Positions 1-64,000 of a DNA stretch of 64,000 nt are shown here, one piece after another (positions within the stretch are counted from its first letter, which is position 1; each line of letters opens with the position of its first letter). Position numbers and translations under genes: made by a program. The notes beneath the pieces were generated by a model. The model was not told where the DNA came from. It saw only the letters and a list, made by a program, of their open reading frames with translations, and ran no database searches. This stretch comes from an uncultured Gammaproteobacteria bacterium. Lineage in GTDB: Bacteria; Patescibacteriota; Microgenomatia; Daviesbacterales; UBA10151. The DNA lies in the NCBI GenBank assembly GCA_964392925.1, contig CAYMRP010000007.1, positions 2,214 through 66,213 on the forward strand. The letters are read 5' to 3'.

Positions 1-85
1 AGCTTAGTTGGACTCCTATATGGGCACTAATTTTAGGGATGGGAATAATTGTTATGTTGATATTTTCAATTAATGGATTTAATTT

Positions 86-568
86 ATGAAAACATTATTA
101 ATATATGACTCTGCCTTTGGGAATACAAAGAAGATTGCCGATGCGATAAAGGAGGGTTTGGAAGGTGAGGTGATAAGTTTACAGGCAGAAGAAATGAATA
201 TATCGCACCTGAAGGATTGTGATTTATTGATAGTGGGATCGCCAACACAGGGAGGAAGGCCCACAGAGGCGGTGAGTAATATGTTAAACAAAATTCCTAA
301 AGGAAAATTAGAGGGGACTGGGGTGGCCGCTTTTGATACCAGATTTTCGAAGCGGAAGCAGAATTTTGGGTTGAGAATTTTAATGATGGTAATTGGTTTT
401 GCGGCCGAAAAAATAGCTTCTGTTCTAGTAAATAAGGGCGGTAAGTTAATAGAAGATCCGCAGGGATTTATAGTTGAGAAAAAAGAAGGCCCTCTTAGAA
501 GTGCTGAATTTGAGAGAGCCAGACTTTGGGGGTCAGAGCTTCAGATGAGGTTGGGTAAAGCCAATTAA
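86..568 (+). CDS. Flavodoxin-like protein
   Basis: 160 aa; N-terminal MKTLLIYDSAFGNTKKIA and the later LLIVGSPTQGG are typical flavodoxin FMN-binding loops. Confidence 0.65.
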   Translation: MKTLLIYDSAFGNTKKIADAIKEGLEGEVISLQAEEMNISHLKDCDLLIVGSPTQGGRPTEAVSNMLNKIPKGKLEGTGVAAFDTRFSKRKQNFGLRILMMVIGFAAEKIASVLVNKGGKLIEDPQGFIVEKKEGPLRSAEFERARLWGSELQMRLGKAN

Positions 569-587
569 AGTTGTAGAATAGTTAATA

Positions 588-2219
588 ATGAATCTTCAAA
601 TTATACGCGGAGTTTTTCTAGCAGTTATTATACTTTTACTTCCTACGCGAGTGCTAGCCGAAGAGAAAATTAATTCCTTTGATACAAATATAGTTGCCCA
701 TAAAGATGGGACAATGACAGTTACTGAGAGTATAGTTTATGACTTTGGTGATGATAACCGGCACGGGATTTTTAGAGAGATTCCTTTGGTTTCTAAAGTA
801 GGTGAGTTATTCAGAATTATTGAGATAGATTTTAATGAAGTTAAGCGGGATGGGAAGGATGAGAATTTTGAGATAGAGAATAGGTTAAAAACTGCTGAGA
901 TTAAAATTGGAGATCCAGATAAAGAGATAACCGGCAAACATAACTACATTATTATATATACAGTTAAAAATGGGATTGGCAGTAATTATGAGGATCATGA
1001 TGAGATTTATTGGAATGCGACGGGAAACGAATGGCAAATTCCGATCGAAAATGCGAGCTATCAGATTGAAAGTGATTTTGGGGCTTTAATAATTGGGTCT
1101 GTTTGTTATACCGGGCCGGTTAGATCTAAATTTCAAAATTGCCAGATTTCCGGAAATAAAATAACTACGACTGAAGAACTAGGATCGTATCAGGGATTAA
1201 CTGTGGCGACTAAATTTCCGGTGAACACTTTCCCTAAATCTTTACTGTCGAAGTCGGAACCAGTATTTGATCCGGATTTTATAAACTTATTAAAGATCTA
1301 TTTACCAATTTTGTTTATTCTGAATTTTATTGTGGCACCCGCTATTTTGTATAAGTATTTTAAAAGTCGAAGAGGGAAAAACTACGGTAAAGCAGGAGTT
1401 AGTTTTGATATTCCTAAAGACCTATTACCGGCTGAGGCTGGAATAATTGATAATGCAACACTCGAGCGTAATGATGTAATTGCCGGAATATTTGATTTGG
1501 CCATTAAAAAGTTTTTAAAAATTGAGGAAGTAAAAGTTGTGAAAACATTAAGACCAGACGAAACAGACTACAAATTTATAAAACTAAAAGAGTATCAGGG
1601 GGAAGATAAATTTTATCAGCATTTAATGGAGGATTTATTCAACGGCAGGAATGAAATTCTAATGAAGGATTTAAAAGCCGATTTTTATAAAACTTTTAAT
1701 AAATTGGAGACGGCTGCATTTAGTTCGCTCATCAAAAAGAATTTCTATACCAAGAATCCAAAAGGAGAGATGACGTTTTTGTTGGTGATAGGGATAATAA
1801 TACTTTTTATCGGAAATATAATCTTGGGGCCGGTATTAATATTTCTTTCCAGAAAGTTAACTGGCAGAACTGAAAAAGGAGACCAGGCAGATCATCAAAT
1901 TGAGGGCTTAAAGATATTTCTAAAAGCGATGAGCAGACATCATAAATTTCAATCGAAAAATTTAATTGCGGTTGAAAAATATATTCCTTTTGCAATTGCA
2001 TTAGGGCTTCAGAATGAGTTTATGGATCAGTTAAAAGTTATTGATCCAAATTATAATCCGAGCTGGTATAGCGGAAATCACGGATTTTATTATGTGTATC
2101 CGAGTATGTATTCCTCGATGGGTTCAAATATGACCACCTCAGCTCCTTCATCATCGTCGGGCTTTTCTGGCGGGTCATCAGGCGGCGGCGGAGGTGGAGG
2201 CGGCGGCGGAAGCTGGTAG
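588..2219 (+). CDS. Membrane protein of the DUF2207-like architecture, with a C-terminal poly-Gly/Ser tail
   Basis: 543 aa; signal peptide, beta-rich ectodomain, hydrophobic helices in the middle, and a tail SSSSGFSGGSSGGGGGGGGGGSW. Confidence 0.5.
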   Translation: MNLQIIRGVFLAVIILLLPTRVLAEEKINSFDTNIVAHKDGTMTVTESIVYDFGDDNRHGIFREIPLVSKVGELFRIIEIDFNEVKRDGKDENFEIENRLKTAEIKIGDPDKEITGKHNYIIIYTVKNGIGSNYEDHDEIYWNATGNEWQIPIENASYQIESDFGALIIGSVCYTGPVRSKFQNCQISGNKITTTEELGSYQGLTVATKFPVNTFPKSLLSKSEPVFDPDFINLLKIYLPILFILNFIVAPAILYKYFKSRRGKNYGKAGVSFDIPKDLLPAEAGIIDNATLERNDVIAGIFDLAIKKFLKIEEVKVVKTLRPDETDYKFIKLKEYQGEDKFYQHLMEDLFNGRNEILMKDLKADFYKTFNKLETAAFSSLIKKNFYTKNPKGEMTFLLVIGIIILFIGNIILGPVLIFLSRKLTGRTEKGDQADHQIEGLKIFLKAMSRHHKFQSKNLIAVEKYIPFAIALGLQNEFMDQLKVIDPNYNPSWYSGNHGFYYVYPSMYSSMGSNMTTSAPSSSSGFSGGSSGGGGGGGGGGSW

Positions 2220-2297
2220 TTTAAATGGGTCATGAGTCAGGGGTTTTGATTCAGAGTGGGATTGAAATTGAGGAAATAGAGGGATATAATCTCGCGT

Positions 2298-2969
2298 ATG
2301 AACAGGAACACAATAGTTACAATTATCGTAATAGTGATAGCTTTAGCCGCAGGTGGTTATTACATGATGAGCCGGCAAGCAGCTCAACCGGCTAATACCG
2401 AAACCCAGAATATATCTGACAATACAAATTCCGGCTTAACTAAAATGACTTTGAAGGACTTTATGAATATGTCCGGCAGTCAGAAATGTCAATTTTCGGA
2501 TACAGAAACCGGCAGTTCAGGAGAGGTTTTTATCGCTGATGGTAAAACTCGAGGCGATTTTTCAACTAGTAACCAGGGCAAAGAAATGAAGTCTCATATG
2601 ATTAATGATGGTCAGAATGTTTATATATGGATGGATGACCAAACAACGGGTTTTAAAACCTCACTTTCAGCGGTTGAAGAAATGAGTAAAATGCAGGGAA
2701 CTACTGGTGTTAGTCAGACTGTTGATATAAATAAAGAAGTTGATTACAAATGCGAGAGTTGGAGCGCGGACTCATTAAAGTTTGGAGTTCCAGTTGAAAT
2801 AAAATTTCAGGATATGGGAGCGATGATGAAAAATATTCAGGGTATGCAAAGTATGTCACCAAGTTCGACTGATGATTCGATAAAAGGCAGTAAAGAGGCA
2901 TGCGGTGCTTGTGATAATTTAGAAGGCGAACAAAGAGATTCTTGTCGATCGGCTTTAAAGTGTAGCTGA
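2298..2969 (+). CDS. Hypothetical membrane-anchored protein with a Cys-rich C-terminus
   Basis: 223 aa; N-terminal TM anchor TIVTIIVIVIALAAGGYY, Met/Gln-rich middle, C-terminal CGACDNLEGEQRDSCRSALKCS. Confidence 0.45.
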   Translation: MNRNTIVTIIVIVIALAAGGYYMMSRQAAQPANTETQNISDNTNSGLTKMTLKDFMNMSGSQKCQFSDTETGSSGEVFIADGKTRGDFSTSNQGKEMKSHMINDGQNVYIWMDDQTTGFKTSLSAVEEMSKMQGTTGVSQTVDINKEVDYKCESWSADSLKFGVPVEIKFQDMGAMMKNIQGMQSMSPSSTDDSIKGSKEACGACDNLEGEQRDSCRSALKCS

Positions 2970-3136
2970 CTTCAGAATTCATAATTAGCTCTGCATACTC
3001 GCGATTCATACATTCAAAGGCTTGATAAATAGTTTGATGGACTTTTAGGATAGTTAGATTTATACTAAATAGTTTAGTAAATACCGCTAGGTCTGCCGTT
3101 AGCTAGTTTTAGCAAGCGGCTTTCTTTTCGGCCAAC

Positions 3137-4462
3137 ATGATTACACAACCATATCAAATACACCAAAATGATCGGGAGCAGCAGGCCAGAAATTTAGGGC
3201 TGTCATTGGGGGAGTTTGACAGACTGGTTGAATCATCAAATAAGGCTTTTGAAACTTTTTATGATTTAGGTCCTTTTTATGGTAATGAGGAAATTAAAGA
3301 GCCAACATTTAGAGTTACAGCTGAACCAGTGAAATTGCCAAAAGGGTCAAAATTGATTCTTGAGAATTTAGGAGTTGACCTGTTCCATTTGGCAAAAGCT
3401 TTAAAGAATTTGCCAGAGCCAGTCAAACAAAAATTGGGTAATGATTTGGATTTTCATATTCCACCAACTTGGAGGATTGATGTGATTATTTCAGAGAATG
3501 GTAAATTACGAGTAAATGAAATAGAAGGTAGAGATGGAGCTAATGCTTTGATGATTGCTGAGCAACTTGCTTATGATCTAATTCCGTTAAAGAATTCAAC
3601 AGCAGCGAAACTTATTCCGGCTTTAAAAGCCATGACTGCAAAATCGGATGAGATAAAATTAGCTTTAGTCAGACTAGATATAACTCACGATGCATATGCA
3701 GTTAATGCGGAAAAATTTATAAGCTTTATAAAGAGACTGTCAACGAATGAAGTGATTGTAGAGCATTTAAATGAAACTGATATTAGATCCGGACTTCTAA
3801 AACCAAAATGGGAAGAGTACGACGGGATTTTGAATGAGGGATCATTGTCGCCAAAGGATCTCTTTGAATTGGGTGCCAAGGAGGAACAACTATTGGCAGC
3901 CGGGAACTATAACGCTCTTGTTAATAAAGGGACTATTGCAATTCTTTTTGATGAAACTTTGAGTGATTTTTGGACAAATAATTTAGGAGTAGAAAGATTT
4001 GAAAGGCTTAAGGAGATACTGATATATTCAAGATTTATAGAGTCGAAAGAAGATTTAGAAAAAGCAAGAAAAGGTAAAAAGGTTGTGAAGGTTTCTTGGG
4101 CAGGAAGTGATATTTCTTTGATAAACCGGTCAAAAGGTGTGGCGTTGCCGGAAGGGGCAATGGTTCAGGCGAGTATCGAGAGGTGGGAGATGTTAAAAGA
4201 TTTGGTTGATAAAGGTGTCAAAATTGTTGCTCAAGATTTTGTGACACCAGCCAGAATCCCGGCATATTTGCGGAAAAAGGGCACGAATTTGGAATATGTG
4301 GAATGGTATAACCGTTTGTGTGTAAAGTATGTTGTAAATGGTAATCCAAATGATGATACGAACCCGTCTATTTCGTTGACTGCTGCTGAAGTGACACTTG
4401 GTCCAGATATTGTGCCTGCAGGTCGAAGTTGTGCATTTACAGCCGCATCTTTTGATGAATAA
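3137..4462 (+). CDS. Hypothetical protein
   Basis: 441-aa ORF with no motif I recognise; coding-like composition. Confidence 0.5.
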   Translation: MITQPYQIHQNDREQQARNLGLSLGEFDRLVESSNKAFETFYDLGPFYGNEEIKEPTFRVTAEPVKLPKGSKLILENLGVDLFHLAKALKNLPEPVKQKLGNDLDFHIPPTWRIDVIISENGKLRVNEIEGRDGANALMIAEQLAYDLIPLKNSTAAKLIPALKAMTAKSDEIKLALVRLDITHDAYAVNAEKFISFIKRLSTNEVIVEHLNETDIRSGLLKPKWEEYDGILNEGSLSPKDLFELGAKEEQLLAAGNYNALVNKGTIAILFDETLSDFWTNNLGVERFERLKEILIYSRFIESKEDLEKARKGKKVVKVSWAGSDISLINRSKGVALPEGAMVQASIERWEMLKDLVDKGVKIVAQDFVTPARIPAYLRKKGTNLEYVEWYNRLCVKYVVNGNPNDDTNPSISLTAAEVTLGPDIVPAGRSCAFTAASFDE

Positions 4463-4466
4463 AAAT

Positions 4467-4494
4467 TTGACATTTGATTAGGATAGGCTATAAT
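4467..4494 (+). promoter_or_regulatory. Sigma70-type promoter driving the tRNA
   Basis: TTGACA (4467-4472), a 16-nt spacer, then TATAAT (4489-4494), about 18 nt upstream of the tRNA 5' end. Confidence 0.55.
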
Positions 4495-4512
4495 ATGCAT
4501 TGGTAAATTTTT

Positions 4513-4614
4513 GGAGGGGTCGCATAGTCGGCCTAGTGCCACGGAGTATGGATTTCCTTACAGCCGTGCCTCGCGATTGCGGGGACGTATGTTCGAATCG
4601 TACCCCCTCCGCCA
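4513..4614 (+). tRNA. Type-II (long variable arm) tRNA with an atypically long anticodon-arm region; isotype unresolved
   Basis: 7-bp acceptor stem GGAGGGG/CCCCTCC, discriminator G and encoded CCA. T-arm GTATG-TTCGAAT-CGTAC. Variable-arm hairpin CTCGC-GATT-GCGGG. 3-bp D-stem GCA/TGC. The anticodon region is CACGG-(19 nt)-CCGTG rather than the usual 5-bp stem plus 7-nt loop. Confidence 0.6.
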
Positions 4615-4616
4615 GC

Positions 4617-4646
4617 AAAGGAGGAGCTTAACCGCTCCTCCTTTTT
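4617..4646 (+). terminator. Rho-independent terminator
   Basis: Perfect 11-bp stem AAAGGAGGAGC / GCTCCTCCTTT with loop TTAACC, followed by a T-run, directly after the tRNA. Confidence 0.7.
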
Positions 4647-4753
4647 AGTAGAAAAGCATTTTGTTGAAGTGCGATTTTTGAAAAATTAAGTTACAATTAA
4701 GTTTCGGCTCCAGGTCTTTTGAAATAAAATTTATATCTAAAAAATAAAACACT

Positions 4754-6370
4754 ATGATAGACCAACCCACGACTCCTACTTATGCTGATGATAATAATAA
4801 AGCTCAGCAGTTTAAAGCATTTGATACCGGGACTGAAAAAAGCGATAGCAATTTAACTCCAGAATCTTTTGAAGCCTTTAAAAAGTATGTTTTTTCAGAG
4901 CAGACCAATATAAGCAATCTTTATAATGAGATTGGTGAAACACCATTTTATAATTACTCAAGGGCACAAGTTAGGGAGAATAGAAACAAGATCACCAGAA
5001 GCCGGAAACTTGAATCAATTCCGATAATTAAAGAAGAAGTACGAAGAGTGTTGGGAAGCGAGATTGCAGAAAGTGTTGGTAAGCAACTTAAAACTAATGA
5101 TAGTATCGCGACGGTCCAGCATCACGCGCCTTTAGGGCATCCGGATACTTTGAATGCGACCATTGCTGGAGCTTTGCCTTACTTTGGCTCAAGCAATCCA
5201 GAACACCAAAATCTCTTAGTGTTTGCCTGCGCGGGTGTGTCGTTTAATAATGCTAAATTTCCTAAGGGTCATCTATTCCACAGCATGGTTGAGGGGAAAT
5301 TAAGCACACATCAATTTACTTTTTTTGGACATACTGTTGATCCGCGTCCGGTGATGCATCATCATGCTTATGATTATGAAGATATAGTTAGTATTCAAAA
5401 CGCCAGACAACAGCAAAAGAGGGAAGGCTTAATAACTGAGGATACATACAATAGATTAATGAGTTTAGTCAAAGAGATTTACAGTTCCCCACATCCTTTA
5501 TCTTTGAATGATTATGTTGATCAAGTAACAGTAAGCAATTACTGGTTATTTAAAAAGTTATTTGAGAATTATAAAAAGAGTGTTCCTAATTTGGTATTTT
5601 TGTCACAAGAAAAAATAGCCCTTCAGTTGATGATGGCATATCACTTAGATAATAAAACTTCTATAAACAGAATGATGTTTGATTCTGAGGTTTTGGATTT
5701 GATCGAAACTCATTTTGACGGAATATCAGGTGCATTTTCAAAGAAGGAAGGGCTCGGAACATTTCTTTTTTGGGCATTACCAAAACATGGTAAGTATAGA
5801 GTTCAGCTTTATAGAAATGGAAATTTCTTAGAGGATAAAGAAGGATCTTATAAAGTAGAGTTAACACCGGAGAGCATAAGAAAAGCGGTTAACAATAACG
5901 AACTTATTCCATCAGTTATGTTAAGTTTTTCGATTCTAGCTTGTTACTACGGTTATATTTTAGGCGGCGGACATCTGCAGACAGAATATTTAGCACAAAT
6001 GAAAGAAGCTTATGCAAAAGTTATGGAAAAAGTGGGGGAGATTGAGAGCGTTGAAGCGGTTGAGGGATTAACTACAAATAATTTTTTGATACCCCGGCCG
6101 ACTTTACTATATTTAAAATCGAATGGAAAAAGAATTCCGGCAACGGGAATTGATATGCTGATGTACGGTGACCGGGGAGAGAATTGGTCATTAATTTTGG
6201 AGGCTTCTAAAAAAGTTACAATGGGAAAAATAATTGAAAGAATTTTGCCTGGGCTTTTAAGAGATACCAACGACACAGAGAATGTTGAAATGTCTAAAAT
6301 TACAGAACGGGATATCGAAGAATTCAATGGACTAGATAAAATAATTCCAGAGATGTTTGAGATAAACTAA
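4754..6370 (+). CDS. Hypothetical protein
   Basis: 538-aa ORF, no recognisable motif. Confidence 0.5.
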   Translation: MIDQPTTPTYADDNNKAQQFKAFDTGTEKSDSNLTPESFEAFKKYVFSEQTNISNLYNEIGETPFYNYSRAQVRENRNKITRSRKLESIPIIKEEVRRVLGSEIAESVGKQLKTNDSIATVQHHAPLGHPDTLNATIAGALPYFGSSNPEHQNLLVFACAGVSFNNAKFPKGHLFHSMVEGKLSTHQFTFFGHTVDPRPVMHHHAYDYEDIVSIQNARQQQKREGLITEDTYNRLMSLVKEIYSSPHPLSLNDYVDQVTVSNYWLFKKLFENYKKSVPNLVFLSQEKIALQLMMAYHLDNKTSINRMMFDSEVLDLIETHFDGISGAFSKKEGLGTFLFWALPKHGKYRVQLYRNGNFLEDKEGSYKVELTPESIRKAVNNNELIPSVMLSFSILACYYGYILGGGHLQTEYLAQMKEAYAKVMEKVGEIESVEAVEGLTTNNFLIPRPTLLYLKSNGKRIPATGIDMLMYGDRGENWSLILEASKKVTMGKIIERILPGLLRDTNDTENVEMSKITERDIEEFNGLDKIIPEMFEIN

Positions 6371-6463
6371 CTCCTCCTGCAAGATCGCTTTAAAATACAC
6401 AAATCACACATTAAGATCCGTCCTATAGTTTAATTTTAGTTAATTTTTTAGTATAATTAACTA

Positions 6464-7204
6464 ATGATAGAAGAACTGATTGTCGGATCCCGGGCTGACA
6501 GACGACTTTTAAGAAAGCCGACAGCTGAAATACGCGATCTCTCTAAGCTTGTCCCAAAATTATATGATGTTTCTGGCGGTGGGGTTTGCTCTAAAACACC
6601 TACTAATTATAGTGGGAGTTTGATACTGGCTTTGATGAATAATGCTGATGAAAGTAGAGGGTTGGAATGTGGAGCTGAATCACCAGTAACAATTTTAAAT
6701 GAGATAGATATCTCTATCTATAATAAAGAGTTGCGAAGGTATACGAAAACCGGATTTAGAGCTGGGCAAGTTATACGTAAAATGGGCTGTGGGATGGATC
6801 TAGGTTTGGTAACTTCAGGACCAATGTCAGGACTAGTCGTTAAAGCTGAGGAGTCTTCTGTGGCTAATAATCAAATGTACGCTGTTAGAGTTTTGAATGA
6901 TCTGCCGGTTGGGGAAGGAGGCTCTCCTGATCCCGCTGATTCAGCTATTTCTCATAGTTTGGTAAATCACAAGCAGCTGACTTCAGCATATAAGAAAGAG
7001 GTGGAGAAAGTGGTGTTTGAGAATCCTAATGCCCATGAGTCAGATTTAATTTTCTCTTTATGTGCGAGGTTGGGGATAGCTGTAGATCGTGAATCCTTTC
7101 ATATCACCAGATGGATAACTCCTGAGAAGGCTATCAGGGAAGAGGCGGCAATAAGGGAAGAGCTTTTTAGAGATTTTGAAGAGGCTCTTTTGGGCGGCCG
7201 TTAA
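6464..7204 (+). CDS. Hypothetical protein
   Basis: 246-aa ORF, no recognisable motif. Confidence 0.45.
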   Translation: MIEELIVGSRADRRLLRKPTAEIRDLSKLVPKLYDVSGGGVCSKTPTNYSGSLILALMNNADESRGLECGAESPVTILNEIDISIYNKELRRYTKTGFRAGQVIRKMGCGMDLGLVTSGPMSGLVVKAEESSVANNQMYAVRVLNDLPVGEGGSPDPADSAISHSLVNHKQLTSAYKKEVEKVVFENPNAHESDLIFSLCARLGIAVDRESFHITRWITPEKAIREEAAIREELFRDFEEALLGGR

Positions 7205-7668
7205 GATTTTGATTTTAAGAAGAAAGATATTACTGCAGAATAGATAGTTCCAAAGATTAGACTAAATAGAAATTGGGCAATCATATCCGCCATAACGACT
7301 GATTCAAAAGAAGTGTTGTTGTCTAATTGGTATGCGTCTCTAACAAAACCTACGATTTCCGGATTAACTAAATAATAATAAGCGGCGAAAATAAATGGAG
7401 AAACAATCCCAAAAACTAGCGAAATTCTAATACCTTCCAAAAGGCCTTGTTTGAAAGTGAGTTTGCCTTTTTGGAGAGATTTTTTAGAGCGAATTCCTAA
7501 AAACCAAACTATAAAAGGAGCTATTACGATGGTAGACATTTCGATGGGGGATTGGCCGGGGAAGTGGGTTTGGTATTGGCCGCTAAGCTGCATCACAGAG
7601 AGCATTAGAACAATAATGCCTGACATGATAAGGCCGTATTTTATATAATTTTGGTTTAGAAGTTTCAC
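7201..7668 (-). CDS. Hypothetical integral membrane protein
   Basis: 155 aa with 4 predicted hydrophobic helices; converges on the end of the preceding gene. Confidence 0.45.
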   Translation of the reverse strand: MKLLNQNYIKYGLIMSGIIVLMLSVMQLSGQYQTHFPGQSPIEMSTIVIAPFIVWFLGIRSKKSLQKGKLTFKQGLLEGIRISLVFGIVSPFIFAAYYYLVNPEIVGFVRDAYQLDNNTSFESVVMADMIAQFLFSLIFGTIYSAVISFFLKSKS

Positions 7669-7767
7669 TTAGAATACTTTATCACAGTTTTTAAATTTTG
7701 AAAATTCTATTTCTTTTCTTATAAGAGGGCATAGGTTGAGATAACAGGCTAAATTATATATAATCTG

Positions 7768-8568
7768 ATGCTTATGGCGGGAGAATTTGATATTAGAGCT
7801 TTATTTGGAGATGACGAGTTGTTGGGGCTAAACCAATTACCTGAGGGACCTATGGTTCCCAAGACCCAAGTGATAAGAGAAGAATCATTTGCGGGCTGGA
7901 AAGAAAGAATGGCAATTATTCAGCCTGAAAAAGGAGAAAAGCTAGTATTGTCTTCTGGGCTTACAGATATTGAAGTTAGTACAGTTCCAAGAGTAAGTGT
8001 TGAATTTAAATGGTATACGGAGGAGTTGCCTAAAGTTTTGAGAAAAATAAAACCAGAAGACTTGCTGAATGCTCATAAGCAAATTAAAGAAATGCAGCAG
8101 TGGATGTTTGTGGATATACCAAAACTTTTAGGTTTCGGTCTCTATGATGATCGGGAGACATTCAGTAAATATCTGAAATCAACCGCAGTATCTATCAAGT
8201 TTGATGGTGATGAGAAAGATACAGATTTTAGTTTTAGAACAAAGGATGATGAATTAAGATTTGGAATAAATTTTGCTGCAAGATCGGATCGGATTCGAGC
8301 TATGAGAATTCAAGGGGGAGCAAATGGGTCGAGTACTGATTTTATTGTAGGGGTTAATTATGAACAACGAAACACCCGGGATGAGATGCTTTTAACATTA
8401 CCAGCAGATAAAAGAGGCATAACTGCTTGTAATGGAGAGGTGGGCAACTGGCTGCTAGGAACTCATCTTAGGTCGGCAAATATGGGGGACTTAACTATGC
8501 CAGGGGCTAATCTTAGTGTGGCAATGCAGGGTATAGTTGAGCGAACAATGGGTAAGCGGCAGAGATAA
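7768..8568 (+). CDS. Hypothetical protein
   Basis: 266-aa ORF. Confidence 0.45.
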   Translation: MLMAGEFDIRALFGDDELLGLNQLPEGPMVPKTQVIREESFAGWKERMAIIQPEKGEKLVLSSGLTDIEVSTVPRVSVEFKWYTEELPKVLRKIKPEDLLNAHKQIKEMQQWMFVDIPKLLGFGLYDDRETFSKYLKSTAVSIKFDGDEKDTDFSFRTKDDELRFGINFAARSDRIRAMRIQGGANGSSTDFIVGVNYEQRNTRDEMLLTLPADKRGITACNGEVGNWLLGTHLRSANMGDLTMPGANLSVAMQGIVERTMGKRQR

Positions 8569-8577
8569 CAGATTTAC

Positions 8578-8892
8578 TTATTTCTTTTTAGCGGGCAGGC
8601 TTTTGGTGGTAATTTCAACAAGAGCACAAAGATATTCTTTATCGTCCCAATAATCTTCTGAGATTTGAAAATAGTTTTTAGCGCCCGGATAAGGAGGAGC
8701 TTCGGTGGGCGTACCAATATATTCTCTGCCTGCATCAGTAGGTTTGATAAATAATTTATCGTCGCAAACTAATCCAATAACTTTTTCGTTACAGTAAAGA
8801 GCGTACTCGCCAAACATTTTTCTAAATCTGATATTGCCAGCGTTCTCTAGTTGTTCGGTTAGGAAATTAATAGTTGAAGGGTTAGTTGCCAT
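8578..8892 (-). CDS. TfoX/Sxy N-terminal domain protein
   Basis: 104 aa; FRKMFGEYALYCNEKVIGLVCDDKLFIKPTD matches the TfoX_N pattern (MFGgyalY...kifalv.dd.LylK). Confidence 0.55.
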   Translation of the reverse strand: MATNPSTINFLTEQLENAGNIRFRKMFGEYALYCNEKVIGLVCDDKLFIKPTDAGREYIGTPTEAPPYPGAKNYFQISEDYWDDKEYLCALVEITTKSLPAKKK

Positions 8893-8953
8893 AAAGAGAT
8901 TATATCTTAAGTACGCTAACTTTTTTTATACTATTGGCAGTCTATACTAATGA

Positions 8954-9334
8954 GTGATAAGATACGGTATGACTCTTGAAGAGGTTGAGGATGTGGTTGA
9001 GGAAACTATAAATAATTTACCTGTCGAATTTTCGGGAGCTCTGGATAATGTTGGGGTTGTAGTTGAACCCTGGCCGACTGAGCAGGAATTTGAAGATATT
9101 AAAGCGCATCCGACAAACACATTATTATTCGGTTTATATAGAGGAATTCCAAAAACCAAAAGGCCTTGGAGTTATTCGGCTTTGCCCGATAAGATCACTA
9201 TTTATGCAGGTCCGATTTTGATGATTTCAAAAGATTTAGAGGATGCGAAAGAAAGAATAAAGAAAACTGTTTTGCATGAAATTGGTCATCATTTTGGAAT
9301 GAGTGATGAGCAATTAAGAAGCAGAGGTATATAG
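8954..9334 (+). CDS. Small zinc metallopeptidase-family protein (HExxH)
   Basis: 126 aa; C-terminal VLHEIGHHFGMSDEQL, as in the small predicted Zn-metallopeptidase family. True start may be the internal MTLEEV. Confidence 0.55.
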   Translation: MIRYGMTLEEVEDVVEETINNLPVEFSGALDNVGVVVEPWPTEQEFEDIKAHPTNTLLFGLYRGIPKTKRPWSYSALPDKITIYAGPILMISKDLEDAKERIKKTVLHEIGHHFGMSDEQLRSRGI

Positions 9335-9363
9335 AATATAAAGCCAAGTGTTTTTATTCGTAC

Positions 9364-9936
9364 TTGCGGGCTAATACGAAATATAGTACTCTAAAAATCA
9401 TGAATGAAGAGAAATGTCCTAAATGCGGTGCGCCACTTAGCGAAGTTATAGAAACTCCAACTGGTAAAAAGTTGCAGAGATGTTCAACTGGTTCCTGGAA
9501 TAAAGAAACAAAAAAGAATGAGGGTTGTGATTATGTGAAGTGGTTAGAAGTTGCTCCTGAAGAATTAGATGAGAAATGTCCTAAATGCGGAAATCCGTTA
9601 GTACTTCAGGTAACCCGTTTTGGCAAGAAGATGAAGAAATGTTCAACAGGCGGTTGGGATTCAAAAGAGAAAAAGGCGACAGGATGTGACTATGTGGAAT
9701 GGATTAGTAATAATAAAACTGAACCTCTGGATATGGATTGTCCTGAGTGTGGTAATAAATTAGTTTTATTCACAACTTCTACAGGTAAGAAAGCTGAAAA
9801 ATGTTCAACAGGCGGTTGGGATTCAAAAGCTAAAAAGGCAACGGGTTGTACATATATTAGATGGTTGAAACCTGGAGAAGTTCCAGTTTCTTCTGCAGGC
9901 GAAGAATTCTTACCGCCTCCTCCTACGGAAGAATAA
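9364..9936 (+). CDS. Triple zinc-ribbon protein (topoisomerase-type C4 zinc-finger repeats)
   Basis: 190 aa; three roughly 50-aa repeats, each CPKCG.PL...GKK...CSTG.W......GCDYV.W. Confidence 0.55.
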   Translation: MRANTKYSTLKIMNEEKCPKCGAPLSEVIETPTGKKLQRCSTGSWNKETKKNEGCDYVKWLEVAPEELDEKCPKCGNPLVLQVTRFGKKMKKCSTGGWDSKEKKATGCDYVEWISNNKTEPLDMDCPECGNKLVLFTTSTGKKAEKCSTGGWDSKAKKATGCTYIRWLKPGEVPVSSAGEEFLPPPPTEE

Positions 9937-10023
9937 TTTTCTTACTGAGCTATTTCTTACATTGTCTTCACATTAAACTCATCCTTTATAGATAGTATTA
10001 ATTAAGAAAGGAGGGGAAGAATA

Positions 10024-10290
10024 ATGAACGCAAAAACTAATAATACTAGTACAGGTACAGCAGCAGCGGCTGGAATAGCAGGAGCTGTAGTTGGTGCTGG
10101 TGTAGCGATTGCAGCTACCAAAGTCATGAGCGATAAAAATATGCGGGAGAAAGTTACCGGTGTATTAACTAATGTTAAAGACCAGGTAATGGACGCAGTA
10201 GAAAGTGCCAGGACTAATGGTGAAAATGCCTTGGATGATGCTCAGGGTAAAATAGAAACCGCGAAAAAGGAGATTAAAGACAAGAGCTAA
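10024..10290 (+). CDS. YtxH-like small protein (Gly/Ala-rich helix followed by a charged helical tail)
   Basis: 88 aa; TAAAAGIAGAVVGAGVAIAAT then a charged helical region; good RBS AAGGAGGGG upstream. Confidence 0.45.
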   Translation: MNAKTNNTSTGTAAAAGIAGAVVGAGVAIAATKVMSDKNMREKVTGVLTNVKDQVMDAVESARTNGENALDDAQGKIETAKKEIKDKS

Positions 10291-10356
10291 TCCAAAATTC
10301 CCTCCGGAGGGTAAAATGGTTCTTTTGTTATTACTCTTAAATGGTTAAAATAAATT

Positions 10357-10821
10357 ATGTTAAAACTTCTAACTGCGTTATTTGTTGCAGTTTTTTTATT
10401 TGTAACCCCTCAAAATTCTTCAGCTGCTGATGTTTTTACCAATGAAAAATTAATTTCGGTTGATTTAGGATCGCAAAAATTAATGGCTTGGGAGAACGGT
10501 AAAGTGGTTTATGAGACGAAGATTTCTTCTGGAATGAAGCTAACGCCAACAGTTAAAGGAAGCTTTAAAATCTATTATAAAACTCCACTAAGCGATATGA
10601 GGGGGCCTTCGCCATATAAAGATATATATCCATCAGGGAAATATCTGACTAAAAATGTGCCTAATTCAATGTATTTTTATCAAGGATATGCGGTTCACGG
10701 AGCTTATTGGCATAATAATTTTGGCCGGCCGGCATCTCATGGTTGTGTTAATACGCCTCTTGCTGCTGCGAAATGGCTCTATGATTGGGCTCCTGTCGGG
10801 ACCAGAGTTGAGGTTTGGTAA
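10357..10821 (+). CDS. L,D-transpeptidase (YkuD domain)
   Basis: 154 aa; signal peptide; catalytic-region motifs YAVHGAYW and SHGCVNTPLAAAKWLYDW (His/Cys of the LDT fold). Confidence 0.8.
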   Translation: MLKLLTALFVAVFLFVTPQNSSAADVFTNEKLISVDLGSQKLMAWENGKVVYETKISSGMKLTPTVKGSFKIYYKTPLSDMRGPSPYKDIYPSGKYLTKNVPNSMYFYQGYAVHGAYWHNNFGRPASHGCVNTPLAAAKWLYDWAPVGTRVEVW

Positions 10822-10822
10822 A

Positions 10823-12139
10823 TTAATTTCTGAGGATTTGAACTTTTTGCATAAAATTTACAACCACCGGATCAACAATAATATCTTGTACTAAAATCCG
10901 CTTTTTTAAATAAATTCCTTCTAAGCTTTTGCAGCGGCTTAAGGCCACGTACGTTTGACCGTGAGCAAATGCTCCACCGCCAAGATTTATGGCAACTAAT
11001 TTATAAGTTTGGCCTTGAGATTTGTGGATTGTTATAGCCCAAGCAAGCCTTAAGGGGAATTGAGTAAAAGAGCTAACGACTTCTTCTTTGACTTTGCGGG
11101 TTTTAATATCATAATGATAGCGGATTTTGGTCCAGGTTTCTTTTTGGACAGAATAGATTATTCCATCGATATTAACTTTAATTTCCAGATCGCTTAAGGA
11201 ATCAATAATTCCGAGAGTTCCGTTAACCCATCTTTTCTCACGGTCATTTTTTAAAAACATTACCTGAGCGCCTTTTTTAAGAATTAAAACTTCTTCGGTG
11301 GGAAAAGCACTTTCTTCAAGTTCGCCATCAATATCGGCAATGTAATCTGTTGAGGATTCATCAAGATCGGCTAGCCGGCGCATATTAATTTCTCTAACCA
11401 GGTTGTTGGTTGTAACTAAAGTTATAATTCCGTCTTTCGGGACTGATAAATCAACCCGGTTATTTAATAATTCTAGATGTTCCGAAGTCACTTCACCCAA
11501 GCGAATACTATTTAATATATCTTTGAAAAGTTCGTCTTTTTGCCGGAAGATTTTACCTAACTCATAAACTTCCAGATCAGCGTTCTCCCAAACATGAGCA
11601 TTGAAAAAATAATAACCGCCATGATTGTGAGCAAAGTATTGCTGGAGTCCCTGACTGTCAACAATCGGAGGCAGTTGGTAAAGATCGCCGAACATGACGA
11701 TTTGAGCACCACCGAAAGGATCATTATTGGATCGGGCCATCCGAAGCAAATGATCTATACCATCCATTAAATCGGCCCGGACCATAGAGATTTCATCAAT
11801 AATAATAGTATCCACATTTCTAAGAAGTAGAGCTGTTTTTGAAGTTAGATTTAATTCTTCGGGCCTGATAAAACCTGGTTTTATTTTAAAAAATGAATGA
11901 ATAGTCTGGCCCCTAACGTTTAAAGCTGCGACTCCAGTTGGGGCAACGACGACGGCTTGTTTCATAGTGTTCTCTTTAAAATATTGAAGTAGAACTGATT
12001 TTCCGGTGCCGGCTTTTCCGGTAATGAACATGTTGCTGCCGGTTTCTTCGATTCGTTCAAACAGCTCCTGTTGTTCAGAGCTTAGGTCAATATCAGAGAT
12101 GTTTGACTGCTTATTAATAATGGTAGTATCTTCAGGCAT
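10823..12139 (-). CDS. PIF1/RecD-like ATP-dependent DNA helicase
   Basis: 438 aa; Walker A GKAGTGKS, helicase motifs TGVAALNV, Walker B IIIDEISMV, and a C-terminal UvrD_C_2-like QGQTY...A.TIHKSQG. Confidence 0.8.
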   Translation of the reverse strand: MPEDTTIINKQSNISDIDLSSEQQELFERIEETGSNMFITGKAGTGKSVLLQYFKENTMKQAVVVAPTGVAALNVRGQTIHSFFKIKPGFIRPEELNLTSKTALLLRNVDTIIIDEISMVRADLMDGIDHLLRMARSNNDPFGGAQIVMFGDLYQLPPIVDSQGLQQYFAHNHGGYYFFNAHVWENADLEVYELGKIFRQKDELFKDILNSIRLGEVTSEHLELLNNRVDLSVPKDGIITLVTTNNLVREINMRRLADLDESSTDYIADIDGELEESAFPTEEVLILKKGAQVMFLKNDREKRWVNGTLGIIDSLSDLEIKVNIDGIIYSVQKETWTKIRYHYDIKTRKVKEEVVSSFTQFPLRLAWAITIHKSQGQTYKLVAINLGGGAFAHGQTYVALSRCKSLEGIYLKKRILVQDIIVDPVVVNFMQKVQILRN

Positions 12140-12192
12140 AATTTTGGGTATTTAATATAAGACCCATATCTTAACACGAGATTAAAGAGGTA

Positions 12193-13506
12193 TTAAATTG
12201 ATAAGAAATCTTTTAACGCTTGTTTATCAGTTTTGTAAATTTGTTCAAGTTGATATAAACACATAAATAATGGAGTTGAAACATTATTGCGGTTTTTAAT
12301 ATCGGCTATCACATTTGGTAATTGATCCAAAGTATCGACTTTAAATTTAAGAGTTGAATGTTTGTCGGTCCTGACTTCTTCAGGATTAGGGCGATAATCT
12401 TCGGCGTTTCCCGGAAGTTTGGTTATGCCGGTAAATTCTGGTTTGCCACCGCGGGTGACCCACCTATAAAATCCTAACAGCAAAGTCTTATTTAACTTAT
12501 TATCAATTTTTTTATCTGGCAGACTTTCTTCAATTAATTCGCGTTCCATGGTATTTATAACTGTTTGCTGTAAATTGTGATGAGTTAAATCTGAGTAGTT
12601 TGAGGAACCGGAGCCGGTTGGGATAAGCATGTCTTTATTAAATTGAGCTGTTGATGCTTGAACCCAGAGAATAATATAGTTATCAGCAGTAAAGCCGATG
12701 GTAGAACAACCTAGATGGTCATTCATTTGAGAGGAGGCGATATCAGATAAATAATGATTGCCTTCTGTATCCTCTGTGGAAGGAAAAATATGTTCAGTGG
12801 TAATTGTAGTGTGGACTTTGTCTTTGATGAGTAAGGTAGTGCCGCTGACTTGGTTAGTTACGAACGAATCATAATAGCCGCCAGTATGACAGGTGACGTG
12901 TTTGGAGTTTAAACTTATATCTTTTGACAAACAAAGCTTTTTGTCATTTGTGAATTGACGGTTAGCATGAAGAGAGGTGAAGAAGTAGTGATTCAAATAT
13001 TGAAGCAGGATTTCGCGGTGCTTTTGGATATATTTTTTTATGTGGGTTTGTTTAAGACTTGAAATAACGATAGATATTGGAGTGGTCCGTAAATAATCAT
13101 TGATTTTCTCTGAAACGAAAATCAAATCGCTTTTATTGCCGGGGATTTCTACAGGGATGAAACCTAGATCTTTTTCTTTTTCACCGGGTTTGACGAAAGG
13201 TTTAATAAGATTATTACGGAGGATACTTCTTTGGATATGAAAATAGGATCTTAATTCAGCTTGGGTGATATAAGTTTCCCAGATGAACTTGATAATAACC
13301 AAAACAATTATCAAACTAATTGTTTGTTCACCGGGAGTATCTTTAAATTTAGAGACCAGTTCGTGTTCCAAAAGATAGACGGAAAGGATAAAAATAAATA
13401 CACCAAGTAGCAGTCGGGTTGACTCTCCCTGCTGGAGAAAAATCAGGTATCTAATATAGTCGTGCCACATTCTGGCCTTTGTTAAAATTGAAAGTTTTCG
13501 AGTCAT
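12193..13506 (-). CDS. Hypothetical membrane-anchored protein
   Basis: 437 aa; two N-terminal hydrophobic helices; immediately upstream of the helicase on the same strand (possible operon). Confidence 0.5.
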   Translation of the reverse strand: MTRKLSILTKARMWHDYIRYLIFLQQGESTRLLLGVFIFILSVYLLEHELVSKFKDTPGEQTISLIIVLVIIKFIWETYITQAELRSYFHIQRSILRNNLIKPFVKPGEKEKDLGFIPVEIPGNKSDLIFVSEKINDYLRTTPISIVISSLKQTHIKKYIQKHREILLQYLNHYFFTSLHANRQFTNDKKLCLSKDISLNSKHVTCHTGGYYDSFVTNQVSGTTLLIKDKVHTTITTEHIFPSTEDTEGNHYLSDIASSQMNDHLGCSTIGFTADNYIILWVQASTAQFNKDMLIPTGSGSSNYSDLTHHNLQQTVINTMERELIEESLPDKKIDNKLNKTLLLGFYRWVTRGGKPEFTGITKLPGNAEDYRPNPEEVRTDKHSTLKFKVDTLDQLPNVIADIKNRNNVSTPLFMCLYQLEQIYKTDKQALKDFLSI

Positions 13507-13534
13507 CTCTTAAGTATAATAATTTTACTCAAGA

Positions 13535-13918
13535 TTATATATGGTCTGATGTGTCGGCTTGCGCCTCTGTCTTTGTTTTATGTATAGTGCCGTCTTTATG
13601 ATGAGCTGGACTGTATATTGTATAAAGCTTAAGAGGTTTTTCGCTTGAGGTGTTAATGACATTATGCTTTGAACCTGCAGGAATGATAATCGCATCGCCC
13701 TCTTTGACTTCGTAGCCATTCCCATCAATGATAATTCTTGCTTCGCCACTTTCAAATCTCAAAAACTGATCAACAATTTCATGGATCTCCATGCCGATTT
13801 CTTCATTTGGCTTTAGACTCATGATAACTAGCTGACTGTGCTGCCCTGTAAATAAAACTTTTCTGAAAAAATCATTTTCCAAAGTTAGTTTTTCGATATT
13901 GCCTATAAATTTTGTCAA
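13535..13918 (-). CDS. Cupin-domain protein
   Basis: 127 aa; two cupin motifs (GMEIHEI... and GDAIIIPAGSKHNVINTS). Confidence 0.6.
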   Translation of the reverse strand: MTKFIGNIEKLTLENDFFRKVLFTGQHSQLVIMSLKPNEEIGMEIHEIVDQFLRFESGEARIIIDGNGYEVKEGDAIIIPAGSKHNVINTSSEKPLKLYTIYSPAHHKDGTIHKTKTEAQADTSDHI

Positions 13919-14000
13919 AATAATTCACCTCCTTTTACTCAAACAATAATAACAGAAGCTGGTTGATTGTATGTGTTTTTAATCACTGTATAATTGCTTA

Positions 14001-14375
14001 ATGAATATTGAAGAAAACCTGCCTGAAAGGTTTATTAATAGTGCATTTCATCCATCTTTATTTGTGTATGCATGGAAGAGAAATACTTTAGATAAGTTGT
14101 TTGAGGAGTTAATGCAGAGTAATGTAGCTATTGTTTATGGTGAAGCCTGGAGAGTAGAAGGAGATGAGTATTTTGGAATAATTCCATTTAAAAATGGCAG
14201 TAAAGCAGTTTTATCTTGGAAAATAGAGCAGAAAGAAGGGGAAGAGTGGTATGACTTTGTCGAGCGATCAATGAAAGATTCGCTGGAGGCAATTACCAGT
14301 AAAGATTTAGAAAAGAAAACGAGTGCAGTAGTTAGAAGCAAAATTTATTATCATTTTAAATTTGCAATTGAGTAA
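14001..14375 (+). CDS. Hypothetical protein
   Basis: 124-aa ORF. Confidence 0.4.
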   Translation: MNIEENLPERFINSAFHPSLFVYAWKRNTLDKLFEELMQSNVAIVYGEAWRVEGDEYFGIIPFKNGSKAVLSWKIEQKEGEEWYDFVERSMKDSLEAITSKDLEKKTSAVVRSKIYYHFKFAIE

Positions 14376-14393
14376 CTTGCGTGGCGGGGGTGT

Positions 14394-15098
14394 TTAAAGT
14401 GCAGCCCGGTTTTGTTTAGTATCATCGATTCCTCCAACCTGACCTAATTCTTCGACTTTGTCTCGGATATTATCCGGATGAAGAACAGATAAGTCTATTG
14501 CCTGACGATGGGCAATTACCAGCCCTTGGATTATCTTTCGGAGTTTTAAAGCATCTGCTTTTTTTAAGTAAGTTATATTTACAGAATTCTCAACATATCC
14601 CTGATCAACTATTTTTACAGTTGCAAAAAATAGTGAGGTCTCAACAACAATGTCCAGAATGTCTTTTACTAGAATACTGTGAATATGTTGAGAGTAAAAG
14701 AACTCCCTGAAGATGATATTAACCTTATACGGATCAACGATTACATCGTTGGTGAAAAGGGTAAAGGGGAAAACTGTGCTGACTTTTACTAATACATCGC
14801 TGGATTTGTCTACTAAATTATTTAGTTTGGTTGTTGCCAGATCTTTTTTCTCCTGCTTATTGTCTTTGCTCTGCGGGCTATCCTTTGTTTCATCTTTAGG
14901 CATCATTGTTTCCTGATTTAATAGGAGTCTTTTTTTGTCCCGGGTAAAATATTCGACTGGAGGAGGAGTCGGCTCTCCTATAACTTCTGATGAGTCAGTC
15001 GTTTTTAGAGGTGAGTCGTTTGCGTTTTTAAAATTTTCTTTCTTGTCTTTTATGTATTCTTTTTTTAATTCTGTTCCAAATTGACCTGATGCAAACAT
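14394..15098 (-). CDS. Hypothetical protein (charged, low-complexity N-terminal half)
   Basis: 234-aa ORF. Confidence 0.45.
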   Translation of the reverse strand: MFASGQFGTELKKEYIKDKKENFKNANDSPLKTTDSSEVIGEPTPPPVEYFTRDKKRLLLNQETMMPKDETKDSPQSKDNKQEKKDLATTKLNNLVDKSSDVLVKVSTVFPFTLFTNDVIVDPYKVNIIFREFFYSQHIHSILVKDILDIVVETSLFFATVKIVDQGYVENSVNITYLKKADALKLRKIIQGLVIAHRQAIDLSVLHPDNIRDKVEELGQVGGIDDTKQNRAAL

Positions 15099-15246
15099 AG
15101 TAAATCTCCTTTAGCAAATTTTAGAAATTTTTAGTGAAGATCGTATAGGAGAGATGAAAGAATTGTATAAGAATTAATCTTACTTTTTTATTACGGCAAA
15201 TTAATTTTACTTTATTGAAGAGAAGATATCTTTACTTTTTAAGGAG

Positions 15247-15825
15247 GTGATATACATGTCAGCAGTAATATTGGGAGTTTTTTCGAAAGAGTCGTTTGCT
15301 GAAGATGCAATTTCTAAGCTTGAAGCTCGAGGCTATAACCCTAAAGATATGTCTATTTTAATGAAAGATAATGAAGCTGCCAAAAGAATGTCTGAAGATA
15401 CCGGAGCAGATGTTGCAGGAGGAGCTGTGTCAGGTGCCAGTACTGGAGCTCTAGTTGGGGGAGTGGCAGGATTTTTAGCTGGAACTGTGCTTCCCGGACT
15501 AGGAGGATTCCTTATTGGAGGTCCAATAGGAGCGGCTTTAGGATTAACCGGAGCTGCGGCAACGACAGTTTCAGGAGCTGCTACAGGAGTAGTGGCAGGA
15601 GGACTGATTGGTGCTTTAACGAGTACTTTTGGAATTAGCGATGATGATGCGCGCGATTATGAAAGTAAAATTAATAATGGTGGGATTTTAATTGCAGTTC
15701 CTACTAAAGATGGGGATGCGCATGAGGTTAAGTCCATTATGACTAATTTTGATGCAGATGGAGTCAGGGAAATTGATTCTGACGGCCAAAATCATAATAG
15801 AAGGGTGATCGCAGATCGTGATTAA
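15247..15825 (+). CDS. Gly-rich membrane protein resembling a general-stress-protein 17M-like N-terminal domain
   Basis: 192 aa; RBS AAGGAGGTG; N-terminal VILGVFSKESFAEDAISKLEARGYNPKDMSIL, then a GxxxG-rich hydrophobic core. Confidence 0.5.
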   Translation: MIYMSAVILGVFSKESFAEDAISKLEARGYNPKDMSILMKDNEAAKRMSEDTGADVAGGAVSGASTGALVGGVAGFLAGTVLPGLGGFLIGGPIGAALGLTGAAATTVSGAATGVVAGGLIGALTSTFGISDDDARDYESKINNGGILIAVPTKDGDAHEVKSIMTNFDADGVREIDSDGQNHNRRVIADRD

Positions 15826-15828
15826 CCC

Positions 15829-15866
15829 CAGATTGGAGACTGGTTATGCCAGTCTCCAATTCTTTT
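15829..15866. terminator. Bidirectional rho-independent terminator between convergent genes
   Basis: AGATTGGAGACTGG-TTATG-CCAGTCTCCAATTC perfect 14-bp hairpin with a T-run on the + side. Confidence 0.6.
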
Positions 15867-15869
15867 AGA

Positions 15870-16322
15870 TTAATTAGTGCTGATCTCTTTTTTTGAGTCA
15901 GATTTTTTAGCGATAACCTTAATTTTCTTCGGAGCTATTACTTCAGCTTTGGGGAAAACCAGTTTTAAGACTCCGTGTTCAAGAATTGCTTCCGGCTCTT
16001 TGTCAGCGGCTATTCCGTCAGGTAATTTAAAAGAATAATTATATGAGGATGCCATTGAGGACATAAAATATTTCCTCTTGTCCTTTTCTTCCTGAGCTTG
16101 TTCGTTTGAAGCACTTATCCTAACCACTTTTTGGTCGATTGAAATATCGATCTTATCGTCAGGAATTCCCGGTAAAGCGACTTCAGCAATCAAAGAATTT
16201 TCGGTCTCGAAAATATTAAGACCTTGACCCATTACTTTGGAGAGTCCAGGTACTGTTGGTAAATCCCAGTCTTCATCTAGAAGAGAAGACATATTCCAAG
16301 GATTCCATCTTATTAATGTCAT
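15870..16322 (-). CDS. Hsp20/alpha-crystallin family small heat-shock protein
   Basis: 150 aa; alpha-crystallin domain (FETENSLIAEVALPGIPDDKIDISIDQKVVRISA, IAADKEPEAILEHGVLKLVFPK). Confidence 0.8.
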   Translation of the reverse strand: MTLIRWNPWNMSSLLDEDWDLPTVPGLSKVMGQGLNIFETENSLIAEVALPGIPDDKIDISIDQKVVRISASNEQAQEEKDKRKYFMSSMASSYNYSFKLPDGIAADKEPEAILEHGVLKLVFPKAEVIAPKKIKVIAKKSDSKKEISTN

Positions 16323-16523
16323 TATTACTCACCTCCTGTCTTTAATCTGTTATTAGCAGTAATATACAACGAGTGCTAATTTATTGTCAAGATCCAACAC
16401 ATTTCTTTGACAAAGACTGTTTAGGTATCTATCAATAATCAATGAGTTTAATTAGTTTATTATTCCTGATTAACGTTAATCATTAGTATTGACACTTCGG
16501 TTAAGTTGGTTCATATTTAATAT

Positions 16524-16709
16524 ATGGCAAAGAACAAAGTATCTAAACCAACTACGATGAATCTGATGCAATATAAAAAACATCTTCTTCCTTCACTAGC
16601 TGGAGGAGGTGTAGCGTATATTCTTACTGGGGTTGCAGTACTTGGAGCAGCAGTATTTGCTGCAGTATGGGCAGGTAACGCAATTAACCATCATCTTCAT
16701 AAAAAGTAA
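16524..16709 (+). CDS. Small hydrophobic protein
   Basis: 61 aa, one TM helix; TTGACA..TATTTAAT promoter-like sequence at about 16482-16515. Confidence 0.35.
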   Translation: MAKNKVSKPTTMNLMQYKKHLLPSLAGGGVAYILTGVAVLGAAVFAAVWAGNAINHHLHKK

Positions 16710-16814
16710 AAATCCTCCTGTTCTTTAATTTAAGATTTATTAATAGCTCATAGATAATAATTTCTCAAAATTAATTCTCTTGAATTTCTTTTATAATTTC
16801 ATTACGCTGGTTAT

Positions 16815-18431
16815 GTGGTAAAAGTTTTATCCTTATTCCTCTTTTTTTTGATCTCAGTTATGTTTTTTCAAAAACCGGTTTATGCTGCTGTTAGCTGGAC
16901 TGAGACTCAACCTGCGGGAGATACTGATCAGTCATGGACTCCAGTGGCTATGTCTTCAGACGGCCAGATAATGATCGCCGGTGTCCAAAATGCGCGGCTC
17001 TATTTGTCAGAAAATGGCGGTGATAGCTGGACTGAAACTCAGCCAGCCGGAGATCAGGATTATTCCTGGCTCACACTTAGCATGTCTTCAGATGGCCAAA
17101 CTATCTTGGCTGGAGTAAATAATGGCAGATTATATATTACTAATAATGGTGGAGATTCCTGGGCTGAAACCCGTCCGGGAGGCGACAATGATCTTGCGTG
17201 GTACACCAGCAGTGTGTCTGCAGATGGTCAAATAATTTTAGCTGGTGTTCGAAACGGTAGATTATACCTATCATCTAATGGTGGAAGCGGCTGGGGTGAG
17301 GTGCAGCCTGCAGGGAATACGGATCAACCATGGGCTAGCTCTACAATGTCTTCTGACGGAGAAATAATATTTGCCGGTATGAATGCTGGCAGGCTGTATC
17401 GGTCAATTAATAGTGGAGGCTCTTGGGATGAGATGCAGCCGGCTGGGGATACAGATTCACAATGGACTGCGCTTGGGGTTTCGTCAAATGGGCAAGATGT
17501 ATTAGCTGGGGCACTTAATGGCAGGTTATATCGATCGACCAATGGTGGAGATTCCTGGGGAGAAATTCAGCCTGCGGGAGATATCGAAACAACCTGGAGC
17601 TTTGCTGCCGTTTCTTCAGACGGGAATACTATGTTTGTCTCAAGCGGCTTGAGACTTTATATCTCAAGTAATAGTGGCGATAGTTGGACTGAAACTCAGC
17701 CTTTGGGTGATACAGACCAATCCTGGTCTGGAGGAGGTATGTCTTCTGACAGCCAGGTGCTGGTTGCAGCTGATTACAACGGAAGGATTTTTTTAGGTTC
17801 AAATCCTCTACCTCCACCTTCTTCAAATAATTCTGTTTATAATCCACCTGCCGGATTTGGTCCTCCAAGCTGCAATGATTCAGCGCCTTCTGTTATCCCA
17901 GATCTATTCCGAGTAGATGCTGCAGGTACTTATGTTAATTTGTATTTTTCTACAGTTAGCGGAGGTACAGGGTATAACGTGAGTTATGGACTTAATTCTG
18001 ATGCTAATCAGTATGGGGATTTGTTTGGTTATTCAGGCGATCTTTGGACTATCGGCAGGACAGTTTCCGGCTTGCAGCCGAATACTACTTACTACTTTAG
18101 GGTTCAGGCAGTGAATGGATGTAATGCGGGGGCTTGGAGCCCTGTGAAATCTGTTAAAACAAGAGGACGGACTGCGAATGTTTCGCAGTGGTTTGCTAAT
18201 TTGAATCCTTTTAGTTCAAATCCGGCTTTAGTTACTAGTAAGTCTGCAGGGGCTGTTGCAGGGGTTTCTAAGACTCCGGGAAATTGTACTTATACAGTTC
18301 AGGAAGGGGATTCTTTTTGGAAAATTGCGTTAGAGCAGTTGGGGAGTGGAAGTAGATTTGGGGAGTTGGAGAGTTTGAATCCGGGGGTTTCGGTGCTTCA
18401 AATTGGGCAGATGATTTCTGTTTGCAAATAG
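16815..18431 (+). CDS. Secreted BNR/Asp-box beta-propeller repeat protein with fibronectin-III-like and C-terminal LysM domains
   Basis: 538 aa; signal peptide; about 8 tandem 44-aa repeats each carrying an S.NGGDSW Asp-box; FN3-like YYFRVQAVNGCNAGAWSP; C-terminal LysM YTVQEGDSFWKIA...LNPGVSVLQIGQMISV. Confidence 0.65.
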   Translation: MVKVLSLFLFFLISVMFFQKPVYAAVSWTETQPAGDTDQSWTPVAMSSDGQIMIAGVQNARLYLSENGGDSWTETQPAGDQDYSWLTLSMSSDGQTILAGVNNGRLYITNNGGDSWAETRPGGDNDLAWYTSSVSADGQIILAGVRNGRLYLSSNGGSGWGEVQPAGNTDQPWASSTMSSDGEIIFAGMNAGRLYRSINSGGSWDEMQPAGDTDSQWTALGVSSNGQDVLAGALNGRLYRSTNGGDSWGEIQPAGDIETTWSFAAVSSDGNTMFVSSGLRLYISSNSGDSWTETQPLGDTDQSWSGGGMSSDSQVLVAADYNGRIFLGSNPLPPPSSNNSVYNPPAGFGPPSCNDSAPSVIPDLFRVDAAGTYVNLYFSTVSGGTGYNVSYGLNSDANQYGDLFGYSGDLWTIGRTVSGLQPNTTYYFRVQAVNGCNAGAWSPVKSVKTRGRTANVSQWFANLNPFSSNPALVTSKSAGAVAGVSKTPGNCTYTVQEGDSFWKIALEQLGSGSRFGELESLNPGVSVLQIGQMISVCK

Positions 18432-18466
18432 TTTTTTAGCTTCAACCCTGTTAAAATCCGTTAATA

Positions 18467-19168
18467 ATGTCAGGGAACAAATTTACAAAAGAACTATATC
18501 ATTCACTAGCAGGGATAAATAATGCGGTTGAGAGAACCGAAGATAGATCACTTGATAAACACACAGTGCAAGAGTACATGAATTTTTTAGCAGAGGCTAA
18601 TCTAAAGTCCCCAGGTTTATTAAGTCAGCTTGATCCGAATCAATTTTGGAATAGTATCGGTTATTCGAAGACTGGGGTATCGGCTCATATTGCAAGAAAT
18701 TTAGGGAAGCTAAAGAGCGTATTGGATGATTTTGTTGAGACTCCAGTTGCCCCGGGTAAAAGCTTTCATTTTATTACTGATCCGAAGCTGAGGAAGATAC
18801 TTGAGCGTGATTATATAGAAATACAAAAGAGTGTGATTTCTGAAAATTGGAAATCGACTATAATATTGTCAGGAGGAGCGCTTGAGGCAGTTCTCTTAGA
18901 CTTATTATTAAAGAATGAGACTCTAGCTAAATCATCTAGTAAAGCTCCGAAGGGTAACTTGAACGAGTGGGATTTGAACGAACTAATTGAGACGGGTGTA
19001 GATATTAAAATTGTAGACTCCCAAATTGGTAAGCTTTCCCATTCTGTGAGGGAGTATAGGAATCTTATACATCCTGGAGTGGAGATTAGGAAGAATCTAA
19101 AAATAGAGCCAGAGGAAGGAAAAATTGCTGTAGAGGTTCTAAATATATTAATAAGGGAGTTAAGTTAA
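18467..19168 (+). CDS. Hypothetical protein
   Basis: 233-aa ORF. Confidence 0.45.
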   Translation: MSGNKFTKELYHSLAGINNAVERTEDRSLDKHTVQEYMNFLAEANLKSPGLLSQLDPNQFWNSIGYSKTGVSAHIARNLGKLKSVLDDFVETPVAPGKSFHFITDPKLRKILERDYIEIQKSVISENWKSTIILSGGALEAVLLDLLLKNETLAKSSSKAPKGNLNEWDLNELIETGVDIKIVDSQIGKLSHSVREYRNLIHPGVEIRKNLKIEPEEGKIAVEVLNILIRELS

Positions 19169-19378
19169 TTATGTCATTAAAAGTAGGGAAGCCCATTCTA
19201 CTATCCCAACTAATAGTTTCCACTTTAAACTAAGTTTTACCCTCCCTGATCCCAGAAAAGCTAGATTAATCCTTGAAAGAGACGTTTTAGGAAGAATAAT
19301 CCATTCAAAACCACCAGCAATGCCTTTAATTTGAGGCTAAGAAAGGAATTACGAGGGCATACCCCGTAAGCGTAGCTT

Positions 19379-19762
19379 ATGCAGTGTCAATTTATAAAAG
19401 AAGATGAGAGTCAATGTGGAGCTATGTCTATTAAAGAGGCAACATTTTGCTTTAGTCATAATCCCGATACTCAACAAGAGAAACAGTTAGCGGTCCAGAA
19501 AGGAGGTTTTGCCAGTAAAAAAACTGATATAAACCTAATGCCGGTTGATATTAAAACTCCTCAACAGGTGACGGCTCTGCTCGAAGATACTATTAATAGA
19601 GTAAGGAGTGGGGAAGTGCCTCCAAATATTGCAAATACGATTGGCTATTTAGCCGGTCACATGCTCAAAGCTCTTGAAGTTTCAAATGTTGATGAGCGGG
19701 TAGAAATGATTGAAAGCATTTTATTAGAGCGTAAAACCTCAATTAAGGGGAGGCAAAGGTGA
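19379..19762 (+). CDS. Hypothetical protein
   Basis: 127-aa ORF; overlaps the next gene by 4 nt. Confidence 0.4.
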   Translation: MQCQFIKEDESQCGAMSIKEATFCFSHNPDTQQEKQLAVQKGGFASKKTDINLMPVDIKTPQQVTALLEDTINRVRSGEVPPNIANTIGYLAGHMLKALEVSNVDERVEMIESILLERKTSIKGRQR

Positions 19763-21333
19763 GCCAACTAAATATAGGTAAAGTCTCAGGTTTAATGACT
19801 GGTAGAGAAAGAGCTAAGTTAGTAATTGCCCTGCAACTTAAAGGGTTAAATGAACTACCGATAGAAGAGGTTAAAAAATATGAAGAAGGTCTGATTGATA
19901 AAAAACCTGTTATTCCTACTCAAGCTGAAATTAAACAAATTGTTGCGTCATGTCCGGATGATCAAGGATCTGAGTACAATTTTTATATCAATTTAAAACA
20001 AATAATCTGGACTGATATTGAAGACAAAATTAGAGATAACATAATAAAACTGGAATTTCTGTACAGTGATATTTCAAAACTCTCTTACCTTATTTCTATA
20101 TCCCCAATTATTTACAGTTCATTGCAGGAATTAGAAAGAATGCCGGTTGTTGTAACTAAGGAGCAGTATGATGAGGGGGTTGTACAAGCTAAAGAATTTG
20201 AAAGAAATTCAACCTTACCTTTAGAAGGCAGATATAATTTAGCTGAACAGGAAGCATACGAGAGGCTTATTAAAGAAGGAAAAATTGTAAGGGGTGATCT
20301 GGATTCCTATTTAGACTTTATTGATAATTTTGGTAAATCTCCAGAACTCTTACTAGGAGAGAAAGTTAAACAAATCCGAGAACAGGTTGCCGATTATAAG
20401 AAACAAAAAGAAATACTTGAAGGAGAAGAACCGGTATTTAAGTATTTTGGAAAATATGCTGATCTAAGTGAGGAGGAGTTAAGGGAAAGAGCAAAGCAGG
20501 ATTTTAGTGCTGAATTATTGTTACCTAGCCAAGAAGAGTATGATTTATGGCAGAAAACTGTACAAGAAGAACGAGCCAGGCTTCTAGGAGTTGTACAACA
20601 AGGTACTCTTAAGTCTCAGGATCAGGGAATTCACGCTGGTAGTTATTATGATTGGAATGGAAGGTATCAAAAATTTGCAGGCGAAGAAGGTGGGATAGGT
20701 GGTTGGAATCCCATGAATGAGGATTGCCTTGAGATGGGGTATTCCGACGGAAAGGTGACTTCCAGCATTCAGGCATTAGAGAGTAAAGACTGGCACCAAA
20801 TAGTTGTTTCAACTTCCTTTAATAAAAATGTCCCGGGTATTTTTACTCCTGATGCAATTCAAAATAGAGTTGAGATGGTACTAAGATTACTAAAAGTTCT
20901 GACTCCTTTTGAAGTTGCTTCCCAAGATAACAAAACAAAGGAAATTATTCTAAAGTTTTCCAGACCAGAATATGAGGAAAAGATTACTAATTTTGTAACT
21001 CAGGCGCAGACAGTAATAAATCGTACTTATGAGTATTTGTCTTTAATAGAGGAAGTTGAGGAAAAGTATTTTGATGGCATGAAACTATCAAACATCGGGT
21101 TGGATAAACCTGATTTTTCTCCCGAGAAAGTTCAAATGAGCATAGATGAAATCATAGAAAGACACAATGGAAATATGCAGGATGTGATTAAATTATTTGC
21201 CAGAACAAGTTTTGGACTTTGGAATTTTAAAATTGATGGACTTACGAGGTATCTCTTAACAAGAGAAGTAAAACCTGATATCGAATGGATCTCATTACAA
21301 CTTAAAAGATTGGAATTAGAAGCAAAGAAATAA
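19759..21333 (+). CDS. Hypothetical protein (charged, probably coiled-coil)
   Basis: 524 aa; GTG start preceded by RBS AAGGGGAGG; translationally coupled to the upstream ORF. Confidence 0.5.
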   Translation: MSQLNIGKVSGLMTGRERAKLVIALQLKGLNELPIEEVKKYEEGLIDKKPVIPTQAEIKQIVASCPDDQGSEYNFYINLKQIIWTDIEDKIRDNIIKLEFLYSDISKLSYLISISPIIYSSLQELERMPVVVTKEQYDEGVVQAKEFERNSTLPLEGRYNLAEQEAYERLIKEGKIVRGDLDSYLDFIDNFGKSPELLLGEKVKQIREQVADYKKQKEILEGEEPVFKYFGKYADLSEEELRERAKQDFSAELLLPSQEEYDLWQKTVQEERARLLGVVQQGTLKSQDQGIHAGSYYDWNGRYQKFAGEEGGIGGWNPMNEDCLEMGYSDGKVTSSIQALESKDWHQIVVSTSFNKNVPGIFTPDAIQNRVEMVLRLLKVLTPFEVASQDNKTKEIILKFSRPEYEEKITNFVTQAQTVINRTYEYLSLIEEVEEKYFDGMKLSNIGLDKPDFSPEKVQMSIDEIIERHNGNMQDVIKLFARTSFGLWNFKIDGLTRYLLTREVKPDIEWISLQLKRLELEAKK

Positions 21334-21354
21334 CCCTACCACTCTACTCACTAT
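21333..21354 (+). repeat. 22-nt direct repeat copy A (ACCCTACCACTCTACTCACTAT) with a promoter-like downstream half
   Basis: 21/22 identity to copy B at 30681-30702. The downstream similarity extends about 25 nt, through AGCTTGATATACT in copy A and AGCTAGTATAAT in copy B. A -10-like TATACT (21371-21376) ends 6 nt before the ATG at 21383. Confidence 0.6.
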
Positions 21355-21382
21355 TTTATTTATAGCTTGATATACTTCAGTT

Positions 21383-21958
21383 ATGTACGCATTTATTGGA
21401 GGGACTCCATCTGCTGGGAAATCATATATAGCTAAAAAGTTTATTAAAGAATCAGGTTTACCTATTGAGTGTGTTGAAATTGATTCATTTAGAAAGAATT
21501 TTGCAAAGAATCCGGAGTTAGATAAGTGGGTTAAGGTTTTTTCTAGTAAAGATGAACTGAAATATTGGAATGAAATTACGCCTGAGGAACATATAAAGAA
21601 TTTAATTTCTCAATCAGAGGCATTTTGGCCGGAGATTATTAAGATAATTAATGAGGTTAAGGATAACTCTGAGCATGCAATATTTGAAGCCGTCAATCTG
21701 CTCCCTTATCTAGTACATAAAGATTTTGATTTTCCTGGCTTTTTCTTGGTGGAAGAAGACATGGAAACCTTACTGAGAAGACTAAATTCCAATCCTAAAT
21801 GGGGTGAAACTCCTGAAAAGCAACAACTGGAGGCCAAGTTTTTTATTGAATGGGAGGCAAGATATATAAGAGATGAAGCTGAAAAGTATAATTACCCAGT
21901 TTTTAACAATGAAGCTGAAGCACTAAAGCTGCTTCATAAAATATTTAACAAAACATGA
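21383..21958 (+). CDS. P-loop NTPase/kinase-like protein
   Basis: 191 aa; N-terminal Walker A FIGGTPSAGKSYIAKKF. Confidence 0.5.
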   Translation: MYAFIGGTPSAGKSYIAKKFIKESGLPIECVEIDSFRKNFAKNPELDKWVKVFSSKDELKYWNEITPEEHIKNLISQSEAFWPEIIKIINEVKDNSEHAIFEAVNLLPYLVHKDFDFPGFFLVEEDMETLLRRLNSNPKWGETPEKQQLEAKFFIEWEARYIRDEAEKYNYPVFNNEAEALKLLHKIFNKT

Positions 21959-22815
21959 CAAATGATCACATTATCAAATTAAGGGACAGAAGAAGGCTAG
22001 GTTATTCGGAATATGGCGATCCAAAAGGGAAACCAATTTTTTACTTTCATGGTTGGCCAGTTTCAAGATTAAGTGCAAAGATTACAGATGAAGCTGCTAA
22101 GAAACTACATATTAGGATAATTGCTCCTGATAGACCGGGTTATGGGTTATCCGATCTTAAGAAGAACCGGACTTTACTTGAATTTCCAGATGATATTGTT
22201 GAACTGGCTGACCAATTAGGAATTAAAAAGTTTGCAGTGATGGGTCAATCAGGAGGCGGACCATATGCTGCAGTTTGTGCTTATAAAATTCCCGATAGAT
22301 TAACAAATATAGGAATAGTCGTTGGACTAGCTCCTACCTATATTTCCGGACTACTGGATGGAATTACATGGATTGCTAAAATTGGCTGGGCTAATTATCA
22401 CAGAATGGCTTTCTTAAGATTCATGGGGGCTTATCTTCATTACTTCAGAACTAGATACTTTCCTTCTTTTGGGTTACATAGATTTATGTTTGGAGCAAAA
22501 GCAGATAAAGCAATTTATGCTGATGCTAAAGTAAGGAATGAAGTTAAGAAAAGTTATCAGGAAGCGTTTAGACAAGGCTACAAAGGAGTTGAAAAAGATT
22601 TAGATCTCTACACAAAAGATTGGGGTTTTAAATTAAGTGATATTAAAGCTAAAGTTTATCTTTTTTACGGAGAAGATGACAAAAATGTTTCACTTAAAAT
22701 GGGACAGTATTATGCGGACCAAATTAAAGGCAGTAAATTGATTACTTATCCAGGTGAAGGTCATTTAGTGTCCAGAACTCATGTTGAGGAGATATTAAAA
22801 ACACTCATAACATAA
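21955..22815 (+). CDS. Alpha/beta-hydrolase fold protein
   Basis: 286 aa; oxyanion-hole HGWP motif (FYFHGWPVS); nucleophile elbow GQSGGG (G-x-S-x-G); C-terminal EGHLV supplying the His. Confidence 0.7.
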   Translation: MTNDHIIKLRDRRRLGYSEYGDPKGKPIFYFHGWPVSRLSAKITDEAAKKLHIRIIAPDRPGYGLSDLKKNRTLLEFPDDIVELADQLGIKKFAVMGQSGGGPYAAVCAYKIPDRLTNIGIVVGLAPTYISGLLDGITWIAKIGWANYHRMAFLRFMGAYLHYFRTRYFPSFGLHRFMFGAKADKAIYADAKVRNEVKKSYQEAFRQGYKGVEKDLDLYTKDWGFKLSDIKAKVYLFYGEDDKNVSLKMGQYYADQIKGSKLITYPGEGHLVSRTHVEEILKTLIT

Positions 22816-22819
22816 ATAT

Positions 22820-23344
22820 ATGAAACAAATTCAATACATCCTTGTTGGTTTACCATTTTCAGGTAAGACAACCTTGTCTAAAGCGATTGCCGAACAGTTA
22901 AATATTCCCAGAGTAAATCTTGATGAGGTTAAGGAAGAAATGGGTTTTAAGGGAGTGAGTGACAATGACATTTCCCACGAAGACTGGACAAAAATATTTA
23001 ATGAAACGGACAGAAGAGTTGTTGAGCATCTTAAAAAAGGTCAAAGTGTTCTGCATGAAACCTCTTGGACTAAAAGATGGAAAAGAGATAGAGCTAGAAA
23101 ACTTGCCTCAGATTCAGGGATTACTTCTAAAGTCATTTATATAAAAATCCCAGAAACAGTTTCTAGAGAAAGATGGATGGATAATAAGAAAGAAAACGAG
23201 AGATATGATGTTCCAGAAGATGTATTTGAGGAAGCGGTTAAGGAATTTGAAATACCAACTGAAGATGAAGATTTATTAATTTATGATCAATCTGTGCCAG
23301 TAAACGATTGGATTATGGAGAATTTGTTAAATGAACACCGATAA
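22820..23344 (+). CDS. P-loop kinase (AAA_33/zeta-toxin-like/polynucleotide-kinase-like)
   Basis: 174 aa; Walker A ILVGLPFSGKTTLSKAIAEQL at the N-terminus. Confidence 0.55.
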   Translation: MKQIQYILVGLPFSGKTTLSKAIAEQLNIPRVNLDEVKEEMGFKGVSDNDISHEDWTKIFNETDRRVVEHLKKGQSVLHETSWTKRWKRDRARKLASDSGITSKVIYIKIPETVSRERWMDNKKENERYDVPEDVFEEAVKEFEIPTEDEDLLIYDQSVPVNDWIMENLLNEHR

Positions 23345-23555
23345 ATTTCTTAAACAATTTGGCGATTCAACTGATATTTTTCGGCATATTGAGAGATTGT
23401 CACCAGCCTCTTTTCATTGAGGTACTTTTTTCGTCAGAATTCATGTTATTAATATAGACTGATGCTCAGAATTATCAATCATCTTTTGATGTTGCGTTGA
23501 AAATGCCTATATTATTACTTATACTTATGATAGATAGATTGATATAAGGATAAAA

Positions 23556-26500
23556 ATGGATATGACGCAAGAAAGACGAGAGCAACCACGTTCTCCTAAT
23601 GGGGAGACATTAAACGCACCACTTCCAGAGCTTAAAATCTCTCAAGTTCTTAAATCACCTGAGCCTGTCATAAAATCAAATGAGCGTGGTTTAATTCAAC
23701 CGGTTGGTGAATATACAGCGGTTTTGGGCAGGGAGGCAAAAGAAATAACGGTTTTGGATAAAGTAGGTAGAAAAGTGGAAGGATTAAATAATACACAAAC
23801 AATGATTCTGGATTGGCCGACTCTGACGAGCAAGGGTGGTTATGGTTCGTATGCTTACATAGCTATTGATCCCAACAAATTAAATTACGATAAAAGAGCC
23901 TATTCAATTGGCGTTAATAAATTCCCTGCTCATCTGCAACCTGTGGTAACAGAGTACATTAAACAAAAAGGACAGGCAGATTCTGTTGATACTCCAAACC
24001 AAGCATGGAATTTGCCAACTTCGGATGTTAAATCTTTAAAAGTGAAATCGGGAGATGGGTATATTCTTTTTTATCAAGAAAAAGCTAGTGGCTCTTGGAT
24101 AGGATTCCAAACTCAGGATGAACGCGGACTTGATCTTCCTCCCAGGAATTGGAAGAGATTTGATCTTGCTGACGAGTGGGCTGGAAGATGGCCTCAGACT
24201 ATTGCTGCTGAAATTCGAAATTTGAGAATTCCAGACTTAACCTCCATTGATAGAACCGAAAAGGGCGATTATGTTTTAGCATTAAAAGATAGCTTAGTGG
24301 TTTCTAAACCAGGTAAAAAAATTTCTGAAGCTGATTTTAAAGACCAGTTAGTTGGAATTGGTAATAATATATGCAAAGATCCCAAAAATAAAAACGTTGT
24401 TTATTACTGCACAACTGATAACCCTCGATTGTTAATAAAGCTGGATACAACCAACGATCCGAGCACTTGGGTAACTGAAACTGTGGATATACCACAAGCA
24501 TATATAAATATCAGGAATTTGCAATTAGATCCGACCGGTAATTTTTTTATGTTCAACTCGGGCATTGATTTTGTAATTTTGGCTAAAGACACTTTGCAAG
24601 AGGTGCAGAAAATTCCTAAACTTTCTGATGGTAAGCTAGATGACCAAGGAAGAATTCGGGGATTTGATGAGAGGGGGCATTTGGTGATTTATGATGCAAA
24701 TTTTCAAGAAGTATCTCAAGAACTAGAAAAACGAAGAGTTGCAAGATTAGCTCAGGGAATTACAGTTGACCTTTTCAAAAAAGAATCAGCAACTGCCACA
24801 AAAATTGAAACTGATCAATTGCAGCATCTAGTTCCTGTTAAAACTAATTTAGAAACCCAGTTTAATACTCAGCTTCAACAGATCACAGCTCTTGATGATA
24901 TGTCAATAGTTGGCGAGGCACTAACCAAATTACGAACACGTCTTAAGTCGGAGGGATTACAACCTGCACAAATAGACTTTATAACTCAAGGAATACAAGA
25001 TTCCATTGCAGGGAAAGAGAGAATTCTGGCGGCTCCAATTGTTGCACAAGGATTAACCGAGCTTCATACAAAACTTGGTGGTAACTTAACTGTTACATCT
25101 ATTACGGAAGCAAGGGGAGATTTGGCCAAGCTCAAATCTTTAGAGGGTCTTGTTGATGATGCAACTAGAATTCAGATTCGGGCATTGGAAAATCAGTTTG
25201 GTCAGCAATCTGCTGAGTTGTTCCGGAGAGAGGGTTCAGTTATTGAAAAGGATGTTGGTGAGCTCGTAACCGGAGTGAAGGCTGAATTAGAAAAGATGGC
25301 GACGATTGGTGATTTTGCGGACTGGCAAGAGTTTCGATTACCTCAATTAGTAAGCAGACTTGGAGCTTTGGCAAATGATTGTCCTATTGAAGCCTCTGAA
25401 ACTCAGAGGAAAATTTTGACTGCAAGGAGGCAACTGCAAGAGATTTCCAGAGAGAATGAGAAAAAATTTAAAGAGCATTATTCAGAGGTTAGGGAAAAGG
25501 CATCGGAAGTGATGGGCGAACGGGTTGAGTTAATGAAGGTTGATATAGATTCCTTTACAGACAGATTAAGAGGAAGGGGCTTTAAGGATCGTGCACAAGC
25601 TGAGTCTTACGCCAGATCAAGCGAGGCTCTGGAAGCACTAAGGACTGAAATTGAGGAATTAAAGAGGCAAAATCCAGATGCGGCGAAGGAGCTGGATAAG
25701 GTTTTGAAGGTGCAATTAGCCACAGTAATGGCTGAGATAGAACGGGGTGGGCTAACTACTGTAGCTGAGACCGGGCAACAAATGATTTTATTTGGTGATA
25801 CTCTTTTTCCAAAATGGGAGGGAAAAGTTCAGGAAAAAGTGCAACGTCAGGTGGATCTGATATTTATACCTGACGAAAGAACTAAGGGACCGGGTGTGAC
25901 AGCGGATAAGGTTTTAGGAGATATAGGAATTATTGAGATTAATTCCAGAGGAAAATTAGAAAAGCAAAGATTGTATGAGGGAATGCAGGATGAGGATGAG
26001 TGGCGTTATGGTTCTGTATCTTACAGGGGAGAATATGTTTTTCCATCTTATCTAACGCAAGCAGAGTACCGAAAGCTCAAGCAGGAATATGCTGATTGGA
26101 ATAAAGGTGACGGATCAAAATTAAAACAGGAGCTCAATGAAAAAAGAGGGGCACTAAAGGATTGGTATAAACAAAGACAAAAACCTGGCGAAAGAGACCC
26201 TCATAATGATGATCAATGGGGTGGGAAATACAGAGAGTTATTACAAGATTACGCAACCTTTTCTGCTGAGCATCATATTTTACTTTTAACTCGTATTGAC
26301 CAGATGCGTAATGCTCCGGAAACTGAATTTGCTAATGGATCGGGCTATGTTCCTGAATGGCAAAGCCACTGGACTGTAGATGAGGACACAGAAGGTTATT
26401 TGGAAGGAATGGCTCAAGCCTCAAAAATGCAGCTGGACTTACAGGAAGGGTTATTGAATCTTAAAGGTCATGCAGGCACAGGAAAGGATGTTTTAGTTAA

Positions 26501-27428
26501 GATGTTTTGTAATCGATCCAACAGACCATATTTTGCAATAGATTGTTCAAAATGGACAACTGAGTTTGAGCTTTCAGAGGATGTGGTGCTGGAAGCAGAA
26601 GATGGGGCTTCTAAAACAGTTAAAGTTCCATCAATTGTACTTAATGCTATTACAACTCCCGGTGCTGTCATGTACTTTAATGAAATTAATGCAATGCCTG
26701 AACAAGCCCAGATTTTCTTGCATGGTTTAACTGATGAGAAACGTACCCTGACCTTAAAAACCAGTTCAGGAAAGTCCATTAGATCAGATAAGACTGTTAT
26801 TTTAATGGGGTCAATGAATCCCGGATATCCTGGAACATTCAATCCGCAATTTGCTACTAAAAGTAGGATGGTAGGTTTGGAAATTGATTATCCAAAATTA
26901 TATAGAGAAAGAGATCCTAATGATCCTAATCCAAATCCTCCATTAAGTGCAGCTGAGGCTTTAAGAGTTGCCAGGCAGGTTGATTCATTAGCGGATCTTA
27001 CTTATGAGGCAAATCCACAGCACAACGATTTTGTAAAAATTTGGGACAGGCATGTTAATGGAATTCAAAATGGAGCTCCTGATTTGACCCAAACACAGAG
27101 ATTTGATGTGGAAGCCATTTTAACGATGGTGGAATTTGCTCAAAAACTAAGAGAGGGGTTTATTTTGAAGTTTGAAAAAGCAAGGGCATCTGCAATTCCT
27201 AGAGGAACACTTTTAGTGGATCAGCCAATTACCGGAAGAGAAATGAGAAGAATGGCATATTTCTTAAGTAAAATGTCAGCCGAGGAGAAAGCCACAGCTA
27301 ACCCGGAAGCAGTTGTTAGAAATTTGATTGAAAGATTCTTCCTCTCACATATTGATAAAAAAGATGAAAAGGATGATATAAGGACCGCTATGGCAACTTG
27401 GACTTCCTCCAAAAGACCGGCAGCCTAA
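23556..27428 (+). CDS. Giant protein with a C-terminal MoxR/CbbQ/NorQ-like AAA+ (AAA_5) domain carrying substituted Walker motifs
   Basis: 1290 aa. The C-terminal roughly 330 aa read GHAGTGKD (Walker A-like, but Asp replaces Ser/Thr), VMYFNEINAMPEQAQIFLHGLTDE (aligns to MoxR LLLDEINRAPPEVQSALLEAMEE with D to N), and VILMGSMNP...RMVGLEIDYP (the MoxR ATQNP...DRF..V.YP region). The N-terminal roughly 950 aa match nothing I recognise. Confidence 0.65.
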   Translation: MDMTQERREQPRSPNGETLNAPLPELKISQVLKSPEPVIKSNERGLIQPVGEYTAVLGREAKEITVLDKVGRKVEGLNNTQTMILDWPTLTSKGGYGSYAYIAIDPNKLNYDKRAYSIGVNKFPAHLQPVVTEYIKQKGQADSVDTPNQAWNLPTSDVKSLKVKSGDGYILFYQEKASGSWIGFQTQDERGLDLPPRNWKRFDLADEWAGRWPQTIAAEIRNLRIPDLTSIDRTEKGDYVLALKDSLVVSKPGKKISEADFKDQLVGIGNNICKDPKNKNVVYYCTTDNPRLLIKLDTTNDPSTWVTETVDIPQAYINIRNLQLDPTGNFFMFNSGIDFVILAKDTLQEVQKIPKLSDGKLDDQGRIRGFDERGHLVIYDANFQEVSQELEKRRVARLAQGITVDLFKKESATATKIETDQLQHLVPVKTNLETQFNTQLQQITALDDMSIVGEALTKLRTRLKSEGLQPAQIDFITQGIQDSIAGKERILAAPIVAQGLTELHTKLGGNLTVTSITEARGDLAKLKSLEGLVDDATRIQIRALENQFGQQSAELFRREGSVIEKDVGELVTGVKAELEKMATIGDFADWQEFRLPQLVSRLGALANDCPIEASETQRKILTARRQLQEISRENEKKFKEHYSEVREKASEVMGERVELMKVDIDSFTDRLRGRGFKDRAQAESYARSSEALEALRTEIEELKRQNPDAAKELDKVLKVQLATVMAEIERGGLTTVAETGQQMILFGDTLFPKWEGKVQEKVQRQVDLIFIPDERTKGPGVTADKVLGDIGIIEINSRGKLEKQRLYEGMQDEDEWRYGSVSYRGEYVFPSYLTQAEYRKLKQEYADWNKGDGSKLKQELNEKRGALKDWYKQRQKPGERDPHNDDQWGGKYRELLQDYATFSAEHHILLLTRIDQMRNAPETEFANGSGYVPEWQSHWTVDEDTEGYLEGMAQASKMQLDLQEGLLNLKGHAGTGKDVLVKMFCNRSNRPYFAIDCSKWTTEFELSEDVVLEAEDGASKTVKVPSIVLNAITTPGAVMYFNEINAMPEQAQIFLHGLTDEKRTLTLKTSSGKSIRSDKTVILMGSMNPGYPGTFNPQFATKSRMVGLEIDYPKLYRERDPNDPNPNPPLSAAEALRVARQVDSLADLTYEANPQHNDFVKIWDRHVNGIQNGAPDLTQTQRFDVEAILTMVEFAQKLREGFILKFEKARASAIPRGTLLVDQPITGREMRRMAYFLSKMSAEEKATANPEAVVRNLIERFFLSHIDKKDEKDDIRTAMATWTSSKRPAA

Positions 27429-27446
27429 GTTGAATGTATATATGAT

Positions 27447-30400
27447 ATGGACAGAGAAAGAGGAGAATTACCCCGACAACCTTTACAAAGAGATAATCTT
27501 GCCAGAGAAAAAATCTTTCTTGCTGAACAGGCTTCTGAAGGTGGTTTAAAAGTCGTCCCTGGAAAAAGTTGGGCATTTCATTATCCTAATGGTGCTGAGG
27601 CACGATCTGCTGCAATTTCAGGGTTACTTAAGGGAAGAGTTAAGCCAGATGAAGTAACTGGGGATTTAAAGCCGGACGCTTTTACTTACGATGTTGCTGA
27701 TCTGGAAACTCAAGGTTTACCTTCTGTATCAGGAAGAGTTAGAGATGTCTCCTCTTATGTGACCCACTACGATTATCCCCGCTTTGCTCAATTTGTTTCT
27801 GAAATGCAAGGAACGGGAATGGAAGCTGATACTGCTCAGTCCCTTTATGATGGTATTGCTCAAAGCAGAATTCGTAAGAAAATGATTGATTCTTATGGGT
27901 ATACAGGGAGAAAGCAAATGGAAGATGCGTTAAAGTTGGAAGCTGAGAGGACTGCTCAGCAAATTGGAGGTCTTCCAAAAGTGGAAAAGGTTTTGGCAGC
28001 TTTAAAAATGAATTGGCTTGCAGAGGATCTTCAGCTTGCAAGAACTGAACAGAGAGATCAGGCAGTAGGACAATTATCTGCTGATGAACGTGAACTATAC
28101 GACCAATTGAAGGATTCTTACCAGGGTTATGTAAGGAAGGGTGATCAAGGGGATTACGAAAAATTAGTAAAGGGGGTCAAAGAAAATATCCCTAGAATTC
28201 AGCAAGCGCAACAGGAGCCTCAAACGGATGAAAGTCAGGAAAAACTTGAACAGGAACTTGAGCAATATAAGGATAAAGTAGAGCCTCCGGGAATGCCGGG
28301 TGATCCTGCCATCCCGCCGGAAGATTCTGATGAATACCATACCCCTCCAGTTATGCCAGGAGAATCAAAGGAACAGGCTTCCCAAAGACCGATTTTTGAA
28401 ATAACTCCAAGTGGGTCAAGCACTAATCCTTTGACAGGCTATTATGCTTCTGGAAGAAAAAGTTACTATGATGTAGATAGAAAAACGTGGAGTAAAAGAA
28501 AACAATTATCTTCTTATAATTCAACTTTGTTTGGCTCCGAGAGGCAAACAATATCTGGGACTACGACTGCAGGTCTAAAATCAATTCCTATTCCAAATGG
28601 ATATGGGTTGGATATGGCTTCGCTCAAGTTTAATGGAGCCCGACCGGAGATTTTACGAGATCAAAATGGTTGCTTCTATATTAAGACTGATGGCAGTAAC
28701 TCATTCTCAGTTGATTTCTTAAAGCAGGATACTCCTTTCGCCGGTCCTCCAGTTGCAGATGACATTATCCCAATTCATCGGGGTCAGCTTTCTCCTGAAA
28801 CTGAACAGAGGATGTTTAGTTTAGCTGGGGGAACACTAGATAAAGCTGAACAATTACGCCAATATCTGCTTTCTAAGCATTTCTATCCTGGCGATGGAGA
28901 TTTAGAAATGGCTCAATCTCTACAACTCAAATTAAGATCGGAATCAACAGGTGATAATTATATTCAAAATCTTGATCAGTCTGAATATTTGGAATGTTAC
29001 TCTGCTAACACACTTTATCTTGCAATGTTAAGGAAAACAGGCATTCCAGCAAGGTTAGTTATTGGACATAAAGTTGAAGGTGCAAAAGATGGTAAGGCTG
29101 CAATTGATGCTACAACTGGGCATGCATGGACTGAAGTTTGGGACGGAGTTGCCTGGAGAAGAATGGATGCTACACCAAGTCCAAAACAGCAGAAAAAAGA
29201 TCAGGGGAAAGACCAAAATTCTCCCACACAGGAAGCTCAAGATGGAGGGATTGAGAGGCAAGATCAAGGGCAACAGCAACAGGGCGAGGGGCAACCACAA
29301 CAGGGCGAGGGGCAACCACAACAGGGACAGCCACAAGATGGACAACAAGGTCAACCTCAACAAGGTGAATCGCAGCAAGGTGAGCCTCAACAAGGTGGTC
29401 CTGGTCAGCCTGGCGAATCAATGCCCGGTTCGCAAATGGGTGAAGCATCAGACCAAGATATTTCTCAGGGAGAGTCGCAATTAGATAATGCAAAACAATT
29501 TTCTCAACAACAAGAGCAACAAAAGCGTTCTATGGATCAACAGCTACAAGATACTAAGTCGTTTGAAGACCTGAAGAAGTTAGAGCAACAAGCTGAAAAA
29601 TCTGATTTATTTGATGATATGAAAGAAGACTTACAGCAAAAGATGGAAGCTAAAGAGGAGCAAATGAAAGAATCAATGAAGGAGAACTTAGATCAAATGG
29701 TTCAAGATGGATTTCTGGATGAAGATCGTAGGCAAGAACTAGAGCAGCAACTTGATAAGAATAAATTGGAAGATTTGGATCGTATTAGACAGCAAATTGA
29801 GCGTGAGAGCAGATTGTTTAACGAGTATCAGGAGATTAAAGAAGATGTTGCTCCCTTAGTTGATCAATGGTTTGACTATTTTGTAGAAAGATTACCTCGT
29901 CAGGATGAAGTGGAGCTTGATGAAGATTCCTTAACTCGTCAGGGGGCATTTAACAGGCACTCAGTTATGAGACCGAGAAATTTACTTTTTGGTACGGTCA
30001 AAAACCCCCGTGTAATCAAACCATCCATTAAACCTAAGTTCCTAGCTTCTATTATGGTTGATGTTAGTGGCTCAATGGCTGGGGAAAAATTAAATATGGC
30101 AAGAAAACAGTTAGTTTTTTACAACGAACTATTTTCCAGAATTAGTGAAGAATTCGGCTTTATAAGATATGCTAACAATATTTTTTCAGATACTGTAGTC
30201 GAACTGAAATCATACGATCAGGAGTATGATAGCCCGACACGATACGATTGGAGTGATGGTTCAAAATCAACAATTAAAGCTCGTCTCATGCAAGCTGTTC
30301 GTACTCAAGGGGGAACTAATATGTTGCCAGCGATTCAAAAAGCAGCAGCGGATTTAAATAAGGAGACCTTTGAATACCCTGACTATGCTTCTTCATTTTA

Positions 30401-30662
30401 TTTTATTGGTGATGGTCAGGACACCTCAGGAAATTCTCAAAAAGTGAAAGAGTTTTTACAATTGACTGAATCTGAGCGTGGATTTGGAGAACACATGTTA
30501 TCGGCAATTATGCTTGGTGATGAATCACAAAGGAAAGAACTGGCAGCAATTTTTGGAGATGAACACACAACAGTTGCACCTAACTTTGATGATTTAATTG
30601 AACAAAGTATGTATAAATTTGATGAAGATATCGAGGTTTATTTAGCAGATAAAACAATTTGA
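27447..30662 (+). CDS. Giant protein with a transglutaminase-like core, a Gln-rich tandem repeat and a C-terminal von Willebrand factor A domain
   Basis: 1071 aa. TGase-like core: ECYSANTLYLAMLRKTGIPARLVIGH ... GHAWTEVWDGVAWRRMDATP (Cys/His/Asp). Repeat: QQQGEGQPQQGEGQPQQGQPQDGQQGQPQQGESQQGEPQQG. VWA MIDAS motif: MVDVSGSMAGEKL ... GGTNM. Confidence 0.65.
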   Translation: MDRERGELPRQPLQRDNLAREKIFLAEQASEGGLKVVPGKSWAFHYPNGAEARSAAISGLLKGRVKPDEVTGDLKPDAFTYDVADLETQGLPSVSGRVRDVSSYVTHYDYPRFAQFVSEMQGTGMEADTAQSLYDGIAQSRIRKKMIDSYGYTGRKQMEDALKLEAERTAQQIGGLPKVEKVLAALKMNWLAEDLQLARTEQRDQAVGQLSADERELYDQLKDSYQGYVRKGDQGDYEKLVKGVKENIPRIQQAQQEPQTDESQEKLEQELEQYKDKVEPPGMPGDPAIPPEDSDEYHTPPVMPGESKEQASQRPIFEITPSGSSTNPLTGYYASGRKSYYDVDRKTWSKRKQLSSYNSTLFGSERQTISGTTTAGLKSIPIPNGYGLDMASLKFNGARPEILRDQNGCFYIKTDGSNSFSVDFLKQDTPFAGPPVADDIIPIHRGQLSPETEQRMFSLAGGTLDKAEQLRQYLLSKHFYPGDGDLEMAQSLQLKLRSESTGDNYIQNLDQSEYLECYSANTLYLAMLRKTGIPARLVIGHKVEGAKDGKAAIDATTGHAWTEVWDGVAWRRMDATPSPKQQKKDQGKDQNSPTQEAQDGGIERQDQGQQQQGEGQPQQGEGQPQQGQPQDGQQGQPQQGESQQGEPQQGGPGQPGESMPGSQMGEASDQDISQGESQLDNAKQFSQQQEQQKRSMDQQLQDTKSFEDLKKLEQQAEKSDLFDDMKEDLQQKMEAKEEQMKESMKENLDQMVQDGFLDEDRRQELEQQLDKNKLEDLDRIRQQIERESRLFNEYQEIKEDVAPLVDQWFDYFVERLPRQDEVELDEDSLTRQGAFNRHSVMRPRNLLFGTVKNPRVIKPSIKPKFLASIMVDVSGSMAGEKLNMARKQLVFYNELFSRISEEFGFIRYANNIFSDTVVELKSYDQEYDSPTRYDWSDGSKSTIKARLMQAVRTQGGTNMLPAIQKAAADLNKETFEYPDYASSFYFIGDGQDTSGNSQKVKEFLQLTESERGFGEHMLSAIMLGDESQRKELAAIFGDEHTTVAPNFDDLIEQSMYKFDEDIEVYLADKTI

Positions 30663-30680
30663 TTAATTAATTCTTAGATT

Positions 30681-30702
30681 ACCCTACCTCTCTACTCACT
30701 AT
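30681..30702 (+). repeat. 22-nt direct repeat copy B (ACCCTACCTCTCTACTCACTAT) with a downstream TATAAT
   Basis: Partner of 21333-21354; TATAAT at 30717-30722, 17 nt after the repeat end; ATG of the next gene at 30740. Confidence 0.6.
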
Positions 30703-30739
30703 ATTTTCAAAGCTAGTATAATCAGCTGATTAAATAAAT

Positions 30740-31957
30740 ATGAGTATAAAAATTAAAAAGAGTGATCTGCAACCTTCCTTTAGGCAAAAAGATCTAATGA
30801 CAAAAAGTAACTTTATAAGTTACTGCTATCAATATGGGGTAAGAACCGGGGATAGTGAATTGGAATTTTTAGAAAAGAAAGGTTTATTTTTTCCGGCGGT
30901 TAGAGTTTATAGAGAGGCTGTTGAGATGCGGGAAATATATGCAACATTTGATGGTGAAAAGCAATGGAGATTGGTCCCACGACATTATGTTGATGTTGAT
31001 CCGATACCTTTTGATGAAGTGAAGCCGGACGTTTTTTATATTTTTGATTCTCTTCATCTAGGTGCTCATAATTGGCTTGATCCTTATAAGGTGCGGGGTA
31101 TGGTGGAATACCCTGCTAATAGGAAATTTAAGGCTTGGAATGAGCGGATTAATAATTCCGTTGCAATAGCTAAAGAAGCGGATGACTTAGGAAGTGCATT
31201 TGAAACATTTTATGGGAAGAATCAGCTTTATGCACTTAAGTTCTTACAAAGTCGATTAACTTTAGAAATTAGAGATGCGGGATTGTTTAGAACTCCTGAA
31301 GAATGGGTTAAATTGGGGGAATCAGTAACAAAAATGTTTACGACAGAAGTAACCAATAAATTTCTTAAAGAGACGATGCTTAATTATAATAAATTTTTTG
31401 CTTTTGTGGATGATTTAGCAAGGCTTTGGGATGAAAGAACAGTTGAGTTGGATATTGAGTTTTCAAGGATGAAAAAGGTACTTGAGAAACCAGAAGAATC
31501 CGATTTGAATCCAACTGATATTGTGGAGGCGGAAAATAGGGTGGATGAATCACTCAAAGCCAAAGCTGCAGAATTATTAAAAAGGCATACTATCCCAATG
31601 AATGAGCTAGATAATTGGCGGGTTACACTTTTGAGCTACGGTACTTTTGGTATACGGTTTAGATCAATAAGTCAGAAACCTTACTTGAACAAATTAAATG
31701 ATGAGGATCTGGCTAAATCAGAAGATCCCTATAAGATTGTGCATCAATTAAATTGGTTAATTGTAATTAATGGGGGACAGAAACTGACAATTAAGGAGCT
31801 TTTAATACGCTCGGGTTCATATCAAACCTGTAAGTATTGTGAGCGGGAATATAAACCAAAAAGGATTGATCAAACTAATTGCGGTTTACAGGATTGTCAA
31901 ATGAAGCATAAAAACGAACTCAAAAAAGAGAAACGCAAAGCAGGGATTTATAAGTAA
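30740..31957 (+). CDS. Hypothetical protein with a C-terminal Cys cluster (possible zinc ribbon)
   Basis: 405 aa; C-terminal CKYCEREYKPKRIDQTNCGLQDC followed by a basic tail. Confidence 0.45.
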   Translation: MSIKIKKSDLQPSFRQKDLMTKSNFISYCYQYGVRTGDSELEFLEKKGLFFPAVRVYREAVEMREIYATFDGEKQWRLVPRHYVDVDPIPFDEVKPDVFYIFDSLHLGAHNWLDPYKVRGMVEYPANRKFKAWNERINNSVAIAKEADDLGSAFETFYGKNQLYALKFLQSRLTLEIRDAGLFRTPEEWVKLGESVTKMFTTEVTNKFLKETMLNYNKFFAFVDDLARLWDERTVELDIEFSRMKKVLEKPEESDLNPTDIVEAENRVDESLKAKAAELLKRHTIPMNELDNWRVTLLSYGTFGIRFRSISQKPYLNKLNDEDLAKSEDPYKIVHQLNWLIVINGGQKLTIKELLIRSGSYQTCKYCEREYKPKRIDQTNCGLQDCQMKHKNELKKEKRKAGIYK

Positions 31958-32018
31958 CGGAACTCTTCCGGAACTTTCCATAAAGGCTGACTGGTTATTT
32001 TAATATTACCTTAGCTTT

Positions 32019-32291
32019 ATGGATAAAAATAAATATTCAGATAAATATTTCCGGTTAACAAACTTTTACCTAGCTGCCTTTCTATTTTCCAAAGGAATGG
32101 AATTGGTCAATATTGACCGTACCGATCCAAAACGCTCTGAGTTTGTATATTTAGATACCCCTGAAAGAGAACAATTAGTACAGAACTTTAATTTCGCTTC
32201 AGAAGACTCCCCTGAATCATTGGTTGATGTCCGTAAGTTTGTAATGGCGATAAAAATGCTTAAAGACAAGCTGTATCAGGAAAGGTATTGA
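32019..32291 (+). CDS. Hypothetical small protein
   Basis: 90-aa ORF. Confidence 0.35.
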   Translation: MDKNKYSDKYFRLTNFYLAAFLFSKGMELVNIDRTDPKRSEFVYLDTPEREQLVQNFNFASEDSPESLVDVRKFVMAIKMLKDKLYQERY

Positions 32292-32295
32292 AGCG

Positions 32296-33789
32296 ATGGC
32301 AGACGATGAGTATAAAGATTTTGAAAAAAGATTTGAAGCAATACAGGAGCAGCAAAAGAAGCTGCGGTTGGATAAGTTGGAAAAAGAATTTCCACTTCCT
32401 GAGAGGGTTTTACATCTTCAACAGATTCATGCAGAAAAAGAAAAGGAAAAACTTAAGCAAGAATTAGAGCAGGTTGAGGAAGAGCCGCTAGTTGATGTAA
32501 CTCAATTTAAGCCCCTATCCGCGAGTGAGCTATTAAAAACTTTAGGGCTAACTATTAAAAGGGATGAGATAAATAAGCTGATTACTTTTCTTGCTCAACT
32601 GTCAGCCTATACGGAGGATTCCCAGTTAAATATTAGTTTTAACGCGCCGTCAGCATCCGGTAAATCCTATATCCCAACAGAAATTGCCCGGTTATTTCCA
32701 AGTAAAGATGTAATTGAAGTTGCCTATTGTTCACCAACTGCTTTTTTCCATGATTACGGGGAGTTTGATAAAGAAAAAGGCGGTTATATTGTTAATCTTT
32801 CCAGAAAAATTATTATCTTTTTGGACCAACCTCATACACTTCTGCTTCAACATTTAAGACCATTATTGTCGCATGACAACAAAATTATAAGACTTAAGGT
32901 TACTGACAAGTCTCAGAAAAAAGGGCTTCAAACTAAAAATATCTTTTTAATAGGGTACCCAACAGTCATATTTTGCACAGCCGGTTTGAATCTGGACGAA
33001 CAGGAAGCCACCCGATTTTTGCTTTTATCACCTGAAATTAACCAGGAGAAAATTAGAGAAGCAATTTTTGAGAAGATTAGGAAAGAATCGGATTCTGCAA
33101 ATTACAGTCACGAACTAGAGTCCGACCCCGGCAGAATTTCACTAAAAGATAGGATCCTTGCTATTAAGCAGGAAAATATTAAGGAGATTAAAATTGGAAA
33201 TCCGGAACTTGTAAAAAAGTTATTCATTGAGAGAATTAAAATATTCAAACCAAGAAATCAGCGGGATATTGGCAGGGTTATTAGTCTTATCAAAGTTTTT
33301 GCACTGTTTAACTTATGGTTTAGGGAGCGGAATGGTTCTTTAATTAAGGCAAATGATGAAGACATAACAGAGGCTTTTAAAGTCTGGGACGCTATATCCG
33401 AAAGCCAGGAATTAAACTTACCTCCGTTTGTTTATAACCTTTACAAAGATGTTGTAATTGCAGCATACAAGGACAGAAATGGCGAAACTGAGGGAGCAGT
33501 CAAAATTGGTTTAACCCGGTCCGATTTAATGCAAAAGCATTATCAGGTATATGGTAGATTTTTGCCAGATTGGATGTGGAGACAGCAGATTATCCCGCAG
33601 CTAGAAACCGCCGGACTGATTTCCCAAGAGCCGGACCCCACTGATAAAAGAAGAATTTTAGTTTACCCTACTCCTTTACTCACAAATTCCAGAGAACAAA
33701 ACTATAGTGAGTCTGGTGGTGGGGTAGATAGTGAAAAGGCTTTAGAAGACTTAACTAGGGAAATTTTTGAAGTGGAGGAGTCTGAATGA
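32296..33789 (+). CDS. Hypothetical protein with a P-loop-like motif (possible replication/primase-associated ATPase)
   Basis: 497 aa; NISFNAPSASGKSYIPTEIARLF resembles a Walker A; a hydrophobic strand followed by D (IIIFLDQP) could be Walker B; coiled-coil N-terminus. Confidence 0.45.
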   Translation: MADDEYKDFEKRFEAIQEQQKKLRLDKLEKEFPLPERVLHLQQIHAEKEKEKLKQELEQVEEEPLVDVTQFKPLSASELLKTLGLTIKRDEINKLITFLAQLSAYTEDSQLNISFNAPSASGKSYIPTEIARLFPSKDVIEVAYCSPTAFFHDYGEFDKEKGGYIVNLSRKIIIFLDQPHTLLLQHLRPLLSHDNKIIRLKVTDKSQKKGLQTKNIFLIGYPTVIFCTAGLNLDEQEATRFLLLSPEINQEKIREAIFEKIRKESDSANYSHELESDPGRISLKDRILAIKQENIKEIKIGNPELVKKLFIERIKIFKPRNQRDIGRVISLIKVFALFNLWFRERNGSLIKANDEDITEAFKVWDAISESQELNLPPFVYNLYKDVVIAAYKDRNGETEGAVKIGLTRSDLMQKHYQVYGRFLPDWMWRQQIIPQLETAGLISQEPDPTDKRRILVYPTPLLTNSREQNYSESGGGVDSEKALEDLTREIFEVEESE

Positions 33790-33939
33790 GAAAAATTACT
33801 CCTCTAAAGTTCCAGTTTAATTATATAGATAATCCTGATAGTGAAAGTAAAGTTAAGAGTGCCTATAGGAGGATTTTTAATATAGCAAAGCAAAATATTT
33901 TAGAGAGAAGAAAAATAAAGAAGAAAGGAGGAGAAAAAC

Positions 33940-34206
33940 ATGTTACAGGAAATTACATTACACAATTATAAACAACTAAAAAGTTTAATAGATGACTATC
34001 AGTTCGTTGAAAAGCAGCCAATCAAAGCAAAGAAGGATTTTATTCTTTACAAGGTGTTTTGGGTAGATGAATTTGAACCCAAGGAGATTAAAGAAGCTGA
34101 AGTTCTGATTAAAGATTTTAGTGAAGGAGTTTTAAATATGATGTGTAGTGAACCCGGACTCATGAGTGATTTTAGGGAATATATCGAAGATCTTAACGAG
34201 AACTAA
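33940..34206 (+). CDS. Hypothetical small protein
   Basis: 88-aa ORF. The overlapping 61-aa ORF at 33786-33971 is an alternative that I did not call separately. Confidence 0.3.
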   Translation: MLQEITLHNYKQLKSLIDDYQFVEKQPIKAKKDFILYKVFWVDEFEPKEIKEAEVLIKDFSEGVLNMMCSEPGLMSDFREYIEDLNEN

Positions 34207-34217
34207 GAGTGAGATAG

Positions 34218-34448
34218 TTGACAATAATAGTACACAAAAGTACACTAAAGTTAGATATGGATAATACCCAAGAAGAGTATCTAACCCCTGAGCAAGTTGC
34301 TGAAAAACTCAAAGTTAAAAAGATAACCATTTATAGAATGGCAAGAACAGGAAAACTTCCGGCTATAAAATTTGGTAAAAGCTGGAGAATTAACAGTATT
34401 AAATTAGCAGAGTTTTTAGAAAAGGAATCAAATAAAAATGAACGATAA
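34218..34448 (+). CDS. Helix-turn-helix DNA-binding protein, excisionase/MerR-like (candidate recombination directionality factor)
   Basis: 76 aa; LTPEQVAEKLKVKKITIYRMARTGKLPAIKFGKSWRI is a typical excisionase-family HTH; lies immediately upstream of the recombinase and overlaps it. Confidence 0.6.
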   Translation: MTIIVHKSTLKLDMDNTQEEYLTPEQVAEKLKVKKITIYRMARTGKLPAIKFGKSWRINSIKLAEFLEKESNKNER

Positions 34449-36081
34449 TCAAACATCACAACCGCTAATAGCAGCTTTATACGCTCGTGTTTCCACCTCT
34501 AGGCAAGAGGAACAGGAGACTATTGGATCTCAGATTGAGGAGATTAAAGCAAGAATCCTAGCAGATGGGAATGTTTTACCAGCTGAAAACATCTTCCAAG
34601 ATGATGGTTGGACCGGCGAAATGTTACAAAGACCGGGACTGGATGCCATGCGAGATGCAGCTATGGCTGATGCTTTCAAAGTCTTATACGTTTATGACAG
34701 AGGTAGGCTTTCTAGGGTTTTTGCTTACCAAGAAATTATTCTTGAAGAAATAATCAATTTAGATATTAAGTTTGTTACTTTGCACGATGTAAAGGCTGAA
34801 ACTGCTGAGGAAAGAGTATTGCAGGCTATGCAGGGAGTATTTCATGAATATGAGAGGGTAAAGATTGCAGAAAGAATGAGGAGAGGAAAAATGTACAAGG
34901 CAAAAAACAATGTGCTTATTAATGGACACTCATTATATGGATGGAATTACATTAAAAAGACAGATACAAAACCGGCTCATTACACGATTAATGAGGAACA
35001 AGCTAGGGTAGTAAATATGATATTTGAATGGGTAGGTATTGAACAAATTTCTCTCAGAGAGGTCATTAAAAGACTCTATGATAAGGGTGTTAGCCCTAGA
35101 AAAGGTAAAAGTGAATTTTGGACAAAAGGTCCACTGGTTAGGTTATTAGGATGTGAATCTTATGTGACTGGGATTATCCATTACAACAAATCTGAAGCTA
35201 TAGTGGCTAAAAATCCTACAAAACACGATAAGTATAAAAAGGTAAAAAGAAGCAGTAGAAGAGAGAGACCAAGAGAGGATTGGCTGCCGTTTGAAGTCCC
35301 CATCATCTTAGAGGATAAAGAGCTTTTTAACAAAGTCCAGAGAATTTTAGACCACAATAAAAAATATGCTCGCAAGAATAAAAAATATAATTATTTACTC
35401 TCAGGATTAGTATTTTGTGAATGTGGTATTAGAAGAGCTGGTGATGGGGCAAACAGTCATGGACACCACTATTACCGTTGTGCTGAAAGGATTTATACCT
35501 TTCCAGCGAAGAATAAATGCACATCCCCCGGTGTTAATGCTGTTTTATTAGATGGTTTTACTTGGAAACACTTATCTGAATTCTTAACTAATCCACAGGA
35601 GCTGAGGAAACAAGCGGAAAAATACCTTAACTCCCAGAGAGATGATGTAATGCCTGCTCAAGAGTTGGTAAAGTTGGAATCTATAGTTCAGAAAATTGAG
35701 GAAGAAGAAAAAAGATATGCGAAGGCTTATGGTGCCGGGACTTTAGAATTTGAGCAGTATCTGGACTTAATGAAGGATGCCAAAAAGAGGAAAAATGTCC
35801 ATAAAGAACAGTTAAATTTATTGAGTCAAAAAGTTGTTCAAGATGATGTCAGCTCTATAGATGTTGATGAATTGTGTGAAGAGGCAACTAAGGTTTTAAA
35901 GAACATGGACCTGTCTAACAAAATTAAAGTGGTTAGGGATATAATAGACAAGATTATTATCAAAGAAAGGAGCAGTGTTGAAGTATGGGGACATTTACCT
36001 CTATTCAACCAAAAGTTGGGATATGGGACTGAGAGTAGGGATTGTTGGGTTGCCGAATGTGGGGAAATCTACGTTATTTAA
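34438..36081 (+). CDS. Large serine recombinase (resolvase/invertase N-terminal domain, recombinase domain and zinc ribbon)
   Basis: 547 aa; N-terminal ALYARVSTSRQEE with the catalytic Ser and LYVYDRGRLSR; C-terminal Cys cluster CECG...YYRCAER; coiled-coil tail. Confidence 0.8.
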   Translation: MNDNQTSQPLIAALYARVSTSRQEEQETIGSQIEEIKARILADGNVLPAENIFQDDGWTGEMLQRPGLDAMRDAAMADAFKVLYVYDRGRLSRVFAYQEIILEEIINLDIKFVTLHDVKAETAEERVLQAMQGVFHEYERVKIAERMRRGKMYKAKNNVLINGHSLYGWNYIKKTDTKPAHYTINEEQARVVNMIFEWVGIEQISLREVIKRLYDKGVSPRKGKSEFWTKGPLVRLLGCESYVTGIIHYNKSEAIVAKNPTKHDKYKKVKRSSRRERPREDWLPFEVPIILEDKELFNKVQRILDHNKKYARKNKKYNYLLSGLVFCECGIRRAGDGANSHGHHYYRCAERIYTFPAKNKCTSPGVNAVLLDGFTWKHLSEFLTNPQELRKQAEKYLNSQRDDVMPAQELVKLESIVQKIEEEEKRYAKAYGAGTLEFEQYLDLMKDAKKRKNVHKEQLNLLSQKVVQDDVSSIDVDELCEEATKVLKNMDLSNKIKVVRDIIDKIIIKERSSVEVWGHLPLFNQKLGYGTESRDCWVAECGEIYVI

Positions 36082-37120
36082 TAGTCTCTTGAAGAAGCGG
36101 GTGGCTTTGTCTGCGAATTATCCGTTTGCGACTATTGAGCCAAATACTGGGATTGTTGCAGTTCCTGATGAAAGGCTTTTGAAGCTTGCGGAAATTACAA
36201 AAGTAGAGGAGAAGATGGATTCTTTACCGCCGCTGGTTAATGCGACTGTTGAATTCGTTGATATTGCGGGGTTGGTTAAGGGGGCTTCAGAGGGAGCTGG
36301 TTTAGGGAATAAATTCTTGTCTCATATTCGCGAGGTTGACGCGATTATTCACGTACTTCGGGATTTTGAGGATTCTAATATTGTTCGTGAGGGTTCGGTG
36401 GATGCCTTATCTGATAGAGAAACAATTGAAACGGAACTTGCTTTAGCGGATATGCAGGTGATGGAGAAATTAATTGCCGGGCAGGAAAAGTTAGCGAGGA
36501 CAAATGGATCGGATCCGATTGAGAAACAAAAAATGGAGATTTTAAACTCAATAAATACGACACTTTCCGAAGGGAGAATGCTAGGAAAGTATGAGGTAGG
36601 GGATGAGAGATTGAAATTATGGTTTGAGACCTTGCCTTTATTAACTACGAAACCAGTACTGTATGTTTTTAATGTTGATGAAGGATCTTATGCGGGCAAG
36701 TTAGAACAGGTTGTTAATGATAACGAAATTTATATTTCGGCTAAGATCGAAGAGGAGTTGGTTGAATTATCAGATGAGGATAAAAATGAGTATTTGGCTG
36801 AACTTGGAATTAAAGAACCGGGACTTGAGAGATTAATTAAAAAGGCTTATTCACTATTAGGTCTGGCTTCGTTTTTGACTGCCGGGAAAAAAGAAGTTAA
36901 AGCCTGGACTTTTAAAACCGGAATGAAAGCTCCTGAGACCGCGGGAGTTATTCATACTGATTTTATTAAAAAATTTATCAGGGCTCAGGTGGTTTCTTAC
37001 GATCAATTAATGGAGGCAGGGAGTATGGCGATTGCGAAATCTAAGGGTTGGGTGAGAACTGAGGGTAAAGAATATGTAATGAAAGATGGAGATGTAGTTG
37101 AGTTTTTGATAGGTTCCTAG
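36023..37120 (+). CDS. ychF: Ribosome-binding ATPase YchF (Obg-family GTPase)
   Basis: MGLRVGIVGLPNVGKSTLFN (G1 motif), DIAGLVKGAS (G3), C-terminal TGS-like ...MKDGDVVEF. The six-frame ORF extends upstream to 35975, but the conserved N-terminus begins at the Met at 36023. Confidence 0.85.
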   Translation: MGLRVGIVGLPNVGKSTLFNSLLKKRVALSANYPFATIEPNTGIVAVPDERLLKLAEITKVEEKMDSLPPLVNATVEFVDIAGLVKGASEGAGLGNKFLSHIREVDAIIHVLRDFEDSNIVREGSVDALSDRETIETELALADMQVMEKLIAGQEKLARTNGSDPIEKQKMEILNSINTTLSEGRMLGKYEVGDERLKLWFETLPLLTTKPVLYVFNVDEGSYAGKLEQVVNDNEIYISAKIEEELVELSDEDKNEYLAELGIKEPGLERLIKKAYSLLGLASFLTAGKKEVKAWTFKTGMKAPETAGVIHTDFIKKFIRAQVVSYDQLMEAGSMAIAKSKGWVRTEGKEYVMKDGDVVEFLIGS

Positions 37121-37136
37121 ATTTTATCTTACAAGC

Positions 37137-37166
37137 ATTGACGAAGACACAGCCGGGTAGAGATAA
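37137..37166 (+). promoter_or_regulatory. Candidate promoter upstream of the first dockerin gene
   Basis: TTGACG, 17-18 nt spacer, then GATAAT just upstream of 37174. Confidence 0.3.
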
Positions 37167-37173
37167 TAAATAA

Positions 37174-38832
37174 ATGTATTTTGATCAGAGAGGAGCTGTG
37201 CCTTTGCTACTAGCTTTATGCGCAGCCGCACTTCTAGCCTTTTTGGTATTACTATCGATAGTTCCTTTAAAAGATGGTCTACTAAATTCACTTTTTCCTA
37301 AAACTAACTCATATGCAGCAACAAATTTTGTGTCAAATTTTGATGGATTACCGGCTGCTCCGCAACCTTTTTTAGACAGTCCTCAGTCTGCTGACTGGGA
37401 TGTGGCTGTTCATTCACGGGATATTAAAAACTGGCTGCAACTGACTCCTTTTGAAGCACAGCATGGACCGGACTGCGCGCCGCCGATTGATGCAATGGGT
37501 ATGCTGGTAACTCATCATAATGACGGAAGTCATCACAGCGCGGTTTTTAAATGTAAAGATCATTTGATGACAACGATCCGGGCTGGTCTTCATAATGCTC
37601 CGGATGAAGCGACCTCGCAGCCAGGAGAGAATGACGGATATGGGGTAATATATCTGACCCCAAATCAATTGGCAGATTTTAATACTGGTGAAGTAGTCAT
37701 TTCCTGGGAGATGGCAACGCTCCGGACTTCAACCAGAGATTGGGTCGATGTTTGGATTACTCCGTTTGAGGATAACCTGCAGCTGCCGCTCTATGACTGG
37801 CTGCCGGATTTAAATGGCGAACCAAAACGGGCTATTCATATTAATATGAATCAGTTTAATGGTCTGACGACATTTGGAGGAGAGCTGTTTAGTAATTATG
37901 AGCCAATTGGAGTTGAAGAATGCTGGTGGTGTACGCTGGAGGATAAAATGACAACCTCTCCTCAAAAAAGATCTAAGTTTGAACTGCGTCTGAGTAAAAC
38001 TCACCTCAAATTTAGTATGCCCGCGGGTCAGATAGATGTAACAGGTGCGCCAATTAACGGAGGTCAGGAATTGGTTTGGATTGATAGGACATTTGATGCA
38101 CCGCTTGATTGGGGCAGCGGAGTAGTCCAGTTTGGGCATCATTCATATAATCCGTCAAAAGACTGTACTTATAATCCGGCTACTCCGTATAAAACCTGTT
38201 ATGCCAATACCTGGCATTGGGATGCATTCTCGATCTCTAATGCTAAACCATTTACTTTAATTAAGGGCAATAGAAGGTTCGTAGCAAAAGGAATTGGGAC
38301 AGATACAACCGACGTAGTGAGTTTTCCTCAGCCTGCTCCAGCTAATTCATTTTTGCGTTTTAGTGCAATTGGTGTAGTTGAGTATAGTTTAAATAATGGA
38401 CAAACCTATGCAATTGCTCCTTTGCAGCGGGCATCACGGTCTATAGATGGGGTGAGAGGTTTAGGTACGGCTAATAATTATTTTGTTTCCATTCCGCAGG
38501 GAACACAGTCAGTTAAATTCAGACTGAGTGGTGAGGGGTGGTATACGGGGTTTCCTTTGATGGCTAAGGACTTTTCAATCTGGTCTTTATCTTCGCCGGT
38601 GACAGCATCAGTAAACCCAACTTCTTTACCAAGCCAGTTACCTTCGAGCAGTCCCATCCCTTCTGTTAAACCGGGGGATATTGATGGTAATGGCAAAGTT
38701 GACATATTTGACTACAACAGTTTGCTGTCAAACTTCGGAAAAACGGGAACGAATATTCCAGGAGATTATGATAAGAATGGTAAGGTTGATATATTCGATT
38801 TTAATTACTTACTCACAAACTTCGGAAAATAA
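37174..38832 (+). CDS. Secreted protein with a conserved N-terminal signal/anchor and C-terminal dockerin repeats
   Basis: 552 aa; N-terminal DQRGAVPLLLALCAAALLAFLVLLSIVPLKDGLLNSLFPK; C-terminal GDIDGNGKVDIFDYNSLLSNFGK and GDYDKNGKVDIFDFNYLLTNFGK (two Ca-binding dockerin repeats). Confidence 0.6.
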   Translation: MYFDQRGAVPLLLALCAAALLAFLVLLSIVPLKDGLLNSLFPKTNSYAATNFVSNFDGLPAAPQPFLDSPQSADWDVAVHSRDIKNWLQLTPFEAQHGPDCAPPIDAMGMLVTHHNDGSHHSAVFKCKDHLMTTIRAGLHNAPDEATSQPGENDGYGVIYLTPNQLADFNTGEVVISWEMATLRTSTRDWVDVWITPFEDNLQLPLYDWLPDLNGEPKRAIHINMNQFNGLTTFGGELFSNYEPIGVEECWWCTLEDKMTTSPQKRSKFELRLSKTHLKFSMPAGQIDVTGAPINGGQELVWIDRTFDAPLDWGSGVVQFGHHSYNPSKDCTYNPATPYKTCYANTWHWDAFSISNAKPFTLIKGNRRFVAKGIGTDTTDVVSFPQPAPANSFLRFSAIGVVEYSLNNGQTYAIAPLQRASRSIDGVRGLGTANNYFVSIPQGTQSVKFRLSGEGWYTGFPLMAKDFSIWSLSSPVTASVNPTSLPSQLPSSSPIPSVKPGDIDGNGKVDIFDYNSLLSNFGKTGTNIPGDYDKNGKVDIFDFNYLLTNFGK

Positions 38833-38844
38833 ATACGTTCTCTA

Positions 38845-39843
38845 TTAAAGGACAGGTTTTTCGATTGGTTCATAGAAAACGCCTTTGGTTGCGCCGCGTT
38901 TTCTAATTAGGCCAACCTCCTGGAGTTTCTTTAGGTCATATCTCAAAGTTCGTTCATTGATTGCTAAAAATCTCCGGCGGATTTGATCGAAACTAACCAG
39001 AAGTTGGTCTTTAACGATTCTAAAAATTTCGGCTCTTCTTGGAAGTAAATAGTCTTCAGCTTCTAAACTTTGCTTAGCTAGGATTTGAGTTTTTGCTTCC
39101 TCGGCTGATGAAGCTATACATTCCAGCATAAACTCTAGGTAATCTGTGACATCTCGCTCTGAATTTTCAAATCCTTTGTAATAAAGAGTTCTTTGTTTAT
39201 CAAGTTTCTCTTCAATGGAGGATAGTCCTTTCATTCCATAACCGCCTTTAGCTAGAACTGCCTGTAATAATAACCGTCCAACGCGGCCGTTGCCGTCCAG
39301 AAAAGGATGAATTTTTTCGAAAATGTAATGGGCTAGACAGGCTCTGATGGGAATAAAATTCTCTTTAGAGCTATTGGCATAAATCACAAGTTTATTCAGG
39401 AGCGAGCTAATTTGCCGGGGGGGAGGAGGTTGGTATATGGCGATACCGGCCGTATTAAAGATGGCGCTGTTGTCGGTTCTAAATCTTCCTAAATTTTGAG
39501 AGTCGATTAGGCCTTTCATGACTTGATTGTGATAAGACAATAAGTCTTTTTGGGTTAAGTCCTTGGCCGGACGTTCGAAAATTAAATTTATTACTTTTAA
39601 GATGTTGATAATTTCGACTTTTCTTTGATCTTTAGAGGGCAGTCTAACGATATCGTCGGGTCTTAAAGTATTGCCTTCTATGCGGGCTGAAAAAAGAGAA
39701 CTTCTGAGAGTTGATTGTCTTCTAATATTAAGTTCAACTTCAGGCGGGATAGGGAAAGCATCAATGACAGCTTTGGCTGATTCAATTTGGCTTAAAAGCC
39801 CGGATATTTTTGGAGTTAGAACATATTGAGGAGGAATTATCAT
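38845..39843 (-). CDS. Fic/DOC family protein with a C-terminal winged-helix domain
   Basis: 332 aa; Fic motif HPFLDGNGRVGRLL; C-terminal wHTH-like IRRRFLAINERTLRYDLKKLQEVGLIRKRG. Confidence 0.8.
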   Translation of the reverse strand: MIIPPQYVLTPKISGLLSQIESAKAVIDAFPIPPEVELNIRRQSTLRSSLFSARIEGNTLRPDDIVRLPSKDQRKVEIINILKVINLIFERPAKDLTQKDLLSYHNQVMKGLIDSQNLGRFRTDNSAIFNTAGIAIYQPPPPRQISSLLNKLVIYANSSKENFIPIRACLAHYIFEKIHPFLDGNGRVGRLLLQAVLAKGGYGMKGLSSIEEKLDKQRTLYYKGFENSERDVTDYLEFMLECIASSAEEAKTQILAKQSLEAEDYLLPRRAEIFRIVKDQLLVSFDQIRRRFLAINERTLRYDLKKLQEVGLIRKRGATKGVFYEPIEKPVL

Positions 39844-40018
39844 TGATTGCCCAATGTTACCAGATAATTCCTAATGTTGCCAAATAATTCCTAATACTAT
39901 TAATGTAGGGACACCACAAATTTGTGGTGTCCACAAATTGTGGTGTTTTGTGCGTAAGTTGTGGTGTTTGTGGAGAAAGAAGATGGGTCCACAAATGGTT
40001 TGTGGTGACCACATTAGT
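39844..40018. promoter_or_regulatory. fic upstream region carrying three inverted-repeat operators and a direct repeat
   Basis: Perfect 24-nt palindrome GGACACCACAAATTTGTGGTGTCC (39909-39932). Then CCACAAATTGTGGTG, then TCCACAAATGGTTTGTGGTGA. Tandem ATAATTCCTAAT x2 at 39867-39895. Confidence 0.5.
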
Positions 40019-40330
40019 TTAGGTTGAATCTTTTTTTGGTTTACTTATACCCATAAGTTGATTTGCTCTTTTTCTGGCATTTTCTCCTGCGACAATAAAT
40101 GCTCCACCGCACGCAATATTAAATGTAAATAGAGCTAGATATGGGATGCTGCGTTCAGGATCTTGAGGGAAATTAGCGACCAACTCCCTATAAGGTCTAA
40201 TAGAGCTTATTACTGCAGCTATCGGTCCTAAAACGCCTACGACGTTTGCGGTTGTCTCAAGATAGAGAAATGTAAGTTTGCCTGTTCTTTTTCTTAGTGG
40301 ATGAGGAGTTTCAGACTGCTTTTCAGGCAT
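40019..40330 (-). CDS. Small hypothetical membrane protein
   Basis: 103 aa with two hydrophobic segments; its start overlaps the otsAB stop by 8 nt. Confidence 0.4.
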   Translation of the reverse strand: MPEKQSETPHPLRKRTGKLTFLYLETTANVVGVLGPIAAVISSIRPYRELVANFPQDPERSIPYLALFTFNIACGGAFIVAGENARKRANQLMGISKPKKDST

Positions 40331-42521
40331 TGGTTAAATCTCCCAGGAGCGCCAGAGTGTCTTTAACGCTTTTTATCCGGTATTTGGCATTGCTTTCGTC
40401 TGGGCCTAGTTTGATAGTAAAGGCTTTTTCAGGTAAGGCTTGGAAGAGATGTTCATCTGTAACGTCATCTCCCATCGCCAGATAGAAATCATATTTTTTC
40501 TTTGAGACCCAAGATCTGGCAGAAGAACCTTTATTAATTGATTTACTTTTAATCTCAATAATTTTTGAGCCTTTCATAATTTCTAAATCGGTATTTTGAA
40601 TAGCGAGTTCCAACTCATCCATCAAATCGGGCAGCTGTTGGTCGACGAGTTCCATAGATGATTGGCGGTAATGAAAAGCGAGTGAATAATTTTTTCTTTC
40701 AATTAATGATTTAGGAATCCTTTCGGTGAATTTTGTTAGAATTTCATCGACGTTTTGCATCCAATCAGTTTGGAGGCCCTTGGCTGGTTGGAAATAATAT
40801 TCGTTTCGGGGTTTGACCCAAATGCCGTGCTCGGCAACGAGAGCGATTTTAGGGATTTTGATCCACTTGTTCAAAGAATCTTTGTCACGGCCAGAGAGAA
40901 TGACTATCTCGTTTTTAAAATCATCAGCAAGTTTCTTTAAAAGAGTTATTAATTCCTTTGGCGGTTTAGCGTCTGAGTAAACTGGAGCATAAGGAACGAG
41001 TGTGCCGTCATAATCTAAAATTATCAGACGGCGTTCAGCTTTTCTGTAATCTGTTTGGAGTTTTTTGAGATTATCTTTCTCCATTATATCGACCAGGGGT
41101 TTTTTAAATGAGGAATTAGAAATATCAATCAACTTTTCGATCCAGGAATCAGTCCATTTTCTAGCAGTGAAATGAGAAACTATAGAATGCATCTGTTTGA
41201 TTCTTTTGGCTTGCTCAGGAGCTTTCATTTGAATGGCTTGAGAAATGGCTGAGGCAATTTCGTTAGGATCGTTAGGATTAATCATTAATGCTTGAGTTAA
41301 TTCGCGGGCAGAACCGGCTGTTTCGGAAAGAATTAAAACCCCATCCTGACTTATGCCTTTGGCGGCAATAAATTCTTTGGAGACTAAATTCATGCCATCT
41401 CTTAAAGGAGTAATAAGAGCGATGTCAGTTGCTAAATAACGGACAACCATTTCGTCAAAAGATAAGGAGTTAAACTGGTAGATTATGGGAGTCCAATCAA
41501 CTGTGGCGAAGCGACTGTTTGTTCGTCCAACAATTTTGTCTACTTCATTTTTTAGGTCTTGATAATCATCGATTTCAATTCTGGATGGCTGAGTATTTAG
41601 AATTAATGTAACTTTCTTATGGGATTTTGGATTAAGTTCTAAGAATTTTTCATAGCCTAATAAGCGATTTGCAATGCCTTTAGTGTAATCAAGACGGTCG
41701 ACTGAAAAAAGAATTTTTTGGCCTTTGAATAAATTTTTCAGTTCAAGAGCCTTCTTTTGAACTATTTTACTATCGATGGCTTTTTGATATTTATCAAAAT
41801 TAATACCTAATGGCATGTTTTCTATGACGACGGGTCTTGAATCAAGATAAAGGGTTTTAGAGACTGGTTTAATGCCTGTTGTTTTAGTGGCACTTTCTAA
41901 GAAGTGCTGCATGTAGTCATTGGTATGAAAGCCGACTAAATCGGATCCAAGAATACCCTCGATGAGGCTGGTTCTAACATCTTCCGGCAGAACCCGCAAA
42001 AGTTCAAAAGATGGAAATGGGATATGAAGGAAAAAGCCGATTGTTGATGTAGGTTGAGCCTCTCTTAACATTTGAGGCAGAAGCATAAGTTGATAATCCT
42101 GAATAAATATTAAGTCACCAGGTTTATATATCTTAAGAATCTCCTGGGCAAAGAGCTTGTTAACGGATTTATAATCGTCCCAAAATTCTTTGTTATAAGA
42201 GGATTTATCAGAAAAATAATGAAAAAGAGGCCAGATAGTTTTATTTGAGAATCCTAAGTAATGATTATCGATTTGCTTCTGAGATAAGAAAACAGGCAAA
42301 CTTTCGTATTTAGAGTAGAGTTCTTTTGAGAGTTTAGGCTGCAGTTTCTTAGAGATTTGTTTGCCTGGCCAACCGATCCAGACAGAGCCCATTTTGGATG
42401 AGGAATCTTTTAGTCCAGAAACAAGACCGCCCGGACTGGCTTTATATTCAAATTTGCCTTTAGCTTCAGATATTTCAACAGGCAGTCTATTAGCAACTAT
42501 GAGTAAACGCATAGTGCGCAT
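40323..42521 (-). CDS. otsAB: Bifunctional trehalose-6-phosphate synthase (GT20) / trehalose-6-phosphate phosphatase (HAD)
   Basis: 732 aa; N-terminal MRLLIVANRLPVE...GGLVSGL...VWIGWPG typical of OtsA; C-terminal HAD module LIILDYDGTLVPY ... LAMGDDVTDE typical of OtsB. Confidence 0.85.
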   Translation of the reverse strand: MRTMRLLIVANRLPVEISEAKGKFEYKASPGGLVSGLKDSSSKMGSVWIGWPGKQISKKLQPKLSKELYSKYESLPVFLSQKQIDNHYLGFSNKTIWPLFHYFSDKSSYNKEFWDDYKSVNKLFAQEILKIYKPGDLIFIQDYQLMLLPQMLREAQPTSTIGFFLHIPFPSFELLRVLPEDVRTSLIEGILGSDLVGFHTNDYMQHFLESATKTTGIKPVSKTLYLDSRPVVIENMPLGINFDKYQKAIDSKIVQKKALELKNLFKGQKILFSVDRLDYTKGIANRLLGYEKFLELNPKSHKKVTLILNTQPSRIEIDDYQDLKNEVDKIVGRTNSRFATVDWTPIIYQFNSLSFDEMVVRYLATDIALITPLRDGMNLVSKEFIAAKGISQDGVLILSETAGSARELTQALMINPNDPNEIASAISQAIQMKAPEQAKRIKQMHSIVSHFTARKWTDSWIEKLIDISNSSFKKPLVDIMEKDNLKKLQTDYRKAERRLIILDYDGTLVPYAPVYSDAKPPKELITLLKKLADDFKNEIVILSGRDKDSLNKWIKIPKIALVAEHGIWVKPRNEYYFQPAKGLQTDWMQNVDEILTKFTERIPKSLIERKNYSLAFHYRQSSMELVDQQLPDLMDELELAIQNTDLEIMKGSKIIEIKSKSINKGSSARSWVSKKKYDFYLAMGDDVTDEHLFQALPEKAFTIKLGPDESNAKYRIKSVKDTLALLGDLTNA

Positions 42522-42620
42522 TATACATGAGAAGTGGGAATTGAAACACTATCGGATAGTTTGTAAGATTAATGTAAGAAGGTAATTGACAGCAGATTGT
42601 GGAAATGAATTAATAATATA

Positions 42621-45371
42621 ATGTTGAAAATTTTCCAGCATAATCAAAAAGGAGCTGTTCCTTTGCTGATGCTTGTTGCTTCAATTGGGATTGTGGCAGT
42701 ATTAATTATTTATAATATTGCTCCTTTTAAAGATAAGATTTTAGCTTCTATATTTCCTAAAGATTTTACTTTTGCGGCAGGGGGGCCAGATGTTTTAAAT
42801 TTTTCACAAATAACCCAGACCCCTCAGAAAAATAAAAAGGTTGAATTTACTTTTGATCTCTCAACAACTTATCAAAATCCATATTACTATTATGATGATT
42901 CTGATACTCCAGCAGCTAATCCGAGTAATACTTCCTTCTTCGGCCGAGACGGTGTGACCGTAGATATAAATTTAACCTCTCCTTCTGGTAAGGCTATTAA
43001 AGTCCCAGCATTTTGGATGGAGGACTATACAAGAGTACAAAACAGTGGTTTTGAAGTTTTAGGAAAGAAGGATAATGGGAAATGGTTAGTTCGTTTTACC
43101 CCAACTGAGGTTGGAAGTTATAACTATTACGTATCTACTGAAGATAAAAATGGTACAGCCAGGTACCCTATTAGTGGGGCACAATCATTTAGTGTGAGTG
43201 ATTCTCAGAATAAAGGATTTATTCGAACAAGCGCAGCTGATCCAAGATTTCTCGAGTACGATAATGGGGAATCTTTTATTCCTATTCCTTCTGGTCATCA
43301 ATGGTGGAAAAACAGTGGTTTAAGAAGTTATGAGTATGAAAATCTGTTCACTAGTTTTAGTCAGAATGGAATAAATTTGACCAGAATTTGGTCAATTGCT
43401 GATTTTGCTTTAGCAATTGAAGATGCAAGTCCAGTATGGATTAGGCAAGGTTTTTCAAATCCTGGTGGGGCGTTAGGGGTTGAGATCAATAGTGCAAATG
43501 TACATTCTGGAATTCGATCGGCGCGTCCGGGAGTTGGACAGGGATGGTATCAAAGGATCGCTTTTACCACACTAAATCAGCCTCACAAATTAACAGCCTG
43601 GATAAAAACAGATTCGGTATCAGGTGGAAATGCTCAGATCAACATAAAAACAGGGACTACTTTTAACACTGGAACTACAGTTGCGCAATTACCAAATGTA
43701 ACTGGAACGACAGGATGGTCCCAGTATTCAGTAACGTTCACTCCCACCTCTAGTGTTGCAAGTATTAATTTATTCTTAAGCGGAGGGACAGGGACTGCTT
43801 ATATCGACGATATTGTTGTAGGGCCGACTGATCAGAACGGAGTTATTACATATAATATTATATCGGACCCTGGCATGGAGAGGCATTTTGCTAAAGATCT
43901 GGCCGGTAATGATCCGAATGCCGATCCAAATTTGGCACGTCCGATTGGTAACTTTCTCAATCAGTGGATGGCATACGATCTGGATAAGATTGTTGAATCT
44001 GCTGAGATAAACGGAGTAGCAATTCAGCTATGTGCTTGTTCAGGTCCATGGTTTACCTGGCAGCAGAATCCTGATAATACCAACTATGCAGACTCTTGGG
44101 CTTTAAAAAATTGGCAGCGTAATTATCGATACCAGATAGCTAGATGGGGATATTCACCAGCTATTTTGGCTTGGGAGAAGCATAATGAGCACGGCCATAT
44201 ACCAGTCGGATCAGCCTTATATTCTTTCTATCAAAATCTTGGGGCTTATCAGAAAGCGAATGATCCATATCAGCACCTTAGAACAACCTCTCAAGGCTCT
44301 CAGACTTTTTCGCCAGGTCTTTGGTCTTCAAATGGGTTTGATTTAGCGAATTATCATGACTATATGATGAGTTTCCGTCCAGCTGCTTTATATAATGATG
44401 AGGTAAATTTCATTTCTAAATACTCATGGTGTTTGTCAGACAGCATGAAACGTTCTAACTCCCCCTATTGCTCAGGTTTAGGATTAGGTGATGGATCAGT
44501 ATGGCAAGGAGCTTTAAAACCTTGGGTTTGGGGAGAACTTGATGTTGGTACGGATATTTGGAATGTAGCAAATCCTGCGACGTTGAATGGTTCGAATAGA
44601 GTTAACCTTTTGCACAACTTTATTTGGGCAGGATTGTTTAATCCACTGGGCACTGTAGGTATTGATTGGTATTGGGATAATGAAGATGCTTCAACGATCG
44701 CAGCTAAATATGCAGCGAAAAAAGCTGCTTCGAATTTTTTCAACGGTGTTAATTATGCAGGAGCTAATTTTACTTTCTTGACGAGTTCTTCTGATGCAGC
44801 ACCTGGTTATACGGGTGAAACTATTAGTGTATCTGATCCTAAAGCAAGGACTTATGCAATGAGGAGTTCTAATAAAAAAAGCGCATATGTTTGGGTACAG
44901 AATAGAGATAATGTATGGTCTAAGTACCCAGCTCTTCCAGCAGCTATAAGTCCGACTGTATCTTTGAGTAATCTACTAAATGAAGCTTATACTGTTGAGA
45001 TTTGGAATACATTTAGCGGGACTGTGATTTCCAGCAGCCAGCAGGTGCCCAGCGCTGGAACCATATCAATAAGCCTTCCGAGCATGACTCAAGACTATGC
45101 GATAAAAATAATTTCGAATTCTTCAGTAGCTCCAAGCCCAAGTCCTAGCATTTCGGCATCAGTAGCTCCCAGCCCATCAGCATCTATTTTTCCAAGTCCT
45201 TCTATGAAGCCCGGAGATATAGATGGTAATGGTGCAGTTGATATATTTGATTACAACACGTTGCTAACTAATTTTGGTAAAACTGGATCCGGTATTTTGG
45301 GAGACATTGATAGTAATGGTGTTGTTGATATATTTGACTATAACCTGATTTTGACTAACTATGGAAAATAA
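42621..45371 (+). CDS. Large secreted protein with a conserved N-terminal signal and C-terminal dockerin repeats
   Basis: 916 aa; N-terminal NQKGAVPLLMLVASIGIVAVLIIYNIAPFKDKILASIFPK; S/P-rich linker; GDIDGNGAVDIFDYNTLLTNFGK and GDIDSNGVVDIFDYNLILTNYGK. Confidence 0.6.
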   Translation: MLKIFQHNQKGAVPLLMLVASIGIVAVLIIYNIAPFKDKILASIFPKDFTFAAGGPDVLNFSQITQTPQKNKKVEFTFDLSTTYQNPYYYYDDSDTPAANPSNTSFFGRDGVTVDINLTSPSGKAIKVPAFWMEDYTRVQNSGFEVLGKKDNGKWLVRFTPTEVGSYNYYVSTEDKNGTARYPISGAQSFSVSDSQNKGFIRTSAADPRFLEYDNGESFIPIPSGHQWWKNSGLRSYEYENLFTSFSQNGINLTRIWSIADFALAIEDASPVWIRQGFSNPGGALGVEINSANVHSGIRSARPGVGQGWYQRIAFTTLNQPHKLTAWIKTDSVSGGNAQINIKTGTTFNTGTTVAQLPNVTGTTGWSQYSVTFTPTSSVASINLFLSGGTGTAYIDDIVVGPTDQNGVITYNIISDPGMERHFAKDLAGNDPNADPNLARPIGNFLNQWMAYDLDKIVESAEINGVAIQLCACSGPWFTWQQNPDNTNYADSWALKNWQRNYRYQIARWGYSPAILAWEKHNEHGHIPVGSALYSFYQNLGAYQKANDPYQHLRTTSQGSQTFSPGLWSSNGFDLANYHDYMMSFRPAALYNDEVNFISKYSWCLSDSMKRSNSPYCSGLGLGDGSVWQGALKPWVWGELDVGTDIWNVANPATLNGSNRVNLLHNFIWAGLFNPLGTVGIDWYWDNEDASTIAAKYAAKKAASNFFNGVNYAGANFTFLTSSSDAAPGYTGETISVSDPKARTYAMRSSNKKSAYVWVQNRDNVWSKYPALPAAISPTVSLSNLLNEAYTVEIWNTFSGTVISSSQQVPSAGTISISLPSMTQDYAIKIISNSSVAPSPSPSISASVAPSPSASIFPSPSMKPGDIDGNGAVDIFDYNTLLTNFGKTGSGILGDIDSNGVVDIFDYNLILTNYGK

Positions 45372-47835
45372 AGAATTTAACCAAAAAGGTGCTGTGCCGT
45401 TGATGATTTTGGCAGCAATAGCAGGAATTATTGTTGTTATGGGTATAAGTGTTATAGCGCCTTTTAGGGATGATCTCTTTTATAGTTTATTTCCTAAATC
45501 AGCATCAAATGCAGCCATCGAAGAGTGGGTGCAGGACGGACATGACTCTCAGCGAACAGGGTCTACTACGGAAGAAGCAGTGTTGCCCTGGACTTTTTTA
45601 TGGTCATTCAACGGACCTGACGCAAGCGGATCTGCCTCCGGTCATTTTTATGATGCACCAAAAGAAGCGCGGACTGTAACAGGTAATTCTCAGATTTATG
45701 TGCCTGCAGGTGCCAGAGGATTGTACGCACTACGAAGAAGTGATGGTACTCAAGCGTGGAATATAACAAATACTGCTTTTAACGCTGCACCAGCTTATGA
45801 TTCTGCAAATCAGTTGTTATTAGCGGGTGGGGCTGATGGTCAGATATATAAGATCAATTCGAATACGGGTAGTATTCTGGCAACTTACAATACAGGAAAC
45901 CCGATTAATAAAGCTTTGCTGCTTGATGGTGGATTTGTTTATGCGGTTTCTGATAATGGGACACTAAATAAAGTCAGTATATCTAACTTTTCTTCAGTTT
46001 GGAGTTACTCAGCCGGGTCGAGTGCTGCGACACTAGTGTCTTATTCGCCAAGCAGAGACATCTTAATTTATGCAACAGCAGATCTAAATGTGCATGCAGT
46101 GAATAACAGTAATGGAGTATTGAAATGGAAGGTTAAGCCAACCCCAAATAACCCAGGTGATACTTCAGTTGCAGCTACTCAAACTGCAAGTGGGGCGAAG
46201 GTTGGTACCCAGTTTGATTTTGGCTGGCCTGTTATTGCAGAGAATAATGGTGTGGTTTTTGTACGACTGCAGCTACCTCATCAGGGTTTATATGAAGGTC
46301 CTAATAGTGGTAGGTGGGGAAATACAAATGCCGAAAACAGAACATGGCTGGCTCAAAATCCGCAATGGAAAAACTTGTTTGCCTTGAATTTGGATAGTGG
46401 TGCCGAGAAATTTATACCGGCAGTTGGATACGGTAGTACAGAGGATTTTGTCCCTTCATTGAATTCAGTTTATGGTGTTATGGGGTCTCAGCCCGTTGTT
46501 AAAGTTTATCCAGACGGGACAGAAGTTGTCTATATTCATTTTAGAAACGGTCAAACAACTCCGGCTTCAGATTATCGCTGGTCCGGTCATATGGGGGAGA
46601 TGGTTCTAAATGATTCAACCATACCAGGGATGGCCGCAGGCGATTTGAGGTTTGTTAGGATGGGTAATTATGCAGGATATGGGGGGACAGCTCCTGTTCA
46701 TATTATAGATGAACAAACTCCGCTAAGTATGGCGGGAAATATGCTGATTAATGCTCATTGGGCGGGAAGTATGGGGGTAAAAATTACTGATAGAGGTGTT
46801 ACTAAAGGTTTAACTTATTCAAACCCGATAGAGACTTCTAAATTGCCAACCGTTGTTAGGGCGCAAAAATCATGTGCAAATTTTAACCCGGTAACTCATT
46901 ACACTACATGTTCTTTAAACTATGTTACAGATGGAGGCAGGTATATGGATGGACCTGGTTTTTGGGGGTATTGGAATGTAGCTGATCCACCAGGATGGAG
47001 GATAGGAGTGCCGACAGCTGTGGGGGGAGCTTATTCTGCAGGGTTTTTGCCAAGATACACTTATGTGTCGGGAGGTCAGGTCGTAGTTGAAGGTAATGGG
47101 GGAGAATTGCTGGTATTCCAGCACAGTGGGAGCGCTGCCATCGCAAGTCCGAGCCCCTCTGCATCTGTAGCGGTACAGCCCTCTATATCTCCTTCCCCTT
47201 CAGTTCAGCCAGCTCCCTCAGCATCGGCTCAATCCTCTGCGAGTCCCTCATCTATTGAGACTATTGACAGTACTGATTCAAGGATTGTTTTTGACGGATG
47301 GTTTCCAACAGTAACAGGCTCAAGCATGATAGGAGGAAGTGAAAGAGTTGGGGAATTTGGGGGCACAAGTATAACAATTCCTTTTACAGGTAATTCTATA
47401 ACGTGGATCTATACACAGGATTTGAATAGGGGACAGGCTCAGGTTTTTATGGATGGGGTGTTGGTTAGAACTGTAGATCAGTATGGCGGTCTGCAATATG
47501 GAACGGAAGAGGTATTTAATGTAACTCAGGGAAGTCATACGCTCAGAATAGTTGTTACCAGAGTAAAACAAACAGCTTCAACAGGATTTTTAGCAGGAGT
47601 TGATGCTTTTAGGGTGACTCAAAATCTACCTTCGCCCACACCTACACTAGCTGCTTCTCCGAGCCCTGCAAAGTCCGGAGATCTTGATGGTAATAACACT
47701 GTCGATATATTTGATTACAATTTATTACTAACTAATTTTGGCAGAACTGGAGCTAATATTCCGGGAGATGCAGATAGTAACGGGAAAGTTGATATTTTTG
47801 ATTATAATATTGTGTTAACTAACTTTGGGAAGTAA
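45361..47835 (+). CDS. Secreted PQQ-like beta-propeller repeat protein with C-terminal dockerin repeats
   Basis: 824 aa; N-terminal NQKGAVPLMILAAIAGIIVVMGISVIAPFRDDLFYSLFPK; repeated G.LYA....DG...W / DG.IY.IN..TG motifs like PQQ/BamB propellers; Ser/Pro linker; GDLDGNNTVDIFDYNLLLTNFGR and GDADSNGKVDIFDYNIVLTNFGK. Confidence 0.6.
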   Translation: MENKEFNQKGAVPLMILAAIAGIIVVMGISVIAPFRDDLFYSLFPKSASNAAIEEWVQDGHDSQRTGSTTEEAVLPWTFLWSFNGPDASGSASGHFYDAPKEARTVTGNSQIYVPAGARGLYALRRSDGTQAWNITNTAFNAAPAYDSANQLLLAGGADGQIYKINSNTGSILATYNTGNPINKALLLDGGFVYAVSDNGTLNKVSISNFSSVWSYSAGSSAATLVSYSPSRDILIYATADLNVHAVNNSNGVLKWKVKPTPNNPGDTSVAATQTASGAKVGTQFDFGWPVIAENNGVVFVRLQLPHQGLYEGPNSGRWGNTNAENRTWLAQNPQWKNLFALNLDSGAEKFIPAVGYGSTEDFVPSLNSVYGVMGSQPVVKVYPDGTEVVYIHFRNGQTTPASDYRWSGHMGEMVLNDSTIPGMAAGDLRFVRMGNYAGYGGTAPVHIIDEQTPLSMAGNMLINAHWAGSMGVKITDRGVTKGLTYSNPIETSKLPTVVRAQKSCANFNPVTHYTTCSLNYVTDGGRYMDGPGFWGYWNVADPPGWRIGVPTAVGGAYSAGFLPRYTYVSGGQVVVEGNGGELLVFQHSGSAAIASPSPSASVAVQPSISPSPSVQPAPSASAQSSASPSSIETIDSTDSRIVFDGWFPTVTGSSMIGGSERVGEFGGTSITIPFTGNSITWIYTQDLNRGQAQVFMDGVLVRTVDQYGGLQYGTEEVFNVTQGSHTLRIVVTRVKQTASTGFLAGVDAFRVTQNLPSPTPTLAASPSPAKSGDLDGNNTVDIFDYNLLLTNFGRTGANIPGDADSNGKVDIFDYNIVLTNFGK

Positions 47836-47881
47836 ATCTTCTTATTGACGAGTTTTACCCCTCGGCGTTAATGTAAATATA

Positions 47882-49723
47882 ATGAATAAATCTCTCAATT
47901 ATTCTGCAGTCTTTTGCTGGGCTATTAGCATAATTACTATTTTAATTACATTCTCAGTTATTACAAGAAGTGTCACAGCAGCCTCACCATATAACCTTGG
48001 AGATGCGGATGGGGATATGGATGTAGATATTTTTGACTACAATATTATACTAACTAATTTTAACAGAGTTTATAACGACGCTGACTTTGATGGGAATGGA
48101 CTTATAGATATTTTTGATTACAATGTAGTGTTATCAAACTTTTCTAAAAAATATATGGCTGCTTCTGCTATGCCTTCGGGACATCACATGGGGGATGATT
48201 CAATGGCAATGATGGCATGGAGACATGGGGGGAAGAATTCTCCAAATCCCAATTATGATAAATGTGATGATGGTACTGATATAGTAACAGCCCATAATCA
48301 GTATTATGTCATTGCTTATGACGGGATCAAGTATCCGACCTGGCATCCTCCGGTAGTTGATAACCCAATCACAGGAGTAGGGAAGTGTTATTTTGGTCAC
48401 GAGCATGGCACAAATCCTTCTAACTATATTTATTACCAGGAAATAGTTGAACACTTTGGTAAAGACATTGATCATGACGGACAGATTACTGCTTTTAGTG
48501 TTTCTTCAGCAGGCACTATTACTCCAGGCGACCACGCTGGACTACCGTTTGGTATCGCAAATGAGCATATGGACAAATATTACAATCAGGAAGGACGAGA
48601 TTCAGTATTTGTCCGTCATGAAGATCATGTTGGTCATAAAGTAGAATTAGTGAATTATGAATCAGAAATGGTAGGAAATACTACTCATCCGATGGCTCAG
48701 CTTGCTGGGACAAAGGGGGTTAATATTCCATATTATCAGTCTGGTACAGAAACATATAATCCAACAGGGGTAACTTGTACCCACTTACATAAATTCCATC
48801 AAGGGACTCATTCAGCTGACGCTGTTTTAAATAATCTGCACGAAGTAATATTTCATTCCAATTGTTCAAGCGTGGATGTAAATGGTATTAATGCTCCTGC
48901 ATATTATCCTAACAACACAGTAATTTTGAATGGAATGATGACCTTTGGTAATCCGGGTATTTATAAAAGATTTTGCGGACGTAAGCGGGATGAGCAGATT
49001 TGCGGTTTAAATGGGACAAATCTCAGTACTACCGCCGGGGCGACATGTACATTAACCGACCCGTTGTTAAGCAGACTTCCAAATAGTGTTTACAGTAATA
49101 CTTTAGGCCGTAATATGACTGATAAGTTCTGTTTAGAGCATGTAGAGGATCCGGGATATGGAATTTCTGAAGGAAGTCCTTATTTTACCCCCTATGAAAT
49201 TTGGGAAGGCGATTTAAGAATTACGACCCCATCTGGAGATATGCTTGCTGAACATGGAAGACAATGGGATGTTCTCGATCCGGTTAGAATTATTGATATT
49301 GGTTATCAGCACCCTACCAGAACATGGCAAAAAGATTATCAATTTACTTCAGAAGTTTGTGATACATTATTAACAAAACCAGGCACGAATATCAGAAGGA
49401 CATTGGGCTGCGATCAGGGTAATAAGGCATATGATTCCCCACAATCAAGCTTTAAAGGCCTAAAACGAACAACCTACTTTGGGCGAAACAGGGTGTCGAA
49501 TCCCGGAGGAGCGCAAATCTGGTGGACAGATCCACTTGGGGGGAATGCCACAACAAGTGAAACTACATCAGGGCTGAAACAAAGAATTACTCCGGTAGAA
49601 GCAGACATACAAAGAGTTCAAAGCAGAATACAACAGGTTGTAGGTTCTAACCGCTTTTTAAATGATCGGGCAATCCAGCGTTTATTTAGTAGTGGCGGTG
49701 GAACAGTCCATGTTCCAAATTAA
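47882..49723 (+). CDS. Secreted protein with N-terminal dockerin repeats
   Basis: 613 aa; signal peptide, then GDADGDMDVDIFDYNIILTNFNR and DFDGNGLIDIFDYNVVLSNFSK directly after the signal; His/Cys-rich remainder. Confidence 0.55.
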   Translation: MNKSLNYSAVFCWAISIITILITFSVITRSVTAASPYNLGDADGDMDVDIFDYNIILTNFNRVYNDADFDGNGLIDIFDYNVVLSNFSKKYMAASAMPSGHHMGDDSMAMMAWRHGGKNSPNPNYDKCDDGTDIVTAHNQYYVIAYDGIKYPTWHPPVVDNPITGVGKCYFGHEHGTNPSNYIYYQEIVEHFGKDIDHDGQITAFSVSSAGTITPGDHAGLPFGIANEHMDKYYNQEGRDSVFVRHEDHVGHKVELVNYESEMVGNTTHPMAQLAGTKGVNIPYYQSGTETYNPTGVTCTHLHKFHQGTHSADAVLNNLHEVIFHSNCSSVDVNGINAPAYYPNNTVILNGMMTFGNPGIYKRFCGRKRDEQICGLNGTNLSTTAGATCTLTDPLLSRLPNSVYSNTLGRNMTDKFCLEHVEDPGYGISEGSPYFTPYEIWEGDLRITTPSGDMLAEHGRQWDVLDPVRIIDIGYQHPTRTWQKDYQFTSEVCDTLLTKPGTNIRRTLGCDQGNKAYDSPQSSFKGLKRTTYFGRNRVSNPGGAQIWWTDPLGGNATTSETTSGLKQRITPVEADIQRVQSRIQQVVGSNRFLNDRAIQRLFSSGGGTVHVPN

Positions 49724-49824
49724 ATTTACTTTGTTCAGTTTAAGGTAAACTAAGTTTGCTTTTTTTTTAAAAAAAAAGTAGAATTACCTTCGTGTAAAAA
49801 ACTTTTATAGTTTTTTGGAAAAAC

Positions 49825-50310
49825 ATGACTAATTATAATTTAACTATTTTAATAAACAATAAAGTTGAGGACAAAGCTAAAACCGGATTAATCGATGATT
49901 TAAAGAAAAATTTTGGTAATTTAGTTAAAGAAGATTTGTGGGGAGTGAGAACCTTGGCTTATGAGATTAAGCACATGGATAAAGCGTATTTTGCTCATTT
50001 TGAATTTGAATCTGAGCCTGATTCTGTGATTACTTTGGATCGAAATATCCGCTTGAATGAAAATATTATTAGATATTTATTGGTAAAAAGTAAAAAAGCT
50101 AAAAGAATTACTGCCGGCCAAGCAAAAAGAACTGCTAAAGCAGAAGCTGCAAAATCTGAGCCTGAAGCTAAACAAAGCTTGACGGCTGGTAAAAAAGAGA
50201 AAGCAGAATCTGAAATTAAAGCAGAGACTAAAGAGACTAAGAAAGAAGCTCCAGCTGCTGAATCCAAAGGTAAGAAAGTTGTTCAGATTAGACCGAAGAA
50301 GAAAGCATAG
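49825..50310 (+). CDS. rpsF: 30S ribosomal protein S6 with a Lys/Ala/Glu-rich C-terminal extension
   Basis: 161 aa; YNLTILINNK...WGVRTLAYEIKHMDKAYFAHFEF is the bS6 core; the tail is KKAKRITAGQAKRTAKAEAAK... Confidence 0.85.
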   Translation: MTNYNLTILINNKVEDKAKTGLIDDLKKNFGNLVKEDLWGVRTLAYEIKHMDKAYFAHFEFESEPDSVITLDRNIRLNENIIRYLLVKSKKAKRITAGQAKRTAKAEAAKSEPEAKQSLTAGKKEKAESEIKAETKETKKEAPAAESKGKKVVQIRPKKKA

Positions 50311-50317
50311 TATTTAA

Positions 50318-50827
50318 ATGGCATCGAGATCCTGGAATAGAGTTGAGCTGATTGGTAATTTAACCCGTGACCCTGAAATGCGTTATACCCCGAGTGGAGC
50401 TGCAGTGGCTACTTTTTCAATTGCGACCAATAGAACGTTTGTATCTGATGGCGAGAAAAAAGAAGAGGCAGATTTTCATAGATGTGTGGCTTGGAATAAG
50501 CTGGCGGAACTTTGTTCTCAGCTTTTGAAAAAAGGTAATAGAGTATTTGTGTCCGGAAGACTTCAAAACCGTTCATGGGAAACACCTGAAAAACAAACAA
50601 AATATATTACAGAAATAGTAATTGAAGATATGATATTACTCACAAACAAAGAAGCTGGAGATTACTCATCGGATAGCGCTGGAGTTTCTTCCCGAGCAAT
50701 GGATGAAATGCCTCAAGAGAGAGCTAAGAACCAGGAATCAAGAGTTAAGGAAGATACAAAAGAAGAGACTAAGGAGGCGAAGCCAGAGAAAGAAGAAGTT
50801 GAGGATTTAGATGATTTGCCGTTTTAA
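50318..50827 (+). CDS. ssb: Single-stranded DNA-binding protein
   Basis: 169 aa; OB fold RVELIGNLTRDPEMRYTPSGAAVATFSIATNR...RLQNRSWETPEKQTKYITEIV; acidic C-terminal tip DLDDLPF. Confidence 0.9.
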   Translation: MASRSWNRVELIGNLTRDPEMRYTPSGAAVATFSIATNRTFVSDGEKKEEADFHRCVAWNKLAELCSQLLKKGNRVFVSGRLQNRSWETPEKQTKYITEIVIEDMILLTNKEAGDYSSDSAGVSSRAMDEMPQERAKNQESRVKEDTKEETKEAKPEKEEVEDLDDLPF

Positions 50828-50875
50828 CTTCTCTGTTGATTGTTTGAGCCTGTTCAATGTATAATTACCCAACTT

Positions 50876-51133
50876 ATGGCATTCAAGAGTAAAAAAACCG
50901 ATACAGCAAGAAAAGATATTCCAGCCAGAAAAAAGACTTGCTTTTTTTGTGATCACAGCAAAGAGCCTCAATTCACAGACTCATCTGCTTTGCGCAGATT
51001 TATGTCAGATCGTTCCAGAATAAATTCTAAACACCGATCTGGAGTTTGCAGCAAACATCAGAGAGTTTTAACAGAGCAGATTAAATATGCCAGACATTTG
51101 GCGTTACTGCCATTTATTACCAAAGTAGTTTAA
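50876..51133 (+). CDS. rpsR: 30S ribosomal protein S18
   Basis: CFFCDHSKEPQFTDSSALRRFMSDRSRINSKHRSGVCSKHQRVLTEQIKYARHLALLPF is the bS18 core; I chose the internal Met (MAFKSKK) rather than the ORF start at 50840. The rpsF-ssb-rpsR order is conserved. Confidence 0.85.
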   Translation: MAFKSKKTDTARKDIPARKKTCFFCDHSKEPQFTDSSALRRFMSDRSRINSKHRSGVCSKHQRVLTEQIKYARHLALLPFITKVV

Positions 51134-51136
51134 CTT

Positions 51137-51179
51137 CAGCTATCAGCTATCAGCTATCAGCTATCAGCTATCTTTTTTT
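51137..51179 (+). repeat. Heptamer tandem repeat (CAGCTAT)x5 followed by a T7 tract; possible operon terminator
   Basis: Read directly: cagctatcagctatcagctatcagctatcagctatc then ttttttt, 3 nt after the rpsR stop. Confidence 0.5.
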
Positions 51180-51193
51180 GATATACTAAATTC

Positions 51194-51790
51194 ATGCCCC
51201 ATTTGAGTGGTGTTTTTGACGAGTTCCCAGATCTTGATAAAATATCAGCTGAAGAAATTGCTTCAGGTTTATCTTTTAAACCTGAAATGCATTTTTTAAT
51301 GAATTATTTAGGTAATAGAATTACCTACCCTCAGGCAATTCCTGCAACGCTACAGGAGCTGGAGATTGATCTGGCGATTCTAAGGGTGGGTATAAAACTG
51401 CGTCCTGGACTTTTTTTTGAGCCGCAAAGTAACAGAATTATAGTCCCTAAAAAATTTGAAGACAGATTTCCACATTTACCATTACTGGTTAAAGCAGTTG
51501 TTGAGGGCATTAATCCCAAGGGTGTTCATTATGTTTCGATTAAAGACCAGGCGGGATTAGATTTAGTAGGGTCGGTTATAAGTCCGATGAGTCCTCAGAA
51601 ATTGAGTCTAGATGGAAAGACAGTTAAATTTACAGGATTGGCAATAGCAAAAGATTTGCCTTTGAATGCTATTTCTTTTATGCCTACTCCGGTAAAAAGT
51701 GCAAAAGTGAGGCTTGGTGATGAGGAACTTGATTGTGCAGGCGGAAGGTTAGGGATAATTATTGATTTGAGATTAGGGGGATTTTCGTGA
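51194..51790 (+). CDS. Hypothetical protein
   Basis: 198-aa ORF; overlaps the next ORF by 4 nt. Confidence 0.45.
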   Translation: MPHLSGVFDEFPDLDKISAEEIASGLSFKPEMHFLMNYLGNRITYPQAIPATLQELEIDLAILRVGIKLRPGLFFEPQSNRIIVPKKFEDRFPHLPLLVKAVVEGINPKGVHYVSIKDQAGLDLVGSVISPMSPQKLSLDGKTVKFTGLAIAKDLPLNAISFMPTPVKSAKVRLGDEELDCAGGRLGIIIDLRLGGFS

Positions 51791-52920
51791 GCAATATAAC
51801 AGTTTCAGCAAATCGAAGAATTAGAATAAAGCCAAGCAGTTGCATGCTGATTAAGCGGCGGTTAAAAGGACCAGGAAGGATATTGGCTCAAAAGAATACG
51901 GATGTTTCTCCCCACGATGTTCTGGGCCATTATAAAATGGCTGTTGGTTTTACGAAGATCGATTTATCTAAAGAACTAGGAGTGGGTCCTGCTGAAATAG
52001 TTAAATATGTTAAGAAAACTGTTGGTCAAACTGTTTATAAAGGGGAACTCGTTGCAATTAAAAAAGGGATGTTCGGAACGGTCGATGTGACAGCACCGAC
52101 GGATGGAATATTAGACAGTATAGATATAAAAACTGGTGAAGTTGGTTTTAAGTTGATTCCCAAAGAGATTGATTTAACTTCAGGGGTTTTCGGAGTAGTG
52201 GACTCAGTTGATCAAGTTAAAGGGGAAATAATCATAAAAAGCATGATGACAGAGATTTATGGGATTTATGGGAGCGGGATTGAGAAAGAGGGCTTTATCA
52301 ATGTGCTTTCGGGTTCTGGCAAATTAACTCCTGTCGGTTCTATAACTCCAGCGCATCGAGGTCAAATTATTGTGGCGGGCTCGTTAGTTATGGAAGATGC
52401 TATTAAAAAAGCATTGAACTGCGGCGTATTAGGAATTATTTGCGGTGGACTTAACATGAAGGATTACTTATCGATGGCAATGAGTCTGAATCCTTTTAAG
52501 AGGGTGGGGACAGAAATCGGTCTATCAGTTGTCGCCACAGAAGGATTTGGGATCTTACCTATGGGGGAGGATTTGTATGAACTTTTAGAGAAATATTCGG
52601 GCAGATTTGGGATTATTCAGGGCAATCTGGGCCGGGTTTTATTGCCATCGGATGACCCAAATAGTATACTGTTTTGTAGGAAAGTCGGACTTCCGGCAGT
52701 TGCACCAATGGGTGTTCGGCCGGAGTTAAGTATAGAAGAAATTAAAATTGGTGCGAAAGTCAGAGTGATCGAGCCACCGTTTATGGGAGCACAGGGTGAA
52801 GTGGTGGCAATTGATGGAAGTCCTACCAAACTGGCTTCAGGAATTTCTACCTATTTGATCACAATAGCTACTAAGGCAAGAAAAATGAAAACTCCTTATA
52901 GCAATATAGAAATAATTTAA
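51787..52920 (+). CDS. Hypothetical protein
   Basis: 377-aa ORF, GTG start, translationally coupled to the previous ORF. Confidence 0.45.
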   Translation: MSNITVSANRRIRIKPSSCMLIKRRLKGPGRILAQKNTDVSPHDVLGHYKMAVGFTKIDLSKELGVGPAEIVKYVKKTVGQTVYKGELVAIKKGMFGTVDVTAPTDGILDSIDIKTGEVGFKLIPKEIDLTSGVFGVVDSVDQVKGEIIIKSMMTEIYGIYGSGIEKEGFINVLSGSGKLTPVGSITPAHRGQIIVAGSLVMEDAIKKALNCGVLGIICGGLNMKDYLSMAMSLNPFKRVGTEIGLSVVATEGFGILPMGEDLYELLEKYSGRFGIIQGNLGRVLLPSDDPNSILFCRKVGLPAVAPMGVRPELSIEEIKIGAKVRVIEPPFMGAQGEVVAIDGSPTKLASGISTYLITIATKARKMKTPYSNIEII

Positions 52921-54162
52921 ATGAAATATTTTAAGAAAATAAACTTTATTACTTTAATAGTAGCCTTGATAACATTTATCATAGGCTGGCAGTTGGGTAA
53001 CAATGATTTTAAAGTTAAAGTTTCTGATTTTAGACCTGAAGTATCATTTTCGAATAACCAAGTCCCGGCAGATCAGAATGTTGATTTCAAATTGTTTTGG
53101 CAAGTTTGGAATATGGTTTCCAAAGAGTACGTAGATAAAGATGCTGTTAATTCGCAAAAAATGTTTTACGGCGCTATCTCAGGAATGGTTGCAGCACTTG
53201 GGGATCCATATACAGTATTTCTCCCTCCAACAGAGCAAAAATCAACTCAGGAAGAAATTGGAGGAAGTTTTGAAGGGGTTGGGATTCAACTTGGATATGA
53301 TAAAGATAAAAGATTGGCTGTTATTGCACCTGTAAAAGATACACCGGCTGATAAAGCAGGAGTTATGGCAGGAGATTTGATTATTAAAATAGCAGATAAA
53401 GATGCGACAGGACTATCCTTACCCGAGGCTGTCAATTTAATACGCGGACCAAAAGGTAGTTCGATAGTTTTAGAAATTTATCATGAAGGCGCGACTCAAA
53501 CAAAAACAATTGAATTAAAAAGAGATACGATTGTAGTTAAGAGTGTGGAATTTGAAGAAAAAACTACACCTAAAAATAAAAAAGTCGCTGTGATTAAATT
53601 GAGCAGATTTGGAGAGAGAACATTTACGGAATGGAGTCAGGCTGTTTCGACTACTTTAGCATCAGGAGCTGATGCTGTTATTTTAGATATGAGAAATAAC
53701 CCTGGTGGTCTTTTGGATGGAGCAGTCTTTATCGGTTCGGAATTCATTAAATCTGGGGATATAGTTTTACAAGAAAATGCCAGAGGCGAAAGAACAGGAT
53801 ATAAGGTTAATAGGGAAGGTAAGCTTTTGAATTTGCCATTGATTGTAATGGTTAATAAAGGTTCGGCTTCAGCATCAGAAATTGTTGCTGGTGCAATCCA
53901 GGATTTGAAACGAGGCAAGCTGCTTGGGGATACGTCTTTTGGAAAAGGGACAATCCAGGAATCTCAGGAGTTGCCGGAGAAAACAGGAATTCATATCACG
54001 ACTGCAAAATGGCTGACACCATTAGGAAGATGGATACACCAAAAAGGGCTGGAACCGGATATCAAAGTTGTTTTAACTGAAGAGCAAATTAAACAGCAAA
54101 TTGACGATGAAACTAAGGATTTCCAAATGGAGAAAGCTCTGGAAGAAGTCGATAATTTGTAG
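52921..54162 (+). CDS. ctpA: Carboxyl-terminal processing peptidase (S41 family) with a PDZ domain
   Basis: 413 aa; N-terminal anchor; PDZ segment GVGIQLGYDKDKRLAVIAPVKDTPADKAGVMAGDLIIKI; S41 catalytic region DMRNNPGGLLDGAV and VNKGSASASEIVAGA. Confidence 0.8.
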   Translation: MKYFKKINFITLIVALITFIIGWQLGNNDFKVKVSDFRPEVSFSNNQVPADQNVDFKLFWQVWNMVSKEYVDKDAVNSQKMFYGAISGMVAALGDPYTVFLPPTEQKSTQEEIGGSFEGVGIQLGYDKDKRLAVIAPVKDTPADKAGVMAGDLIIKIADKDATGLSLPEAVNLIRGPKGSSIVLEIYHEGATQTKTIELKRDTIVVKSVEFEEKTTPKNKKVAVIKLSRFGERTFTEWSQAVSTTLASGADAVILDMRNNPGGLLDGAVFIGSEFIKSGDIVLQENARGERTGYKVNREGKLLNLPLIVMVNKGSASASEIVAGAIQDLKRGKLLGDTSFGKGTIQESQELPEKTGIHITTAKWLTPLGRWIHQKGLEPDIKVVLTEEQIKQQIDDETKDFQMEKALEEVDNL

Positions 54163-54227
54163 GCAATAGGTTTCTCAGGTTTTTTTAAGTTTTTAATTAT
54201 AATCTCTGTGATAGAATATCTCTAAAT

Positions 54228-55358
54228 ATGAATGAAAATGCCAAGAAAATTATAGTCGGAATTTTGGTTGTTGGACTGTTAGGATTTGGTTTTGTCAGAC
54301 TTGTGCAGACAGGGAAAGTTAGACTCGGCTTTGCTCCATTTCCAAAAATTGAAAGCACGACTACGCAAGAAACGCGGACTTTAGTTAAAGAAGAAAATGC
54401 TGTAATTCAGACTGTTGAGGAAAATTCTGATTCTGTTGTAGCGATTGGAATAACGCAACGAATCGTGAATCCATTTGATCCTGAGGCTTTACCAAGAAAT
54501 AGACAATCGACAATTGGAACTGGTTTTATTGCTTCTGATAATGGGGTTATTGTGACTAACCGTCATGTGGTTGCAGATACTAATGCCACATACACTGTCG
54601 TAACTAAGGATGGAAAGAAGTTAGAGGTTGAAAGAATATACAGAGATACTAATTTAGATTTAGCCTTAATTAAAACCAAAGAAGAAGGTTTAAAGCCTTT
54701 AAGAATAGGGGATTCGTCTAAGCTAAAAGTCGGTCAGACTGCGATTGCGATAGGAAATGCTTTGGGCAGATTCTCTAATACTGTAACTACCGGAGTTGTT
54801 TCAGGACTCGGAAGGACTATTGGAGCTGGAGATCCATTTTCAGGTCAAACAGAACTGTTAGATGATTTAATTCAAACTGATGCCGCGATTAATCCGGGGA
54901 ATTCAGGTGGACCACTATTGAATTCTGCTGGGGAAGTTATTGGAGTTAATGTGGCAGTATCGGAATCAGCCCAAAATATTGGTTTTGCAGTACCCATTAA
55001 CTCAGTTAAAGCGGTAATCGATGAATTTGTTTCAACAGGTAAAATTTCTAGGGCCTTCTTAGGAGTAAATTATAGAGTGATCACCAGAGACTTAGCGCTT
55101 TTAAACGAAGTGCCTCAAGGAGCTTATATTCAGGAAGTTTCGCCTAATAGTCCAGCATCTAAATCAGGGATTGAAGCAGGCGATATAATTACTAAAATTG
55201 ATGGTAAGCAAGTTGATGATCAGAATTTTATTTCTGATCTAATCAGAAGTAAAAAAGTTGGTGACAAGTTGAGTATTGAGATTTGGAGAGAGAATCAGAA
55301 TGGTCAAGGAGAGACTAAAAATATTGAAGCGGAACTTGAGGAGTCAGGAGGTAATTAG
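54228..55358 (+). CDS. htrA: HtrA/DegP-family serine protease with a C-terminal PDZ domain
   Basis: 376 aa; N-terminal anchor; catalytic His (VVTNRHVV), Asp (DLALIK) and Ser (TDAAINPGNSGGPLL); PDZ segment GDIITKIDGKQV. Confidence 0.85.
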   Translation: MNENAKKIIVGILVVGLLGFGFVRLVQTGKVRLGFAPFPKIESTTTQETRTLVKEENAVIQTVEENSDSVVAIGITQRIVNPFDPEALPRNRQSTIGTGFIASDNGVIVTNRHVVADTNATYTVVTKDGKKLEVERIYRDTNLDLALIKTKEEGLKPLRIGDSSKLKVGQTAIAIGNALGRFSNTVTTGVVSGLGRTIGAGDPFSGQTELLDDLIQTDAAINPGNSGGPLLNSAGEVIGVNVAVSESAQNIGFAVPINSVKAVIDEFVSTGKISRAFLGVNYRVITRDLALLNEVPQGAYIQEVSPNSPASKSGIEAGDIITKIDGKQVDDQNFISDLIRSKKVGDKLSIEIWRENQNGQGETKNIEAELEESGGN

Positions 55359-55610
55359 ATGGCAGGAGAACGACGAAGTAAAAATGTTGATACATCATTG
55401 GGTCCTGACACAGCCGGAACTTTAGAGAGGACGCGTCAGGCAGTCGTCAAAAGAGCGGAGGAGCTGGATTTAACAGATGGCAAGTTGAAGAGTATTTTAG
55501 AAAGCGGCCGCCGAGCAAGGGAAGAAGATTTAGATATAATAACCCCGATTGACCCGTTTCGAGACCCTTTTTCACAAGCACCTAAGACAAGAAGAAGGAA
55601 GACAAAATAA
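55359..55610 (+). CDS. Small hypothetical basic protein
   Basis: 83-aa ORF starting directly at the htrA stop. Confidence 0.35.
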   Translation: MAGERRSKNVDTSLGPDTAGTLERTRQAVVKRAEELDLTDGKLKSILESGRRAREEDLDIITPIDPFRDPFSQAPKTRRRKTK

Positions 55611-55618
55611 GGTTATAG

Positions 55619-56278
55619 TCAGAATTCTATAATAAAATAACGCTGCTGTTTGGCTAGATCCTGTTTAATTTCTACTTTAGCTTTAGGGAATATTTTCTTA
55701 GTTTCCTGAGTGGTTATTTCAGCCTGAGTGTAATCGATTTCTCCAATTAAATATTTAGGGTAGAGATTATTGTTTTTAATTTGATGAAACAGTTTTCGGT
55801 AAAGCTCAAAGCCGTCTATTCCGCCATCGAGAGCGATTTTTGGTTCCCAGTCACTAACCATTGGATCAATGTGTAAAAGCCTGGCTGTGGGGATGTAAGG
55901 GAGGTTGGTGACTATAACATCAGGTGCTATCTGCATACCATCAAACAGATCTCGTTTTTGAAAGAATATCTGCTTTTCAACTTTATGAAACTTAGCATTC
56001 TTTTGAGCAACCTCTAAGGCTTTTTCAGAAATATCAGTGGCCAGAATTTTTATTCCGGGCAGATTTTTAGCGATCGAAATTGCTATACAGCCCGAACCTG
56101 TTCCTATATCTAATAGAGTTTGAGGTTTTAGCTTTATAATCTCGTCAATAAGAAGCTCGGTTTCTGGGCGGGGGATTAACGTATCTTCGGTAACTAAAAA
56201 TTTTAGTTTGTAGAATTCAGTCCAGCCCTGCTGATATTGTTTTGGTTTTTCTGCTCTGATTTTCTCACCTTTTTTCAT
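55619..56278 (-). CDS. prmC: Release-factor glutamine N5-methyltransferase (PrmC/HemK), short form
   Basis: 219 aa; SAM-binding LLDIGTGSGCIAISIA; substrate motif VTNLPYIP (an NPPY variant); lies immediately downstream of prfA on the same strand. Confidence 0.7.
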   Translation of the reverse strand: MKKGEKIRAEKPKQYQQGWTEFYKLKFLVTEDTLIPRPETELLIDEIIKLKPQTLLDIGTGSGCIAISIAKNLPGIKILATDISEKALEVAQKNAKFHKVEKQIFFQKRDLFDGMQIAPDVIVTNLPYIPTARLLHIDPMVSDWEPKIALDGGIDGFELYRKLFHQIKNNNLYPKYLIGEIDYTQAEITTQETKKIFPKAKVEIKQDLAKQQRYFIIEF

Positions 56279-56339
56279 TTGATTTGGACGGTAGATGATA
56301 GAAGATTGAGGATGGTGGTAGAGGAACTTCTACTTTCTA

Positions 56340-57281
56340 TCATCCATTGTCCTCCTTTGCAGCTTCTTGGAGAGCGTCGACTACGGGACCTAAAGCACCT
56401 TCGAGAATTTGCTCTAAGTTGTGCCAGGATTTACCAATTCTGTGATCAGTCATTCTGTTTTGCGGAAAGTTATAAGTTCTTATTTTTTCGCTTCTATCGC
56501 CGGCACCGACCATTAAGGAGCGGGCGTTGTCTACTTCTTCAAATTTTTCTTTTCTTTCTGCTTCCCAGATTCTGGCACGCAATAAATTCATGGCATTCTC
56601 TCTATTTTGGAGCTGGGAGCGTTCTGTTTGGCAGGTGACGACGATACCGGTGGGTTTATGAATGACCCTAACGGCTGTTGAAACTTTGTTAACGTTTTGG
56701 CCTCCTGCTCCTCCGGATCTAAAACTTTCGAAAGAGATATCAGCCGGATTAATAAAAACTTCAGATTCTTTTACTTCGGGTAAAACAGCAATTGTAGCGG
56801 TCGAAGTGTGAATACGGCCGCCGGATTCTGTTTTAGGCACCCGTTGAACCCGGTGGACTCCGGCCTCGTATTGAATTAAATTAAAAGCGTCTTTGCCTTT
56901 GATTTTTATGGTGATTTGTTTTATTTGACCAATGCCGCCTTCTGAGCGGTCGAGTTCTTCTAACTTCCAGTTTTTAGTTTCAGCAAAACGGGTGTACATA
57001 CGAAGTAAGTCTCCGGCAAATAATCCAGCTTCGTCACCGCCGGCGGCGGATCTTATTTCCATTATTGCGACGTTCGGATTAATATCACTATCTATTGATT
57101 CAGAATTGTCTTCGGAGGACATTGATTGAGAGGCGGAATCGGAAAGTTCTTGTTTTTGTTTTTCAAGATCGGCAATTTCGGCAGTAACAAGTTCTGCCAT
57201 CTCCGGATCAGCTAGGAGTTCTTTAAGTTCGACGATTCTGTTGTCTATATCGCTGATTTGTTGTTGTATATAGTCTTCCAT
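56340..57281 (-). CDS. prfA: Peptide chain release factor 1
   Basis: 313 aa; GGQ motif [24 protein letters not shown]; codon-recognition region [14 protein letters not shown] (a PxT-type tripeptide, so RF1 rather than the SPF of RF2); ends with TGA. Confidence 0.8.
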
Positions 57282-57344
57282 TTTGTTGGGGTAATACGTA
57301 AAAGGAGATACGCAATACGTAATTATTTTATCACGTACTGCTAG

Positions 57345-57671
57345 TTAACTTTGGATTGATTTTCGAGCCTGCATTAAGAGGTCTTTAAGGGAAGGTTTTT
57401 CTGTTTTTTCGGTGGTTTGTCTTTCAGCACGAGCTTGTATAATCTTCTTTTTCTCAGCACCTTTTTGAACTGCTCTTTCAGTAAACTTTTTGAATTTATC
57501 TACCTGGCCTAATGTATCAACTAATTTTTGCTGACCTGTGTAAAGTGGGTGACAATTAGAGCAAATATCAACACGGATCGAATCCATAGTTGAACCGGTA
57601 TTAAAGGTTGCGCCACAGGCACAAACTACTTTTGCTGAGTCATTCCATGTCGGATGTATGCTTGCTTTCAT
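57345..57671 (-). CDS. rpmE: 50S ribosomal protein L31 with a basic C-terminal extension
   Basis: MKASIHPTWNDSAKVVCACGATFNTGST...CSNCHPLYTG is the bL31 core with a CxxC zinc motif; I chose the internal Met rather than the ORF start at 57722. Confidence 0.8.
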   Translation of the reverse strand: MKASIHPTWNDSAKVVCACGATFNTGSTMDSIRVDICSNCHPLYTGQQKLVDTLGQVDKFKKFTERAVQKGAEKKKIIQARAERQTTEKTEKPSLKDLLMQARKSIQS

Positions 57672-57732
57672 AATGGAGGATAGTATACCAAAAATAATCT
57701 CTGGGCACAACAGATAAGGCAAGATCTAAATA

Positions 57733-58677
57733 TTAAGTTCTGCTATGCTTGTGATGCGGGTGATGGTGATCGTCTTTACCTAAAGTTCCCCAATAAACCC
57801 CAAGAACTATTAAGCATGTGCCGATGATAAAAGAGAATGAAATGCGTTCCCCTAGAAGCGGGACTGCTAGAGTTGCGGCGACTGCAGGCTCAAGGTATTG
57901 AATCATATTAGCGTGAGAAATAGGAATTTTATTTAGCCCCCAGAGAAGAAGAAAATAAGCACAAATTGAAGACAGAACAGTAATATAAATTAAGCCGAAA
58001 ATACCCAAGATGCTGACTTTAAGAACCCAATTAGGGTTTTGAATGTATTCGATTAAAGCCGGAATGGAGAAAGCGATTGTGGCTGTAAGAAAAGTGATGG
58101 CTGTTATAACAAGTGGGGAATAGATTTTAAGCATCTTTTTTAAAATCATTGAGCCTGCGACAAAGGAGATAGATGAAGCAATAATTAAGAAATTTCCGAC
58201 CAATTGTTTAGATGTGAAATTTCCGACCAGTAATAAAGGAATACCAATAACTGAGAGTGCGCCCAGAAGGCTGATTATGATGCCTACTAGATTAGCGGTA
58301 TAAATCTTTTCTTTTAGAAACCACCAGCCGCCAATAACAGAAATGACCGGAATAGACAGCTCTAAGACCGAAGCATCGATGGCGGTTGTCCTATTTAAAC
58401 CCATGTAGAAAAAGGCAATATTAACGCAGGCTACTAAAAGTCCACCAAGGATTAATTTTGGTAAATGTTCAAATTTAATCCTGATGTCTTTGGGGGCAAG
58501 ACTAAATAAGAATGGAGTAATTAAAAGACAGGCTAAACCGTATCTGAGGAATCCCAGGCTCATAAGGGGAATTTCCTGGAGGGTTATTTTGGCAAAAACA
58601 TAATTTGCCCCCCAAATTAGGTGGGCTCCGATAATTGCCAAATAGAAAATGGGTTTTTTATATATTTCTGAGTTCAA
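57733..58677 (-). CDS. EamA/DMT-family transporter with a His-rich C-terminal tail
   Basis: 314 aa; about 10 TM helices in two EamA-like halves; tail GKDDHHHPHHKHSRT. Confidence 0.7.
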   Translation of the reverse strand: MNSEIYKKPIFYLAIIGAHLIWGANYVFAKITLQEIPLMSLGFLRYGLACLLITPFLFSLAPKDIRIKFEHLPKLILGGLLVACVNIAFFYMGLNRTTAIDASVLELSIPVISVIGGWWFLKEKIYTANLVGIIISLLGALSVIGIPLLLVGNFTSKQLVGNFLIIASSISFVAGSMILKKMLKIYSPLVITAITFLTATIAFSIPALIEYIQNPNWVLKVSILGIFGLIYITVLSSICAYFLLLWGLNKIPISHANMIQYLEPAVAATLAVPLLGERISFSFIIGTCLIVLGVYWGTLGKDDHHHPHHKHSRT

Positions 58678-58751
58678 AATTTTAAATTGTTTTCTTGTTA
58701 AATTGCTAAATTGTTGAAAAACCAGATAGCTTGAAATAATTATTGCAGGTT

Positions 58752-59987
58752 TTAAGCGGGAACGGAAGCATTCTTAATTTTATTCTCAAGATCAGTGATT
58801 TTAACGGCTTCCTGAGTACGGTTGTGCAAATCTTTAAGGATGACTTCGTCTGCTGATTCAGTTTCTGATAAGCCGGTAATGACTGCAAATCTGATTCCTT
58901 TAACATCGGTATATTTTAACTGCCGTTCCATTTTGGTTGTTGGATCCATCCAGATTTCGGAATTAATCCCTGCATTTCGGAGATTTGCTAAAACACTGAG
59001 GGCCTTGGGGAGGAAATTGGCTGAGCCGACTGTCACGAGGGCATGAGTTTTAGTCAGAATTGGTTGGAGAAGATTATTGGCCTCAAGGGCTTCGACAGTC
59101 CGGTCAAAGCCGATAGCAAAACCAATTGCCGGAATATCAACGCCGGTGAATTTGCCGATCATTTTGTCATAACGGCCGCCGCCGCATAGAGATGAACCAT
59201 TAGGATCTGATCTTAAGACAACTTCCATAATAATCCCGGTGTAATAATCGAGTCCTCTAACTAAAGTTGGATCAAAAATCAAAACATTATCGGGATAGCC
59301 GGCAGCTTTAAAATCGCTGATAACTTGCGCAAGTGTTGGTGTAGGCTGCATTGATTTTATTTTACTAAGGGCGTTCGCAGCTTCAGCGCCGCTTAAGCCT
59401 TTGCCCTGAAGTTCTTTCATAACTCCATCGATACCGATTTTATTTAGTTTATCGACGGCGCTTAAGTATTTAGGATCGTATTCGGAGAGGAGACTTCTAT
59501 CGTTAATTTTAATAACAATATCGAGGCCGAGGCTTTTATAGATTTCATAAGCCAGACTGACTATTTCGGCATCAGCGATAGGGGAGGAGACACCAACAAT
59601 ATCGGCATCGCATTGCAGAAATTCACGATAACGGCCTTTTTGGGTATTTTCACCTCTGAAAGCGGGTTGAATTTGATATCTTTTGAAGGGCAATATTAAT
59701 TTTTGCTGGCCGACCGGTCCCCATTGGGCAACAACTCTGGCCAAAGGGACGGTTTGATCGTATTTTAAGGCTAAATAATCGCCGCCGTTGGTTTGGAATT
59801 TATAGATCAGCTTTTCTTCCTCGCCATATTTACCTTGTAGAGTTTCTTCGTATTCAACAGTTGGAGTTTCAATTGGATCAAAGCCGAATTTTTCAAATAC
59901 GGAAATAATCCGGTCAATAACTGCTTTTCTTTTTAGAGCATCGACTGGTAGAAAATCTCTAAAGCCTTTTGGTGTTTGTAGTTTCAT
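58752..59987 (-). CDS. hisS: Histidyl-tRNA synthetase
   Basis: 411 aa; N-terminal PKGFRDFLP; class II motifs (YQIQPAFRGE, GGGRYD); C-terminal anticodon-binding domain. Confidence 0.9.
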   Translation of the reverse strand: MKLQTPKGFRDFLPVDALKRKAVIDRIISVFEKFGFDPIETPTVEYEETLQGKYGEEEKLIYKFQTNGGDYLALKYDQTVPLARVVAQWGPVGQQKLILPFKRYQIQPAFRGENTQKGRYREFLQCDADIVGVSSPIADAEIVSLAYEIYKSLGLDIVIKINDRSLLSEYDPKYLSAVDKLNKIGIDGVMKELQGKGLSGAEAANALSKIKSMQPTPTLAQVISDFKAAGYPDNVLIFDPTLVRGLDYYTGIIMEVVLRSDPNGSSLCGGGRYDKMIGKFTGVDIPAIGFAIGFDRTVEALEANNLLQPILTKTHALVTVGSANFLPKALSVLANLRNAGINSEIWMDPTTKMERQLKYTDVKGIRFAVITGLSETESADEVILKDLHNRTQEAVKITDLENKIKNASVPA

Positions 59988-60038
59988 ATTATTACCTCCA
60001 ATATTAACAATCTTAACTATCAGTGTAAATCAGTATTG

Positions 60039-60066
60039 TTAAGGGGCAGAGCGCTCTACCCCTTAA
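60039..60066. terminator. Strong near-palindromic hairpin downstream of the minus-strand gene 60070-60657
   Basis: TTAAGGGGCAGAGCGCTCTACCCCTTAA; no clear U-tract, so terminator function is uncertain. Confidence 0.35.
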
Positions 60067-60069
60067 CGT

Positions 60070-60657
60070 TTAGTATGGCAAATAAAGTTTTGCTCCATCC
60101 TTCGCTGCCTGATAGTTCATAGTAGTCCTTCTAGTAGCTGCTTCTAAAGAAGCTGCATAGGCTTCTTGTGCAACATGCTCACTAGCTCTAACAATACTGG
60201 CTACTAATCTATTTCTAAAGCCTTCAATTCCCCTTAATTGACCAGATTCCCGAACTTGTCTTACGACTTCTGGATCGATAGGTTCGCCGAGAATTAGTTC
60301 GCCGGGTAGTGTTTCGGTCCTGGTTCTTCCAGGGATAACTAGTCTTAGAGTATCTTGCCGATCAGCTTTCAGCGGGGCTCTACGAGACCTTATAGCCATA
60401 TCAAATATGCCTCGGGCTACTAGTTCTCGAAGGGCTGGGCTGAGAAATGTTCCAAGCTCAACGCTATTGACTCGTTGCTCAGCATTTGGGATTTTAACTG
60501 CTTGGGTATTCCGATCAAACCAGATTGTTTGGTTAAAAGATCCTAGCAGATCTTTAACCGGGATCTCTGCTTTTTTTAATAAAGCTATTGTGCCGCTTCT
60601 TCCTTGATTGCGATCAGGTACTCCTATCATTAAATTCTTATTATCTATATCTCTCAT
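60070..60657 (-). CDS. Hypothetical protein (Arg-rich, higher GC than its surroundings)
   Basis: 195-aa ORF; overlaps the upstream small ORF by 1 nt. Confidence 0.45.
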   Translation of the reverse strand: MRDIDNKNLMIGVPDRNQGRSGTIALLKKAEIPVKDLLGSFNQTIWFDRNTQAVKIPNAEQRVNSVELGTFLSPALRELVARGIFDMAIRSRRAPLKADRQDTLRLVIPGRTRTETLPGELILGEPIDPEVVRQVRESGQLRGIEGFRNRLVASIVRASEHVAQEAYAASLEAATRRTTMNYQAAKDGAKLYLPY

Positions 60658-60938
60658 TAATTAACACCTCCTTCCATGATATTTTTTCTATATTTGAAGT
60701 AATTTTTATATTCATTTCCCATCATTTCAAGGCCTTTATCTGATATAAATCCTATCTGATCAACTTTACTGAGATTATCTTTTATGTACTGACTTCTTTT
60801 ATCATTTGGTACGTTCCAAGCAAGTAATGTTGGATTTCCGCCGGCTATTAAAAATGTTTCAACTTTAATTTTTTGCATAAAAAAACTCCCGTTCTCTGTA
60901 TTTAAATTGTTAAATGATGAATGGTTGCATTGCTGCAA
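60657..60938 (-). CDS. Hypothetical small protein
   Basis: 93-aa ORF; probable start at the internal MQKIKVE. Confidence 0.35.
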   Translation of the reverse strand: MQQCNHSSFNNLNTENGSFFMQKIKVETFLIAGGNPTLLAWNVPNDKRSQYIKDNLSKVDQIGFISDKGLEMMGNEYKNYFKYRKNIMEGGVN

Positions 60939-61342
60939 AAAACATCAGAACTTAAATACAAGGAACGAGAGTGTTTAAGTATCCAGTGGATATTTAAACG
61001 GGTTAACTACATTCAAGCTTTCGCAGGAATATAATATAAAAGTTAACCCTTAGGTCAAAAAAATGACCGCTCCCGCGGTCCCATCCTTGTTGATTAATTA
61101 TTTCTAACTAACCCTCTTAGTGGCGACTCCGCAGATAACTGTGACATCGTCTGTTTGATTTAACGGTTAAACTTCCGTAAGGTATTTTGACCTTCAGCTC
61201 CTGAGTCGTGACTTCAGTAAAAACGCTTGTGTGAGAATTATAATCTTTATTGAGGGGATTGTCAAAATTAAGGTATTTTCTCACGGTGTTCGAAAAATAA
61301 AAAAGTGGAAATTTTGGCTCAAGAGTTATAGAATATTGATCT

Positions 61343-62455
61343 GTGACTGAAGAAACAAAAAATTATTATGCAGTTATTTTAGCCGGGGGGTCCGGAACTC
61401 GGCTCTGGCCAGCATCAGTTAAAGCACATCCTAAACATTTACTAAAACTTCTTAATGAAAAATCTCTAATTCAAACTACTTTTGATAGGGTTGAGGGATT
61501 GTTGCCAGCCGAGAATATTTATGTGATAACAAACAAAGCTCATTCCAAAGAAGTTGAGGAGCAACTTCCGCAAATTCCAGCCGAAAATATAATAGGGGAG
61601 CCGGTGGCGAAGAATACAGCTGTGGCTATGGGAGCGGCAGCTGCAGTCATACACTCGAGAAATCCAGATGCTTCAATAATATATTTGGCAGCAGATCATG
61701 TAGTCAGGGATTTAGCCCGGTTTCATATGAATAGTTTGGCGGCTTTAAGAGTGGCTGCCAGCGGAGATTATATTGTGGCTGTCGGTATCAAACCGGAATT
61801 TCCCCATACTGGTTTGGGTTATATAAAAATAGGACAGGAATTGGAAATGCTTTCTGATGTTGCTAAAAAAGGCTTTGTTTTTAAGGGTTTGGAATTTAAA
61901 GAAAAGCCTAATATGGTGACTGCACAATCGTTTGTGGCTTCCGGACAATATCTTTGGAATGCGAATTTATATTCTTGGTCATCAAAATCTATTATGAAAG
62001 CTTTTGAAAAATATTCTCCGGATATTTCTAAAGCTGTAAATTTGATTGCTGAAAAGGCTAAGGACCATGACTTGGATGAAGTTCTAGAAGAAGCGTATTC
62101 AGAGTTAGATAATCCTAACTCGATTGATTATGAAGTTTCAGAGAAAGTTGATAATTTAGTAGTTATTCCAGGGGACTTTGGGTGGAGTGATGTGGGGGAT
62201 TGGAAAGAAGTTTATAATTTAAGGTCAAAAGATTCGAAAGGGATTGCGACTTCTGAGGAGTCAGAAGTTATAAATGTAAATAGTGAGAATGTGTTAGTTG
62301 ATGCGGGTAAAAAATTAGTGGCTTTAGTTGGGGTTGAAGATCTAATAGTTATAGATACTGGAAATGCGCTGCTGATTGCGAAGAATGATGCGACTCAGGA
62401 TGTGAAGAAAGTTGTTGAGAAATTAAAAGAACAAGAGAAAAAAGATTTCTTGTAA
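61343..62455 (+). CDS. manC: Mannose-1-phosphate guanylyltransferase-like nucleotidyltransferase
   Basis: 370 aa; N-terminal YAVILAGGSGTRLWPAS is the sugar-nucleotidyltransferase signature; no C-terminal cupin/isomerase domain. Confidence 0.75.
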   Translation: MTEETKNYYAVILAGGSGTRLWPASVKAHPKHLLKLLNEKSLIQTTFDRVEGLLPAENIYVITNKAHSKEVEEQLPQIPAENIIGEPVAKNTAVAMGAAAAVIHSRNPDASIIYLAADHVVRDLARFHMNSLAALRVAASGDYIVAVGIKPEFPHTGLGYIKIGQELEMLSDVAKKGFVFKGLEFKEKPNMVTAQSFVASGQYLWNANLYSWSSKSIMKAFEKYSPDISKAVNLIAEKAKDHDLDEVLEEAYSELDNPNSIDYEVSEKVDNLVVIPGDFGWSDVGDWKEVYNLRSKDSKGIATSEESEVINVNSENVLVDAGKKLVALVGVEDLIVIDTGNALLIAKNDATQDVKKVVEKLKEQEKKDFL

Positions 62456-62457
62456 GA

Positions 62458-63171
62458 TTATTTAATTCTTTGAATTGGCCCTTTAGGTTCGTCTTTTGTA
62501 TAGTCAAATGGAAGTTTGAACGGTGTACAAGTGCTTCCTGTAGAAAATGCGAATTGTTTTAAAACACTATCTCGGTATTTCTGTTCCTTTATGGCCCAGT
62601 TTATAGCCCCACCAGATATCACTTCAGCCATCCAAACACTAGTAACGTCTTTTCTACGAAGATTCGTTACTACGACTTCAATAGCGGCTTTGAAAGGTTC
62701 GCCAGCTTCAATTTCACGCAAAGCACGAGACTCTTGGAAAGGGGCTATTCGTTTTGTTGCTGGGTTTGAGAAGACTCTGTTCGCTCGGGATTGATCAGAT
62801 GAACAGTTTGACCAATCTTTCAATAAGTTGCCGTTACGGTGAAAAGCATCCTGCATTTCAGATAACAGACGGCTTTCAGGCTCTACAAGAGCAGCAATTA
62901 AAACTTCAGGAACGTTATTGCCACTGTAAAAAACTCTTTGTGAAGCCTCGCTCGGTTTTTGTAATTCAGTAGAAGTTGGTTCTGTAGACTTATTAGGAGC
63001 GGGTTGGGTAGATTCGTGTGGTACTTTGTTGGCTAAAATTCCGATAATAGATGTAACTGTGAGAAGACTTGCGGCAAGTAAAGCTCCATCAACTGCAGAC
63101 AATCTCCTGCTAGAAGCTGGCAAACTATCTCGAGTTGTAACAGGTCTTCTTCTTTCTGCTTGTGCGGTCAT
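62458..63171 (-). CDS. Hypothetical membrane-anchored protein
   Basis: 237-aa ORF with one N-terminal TM segment. Confidence 0.45.
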   Translation of the reverse strand: MTAQAERRRPVTTRDSLPASSRRLSAVDGALLAASLLTVTSIIGILANKVPHESTQPAPNKSTEPTSTELQKPSEASQRVFYSGNNVPEVLIAALVEPESRLLSEMQDAFHRNGNLLKDWSNCSSDQSRANRVFSNPATKRIAPFQESRALREIEAGEPFKAAIEVVVTNLRRKDVTSVWMAEVISGGAINWAIKEQKYRDSVLKQFAFSTGSTCTPFKLPFDYTKDEPKGPIQRIK

Positions 63172-63215
63172 ATGTATATTCTATAGGATACTATTTAAGT
63201 TGTCAAATATTTTTA

Positions 63216-63953
63216 TTAACGTGCTTTTATTGAGGCAGAAGGAGAGGCGGATTTGATTGTAGAAGTTTTTTCAGAGGGCTTGATAAAGCCGGGAGCAGGG
63301 ATGAAATATATAAAACGAGCTCGGAGAGTGCCATCTTTTTGAGGAACAGCGCGAGCAAGTAAATGCTGCTCGACTTTAGCATCGGCAAAAGAGGCTTCGT
63401 TATTGCCGAGGAAATAATTTGTTTGAGCATTAGTTACCAAGCTTTTTATTTCGCCATCTTTCGATTTAATGGTTATTGTTGAGCCTTGAGATTTTTGAAT
63501 TTGACCCCAAATTAGTTGAGCCGAATTAGAAGCATAATTATCCAGGTATACCAGTTGTTGGGTAACTAAATAATTTTTGTCATCAACGTCTCCCAGGGCG
63601 GCGATTTTATCGCCTTCTTCTAAAGTGTCAATTTTAATTTCTTTGTTTTTAGCACCAATAATTTTAGTGAATTCGTCAAACTTAATGGTTTTAGTAGTAT
63701 CTAACATTTGAAGAGTAATTTCTGAGCCACTGATTGAAATAATTGAACCAATAAAAGCTTTGTTTTGAACTTTTTTATTGACTTCGTTTTTAATCTCTGC
63801 AGCTTTTGAGGCTATATCATTCTTTAGATCAGTTAGTTTTTGCATTAATGTTCCGGACTGACTTGATTCCTGAGCATATAAAGGTGCAGGGTTGAGCGTA
63901 AGGGCAATAGTTAGCGCCCAGATTAGAATCAGTAAACCTGTAATCTTTTTCAT
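63216..63953 (-). CDS. Secreted hypothetical protein
   Basis: 245 aa; signal peptide MKKITGLLILIWALTIALTLNPAPLYAQE. Confidence 0.5.
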   Translation of the reverse strand: MKKITGLLILIWALTIALTLNPAPLYAQESSQSGTLMQKLTDLKNDIASKAAEIKNEVNKKVQNKAFIGSIISISGSEITLQMLDTTKTIKFDEFTKIIGAKNKEIKIDTLEEGDKIAALGDVDDKNYLVTQQLVYLDNYASNSAQLIWGQIQKSQGSTITIKSKDGEIKSLVTNAQTNYFLGNNEASFADAKVEQHLLARAVPQKDGTLRARFIYFIPAPGFIKPSEKTSTIKSASPSASIKAR

Positions 63954-64000
63954 ATCTCTTCCTCCGAATAGTAAACTGATTTTATAACTGTCTTGCTGTT

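Follow-up and report, generated by a model that had tools for sequence, protein, structure and literature searches.

Where does the mobile element begin that carries a recombinase gene into the start of ychF, and what does its integration do to both genes? We examined this question in a window of 64,000 nucleotides, meaning the whole stretch of DNA that was analysed, from a Patescibacteria (CPR, Microgenomates-type) chromosome of a tiny genome. An earlier note on this DNA had read positions 30703-36081 as a mobile island, with lineage-specific cargo upstream of a large serine recombinase (LSR), integrated at the 5' end of ychF. The integration of this island at ychF was borne out, but its extent was not. 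Very probably, positions 19188-36039 form an integrative and probably self-replicating element of 16,852 bp (~16.9 kb, three times the length first proposed), which the LSR placed in codon 6 of ychF.

Recombinase and excisionase-type genes next to ychF

The LSR gene (34438..36081, + strand) encodes 547 aa in the integrated state, of which the residues after 36039 are ychF read in another frame. Its stop codon is located at 36079-36081 and the ATG of ychF (36023..37120, +; MMR_HSR1 and YchF-GTPase_C domains) at 36023, in agreement with the 59 nt of overlap described before. The catalytic YARVSTSRQ motif and the zinc ribbon, which had also been recognized, were confirmed by the Resolvase (PF00239, 2.5e-23, residues 12-158), Recombinase (PF07508, 1.1e-11) and Zn_ribbon_recom (PF13408, 1.7e-6) domains of Pfam; the motif occupies residues 15-23, and its S19 and R17 are invariant among 25 homologues. 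In the AF2 model of a homologue (P0003), long helices at 368-468 are inserted between zinc-ribbon strands as an embedded coiled coil. By its catalytic and C-terminal domains the predicted protein is classified as a serine integrase, and it is a candidate catalyst of attP x attB recombination.

Directly upstream, and overlapping the LSR gene by 11 nt as had been noticed, is a gene (34218..34448, +) for a 76-aa excisionase-family HTH protein, which matches HTH_17 (4e-15) and TIGR01764 'excise' (52.9 bits against a cutoff of 28.8) in Pfam and NCBIfam. This gene is kept directly upstream of the LSR gene in all elements examined, and its product is a candidate recombination directionality factor (RDF) or regulator. 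Known directionality factors of LSRs are structurally diverse. Two small conserved ORFs (33786..34206, +) of 61 aa (33786-33971) and 88 aa (33940-34206) precede the HTH gene.

Left and right junctions of the element

The right junction, attR (36006..36071, +), consists of a P arm (36006-36037) containing AGTTGGGATA at 36014-36023, the central GG (36038-36039) and a B' arm of host ychF (36040-36071). Positions 36023-36039, comprising codons 1-5 of ychF and two bases of codon 6, are derived from the element and the remainder from the host; since the right arm of the element contributes an ATG and five ychF codons, the insertion restores a complete YchF (MGLRVG...). Another contig of the same host strain (L001) encodes a YchF protein identical to that of the window. 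The DNA identity is 100% in a stretch that starts at 36032 and extends at least to 37200, and ~55-65% left of that, with the last mismatches at 36028 and 36031. Up to 36031, L001 holds a different LSR, whose C-terminal half is 51% identical to that of the window.

The left junction is located at 19186-19187, and the element begins at 19188, not around 30703. Here, attL (19154..19219, +) comprises a B arm of host DNA (19154-19185), the central GG (19186-19187) and a P' arm (19188-19219) containing TATCCCAACT at 19202-19211, and the same layout is found in L002 (147-) and L086. The native start of ychF, ATGTCATTAAAAGTAGG (MSLKVG), is stranded at this junction (19171..19187, +; ATG TCA TTA AAA GTA GG, namely MSLKV-G), where it begins 2 nt past the stop of a host gene for 233 aa (18467-19168), is fused to a 48-codon fragment and is now 16.9 kb upstream of the ychF body. 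When 19171-19187 is joined to 36040 onward, it reads MSLKVGIVGLPNVGKS; YchF of the closest relative without a full element begins with MSSLKCG. The fragment, preceded by ATGTCATTAAAAGTAGGGA, represents the 3' end of the LSR gene (19188..19334, +), now detached from the rest, and encodes a 48-aa tail, EAHSTIPTNSFHFKLSFTLPDPRKARLILERDVLGRIIHSKPPAMPLI, and a stop; upon excision of the element, it would continue the reading frame of 34438-36039. A tblastn search with the tail of attP-form LSRs (P0003, P0071 and P0090) matched 19194-19322 of the window (E=2e-10) and also 159-281 of L002. Directly after the stop codon of the tail lies a hairpin (19349..19369, +), for which L002 has a similar sequence; the only scan match at this hairpin was a minus-strand terminator-like site (19369..19349).

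The core AGTAGGGA is present at the left and right ends of the element, so that the att-like duplication for which the earlier note had suggested a search was found. At the level of DNA sequence, recombination is shown to take place at the 2-bp GG inside this short common core. The central GG is all that the attL core AGTTGGGA and the attR core AGTAGGAA of L002 have in common. The arms of the reconstructed attP are symmetric around GG, matching at 20 of 32 positions in register (P=1.6e-5) and at no more than 14 at any other offset. A crossover at the central GG, in an attP with dyad symmetry, would agree with the att sites of serine integrases; the A118 serine integrase has a 2-bp non-palindromic crossover dinucleotide, GG (PMC3556126). 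Joining the junctions by reconstruction gave an attB with an intact target, encoding MSLKVGIVGLPNVGKS as a perfect YchF N-terminus, and an attP that closes the element and lies within the LSR reading frame. The LSR ORF reconstructed in this way is in frame, with 1749 nt, 582 aa and a single stop.

Two forms of the recombinase among relatives

Because attP is located inside the LSR ORF, the 547-aa protein is the truncated, integrated-state form of the 582-aa protein: with attP in the 3' end of the gene, integration swaps a conserved 48-aa beta-strand tail for 14 residues that ychF encodes in an alternative frame. Excision would restore the 582-aa LSR. Among the 120 closest LSR homologues, the C-terminus carries the ychF alternative-frame signature in 116, the tail in three and a truncation in one, and the LSR overlaps ychF in L002, L003, L004, L005 and L092. 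On the attP-form contigs L087, L088 and L090, the tail is followed by other element genes or sequence, not by ychF; comparison of the contig ends of L087 gave no terminal overlap. In L089, a tailed LSR is found in an apparently chromosomal setting away from ychF, and in L091 an attP-like site lies beside ychF without LSR. Across Microgenomates there are 31 small tail-bearing ORFs, and most of the 23 that were retrieved are attL junctions. For L003 and L004, attL lies beyond the 10 kb retrieved.

Mobile element or fixed insertion

The claim that integration took place at the 5' end of ychF, with the end of the element rebuilding the gene start, is supported by L001, the native start at attL, unoccupied sites, mosaic cargo and attP contigs. 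Related species have unoccupied ychF sites, as the earlier note had asked for: no LSR was found in the 10 kb preceding ychF at any of 80 loci from species representatives of GTDB (some dozen of which are Patescibacteria), and 11 inspected Patescibacteria ychF loci have unrelated sequence upstream of the ATG.

It is conceivable but improbable that the element entered ychF in an ancestor and is immobile now, as a domesticated insertion whose overlap is kept because ychF needs the start codon and transcription of the element. The LSR-ychF layout in every close LSR homologue examined speaks for such a history, as does the fact that ychF after the insertion is without its native upstream gene and start. 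Moreover, the ychF site of L092 is occupied by an element of the same type, which diverges (~85% similarity) about as much as ychF itself; this fits long vertical residence and not recent movement. No empty site or circle was recovered for the species; one collection scan for attB and attP of the window element gave no match, but it also missed a known positive. On the other hand, the same strain has a different LSR at the same junction (L001), and attP-form contigs exist with LSRs 82% (L087 and L088) and 58-59% identical to that of the window. The detached tail ORF is intact, its codon differences from L002 are mostly synonymous (9, against 6 that are non-synonymous), and it is conserved at many attL sites; such a tail is expected only if it regularly rejoins the LSR gene. 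In addition, modules are shuffled between elements, and neither the catalytic motif nor any LSR domain is disrupted. An overlap accompanied by invariant cargo in all relatives, which the earlier note had taken as the mark of domestication, was not what we found, as the cargo varies between relatives. In the integrated state of a mobile element, expression of the occupied ychF would rely on transcription entering from the element; our promoter scan gave matches no better than chance.

Cargo and replication module

The left end of the element (19379..21333, +) contains two genes without known domains, for 127 aa (19379-19762) and 524 aa (19759-21333), which are common to the L002 element at 90% and 73% aa identity, respectively. 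They are followed by a 9.3-kb cargo block (21383..30662, +) for a DUF1186-like protein (191 aa), an alpha/beta hydrolase (286 aa), a zeta-toxin-like AAA_33 kinase (174 aa), an AAA_5 (MoxR-like) protein (1290 aa) and a transglutaminase+VWA protein (1071 aa). This block is missing from the L002 element, and the 3' part of the 1071-aa gene is found in the L092 element. A 405-aa protein (30740..31957, +) with a C-terminal Cys cluster had no family match in Pfam, PHROGs and NCBIfam. In all related elements examined, the gene of a DUF5659 protein (90 aa in the window; 32019..32291, +) lies upstream of the large ATPase gene or of the place which that gene would occupy; the 81-aa counterpart in L004 had no Pfam hit and is linked by BLASTP alone to the DUF5659 protein of L003. 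The cargo is mosaic, and the element is one whose LSR is nearest to L002 and whose helicase is nearest to L003 and L089.

The 497-aa protein (32296..33789, +) has the Walker A motif APSASGKS and 1952 homologues, many of which are fused to N-terminal Toprim primase domains. It has no Pfam match and, by sequence, matches no PDB chain. For its AF2 model (pLDDT 75.5), the 16 best Foldseek hits in the PDB are all MCM (E 1.5e-7 to 3e-6, TM ~0.4), and the N-terminal region is modelled as one long helical stretch, unlike the N-terminal domain of MCM. The protein, which the earlier note had read as a P-loop protein that may be replication-related, is a candidate replicative helicase of the MCM-like AAA+ kind (type A replication protein). 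Prophages also bear replication proteins of the MCM-like or primase-helicase kind, for example the Bacillus cereus prophage MCM, and the 497-aa protein resembles them in its predicted AAA+ MCM-like fold and its Toprim-fused homologues.

We regard a prophage, or else an integrative conjugative or mobilizable element, as a very unlikely alternative to a plasmid-like integrative replicon. Its LSR matches the phrog_95 integrase family, its HTH protein matches excisionase PHROGs, and structural or transfer genes may be concealed among its many unannotated ORFs. However, searches of the element ORFs with Pfam, PHROGs and NCBIfam, the libraries differing between ORFs, detected no domain of a capsid, portal, terminase, tail, relaxase or type IV secretion system, and Pfam and NCBIfam gave no coupling protein either. 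Two IMG/VR scans gave no relative, and both the helicase and close relatives of the LSR were absent from 50,697 phage and 72,556 plasmid records. A size of 16.9 kb with an MCM-like helicase fits an integrative replicon.

A 22-nt repeat occurs twice on the + strand, as ACCCTACCACTCTACTCACTAT at 21333-21354 and as ACCCTACCTCTCTACTCACTAT at 30681-30702, with 0 matches expected by chance. The second copy precedes a TATAAT box and the gene for the 405-aa protein, in an intergenic region whose conservation in L092 and L093 reaches ~96%, compared with 85-87% overall. The same motif forms an inverted pair (33665..33725; 33665-33686 on + and 33704-33725 on -) inside the 3' end of the helicase gene, whose arms co-vary (ACTCAC in the window, ACTCTCC in L003) and which is a candidate origin or binding site. 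On sequence grounds, the 22-nt repeats are classified as iteron-like sites within the element and not as att sites. After excision, the element would replicate as an episome via the MCM-like helicase and the ACCCYAC-N6-ACTCAC sites.

An element of 30703-36081 only, with the second repeat as its left att site, is hardly credible: the repeat is just upstream of the conserved replication/recombination module and has a direct partner at 21333, but it is unrelated to the ychF junction and recurs as the inverted pair in the helicase gene and in L003 and L089 (same helicase type), while the stranded ychF start and the LSR tail are at 19171-19334, the 1071-aa gene left of the repeat is conserved with the element in L092, and in the window as well as in L002 the tail is separated from the remaining element by the 127-aa and 524-aa genes. 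These limits, drawn by the earlier note right after the second repeat, were rejected by the attL evidence, the L002 cores and the reconstructed attP and attB, and the repeat is an internal cis-element.

Comparison with known integration systems

In Myxophage Mx8, attP lies within int and IntP becomes IntX on integration, and int of SSV1 is split by integration. Our element is similar in that attP is in the recombinase gene and integration alters or splits the recombinase, and both Mx8 and SSV1 have tyrosine recombinases. Int of A118/U153 (comK), SprA of SPbeta and SpoIVCA of skin share with our LSR the domain set, short att sites, a symmetric attP and a barely symmetric attB. Unlike A118/U153 at comK, the target gene is rebuilt, not inactivated, attP is inside the integrase ORF and the hosts are CPR. 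The window LSR is ~25% identical to those of A118/U153, and among the deposited LSRs of phages and plasmids none exceeds 35% identity to it.

In the mycobacteriophages BPs and Brujita, attP is in a coding sequence and integration drops the C-terminus of the product, giving a different isoform (Broussard et al. 2013 as reviewed in PMC9262239). As in our element, a common core serves both recombination and host-gene reconstruction; the integrase there is a tyrosine integrase, the repressor is interrupted with loss of a degradation tag resembling ssrA, and integration targets a tRNA gene (PMC9262239). In contrast, here the gene of a serine recombinase is itself cut, with loss of a 48-aa beta-strand tail without LAA-type end, and the target is the 5' end of a protein gene. 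The LSR pipolins at ychF of Actinobacteria are likewise LSR-borne, self-replicating and cargo-carrying integrative elements (Mateo-Caceres et al., NAR 2024, PMC11551731), and an attP inside the LSR gene is not described in the text consulted (PMC11551731). The likeness is one of element traits and site; our element has an MCM-like helicase module and no piPolB and belongs to another phylum; no polymerase domain (piPolB) was found in any element ORF.

A possible switch of directionality

The tailed LSR would be confined to the free element, for which the reaction at hand is attP x attB integration, and the tail-less LSR, probably with the adjacent excisionase-type HTH protein, would perform attL x attR excision. 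It is possible, though rather doubtful, that the swap of the C-terminus on integration acts as a directionality switch, in which the tail of the 582-aa form favours or licenses attP x attB, and the 547-aa form is suited to attL x attR with or without the HTH protein; such a switch would seem to be shared by hundreds of CPR elements. If this is true, the structure of the LSR gene would directly report the integration state of the element, and the directionality of LSRs would have a mechanism that does not rest only on a separate RDF.

Results

Recombinase genes at the start of ychF

All the ORFs that the earlier note had listed at the right end of the element were found as described, on the plus strand. 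They encode a 405-aa protein with a Cys cluster (30740-31957), a 90-aa DUF5659 protein (32019-32291), a 497-aa protein (32296-33789), two small products (33786-33971 and 33940-34206), a 76-aa HTH protein of the excisionase family (34218-34448) and a 547-aa large serine recombinase (LSR; 34438-36081, stop codon 36079-36081). The excisionase assignment of the 76-aa protein held, with matches to HTH_17 (4e-15), TIGR01764 'excise' (52.9 bits, cutoff 28.8 bits) and several excisionase PHROGs. The LSR was likewise confirmed in its domains and coordinates: it carries the motif YARVSTSRQ and the Resolvase, Recombinase and Zn_ribbon_recom domains, and it runs 59 nt into ychF (plus strand, ATG at 36023, MMR_HSR1 and YchF-GTPase_C). 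The flanks are ordinary bacterial chromosome (~38% G+C) with rpsF, ssb, otsAB and genes for a CtpB-like protease and HtrA; no tRNA gene was found in the window and no Rfam family in its 15-40 kb part. Homologues of the LSR, the 497-aa helicase-like protein and YchF are almost all from Microgenomates-group Patescibacteria (e.g. Daviesbacteria, Woesebacteria, Shapirobacteria), and the host lineage is inferred from this distribution. Exact-protein look-ups returned no record of the LSR or of a 1071-aa cargo protein.

Origin of the ychF start

The YchF protein of the window is encoded identically on a JGI contig of the same strain (L001, sample 3300043411). The two DNAs are 100% identical from 36032 through at least 37200 and just 55-65% identical left of 36031, and the C-terminal halves of their LSRs share 51% protein identity. 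The last two mismatches fall in ychF codons 2 and 3, at 36028 and 36031, and both are synonymous. Two different elements in one host background thus converge within ychF, which indicates that the start codon and first codons of ychF come from the element, not from the host.

All elements share a strong Shine-Dalgarno-like AAAGGAG (35966-35985 in the window) ~50 nt 5' of the ychF ATG. In-frame GTG and TTG codons come after it (ORF 35975-37120), so YchF in occupied genomes might be translated with a 16-aa N-terminal extension. A promoter and terminator scan gave fewer promoter-like sites than in shuffled sequence and was uninformative on ychF transcription.

Left junction and crossover

The left limit had been placed near 30703, directly after a 22-nt repeat. 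Exact and local-alignment searches of the window for a duplication of the ychF 5' sequence gave nothing convincing. The shared core is just 8 bp long and was located later, starting from protein comparisons. For the LSR, 860 homologues are detectable, and the best 120 are 53-100% identical over the full length. The C-termini of 116 of these 120 end in ...KLGYEP.SR[DN][CS]W..., which is the ychF 5' sequence in another frame and marks them as integrated copies. One is truncated, and the other three (P0003, P0071 and P0090) run on into a conserved ~45-aa tail, ...VPYLEFEFEFTPPKPRYTRIILQRDEYGRIVHSKSPTISK. On the contigs of the tailed homologues (L087 and L088 for P0003, L090 for P0071), the LSR is followed by other element genes or sequence, not by ychF; on L090 a SIR2_2 gene comes next.

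A tblastn search with the tail matched 19194-19322 in the window (E=2e-10) and 159-281 of L002, a locus with a related element. Just 5' of the window match lies ...TTAATT ATG TCA TTA AAA GTA GGG A/AGCCC..., a stranded ychF start (MSLKVG) 2 nt past the stop of a host 233-aa gene, and L002 has the same layout of displaced start and tail. The tail match and the stranded start place the true left junction at 19186-19187, not near 30703. The attL sites (left element-host junctions) of two other loci, L003 and L004, are absent from the 10 kb fetched.

The window attL and attR (right junction) share the core AGTAGGGA at 19182-19189 and 36034-36041, so that the att-like duplication anticipated in the earlier note does exist. 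In L002, the cores AGTTGGGA and AGTAGGAA differ on both sides of a common GG, which pins the exchange to this dinucleotide. A crossover at GG agrees with the 2-bp stagger that serine recombinases produce. In the window this GG occupies 19186-19187 and 36038-36039, so the element measures 16,852 bp (19188-36039). Integration into the 5' end of ychF, with the element rebuilding the gene start, is therefore supported with corrected boundaries.

The empty site attB, reconstructed from the joined host halves (junction …TTAATTATGTCATTAAAAGTAGGGATTGTTGGGTTGCCGAATG…), encodes MSLKVGIVGLPNVGKS. In attP, obtained by joining the element halves (…GTTGGGATATGGGACTGAGAGTAGGGAAGCCCATTCTACTATCCCAAC…), the arms match at 20/32 positions in register with GG as the centre and at 14 or fewer at any other offset (binomial P 1.6e-5), and they hold a perfect 10-nt inverted repeat (AGTTGGGATA at 36014-23, TATCCCAACT at 19202-11). 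The attP sites observed on L087 and L090 have the same geometry (15/32 and 13/32). The reconstructed attB is barely symmetric (8/32). The same is true of A118, whose crossover is also GG (PMC3556126). A degenerate-pattern scan of metagenome_contigs for attB, attP, attL and attR gave 0 matches and carries no weight, since it also missed L001, which fits the pattern; either that sample is outside the collection or IUPAC-rich patterns go unmatched. As far as sequence can tell, the element is a serine-integrase element, with every sequence-testable feature of an LSR found.

attP inside the recombinase gene

In the attP form, 34438-36039 joined to 19188-19334 gives an in-frame ORF of 582 aa with one terminal stop. 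Since attP lies within the LSR ORF, integration swaps the 48-aa tail for 14 out-of-frame ychF residues. The detached tails of the window and L002 differ by 9 synonymous and 6 non-synonymous codons. A tail profile search found 31 small ORFs across Microgenomates, and most of the 23 retrieved are attL junctions that fuse the tail to host sequence from upstream of ychF. The AF2 model of P0003 has the canonical LSR architecture, followed by a low-confidence linker (524-539), encoded by attP itself, and a set of three short beta-strands. Because tail and enzyme are connected solely in the excised element, conservation of the tail implies both that excision is frequent enough to expose it to selection and that it functions in the free, integration-competent state. 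We hypothesize that the two LSR isoforms differ in directionality.

Some relatives depart from this layout. In the small-ORF protein cluster P0263 (contigs up to 309 kb), which is of attL type, a displaced YchF N-terminus (MSLFVGIV) is fused in frame to a long-type LSR tail, implying that the junction register of some family members differs slightly. L089 (Logan SRR22387889, 10001-11812) carries an LSR of this family whose long-type tail is intact; the gene is convergent with an ABC-F gene among chromosomal-looking genes away from ychF. The putative P' arm there has no TCCCAAC motif, and this LSR copy may be inactive or have another target site. L091 (GCA_016307145.1, JADMIO011121733.1; YchF 76% identical) is the closest relative without a full element and shares a LysM/fn3 protein to the left with the window. 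Its YchF has a native-type start (MSSLKCG). Just upstream, in 3863-5260, are a solo attP-like site (GGTTGGGATATGAGCCTACGAGTA-GG-AACTCACACTACACAATCCCAAC), an intact tail ORF and a 313-aa gene without an LSR, which could be a decayed element or a rearrangement product of tandem copies.

Distribution and modular content

The LSR overlaps the ychF start in 5/5 contexts, namely L002 (84% LSR identity), L003 (66%), L004/L005 (65%) and L092. A DUF5659-type small protein, a 475-512-aa ATPase, one or two small ORFs and an HTH protein are encoded 5' of the LSR in all of them; the HTH coding sequences of L003 and L004 were missed by the gene caller and detected by tblastn. The right flank (ychF, rpsF, ssb, CtpB-like protease, htrA) is syntenic deep across Microgenomates. 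In the 10 kb upstream of ychF, no LSR is present at any of 80 loci taken from GTDB species representatives (this genome_contigs scan with YchF gave mainly distant phyla and about a dozen useful Patescibacteria loci). At the 11 of these Patescibacteria loci that were inspected, the sequence upstream of the ATG is unrelated. No empty site or circle of this exact host and element was recovered.

The left end carries the tail fragment and a hairpin, followed by 127-aa and 524-aa genes in common with L002 (90% and 73% identity). Next comes a 9.3-kb block, absent from L002, for DUF1186-like, alpha/beta hydrolase, AAA_33/zeta-toxin-like kinase, 1290-aa AAA_5 and 1071-aa transglutaminase-VWA proteins, and then the right part, from the 405-aa Cys-cluster gene through DUF5659, the 497-aa gene, two small ORFs and HTH to the LSR. 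The window LSR and HTH protein are closest to L002. The 497-aa protein type is common to L003 and L089 (63-73% identity) and has no BLAST match in L002 or L004; those two have a second type in common. These relationships indicate that modules are shuffled between elements, in line with the earlier idea of a mobile or accessory island. L092 carries the same element type, and there the element and its host gene show about equal divergence, so the window copy may be a long-standing resident.

Searches of the element for phage structural, conjugation and piPolB genes were negative, and PADLOC gave weak sub-threshold matches on the cargo, none convincing. The helicase and close LSR relatives are absent from phage and plasmid collections, where the best LSR match is 35% identical (Wolbachia phage WO). 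IMG/VR scans with the LSR and its alignment gave no match, and a metagenome_contigs scan with the 524-aa protein found no relatives. On the attP-form contig L090 (ENA ERZ27247789, 2023-3012), the gene directly after the LSR tail encodes a protein with SIR2_2, a domain frequent in anti-phage defence; genes for defence may be among the left-end cargo of this family.

The 497-aa P-loop protein had been suggested to be replication-related. It has 1952 homologues, many with fused N-terminal Toprim primase domains, and the best PDB matches of its AF2 model (pLDDT 75.5) are all MCM helicases (E=1.5e-7, TM ~0.4). We interpret the protein as a replicative helicase of MCM-like type, which makes the element a probable integrative replicon.

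The 22-nt repeat at 30681-30702, once taken as the element boundary, is internal and forms a direct pair with 21333-21354 around the 9.3-kb block. Its motif, ACCC[TC]AC-N6-ACTC, also occurs as an inverted pair inside the 3' end of the helicase gene (33665-33686, plus; 33704-33725, minus). A role as att site or P' arm was rejected, and a T7-type promoter reading of ACTCACTATA was dropped because the window has no phage-type RNA polymerase. In 1.5 Mb of fetched loci, the bipartite motif is confined to elements that share this helicase type (L003, at 5675, 9381 and 9441, and L089) and to the same-strain contig L086 (SRR12762304). The inverted-pair arms co-vary (window ACTCAC, L003 ACTCTCC), and conservation of the intergenic region with the second copy reaches ~96% in L092 and L093, compared with 85-87% across the whole element. 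These patterns suggest binding sites (iterons or operators) linked to the type-A replication module, and ACCCYAC-N6-ACTCAC in type-A MCM-like helicase elements may be an origin, iteron or operator.

Outside the element, ~12.5 kb between ychF and rpsF (37174-49723) is absent from relatives. Four large proteins encoded there (552, 916, 824 and 613 aa) share a ~53-aa dockerin-like module (DxDGNGKVDIFD repeated), and L092 encodes two cohesin-domain proteins at the corresponding position (7391-10817), so these CPR bacteria may have a surface system of the cohesin-dockerin kind.

Discussion

Integration that truncates a product through attP in a coding sequence occurs with the tyrosine integrases of Mx8 and SSV1. 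BPs-type mycobacteriophages (PMC9262239) are alike in having attP within a coding sequence, whose product is truncated on integration, but there it is the repressor and here the LSR. The limited literature covered gave no earlier case in which integration exchanges the C-terminal module of the LSR itself. With regard to the target, a study of actinobacterial pipolins likewise names ychF as an LSR target (PMC11551731), whereas piPolB was not detected here. Moreover, ychF lies directly downstream of int in a defective pneumococcal prophage, with attB mapped between a DUF951 gene and ychF (PMC8637289).

Mobile elements of CPR bacteria are almost undescribed, and full-text searches gave nothing linking CPR to large serine recombinases and nothing on DUF5659. 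The attB, attP and crossover of a family with 860 LSR homologues are now defined to the base pair. All five examined contexts are at one conserved chromosomal site, whose C-terminal signature is carried by 116 of the 120 closest homologues, so the ychF site and its LSR offer a natural landing pad and integrase for lineages lacking genetic tools. The family is also a marker of strain-level variation in small genomes. For the recombinase field, it provides a natural case of integration rewriting the enzyme's own C-terminus, and thereby a testable question on how directionality is set. For the host, the start codon of a universally conserved GTPase/ATPase gene is passed to a mobile element, and probably the transcription of the gene too.

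Follow-up and report, generated by a model that had tools for sequence, protein, structure and literature searches.

A lineage-specific N-terminal module, probably an extended signal peptide, on dockerin-repeat proteins of a Daviesbacteria-type genome

Three of four large dockerin-repeat proteins encoded together at one locus (P1, P2 and P3) share a conserved N-terminal module that also heads many unrelated extracellular proteins of Daviesbacteria-type bacteria. The explanation that accounts best for these observations, and to which we assign a probability of about 0.6 when taken whole, is that each of the three carries one copy of an extended Sec-type signal peptide of ~47–52 residues that feeds a cohesin-dockerin surface assembly. 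The signal would comprise a short basic n-region (N-Q-K/R-G), a hydrophobic helix of ~24 residues that is long enough to span the membrane and includes a conserved Gly, a putatively amphipathic juxtamembrane segment (P-F-K-D-x-L-F-x-x-L-F/Y-P-K), and a c-region (x-x-S-x-A|A) for which type I signal peptidase (SPase I) is the most likely cutter. It would export a subset of the exoproteome consisting of large enzymes, lectins, proteases, and Ig-repeat, cohesin and dockerin proteins, whereas envelope proteins with housekeeping roles in this genome use short ordinary signals. The exported ectodomains would be joined together or bound to the cell by Ca-dependent dockerin-cohesin binding, and those held in this way would include the ConA-like lectin/glucanase fold of P1, the DUF5060 domain and glycoside hydrolase (GH)-like core of P2, the PQQ-type propeller and CBM-like domain of P3, and the His-rich domain of P4. 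Cohesin proteins with the same signal would be encoded elsewhere in this genome, if present at all.

The dockerin gene cluster

The 64,000-nucleotide stretch of DNA analysed here (the window) contains four ORFs, all on the + strand, that correspond to the large secreted dockerin-repeat proteins described in the initial annotation: P1 (37174..38832; 552 aa), P2 (42621..45371; 916 aa), P3 (45361..47835; 824 aa) and P4 (47882..49723; 613 aa). The P2 stop and the P3 start overlap by 11 nt, and the order of genes is YchF-[dockerin cluster]-rpsF-ssb. As also described, two genes on the opposite strand lie between P1 and P2. The first (38845..39843, −) codes for a Fic-domain protein with a C-terminal winged helix (PF02661, 71 bits) that matches the PADLOC SoFic anti-phage model (E 3.2e-49, model positions 47–345 of 361); it interrupts the cluster and is outside the secretion system. 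An OtsA-OtsB fusion of trehalose-6-phosphate synthase and phosphatase (40323..42521, −; PF00982, E 6.6e-144; PF02358, E 2.9e-46) also breaks up the cluster.

Type I dockerins (PF00404) consist of two tandem EF-hand-like Ca loops of ~22 residues (D-x-D/N-x-D/N-G-x-V/I-D/N ... D), each followed by a helix. A search of all six frames of the window with the pattern D.[DN].[DN]..[VIL][DN]..D returned eight matches, all in P1–P4 and two per ORF, in agreement with the paired Ca-binding repeats first reported, and the dockerin loop pattern is present in all eight. The repeats are C-terminal in P1 (38668..38829, +; GDIDGNGKVDIFDYNSLLSNFGK and GDYDKNGKVDIFDFNYLLTNFGK), P2 (45207..45368, +) and P3 (47671..47832, +), and directly follow the signal peptide in P4 (47996..48151, +; GDADGDMDVDIFDYNIILTNFNR and ADFDGNGLIDIFDYNVVLSNFSK). 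Because they score under the Pfam Dockerin_1 cut-off of 22.9 (20.4, 18.5 and 15.2 bits, with that of P4 not detected), it is profile and structural comparisons that identify them as dockerins; scores above the cut-off are reached by homologues and by other proteins with the module (23–34 bits, best E 5e-10). A profile of the repeats (A9) matches solved structures (2y3n_B, E 4.1e-9; also 8x3a, 2yik, 4fl4_A, 2ccl_B, 1ohz_B, 5nrm_B and 1daq), with solved dockerins ranking before calmodulins, and the modelled P4 dockerin superimposes on 2y3n_B with a TM score of 0.80 and an rmsd of 1.5 Å over 54 columns.

The N-terminal module

Two N-terminal patterns, [QKR][KR]G[AS][VIL]P[LIVM] and S[ILV]FPK, were each found three times in six frames of the whole window and only at the N-termini of P1, P2 and P3, which are near-identical in the manner first noted. 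Their alignment shows an invariant Q, G-A-V-P-L, I.P..D, S.FPK and AA. In P1 the module spans residues 1–48 (37174..37317, +; module HMM E 3.8e-18) and comprises DQRG, the hydrophobic helix, VPLKDGLLNSLFPK and TNSYA|A; P2 (residues 1–52; 42621..42776, +) has NQKG, the helix, APFKDKILASIFPK and DFTFA|A, and P3 (residues 1–51; 45361..45513, +) has NQKG, the helix, APFRDDLFYSLFPK and SASNA|A. Signal-peptidase sites are predicted at A48/A49, A52/A53 and A51/A52, respectively. The DNA alignment shows synonymous differences within the conserved motifs, and the three modules are thus not a recent DNA copy.

The module consensus is NQKG, a 24-residue hydrophobic helix, PFKDxLFxxL(F/Y)PK and xxSxA|A. 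In a logo of 153 sequences the N-region has N7 (75%), Q8 (84%), K or R at position 9 (71%) and G10 (100%), although this last value reflects the best 150 matches and is biased by the profile: the Gly/NQKG is absent, with the rest of the module kept, in ~15% of modules found by a Gly-independent DNA pattern (L012, L014, L018, L022, L027, L036, L037, L040, L042 and L048). Positions 11–34 are hydrophobic, with G22 in 87%, and are followed by F35 (89%), K/R36 (92%), D/N37 (89%), P45 (89%) and K46 (99%), then by S49 (92%), A51 (99%) and A/S52 (96%). There is no conservation past position 52, at the end of SxA|A, in the 153 sequences; Pro never occupies +1 of A51, whereas it is the next residue in 61% at an upstream pseudo-site, SSxA33. 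Relative to the Gly, +3 is Pro or His in 90% and +5 is Leu in 82%. Codon usage at the conserved positions covers all four codons for each of Gly, Ala and Pro and all six for Leu, which, together with the synonymous differences among the window copies, indicates selection at the amino-acid level. As had been suspected, the degree of conservation exceeds what a generic signal peptide requires.

No Pfam or NCBIfam model matches the N-termini even at E<=10, and neither database was found to hold a model describing the module, nor was a paper describing it found. Family-specific variants of Sec signals include YSIRK-G/S of Gram-positive surface proteins, ESPR of autotransporters and KxYKxGKxW of serine-rich adhesins, each with an extra conserved motif in or before the n/h-region. 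The module resembles these in being a probable N-terminal export signal whose length exceeds, and whose conservation far exceeds, what Sec requires, in heading many surface or secreted proteins that are unrelated but belong to a single lineage, alongside ordinary signals in the same genome, and in ending at a signal-peptidase-type site. It differs in that conservation is strongest after a helix of transmembrane length, in a 12-residue, putatively amphipathic segment before the predicted cleavage site, in its confinement to Daviesbacteria-type CPR genomes, and in its lack of sequence similarity to known families, the YSIRK, ESPR and KxYKxGKxW models in Pfam or NCBIfam giving no match at E<=10.

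Distribution of the module

An exhaustive search of 1.84 billion proteins with a profile of the four N-termini (A3) yielded 480 cluster representatives with E<=1e-3, of which 71 reach E<=1e-10. The best 150 matches all fall within the first ~90 residues of proteins that are 54–1202 aa long. The ectodomains of these clusters are unrelated and include subtilases, Ig domains, lectins, glycoside hydrolases, dockerins and cohesins; passenger domains in 70 long members are Big_7 (9), Peptidase_S8 (8), Dockerin_1 (8), NHL (5), Malectin (4) and Cohesin (3), as well as GH, Kelch, PQQ and cupredoxin domains.

When 185,579 GTDB species genomes were scanned with a DNA pattern of the module, 46 stretches were recovered. 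Wherever the source genome has a label below phylum level, the match belongs to Candidatus Daviesbacteria (9 MAGs); the exceptions are one misbinned contig, one chance match and 10 ENA assemblies with a label that looks wrong. MAG lineage labels are record titles, and about half of the MAGs are titled 'uncultured Gammaproteobacteria', probably as placeholders. The module is specific to the Daviesbacteria-type lineage of Microgenomates within the candidate phyla radiation (CPR), and the proposal of a lineage-specific signal is upheld by both the 480 protein clusters and the genome scan, whose matches are essentially Daviesbacteria-type MAGs only. Two features had been named at the outset as speaking against it, an ordinary SPase I site and conservation among the paralogs only; the S-x-A|A does look ordinary, but conservation reaches far beyond the three paralogs. 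MAGs with more than one copy have 2–7 module ORFs in the DNA retrieved, often in tandem, and genes that recur near module genes at the 46 loci encode a PAS/histidine-kinase-like membrane protein, a small protein resembling cupredoxins, and housekeeping functions.

Exchange with ordinary signal peptides and reading of the predicted cleavage site

P4 lacks the module and has an ordinary Sec signal (residues 1–33, ...SVTA|ASPYN), whereas its orthologues P0190 and P0191 have the module and share the same predicted mature start, ASPYN.GDADGD. Thus P0190 reads ...FPIDKSFA|ASPYNPGDADGD where the window P4 has ...ITRSVTA|ASPYNLGDADGD. For P2 the exchange is the reverse: orthologues with ordinary Sec signals (P0003, P0005 and others) have predicted mature N-termini 23–25 residues before FDLS, and cutting P2 at A52|A53 also places its start 23–25 residues before FDLS, within 1–2 residues of the orthologues. 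The module is positionally interchangeable with ordinary signal peptides.

Judged from its sequence, the module is probably an extended lineage-specific signal peptide cleaved at SxA|A by SPase I. It has the basic n-region and hydrophobic h-region of Sec signals, small neutral residues at −3 and −1 (S49 and A51) with no Pro at +1, and a position equivalent to that of the orthologue signals in P4 and P2. However, the h-region is ~24 residues long, compared with the usual 7–15 and with 13–17 in other exported proteins of the window, which have AxA-type sites, and SxA|A lies ~17 residues beyond the helix rather than 3–7 residues past the h-region, with the gap filled by the conserved segment PFKDxLFxxLFPKxx. 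Such a gap is atypical of SPase I substrates, and a 24-residue helix could equally serve as a permanent signal-anchor. Moreover, the near-invariant P45 and K46, at −7 and −6, are not needed by SPase I, which hints at another recognition partner.

As a signal-anchor, the module would be uncleaved, with the helix staying in the membrane, the amphipathic segment outside, the ectodomain tethered N-terminally (type II) and SxA-A marking the start of a flexible linker. The length of the helix, roughly double that in ordinary signals of the window, and its distance from SxA|A fit this arrangement, and cohesins directly after the module would then be positioned at the membrane, where dockerin proteins could anchor to them. 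We nevertheless regard it as rather unlikely, given the fit of S49 and A51 to the −3/−1 rule without Pro at +1, the one-for-one exchange with short and clearly cleavable Sec signals having the same predicted mature N-terminus, and the consideration that dockerin-bearing enzymes need no second anchor. Processing by a dedicated system is an improbable reading, in which an N-terminal counterpart of sortase or exosortase, or a SipW-TasA-like peptidase, would read PFKDxLFxxLFPK and place the cargo in one envelope layer or at a host-contact site; this would account for the near-invariance of F35, P45 and K46, which general SPase I leaves unexplained, for the marking of a defined exoproteome subset alongside ordinary signals, and for the strict limitation to one lineage, but none of the genes that recur beside module genes at the 46 loci encodes a peptidase, sortase or other candidate enzyme, and no such enzyme was found among the window ORFs scanned. 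In a more specific form, which we consider unlikely, the module would tag cargo for a Daviesbacteria-specific pathway with a specialised peptidase or transpeptidase reading the segment on the outer membrane face; if true, a particular surface layer or site of host contact would receive a defined set of enzymes, adhesins and cohesin/dockerin proteins by this route, and the pathway would be the first known case of a sorting system confined to a CPR lineage.

The initial annotation also drew attention to a resemblance to class III (type IV prepilin-like) signals while correctly noting that Glu is missing at +5, where the window proteins have Leu. Prepilin peptidase would cut after Gly10 and the helix would remain as a stem of the pilin kind, a situation known from the Sulfolobus bindosome, where large extracellular proteins likewise have a basic residue and Gly before a hydrophobic helix of ~20 residues. 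The K/R-G ahead of the helix, the Gly in all of the best 150 matches, and a Gly conserved at +12 with a Pro at +24, reminiscent of pilin G14 and P22, are in keeping with this, and the lineage does have type IV pilins, among them a canonical GFTLIELL pilin with PF07963 on the related contig L001. Even so, the class III reading is not supported and is very improbable: +5 is never Glu, the ~15% of modules lacking the Gly have a plain basic n-region but retain the helix and PFKD..LFPK..SxA, the strongest conservation follows the helix, in a region that prepilin peptidase does not read, and modules exchange with cleavable Sec signals. Assignment to class III was set aside, as the Gly is not invariant, the F/M-T-L-I/L-E consensus with Glu at +5 is absent, and no match was obtained to the family models PF07963 (N_methyl), TIGR02532 or NCBIfam prepilin.

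Ectodomains of P1–P4

P1 consists of the module, a ConA-like β-sandwich, a Ser/Pro linker and the C-terminal dockerin. The ectodomain belongs to an uncharacterised family with conserved HGPDC, RDWVD.WITP, HHSYNP.KDC and NTWHWD; all ten homologues in the family alignment have the module, and most have the same type of dockerin. Its AlphaFold2 model (pLDDT 69.5, pTM 0.68) matches L-type lectins and GH16 glucanases in a Foldseek search of PDB (E about 1e-5, target TM about 0.5). P2 has the module followed by a DUF5060 Ig-like domain (PDB 9gmj, 'DUF5060 domain-containing protein', E 3.3e-24), a weak CBM4_9-like region, a putative glycoside-hydrolase core, a Ser/Pro linker and the dockerin, and its homologue P0025 contains PF00150 (GH5).

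In P3 the module precedes a PQQ/BamB-type β-propeller (PF13360, 55.5 bits, cut-off 27.6), the one initially ascribed to a member of the cluster, followed by a Ser/Pro/Ala linker, a weak CE2_N/CBM-like β-sandwich (PF17996, E 0.0036) and the C-terminal dockerin. Its orthologue on L001 keeps the module, and P0019 and P0023 combine a PQQ propeller with P2-like regions, i.e. a P3-like/P2-like fusion in one protein. Behind the Sec signal and N-terminal dockerin of P4 is a conserved His/Cys-rich domain of ~510 residues for which neither a Pfam family nor a PDB fold was matched (no Foldseek match of the core with E < 0.3). P4 has 1550 homologues, many with PF00404 and named 'dockerin type I repeat-containing protein [Candidatus Woesebacteria]'; in its AlphaFold2 model (pLDDT 88.3, pTM 0.80) the dockerin is the only part matched by Foldseek (2y3n_B).

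Cohesins in related genomes

As first stated, no cohesin is found in the 64-kb window. In relatives, PF00963 directly follows the module at 30–47 bits (cut-off 24.1) in L007, L029, L046, P0065, P0149 and P0129, and a local cohesin HMM identifies two proteins of L021 as close homologues of the cohesin pair in L007. The L007 order YchF-cohesin-cohesin-rpsF-ssb parallels that of the window, module-bearing cohesin genes also adjoin YchF in L021 and L029, and in related genomes the YchF-rpsF slot contains cohesin-dockerin genes with the same module. The outcome foreseen for a genome without cohesins, that the dockerins are orphans, does not apply at the level of the lineage, as MAGs of relatives encode above-cut-off cohesin proteins with the same module.

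This arrangement recalls the cellulosomes of Clostridia and Ruminococcus, and non-cellulosomal modules as well, in the duplicated EF-hand-like dockerin repeats on glycan-active proteins and in cohesins of relatives that exceed the Pfam threshold, some with a dockerin of their own (adaptor-like) or CBM60. It differs in that the window has dockerin-bearing, putatively glycan-active proteins and no cohesin, with proteins of one or two cohesins, the maximum seen, only in related MAGs; a multi-cohesin scaffoldin was not seen, and no anchor of the SLH or sortase kind was identified. The organism concerned is a CPR bacterium with a small genome, in which cohesin binding is predicted, and the window dockerin subtype, VDIFDYNxLLxNFGK, is distinctive.

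A cluster of four dockerin-repeat proteins

The window is AT-rich (35–43% GC), and the closest named relatives of its proteins are in the Microgenomates of the candidate phyla radiation (CPR). The initial annotation described four large ORFs with dockerin-type repeats, and we confirmed all of them: P1 (37174–38832; 552 aa), P2 (42621–45371; 916 aa), P3 (45361–47835; 824 aa), and P4 (47882–49723; 613 aa), all on the + strand. Genes for a Fic protein (38845–39843) and an OtsA-OtsB fusion (40323–42521) do interrupt the cluster between P1 and P2 as had been noted, and these are transcribed on the − strand, as is a small membrane ORF in the same interval. The P2 stop and P3 start overlap by 11 nt (45361–45371), and in P0019 and P0023, homologous proteins from other Microgenomates-type genomes, a PQQ-propeller and P2-like regions are found within a single protein; the overlap together with these fusions suggests that P2 and P3 act together. 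Counts from a promoter and terminator scan of 36.8–50.4 kb equaled those from shuffles, and the scan does not define transcription units.

A six-frame regular expression scan of the whole 64 kb located eight copies of the dockerin-type repeat (consensus GDxDGNGKVDIFDYNxLLTNFGK), two in each of P1–P4 and nowhere else. The Pfam Dockerin_1 model scores the window repeats at 20.4, 18.5, and 15.2 bits against a cut-off of 22.9, and misses the P4 copy. A profile of the window repeats and their relatives matches the solved dockerins 2y3n_B (E 4e-9), 2yik, 4fl4_A, 2ccl_B, 1ohz_B, and CelS 1daq, which rank clearly above calmodulin EF-hands, and the P4 repeat pair (AlphaFold2 model, pLDDT 88.3) superimposes on the Bacteroides cellulosolvens dockerin 2y3n_B with a TM score of 0.80 and an rmsd of 1.5 Å. 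Because of these matches, the structural superposition, and the many homologues that exceed the Dockerin_1 threshold, we accept the repeats as dockerin modules of a distinctive subtype with putative cohesin binding. A dockerin-domain protein has been noted in a Saccharibacterium (PMC10633639).

The ectodomains differ among the four proteins. P1 belongs to an uncharacterised family in which the N-terminal module described below is present in 10/10 aligned members and the same dockerin subtype in most; its model (pLDDT 69.5) has a likeness to ConA-like lectins and GH16 glucanases. The Ig-like DUF5060 domain of P2 (33.9 bits) has a solved relative in 9gmj, a 'DUF5060 domain-containing protein' (E 3e-24), and a distant P2 homologue has a GH5 cellulase domain. 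The cluster member to which PQQ/BamB-like propeller repeats had been assigned is P3, in which a PQQ/BamB-type propeller is accompanied by a weak CE2_N/CBM-like domain. P4 belongs to a large Microgenomates family of secreted proteins (at least 1550 homologues) with invariant His, Cys, Glu, and Asp residues, and the invariant motifs of its core (aa ~100–613) are FGHEHG, RHEDHVGHK, HKFHQG, and NNLHE. A confident AlphaFold2 model of this ~510-residue core (pLDDT 88) has no PDB fold matches outside of the dockerin, and the core may represent a new metalloenzyme fold.

A conserved N-terminal module

P1, P2, and P3 share an N-terminal module of ~47–52 residues, and the expressions [QKR][KR]G[AS][VIL]P[LIVM] and S[ILV]FPK each occur three times in six frames of the 64 kb, solely at the starts of these proteins. 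A profile built from the three N-termini and that of a 78%-identical P2 orthologue was searched exhaustively against 1.84 billion representative proteins, giving 480 matches at E≤1e-3 and 71 at E≤1e-10, although some of the 480 may be false positives given that the profile is short and partly hydrophobic. The best 150 of the 480 all contain the full motif and match inside the N-terminal ~90 residues, and these proteins vary widely in length; in local hmmsearch the window proteins score 100–115 bits and the database protein P0002 51 bits. In a logo built on 153 sequences, the consensus is N(75%) Q(84%) K/R G(100%) x x P/H L/I L L/I L x A x x G(87%) x x x F L x I S S x A P, followed by F(89%) K/R D/N x L F/L S x L F/Y P(89%) K(99%) x x S(92%) x A(99%) A/S(96%), with no conservation beyond this end. 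Hydrophobic positions 35, 39, 40, 43, and 44 have helical periodicity, from which we infer an amphipathic juxtamembrane helix.

The proteins that follow the module are mutually unrelated, and include bacterial Ig domains, subtilases with pro-domains, NHL and Kelch propellers, malectin, cupredoxins, glycoside hydrolases, dockerins, and cohesins. All synonymous codons are used at the conserved module residues across loci, and the three window copies have synonymous differences among them, showing that selection acts on the module as a peptide. Recent gene conversion as the source of the shared N-termini is ruled out by the same synonymous differences and full codon diversity.

Neither Pfam-A (2025) nor NCBIfam 20.0 has a model for the module, and neither the module nor a Daviesbacteria cohesin-dockerin system is described in the papers recovered by full-text literature searches. 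As family-specific signal peptides, YSIRK-G/S and ESPR are conceptually closest, although the module differs from them in architecture. The CPR/Patescibacteria are uncultured and have tiny genomes, and host attachment and polymer degradation are roles generally ascribed to their surface and secreted proteins; to our knowledge, standard predictors and family libraries give little information about these proteins. With the module as a simple sequence handle, a special Daviesbacteria exoproteome can be listed that runs to hundreds of protein clusters and takes in many domains without assigned function, such as those of the P1 and P4 families.

The module as a probable signal peptide

The module is most likely a cleavable, extended Sec signal peptide, with both export and cleavage predicted from its sequence. 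Conservation stops exactly at S-x-A↓A (the arrow denotes the predicted cleavage site), the −3/−1 rule is obeyed, and Pro is never present at +1; at the SSxA pseudo-site directly past the helix, Pro is the next residue in 61% of modules. Cleavage after SxA would give mature proteins starting ATNFVSNFDGLPAAPQPF... (P1), AGGPDVLNFSQITQTPQK (P2), and AIEEWVQDGHDSQR (P3). A second argument for this reading is that one orthologue can have the module where another has an ordinary signal: P4 in the window has a short Sec signal (...SVTA↓ASPYNLGDADGD), whereas the orthologue P0190 starts with the module, which ends in ...DKSFA↓ASPYNPGDADGD, and the module of P0191, which ends in ...DSAFA↓ASPYNAGDADGD, is decayed. 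Likewise, P2 orthologues in other bacteria have ordinary signals, and their predicted mature ends lie within 1–2 residues of P2 A52↓A53 relative to the conserved FDLS motif. Finally, other exported window proteins, among them the DUF2207, YkuD, and BNR/fn3/LysM proteins, have ordinary h-regions of 13–17 residues, which also argues that the module marks a subset of the exoproteome.

Some features of the module are nonetheless at odds with a plain SPase I substrate, namely the transmembrane length of the helix, the ~17 residues that separate it from the site, and the near-invariance of F35, P45, and K46, and two other readings are kept because of these features. The helix length and the distance to the site are what an uncleaved signal-anchor could present, although with the conserved S-x-A↓A boundary and the agreement of P2 mature ends we consider this unlikely. 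The near-invariant residues could alternatively be read by a dedicated sorting or processing factor, which is less probable still, as the recurrent neighbours in 46 module loci are only a PAS/histidine-kinase-like membrane protein, a cupredoxin-like protein, and housekeeping genes, and no dedicated enzyme beside the module genes emerged among them when all ORFs of these loci were clustered; no signal peptidase, prepilin peptidase, or sortase was found among the window ORFs scanned. The resemblance to class III (prepilin-like) signals raised in the initial annotation does not hold up well and is very improbable as an explanation: the basic-Gly start is shared, but there is no Glu at +5, the window N-termini have no N_methyl or prepilin HMM matches, and when modules are collected without reference to the Gly, ~15% lack it and have an ordinary basic n-region while keeping everything downstream. 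A canonical type IV pilin (GFTLIELL, PF07963) is encoded at 949–1473 of L001, a related locus, ~3 kb upstream of a P2 orthologue, so that this lineage has genuine class III signals as well as the module.

With the cleavable Sec signal as the preferred reading, the mechanistic question is why a membrane-length helix and an invariant FPK segment should precede the cleavage site. Generic signal-peptide tools may misread module proteins as N-terminally anchored membrane proteins.

Lineage distribution

A degenerate DNA pattern encoding FK(D/N)xLFxxL(F/Y)PKxxSxA was run against the genomes of 185,579 species, one per species, and matched 46 stretches at a sensitivity that we estimate from the logo to be ~40%. 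By record title, which is the source of the taxonomic labels, the matches are in nine Candidatus Daviesbacteria MAGs, ten ENA third-party assemblies named 'uncultured Gammaproteobacteria', one 'Patescibacteria group' genome, one labeled only 'bacterium', a 1.6-kb contig assigned to a Dehalococcoidales bin (probably misbinned, as it codes for a true member), and a Clostridia MAG with a chance match (17 bits). The pattern has no matches in Woesebacteria, Roizmanbacteria, or other named lineages among these genomes, in keeping with the earlier proposal of a lineage-specific signal. All ten 'uncultured Gammaproteobacteria' assemblies (including CAYOMO01, CAZJNI01, CAZDEH01, CAYUPO01, and CAZWRN01) have the module, and three of them (CAYOMO01, CAZWRN01, and CAYUPO01, which between them carry loci L007, L021, and L029) are syntenic with the window and encode proteins 69–97% identical; because of this, the 'Gammaproteobacteria' label is almost certainly wrong or a placeholder. 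The window organism, too, is probably a Microgenomate of the Daviesbacteria type.

MAGs with more than one copy have 2–7 module genes in the DNA examined, often in tandem. A ~550-aa multi-pass membrane protein, PAS/histidine-kinase-like by eye, adjoins a module gene in eight MAGs (L014, L016, L017, L025, L036, L042, L046, and L048), and a ~150-aa cupredoxin-like protein does so in five.

Putative cohesin partners in a shared genomic slot

No cohesin is evident in the window either with Pfam Cohesin (ORFs scanned) or with a local cohesin HMM applied to every ORF of ≥50 aa, as the first reading had indicated. Cohesin domains (PF00963, 30–47 bits; cut-off 24.1) directly follow the module in two proteins each of L007 and L029, on L046, and in the database proteins P0065, P0149, and P0129. 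Several of these proteins end in a dockerin, and one of the two in L029 also has a CBM60; with the local HMM, two L021 proteins prove closely homologous to the L007 pair. The cohesin and dockerin proteins of the lineage are predicted from their common module to have a common export route.

The gene order in L007 is YchF, two cohesin/dockerin genes, rpsF, and ssb; in L021, a serine recombinase (97% identical to that of the window), YchF, and two cohesin/dockerin genes; and in L029, YchF, a P1 orthologue (86%), one gene, and two cohesin genes. The window order is recombinase, YchF, the segment containing P1, fic, otsAB, P2, P3, and P4, and then rpsF and ssb. This shared slot indicates that the window cluster is in a variable exoprotein island, in which sister genomes have the cohesin side of the system. 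In L049, the gene after a P4 orthologue encodes a P1-family paralogue, and the start of the ORF after that is cohesin-like by eye. Secreted BNR/sortilin-like, fn3, and LysM proteins with ordinary signal peptides are encoded at 16815–18431 of the window and at 2932–5043 (− strand) of L029, where a gene for a protein of this type separates the P1 orthologue from the cohesin genes.

Other features of the window

The segment at 19379–36081 contains mostly unannotatable genes, including those for a 1290-aa AAA_5 protein (23556–27428) and a 1071-aa transglutaminase/VWA protein (27447–30662), and ends with the large serine recombinase (34438–36081) adjoining YchF; the 97%-identical recombinase of L021 occupies the matching position there. 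The segment may be an integrated element or may be a conserved island, and has no matches to PADLOC models. Elsewhere, the Fic protein (38845–39843, − strand), which has a C-terminal winged-helix domain, is a near full-length match to the PADLOC SoFic anti-phage defence model (E 3.2e-49, positions 47–345 of 361), and a PIF1/RecD-like helicase at 10823–12139 (− strand) has moderate matches to several PADLOC candidate-defence helicase models (PDC-S68, RecD_like).
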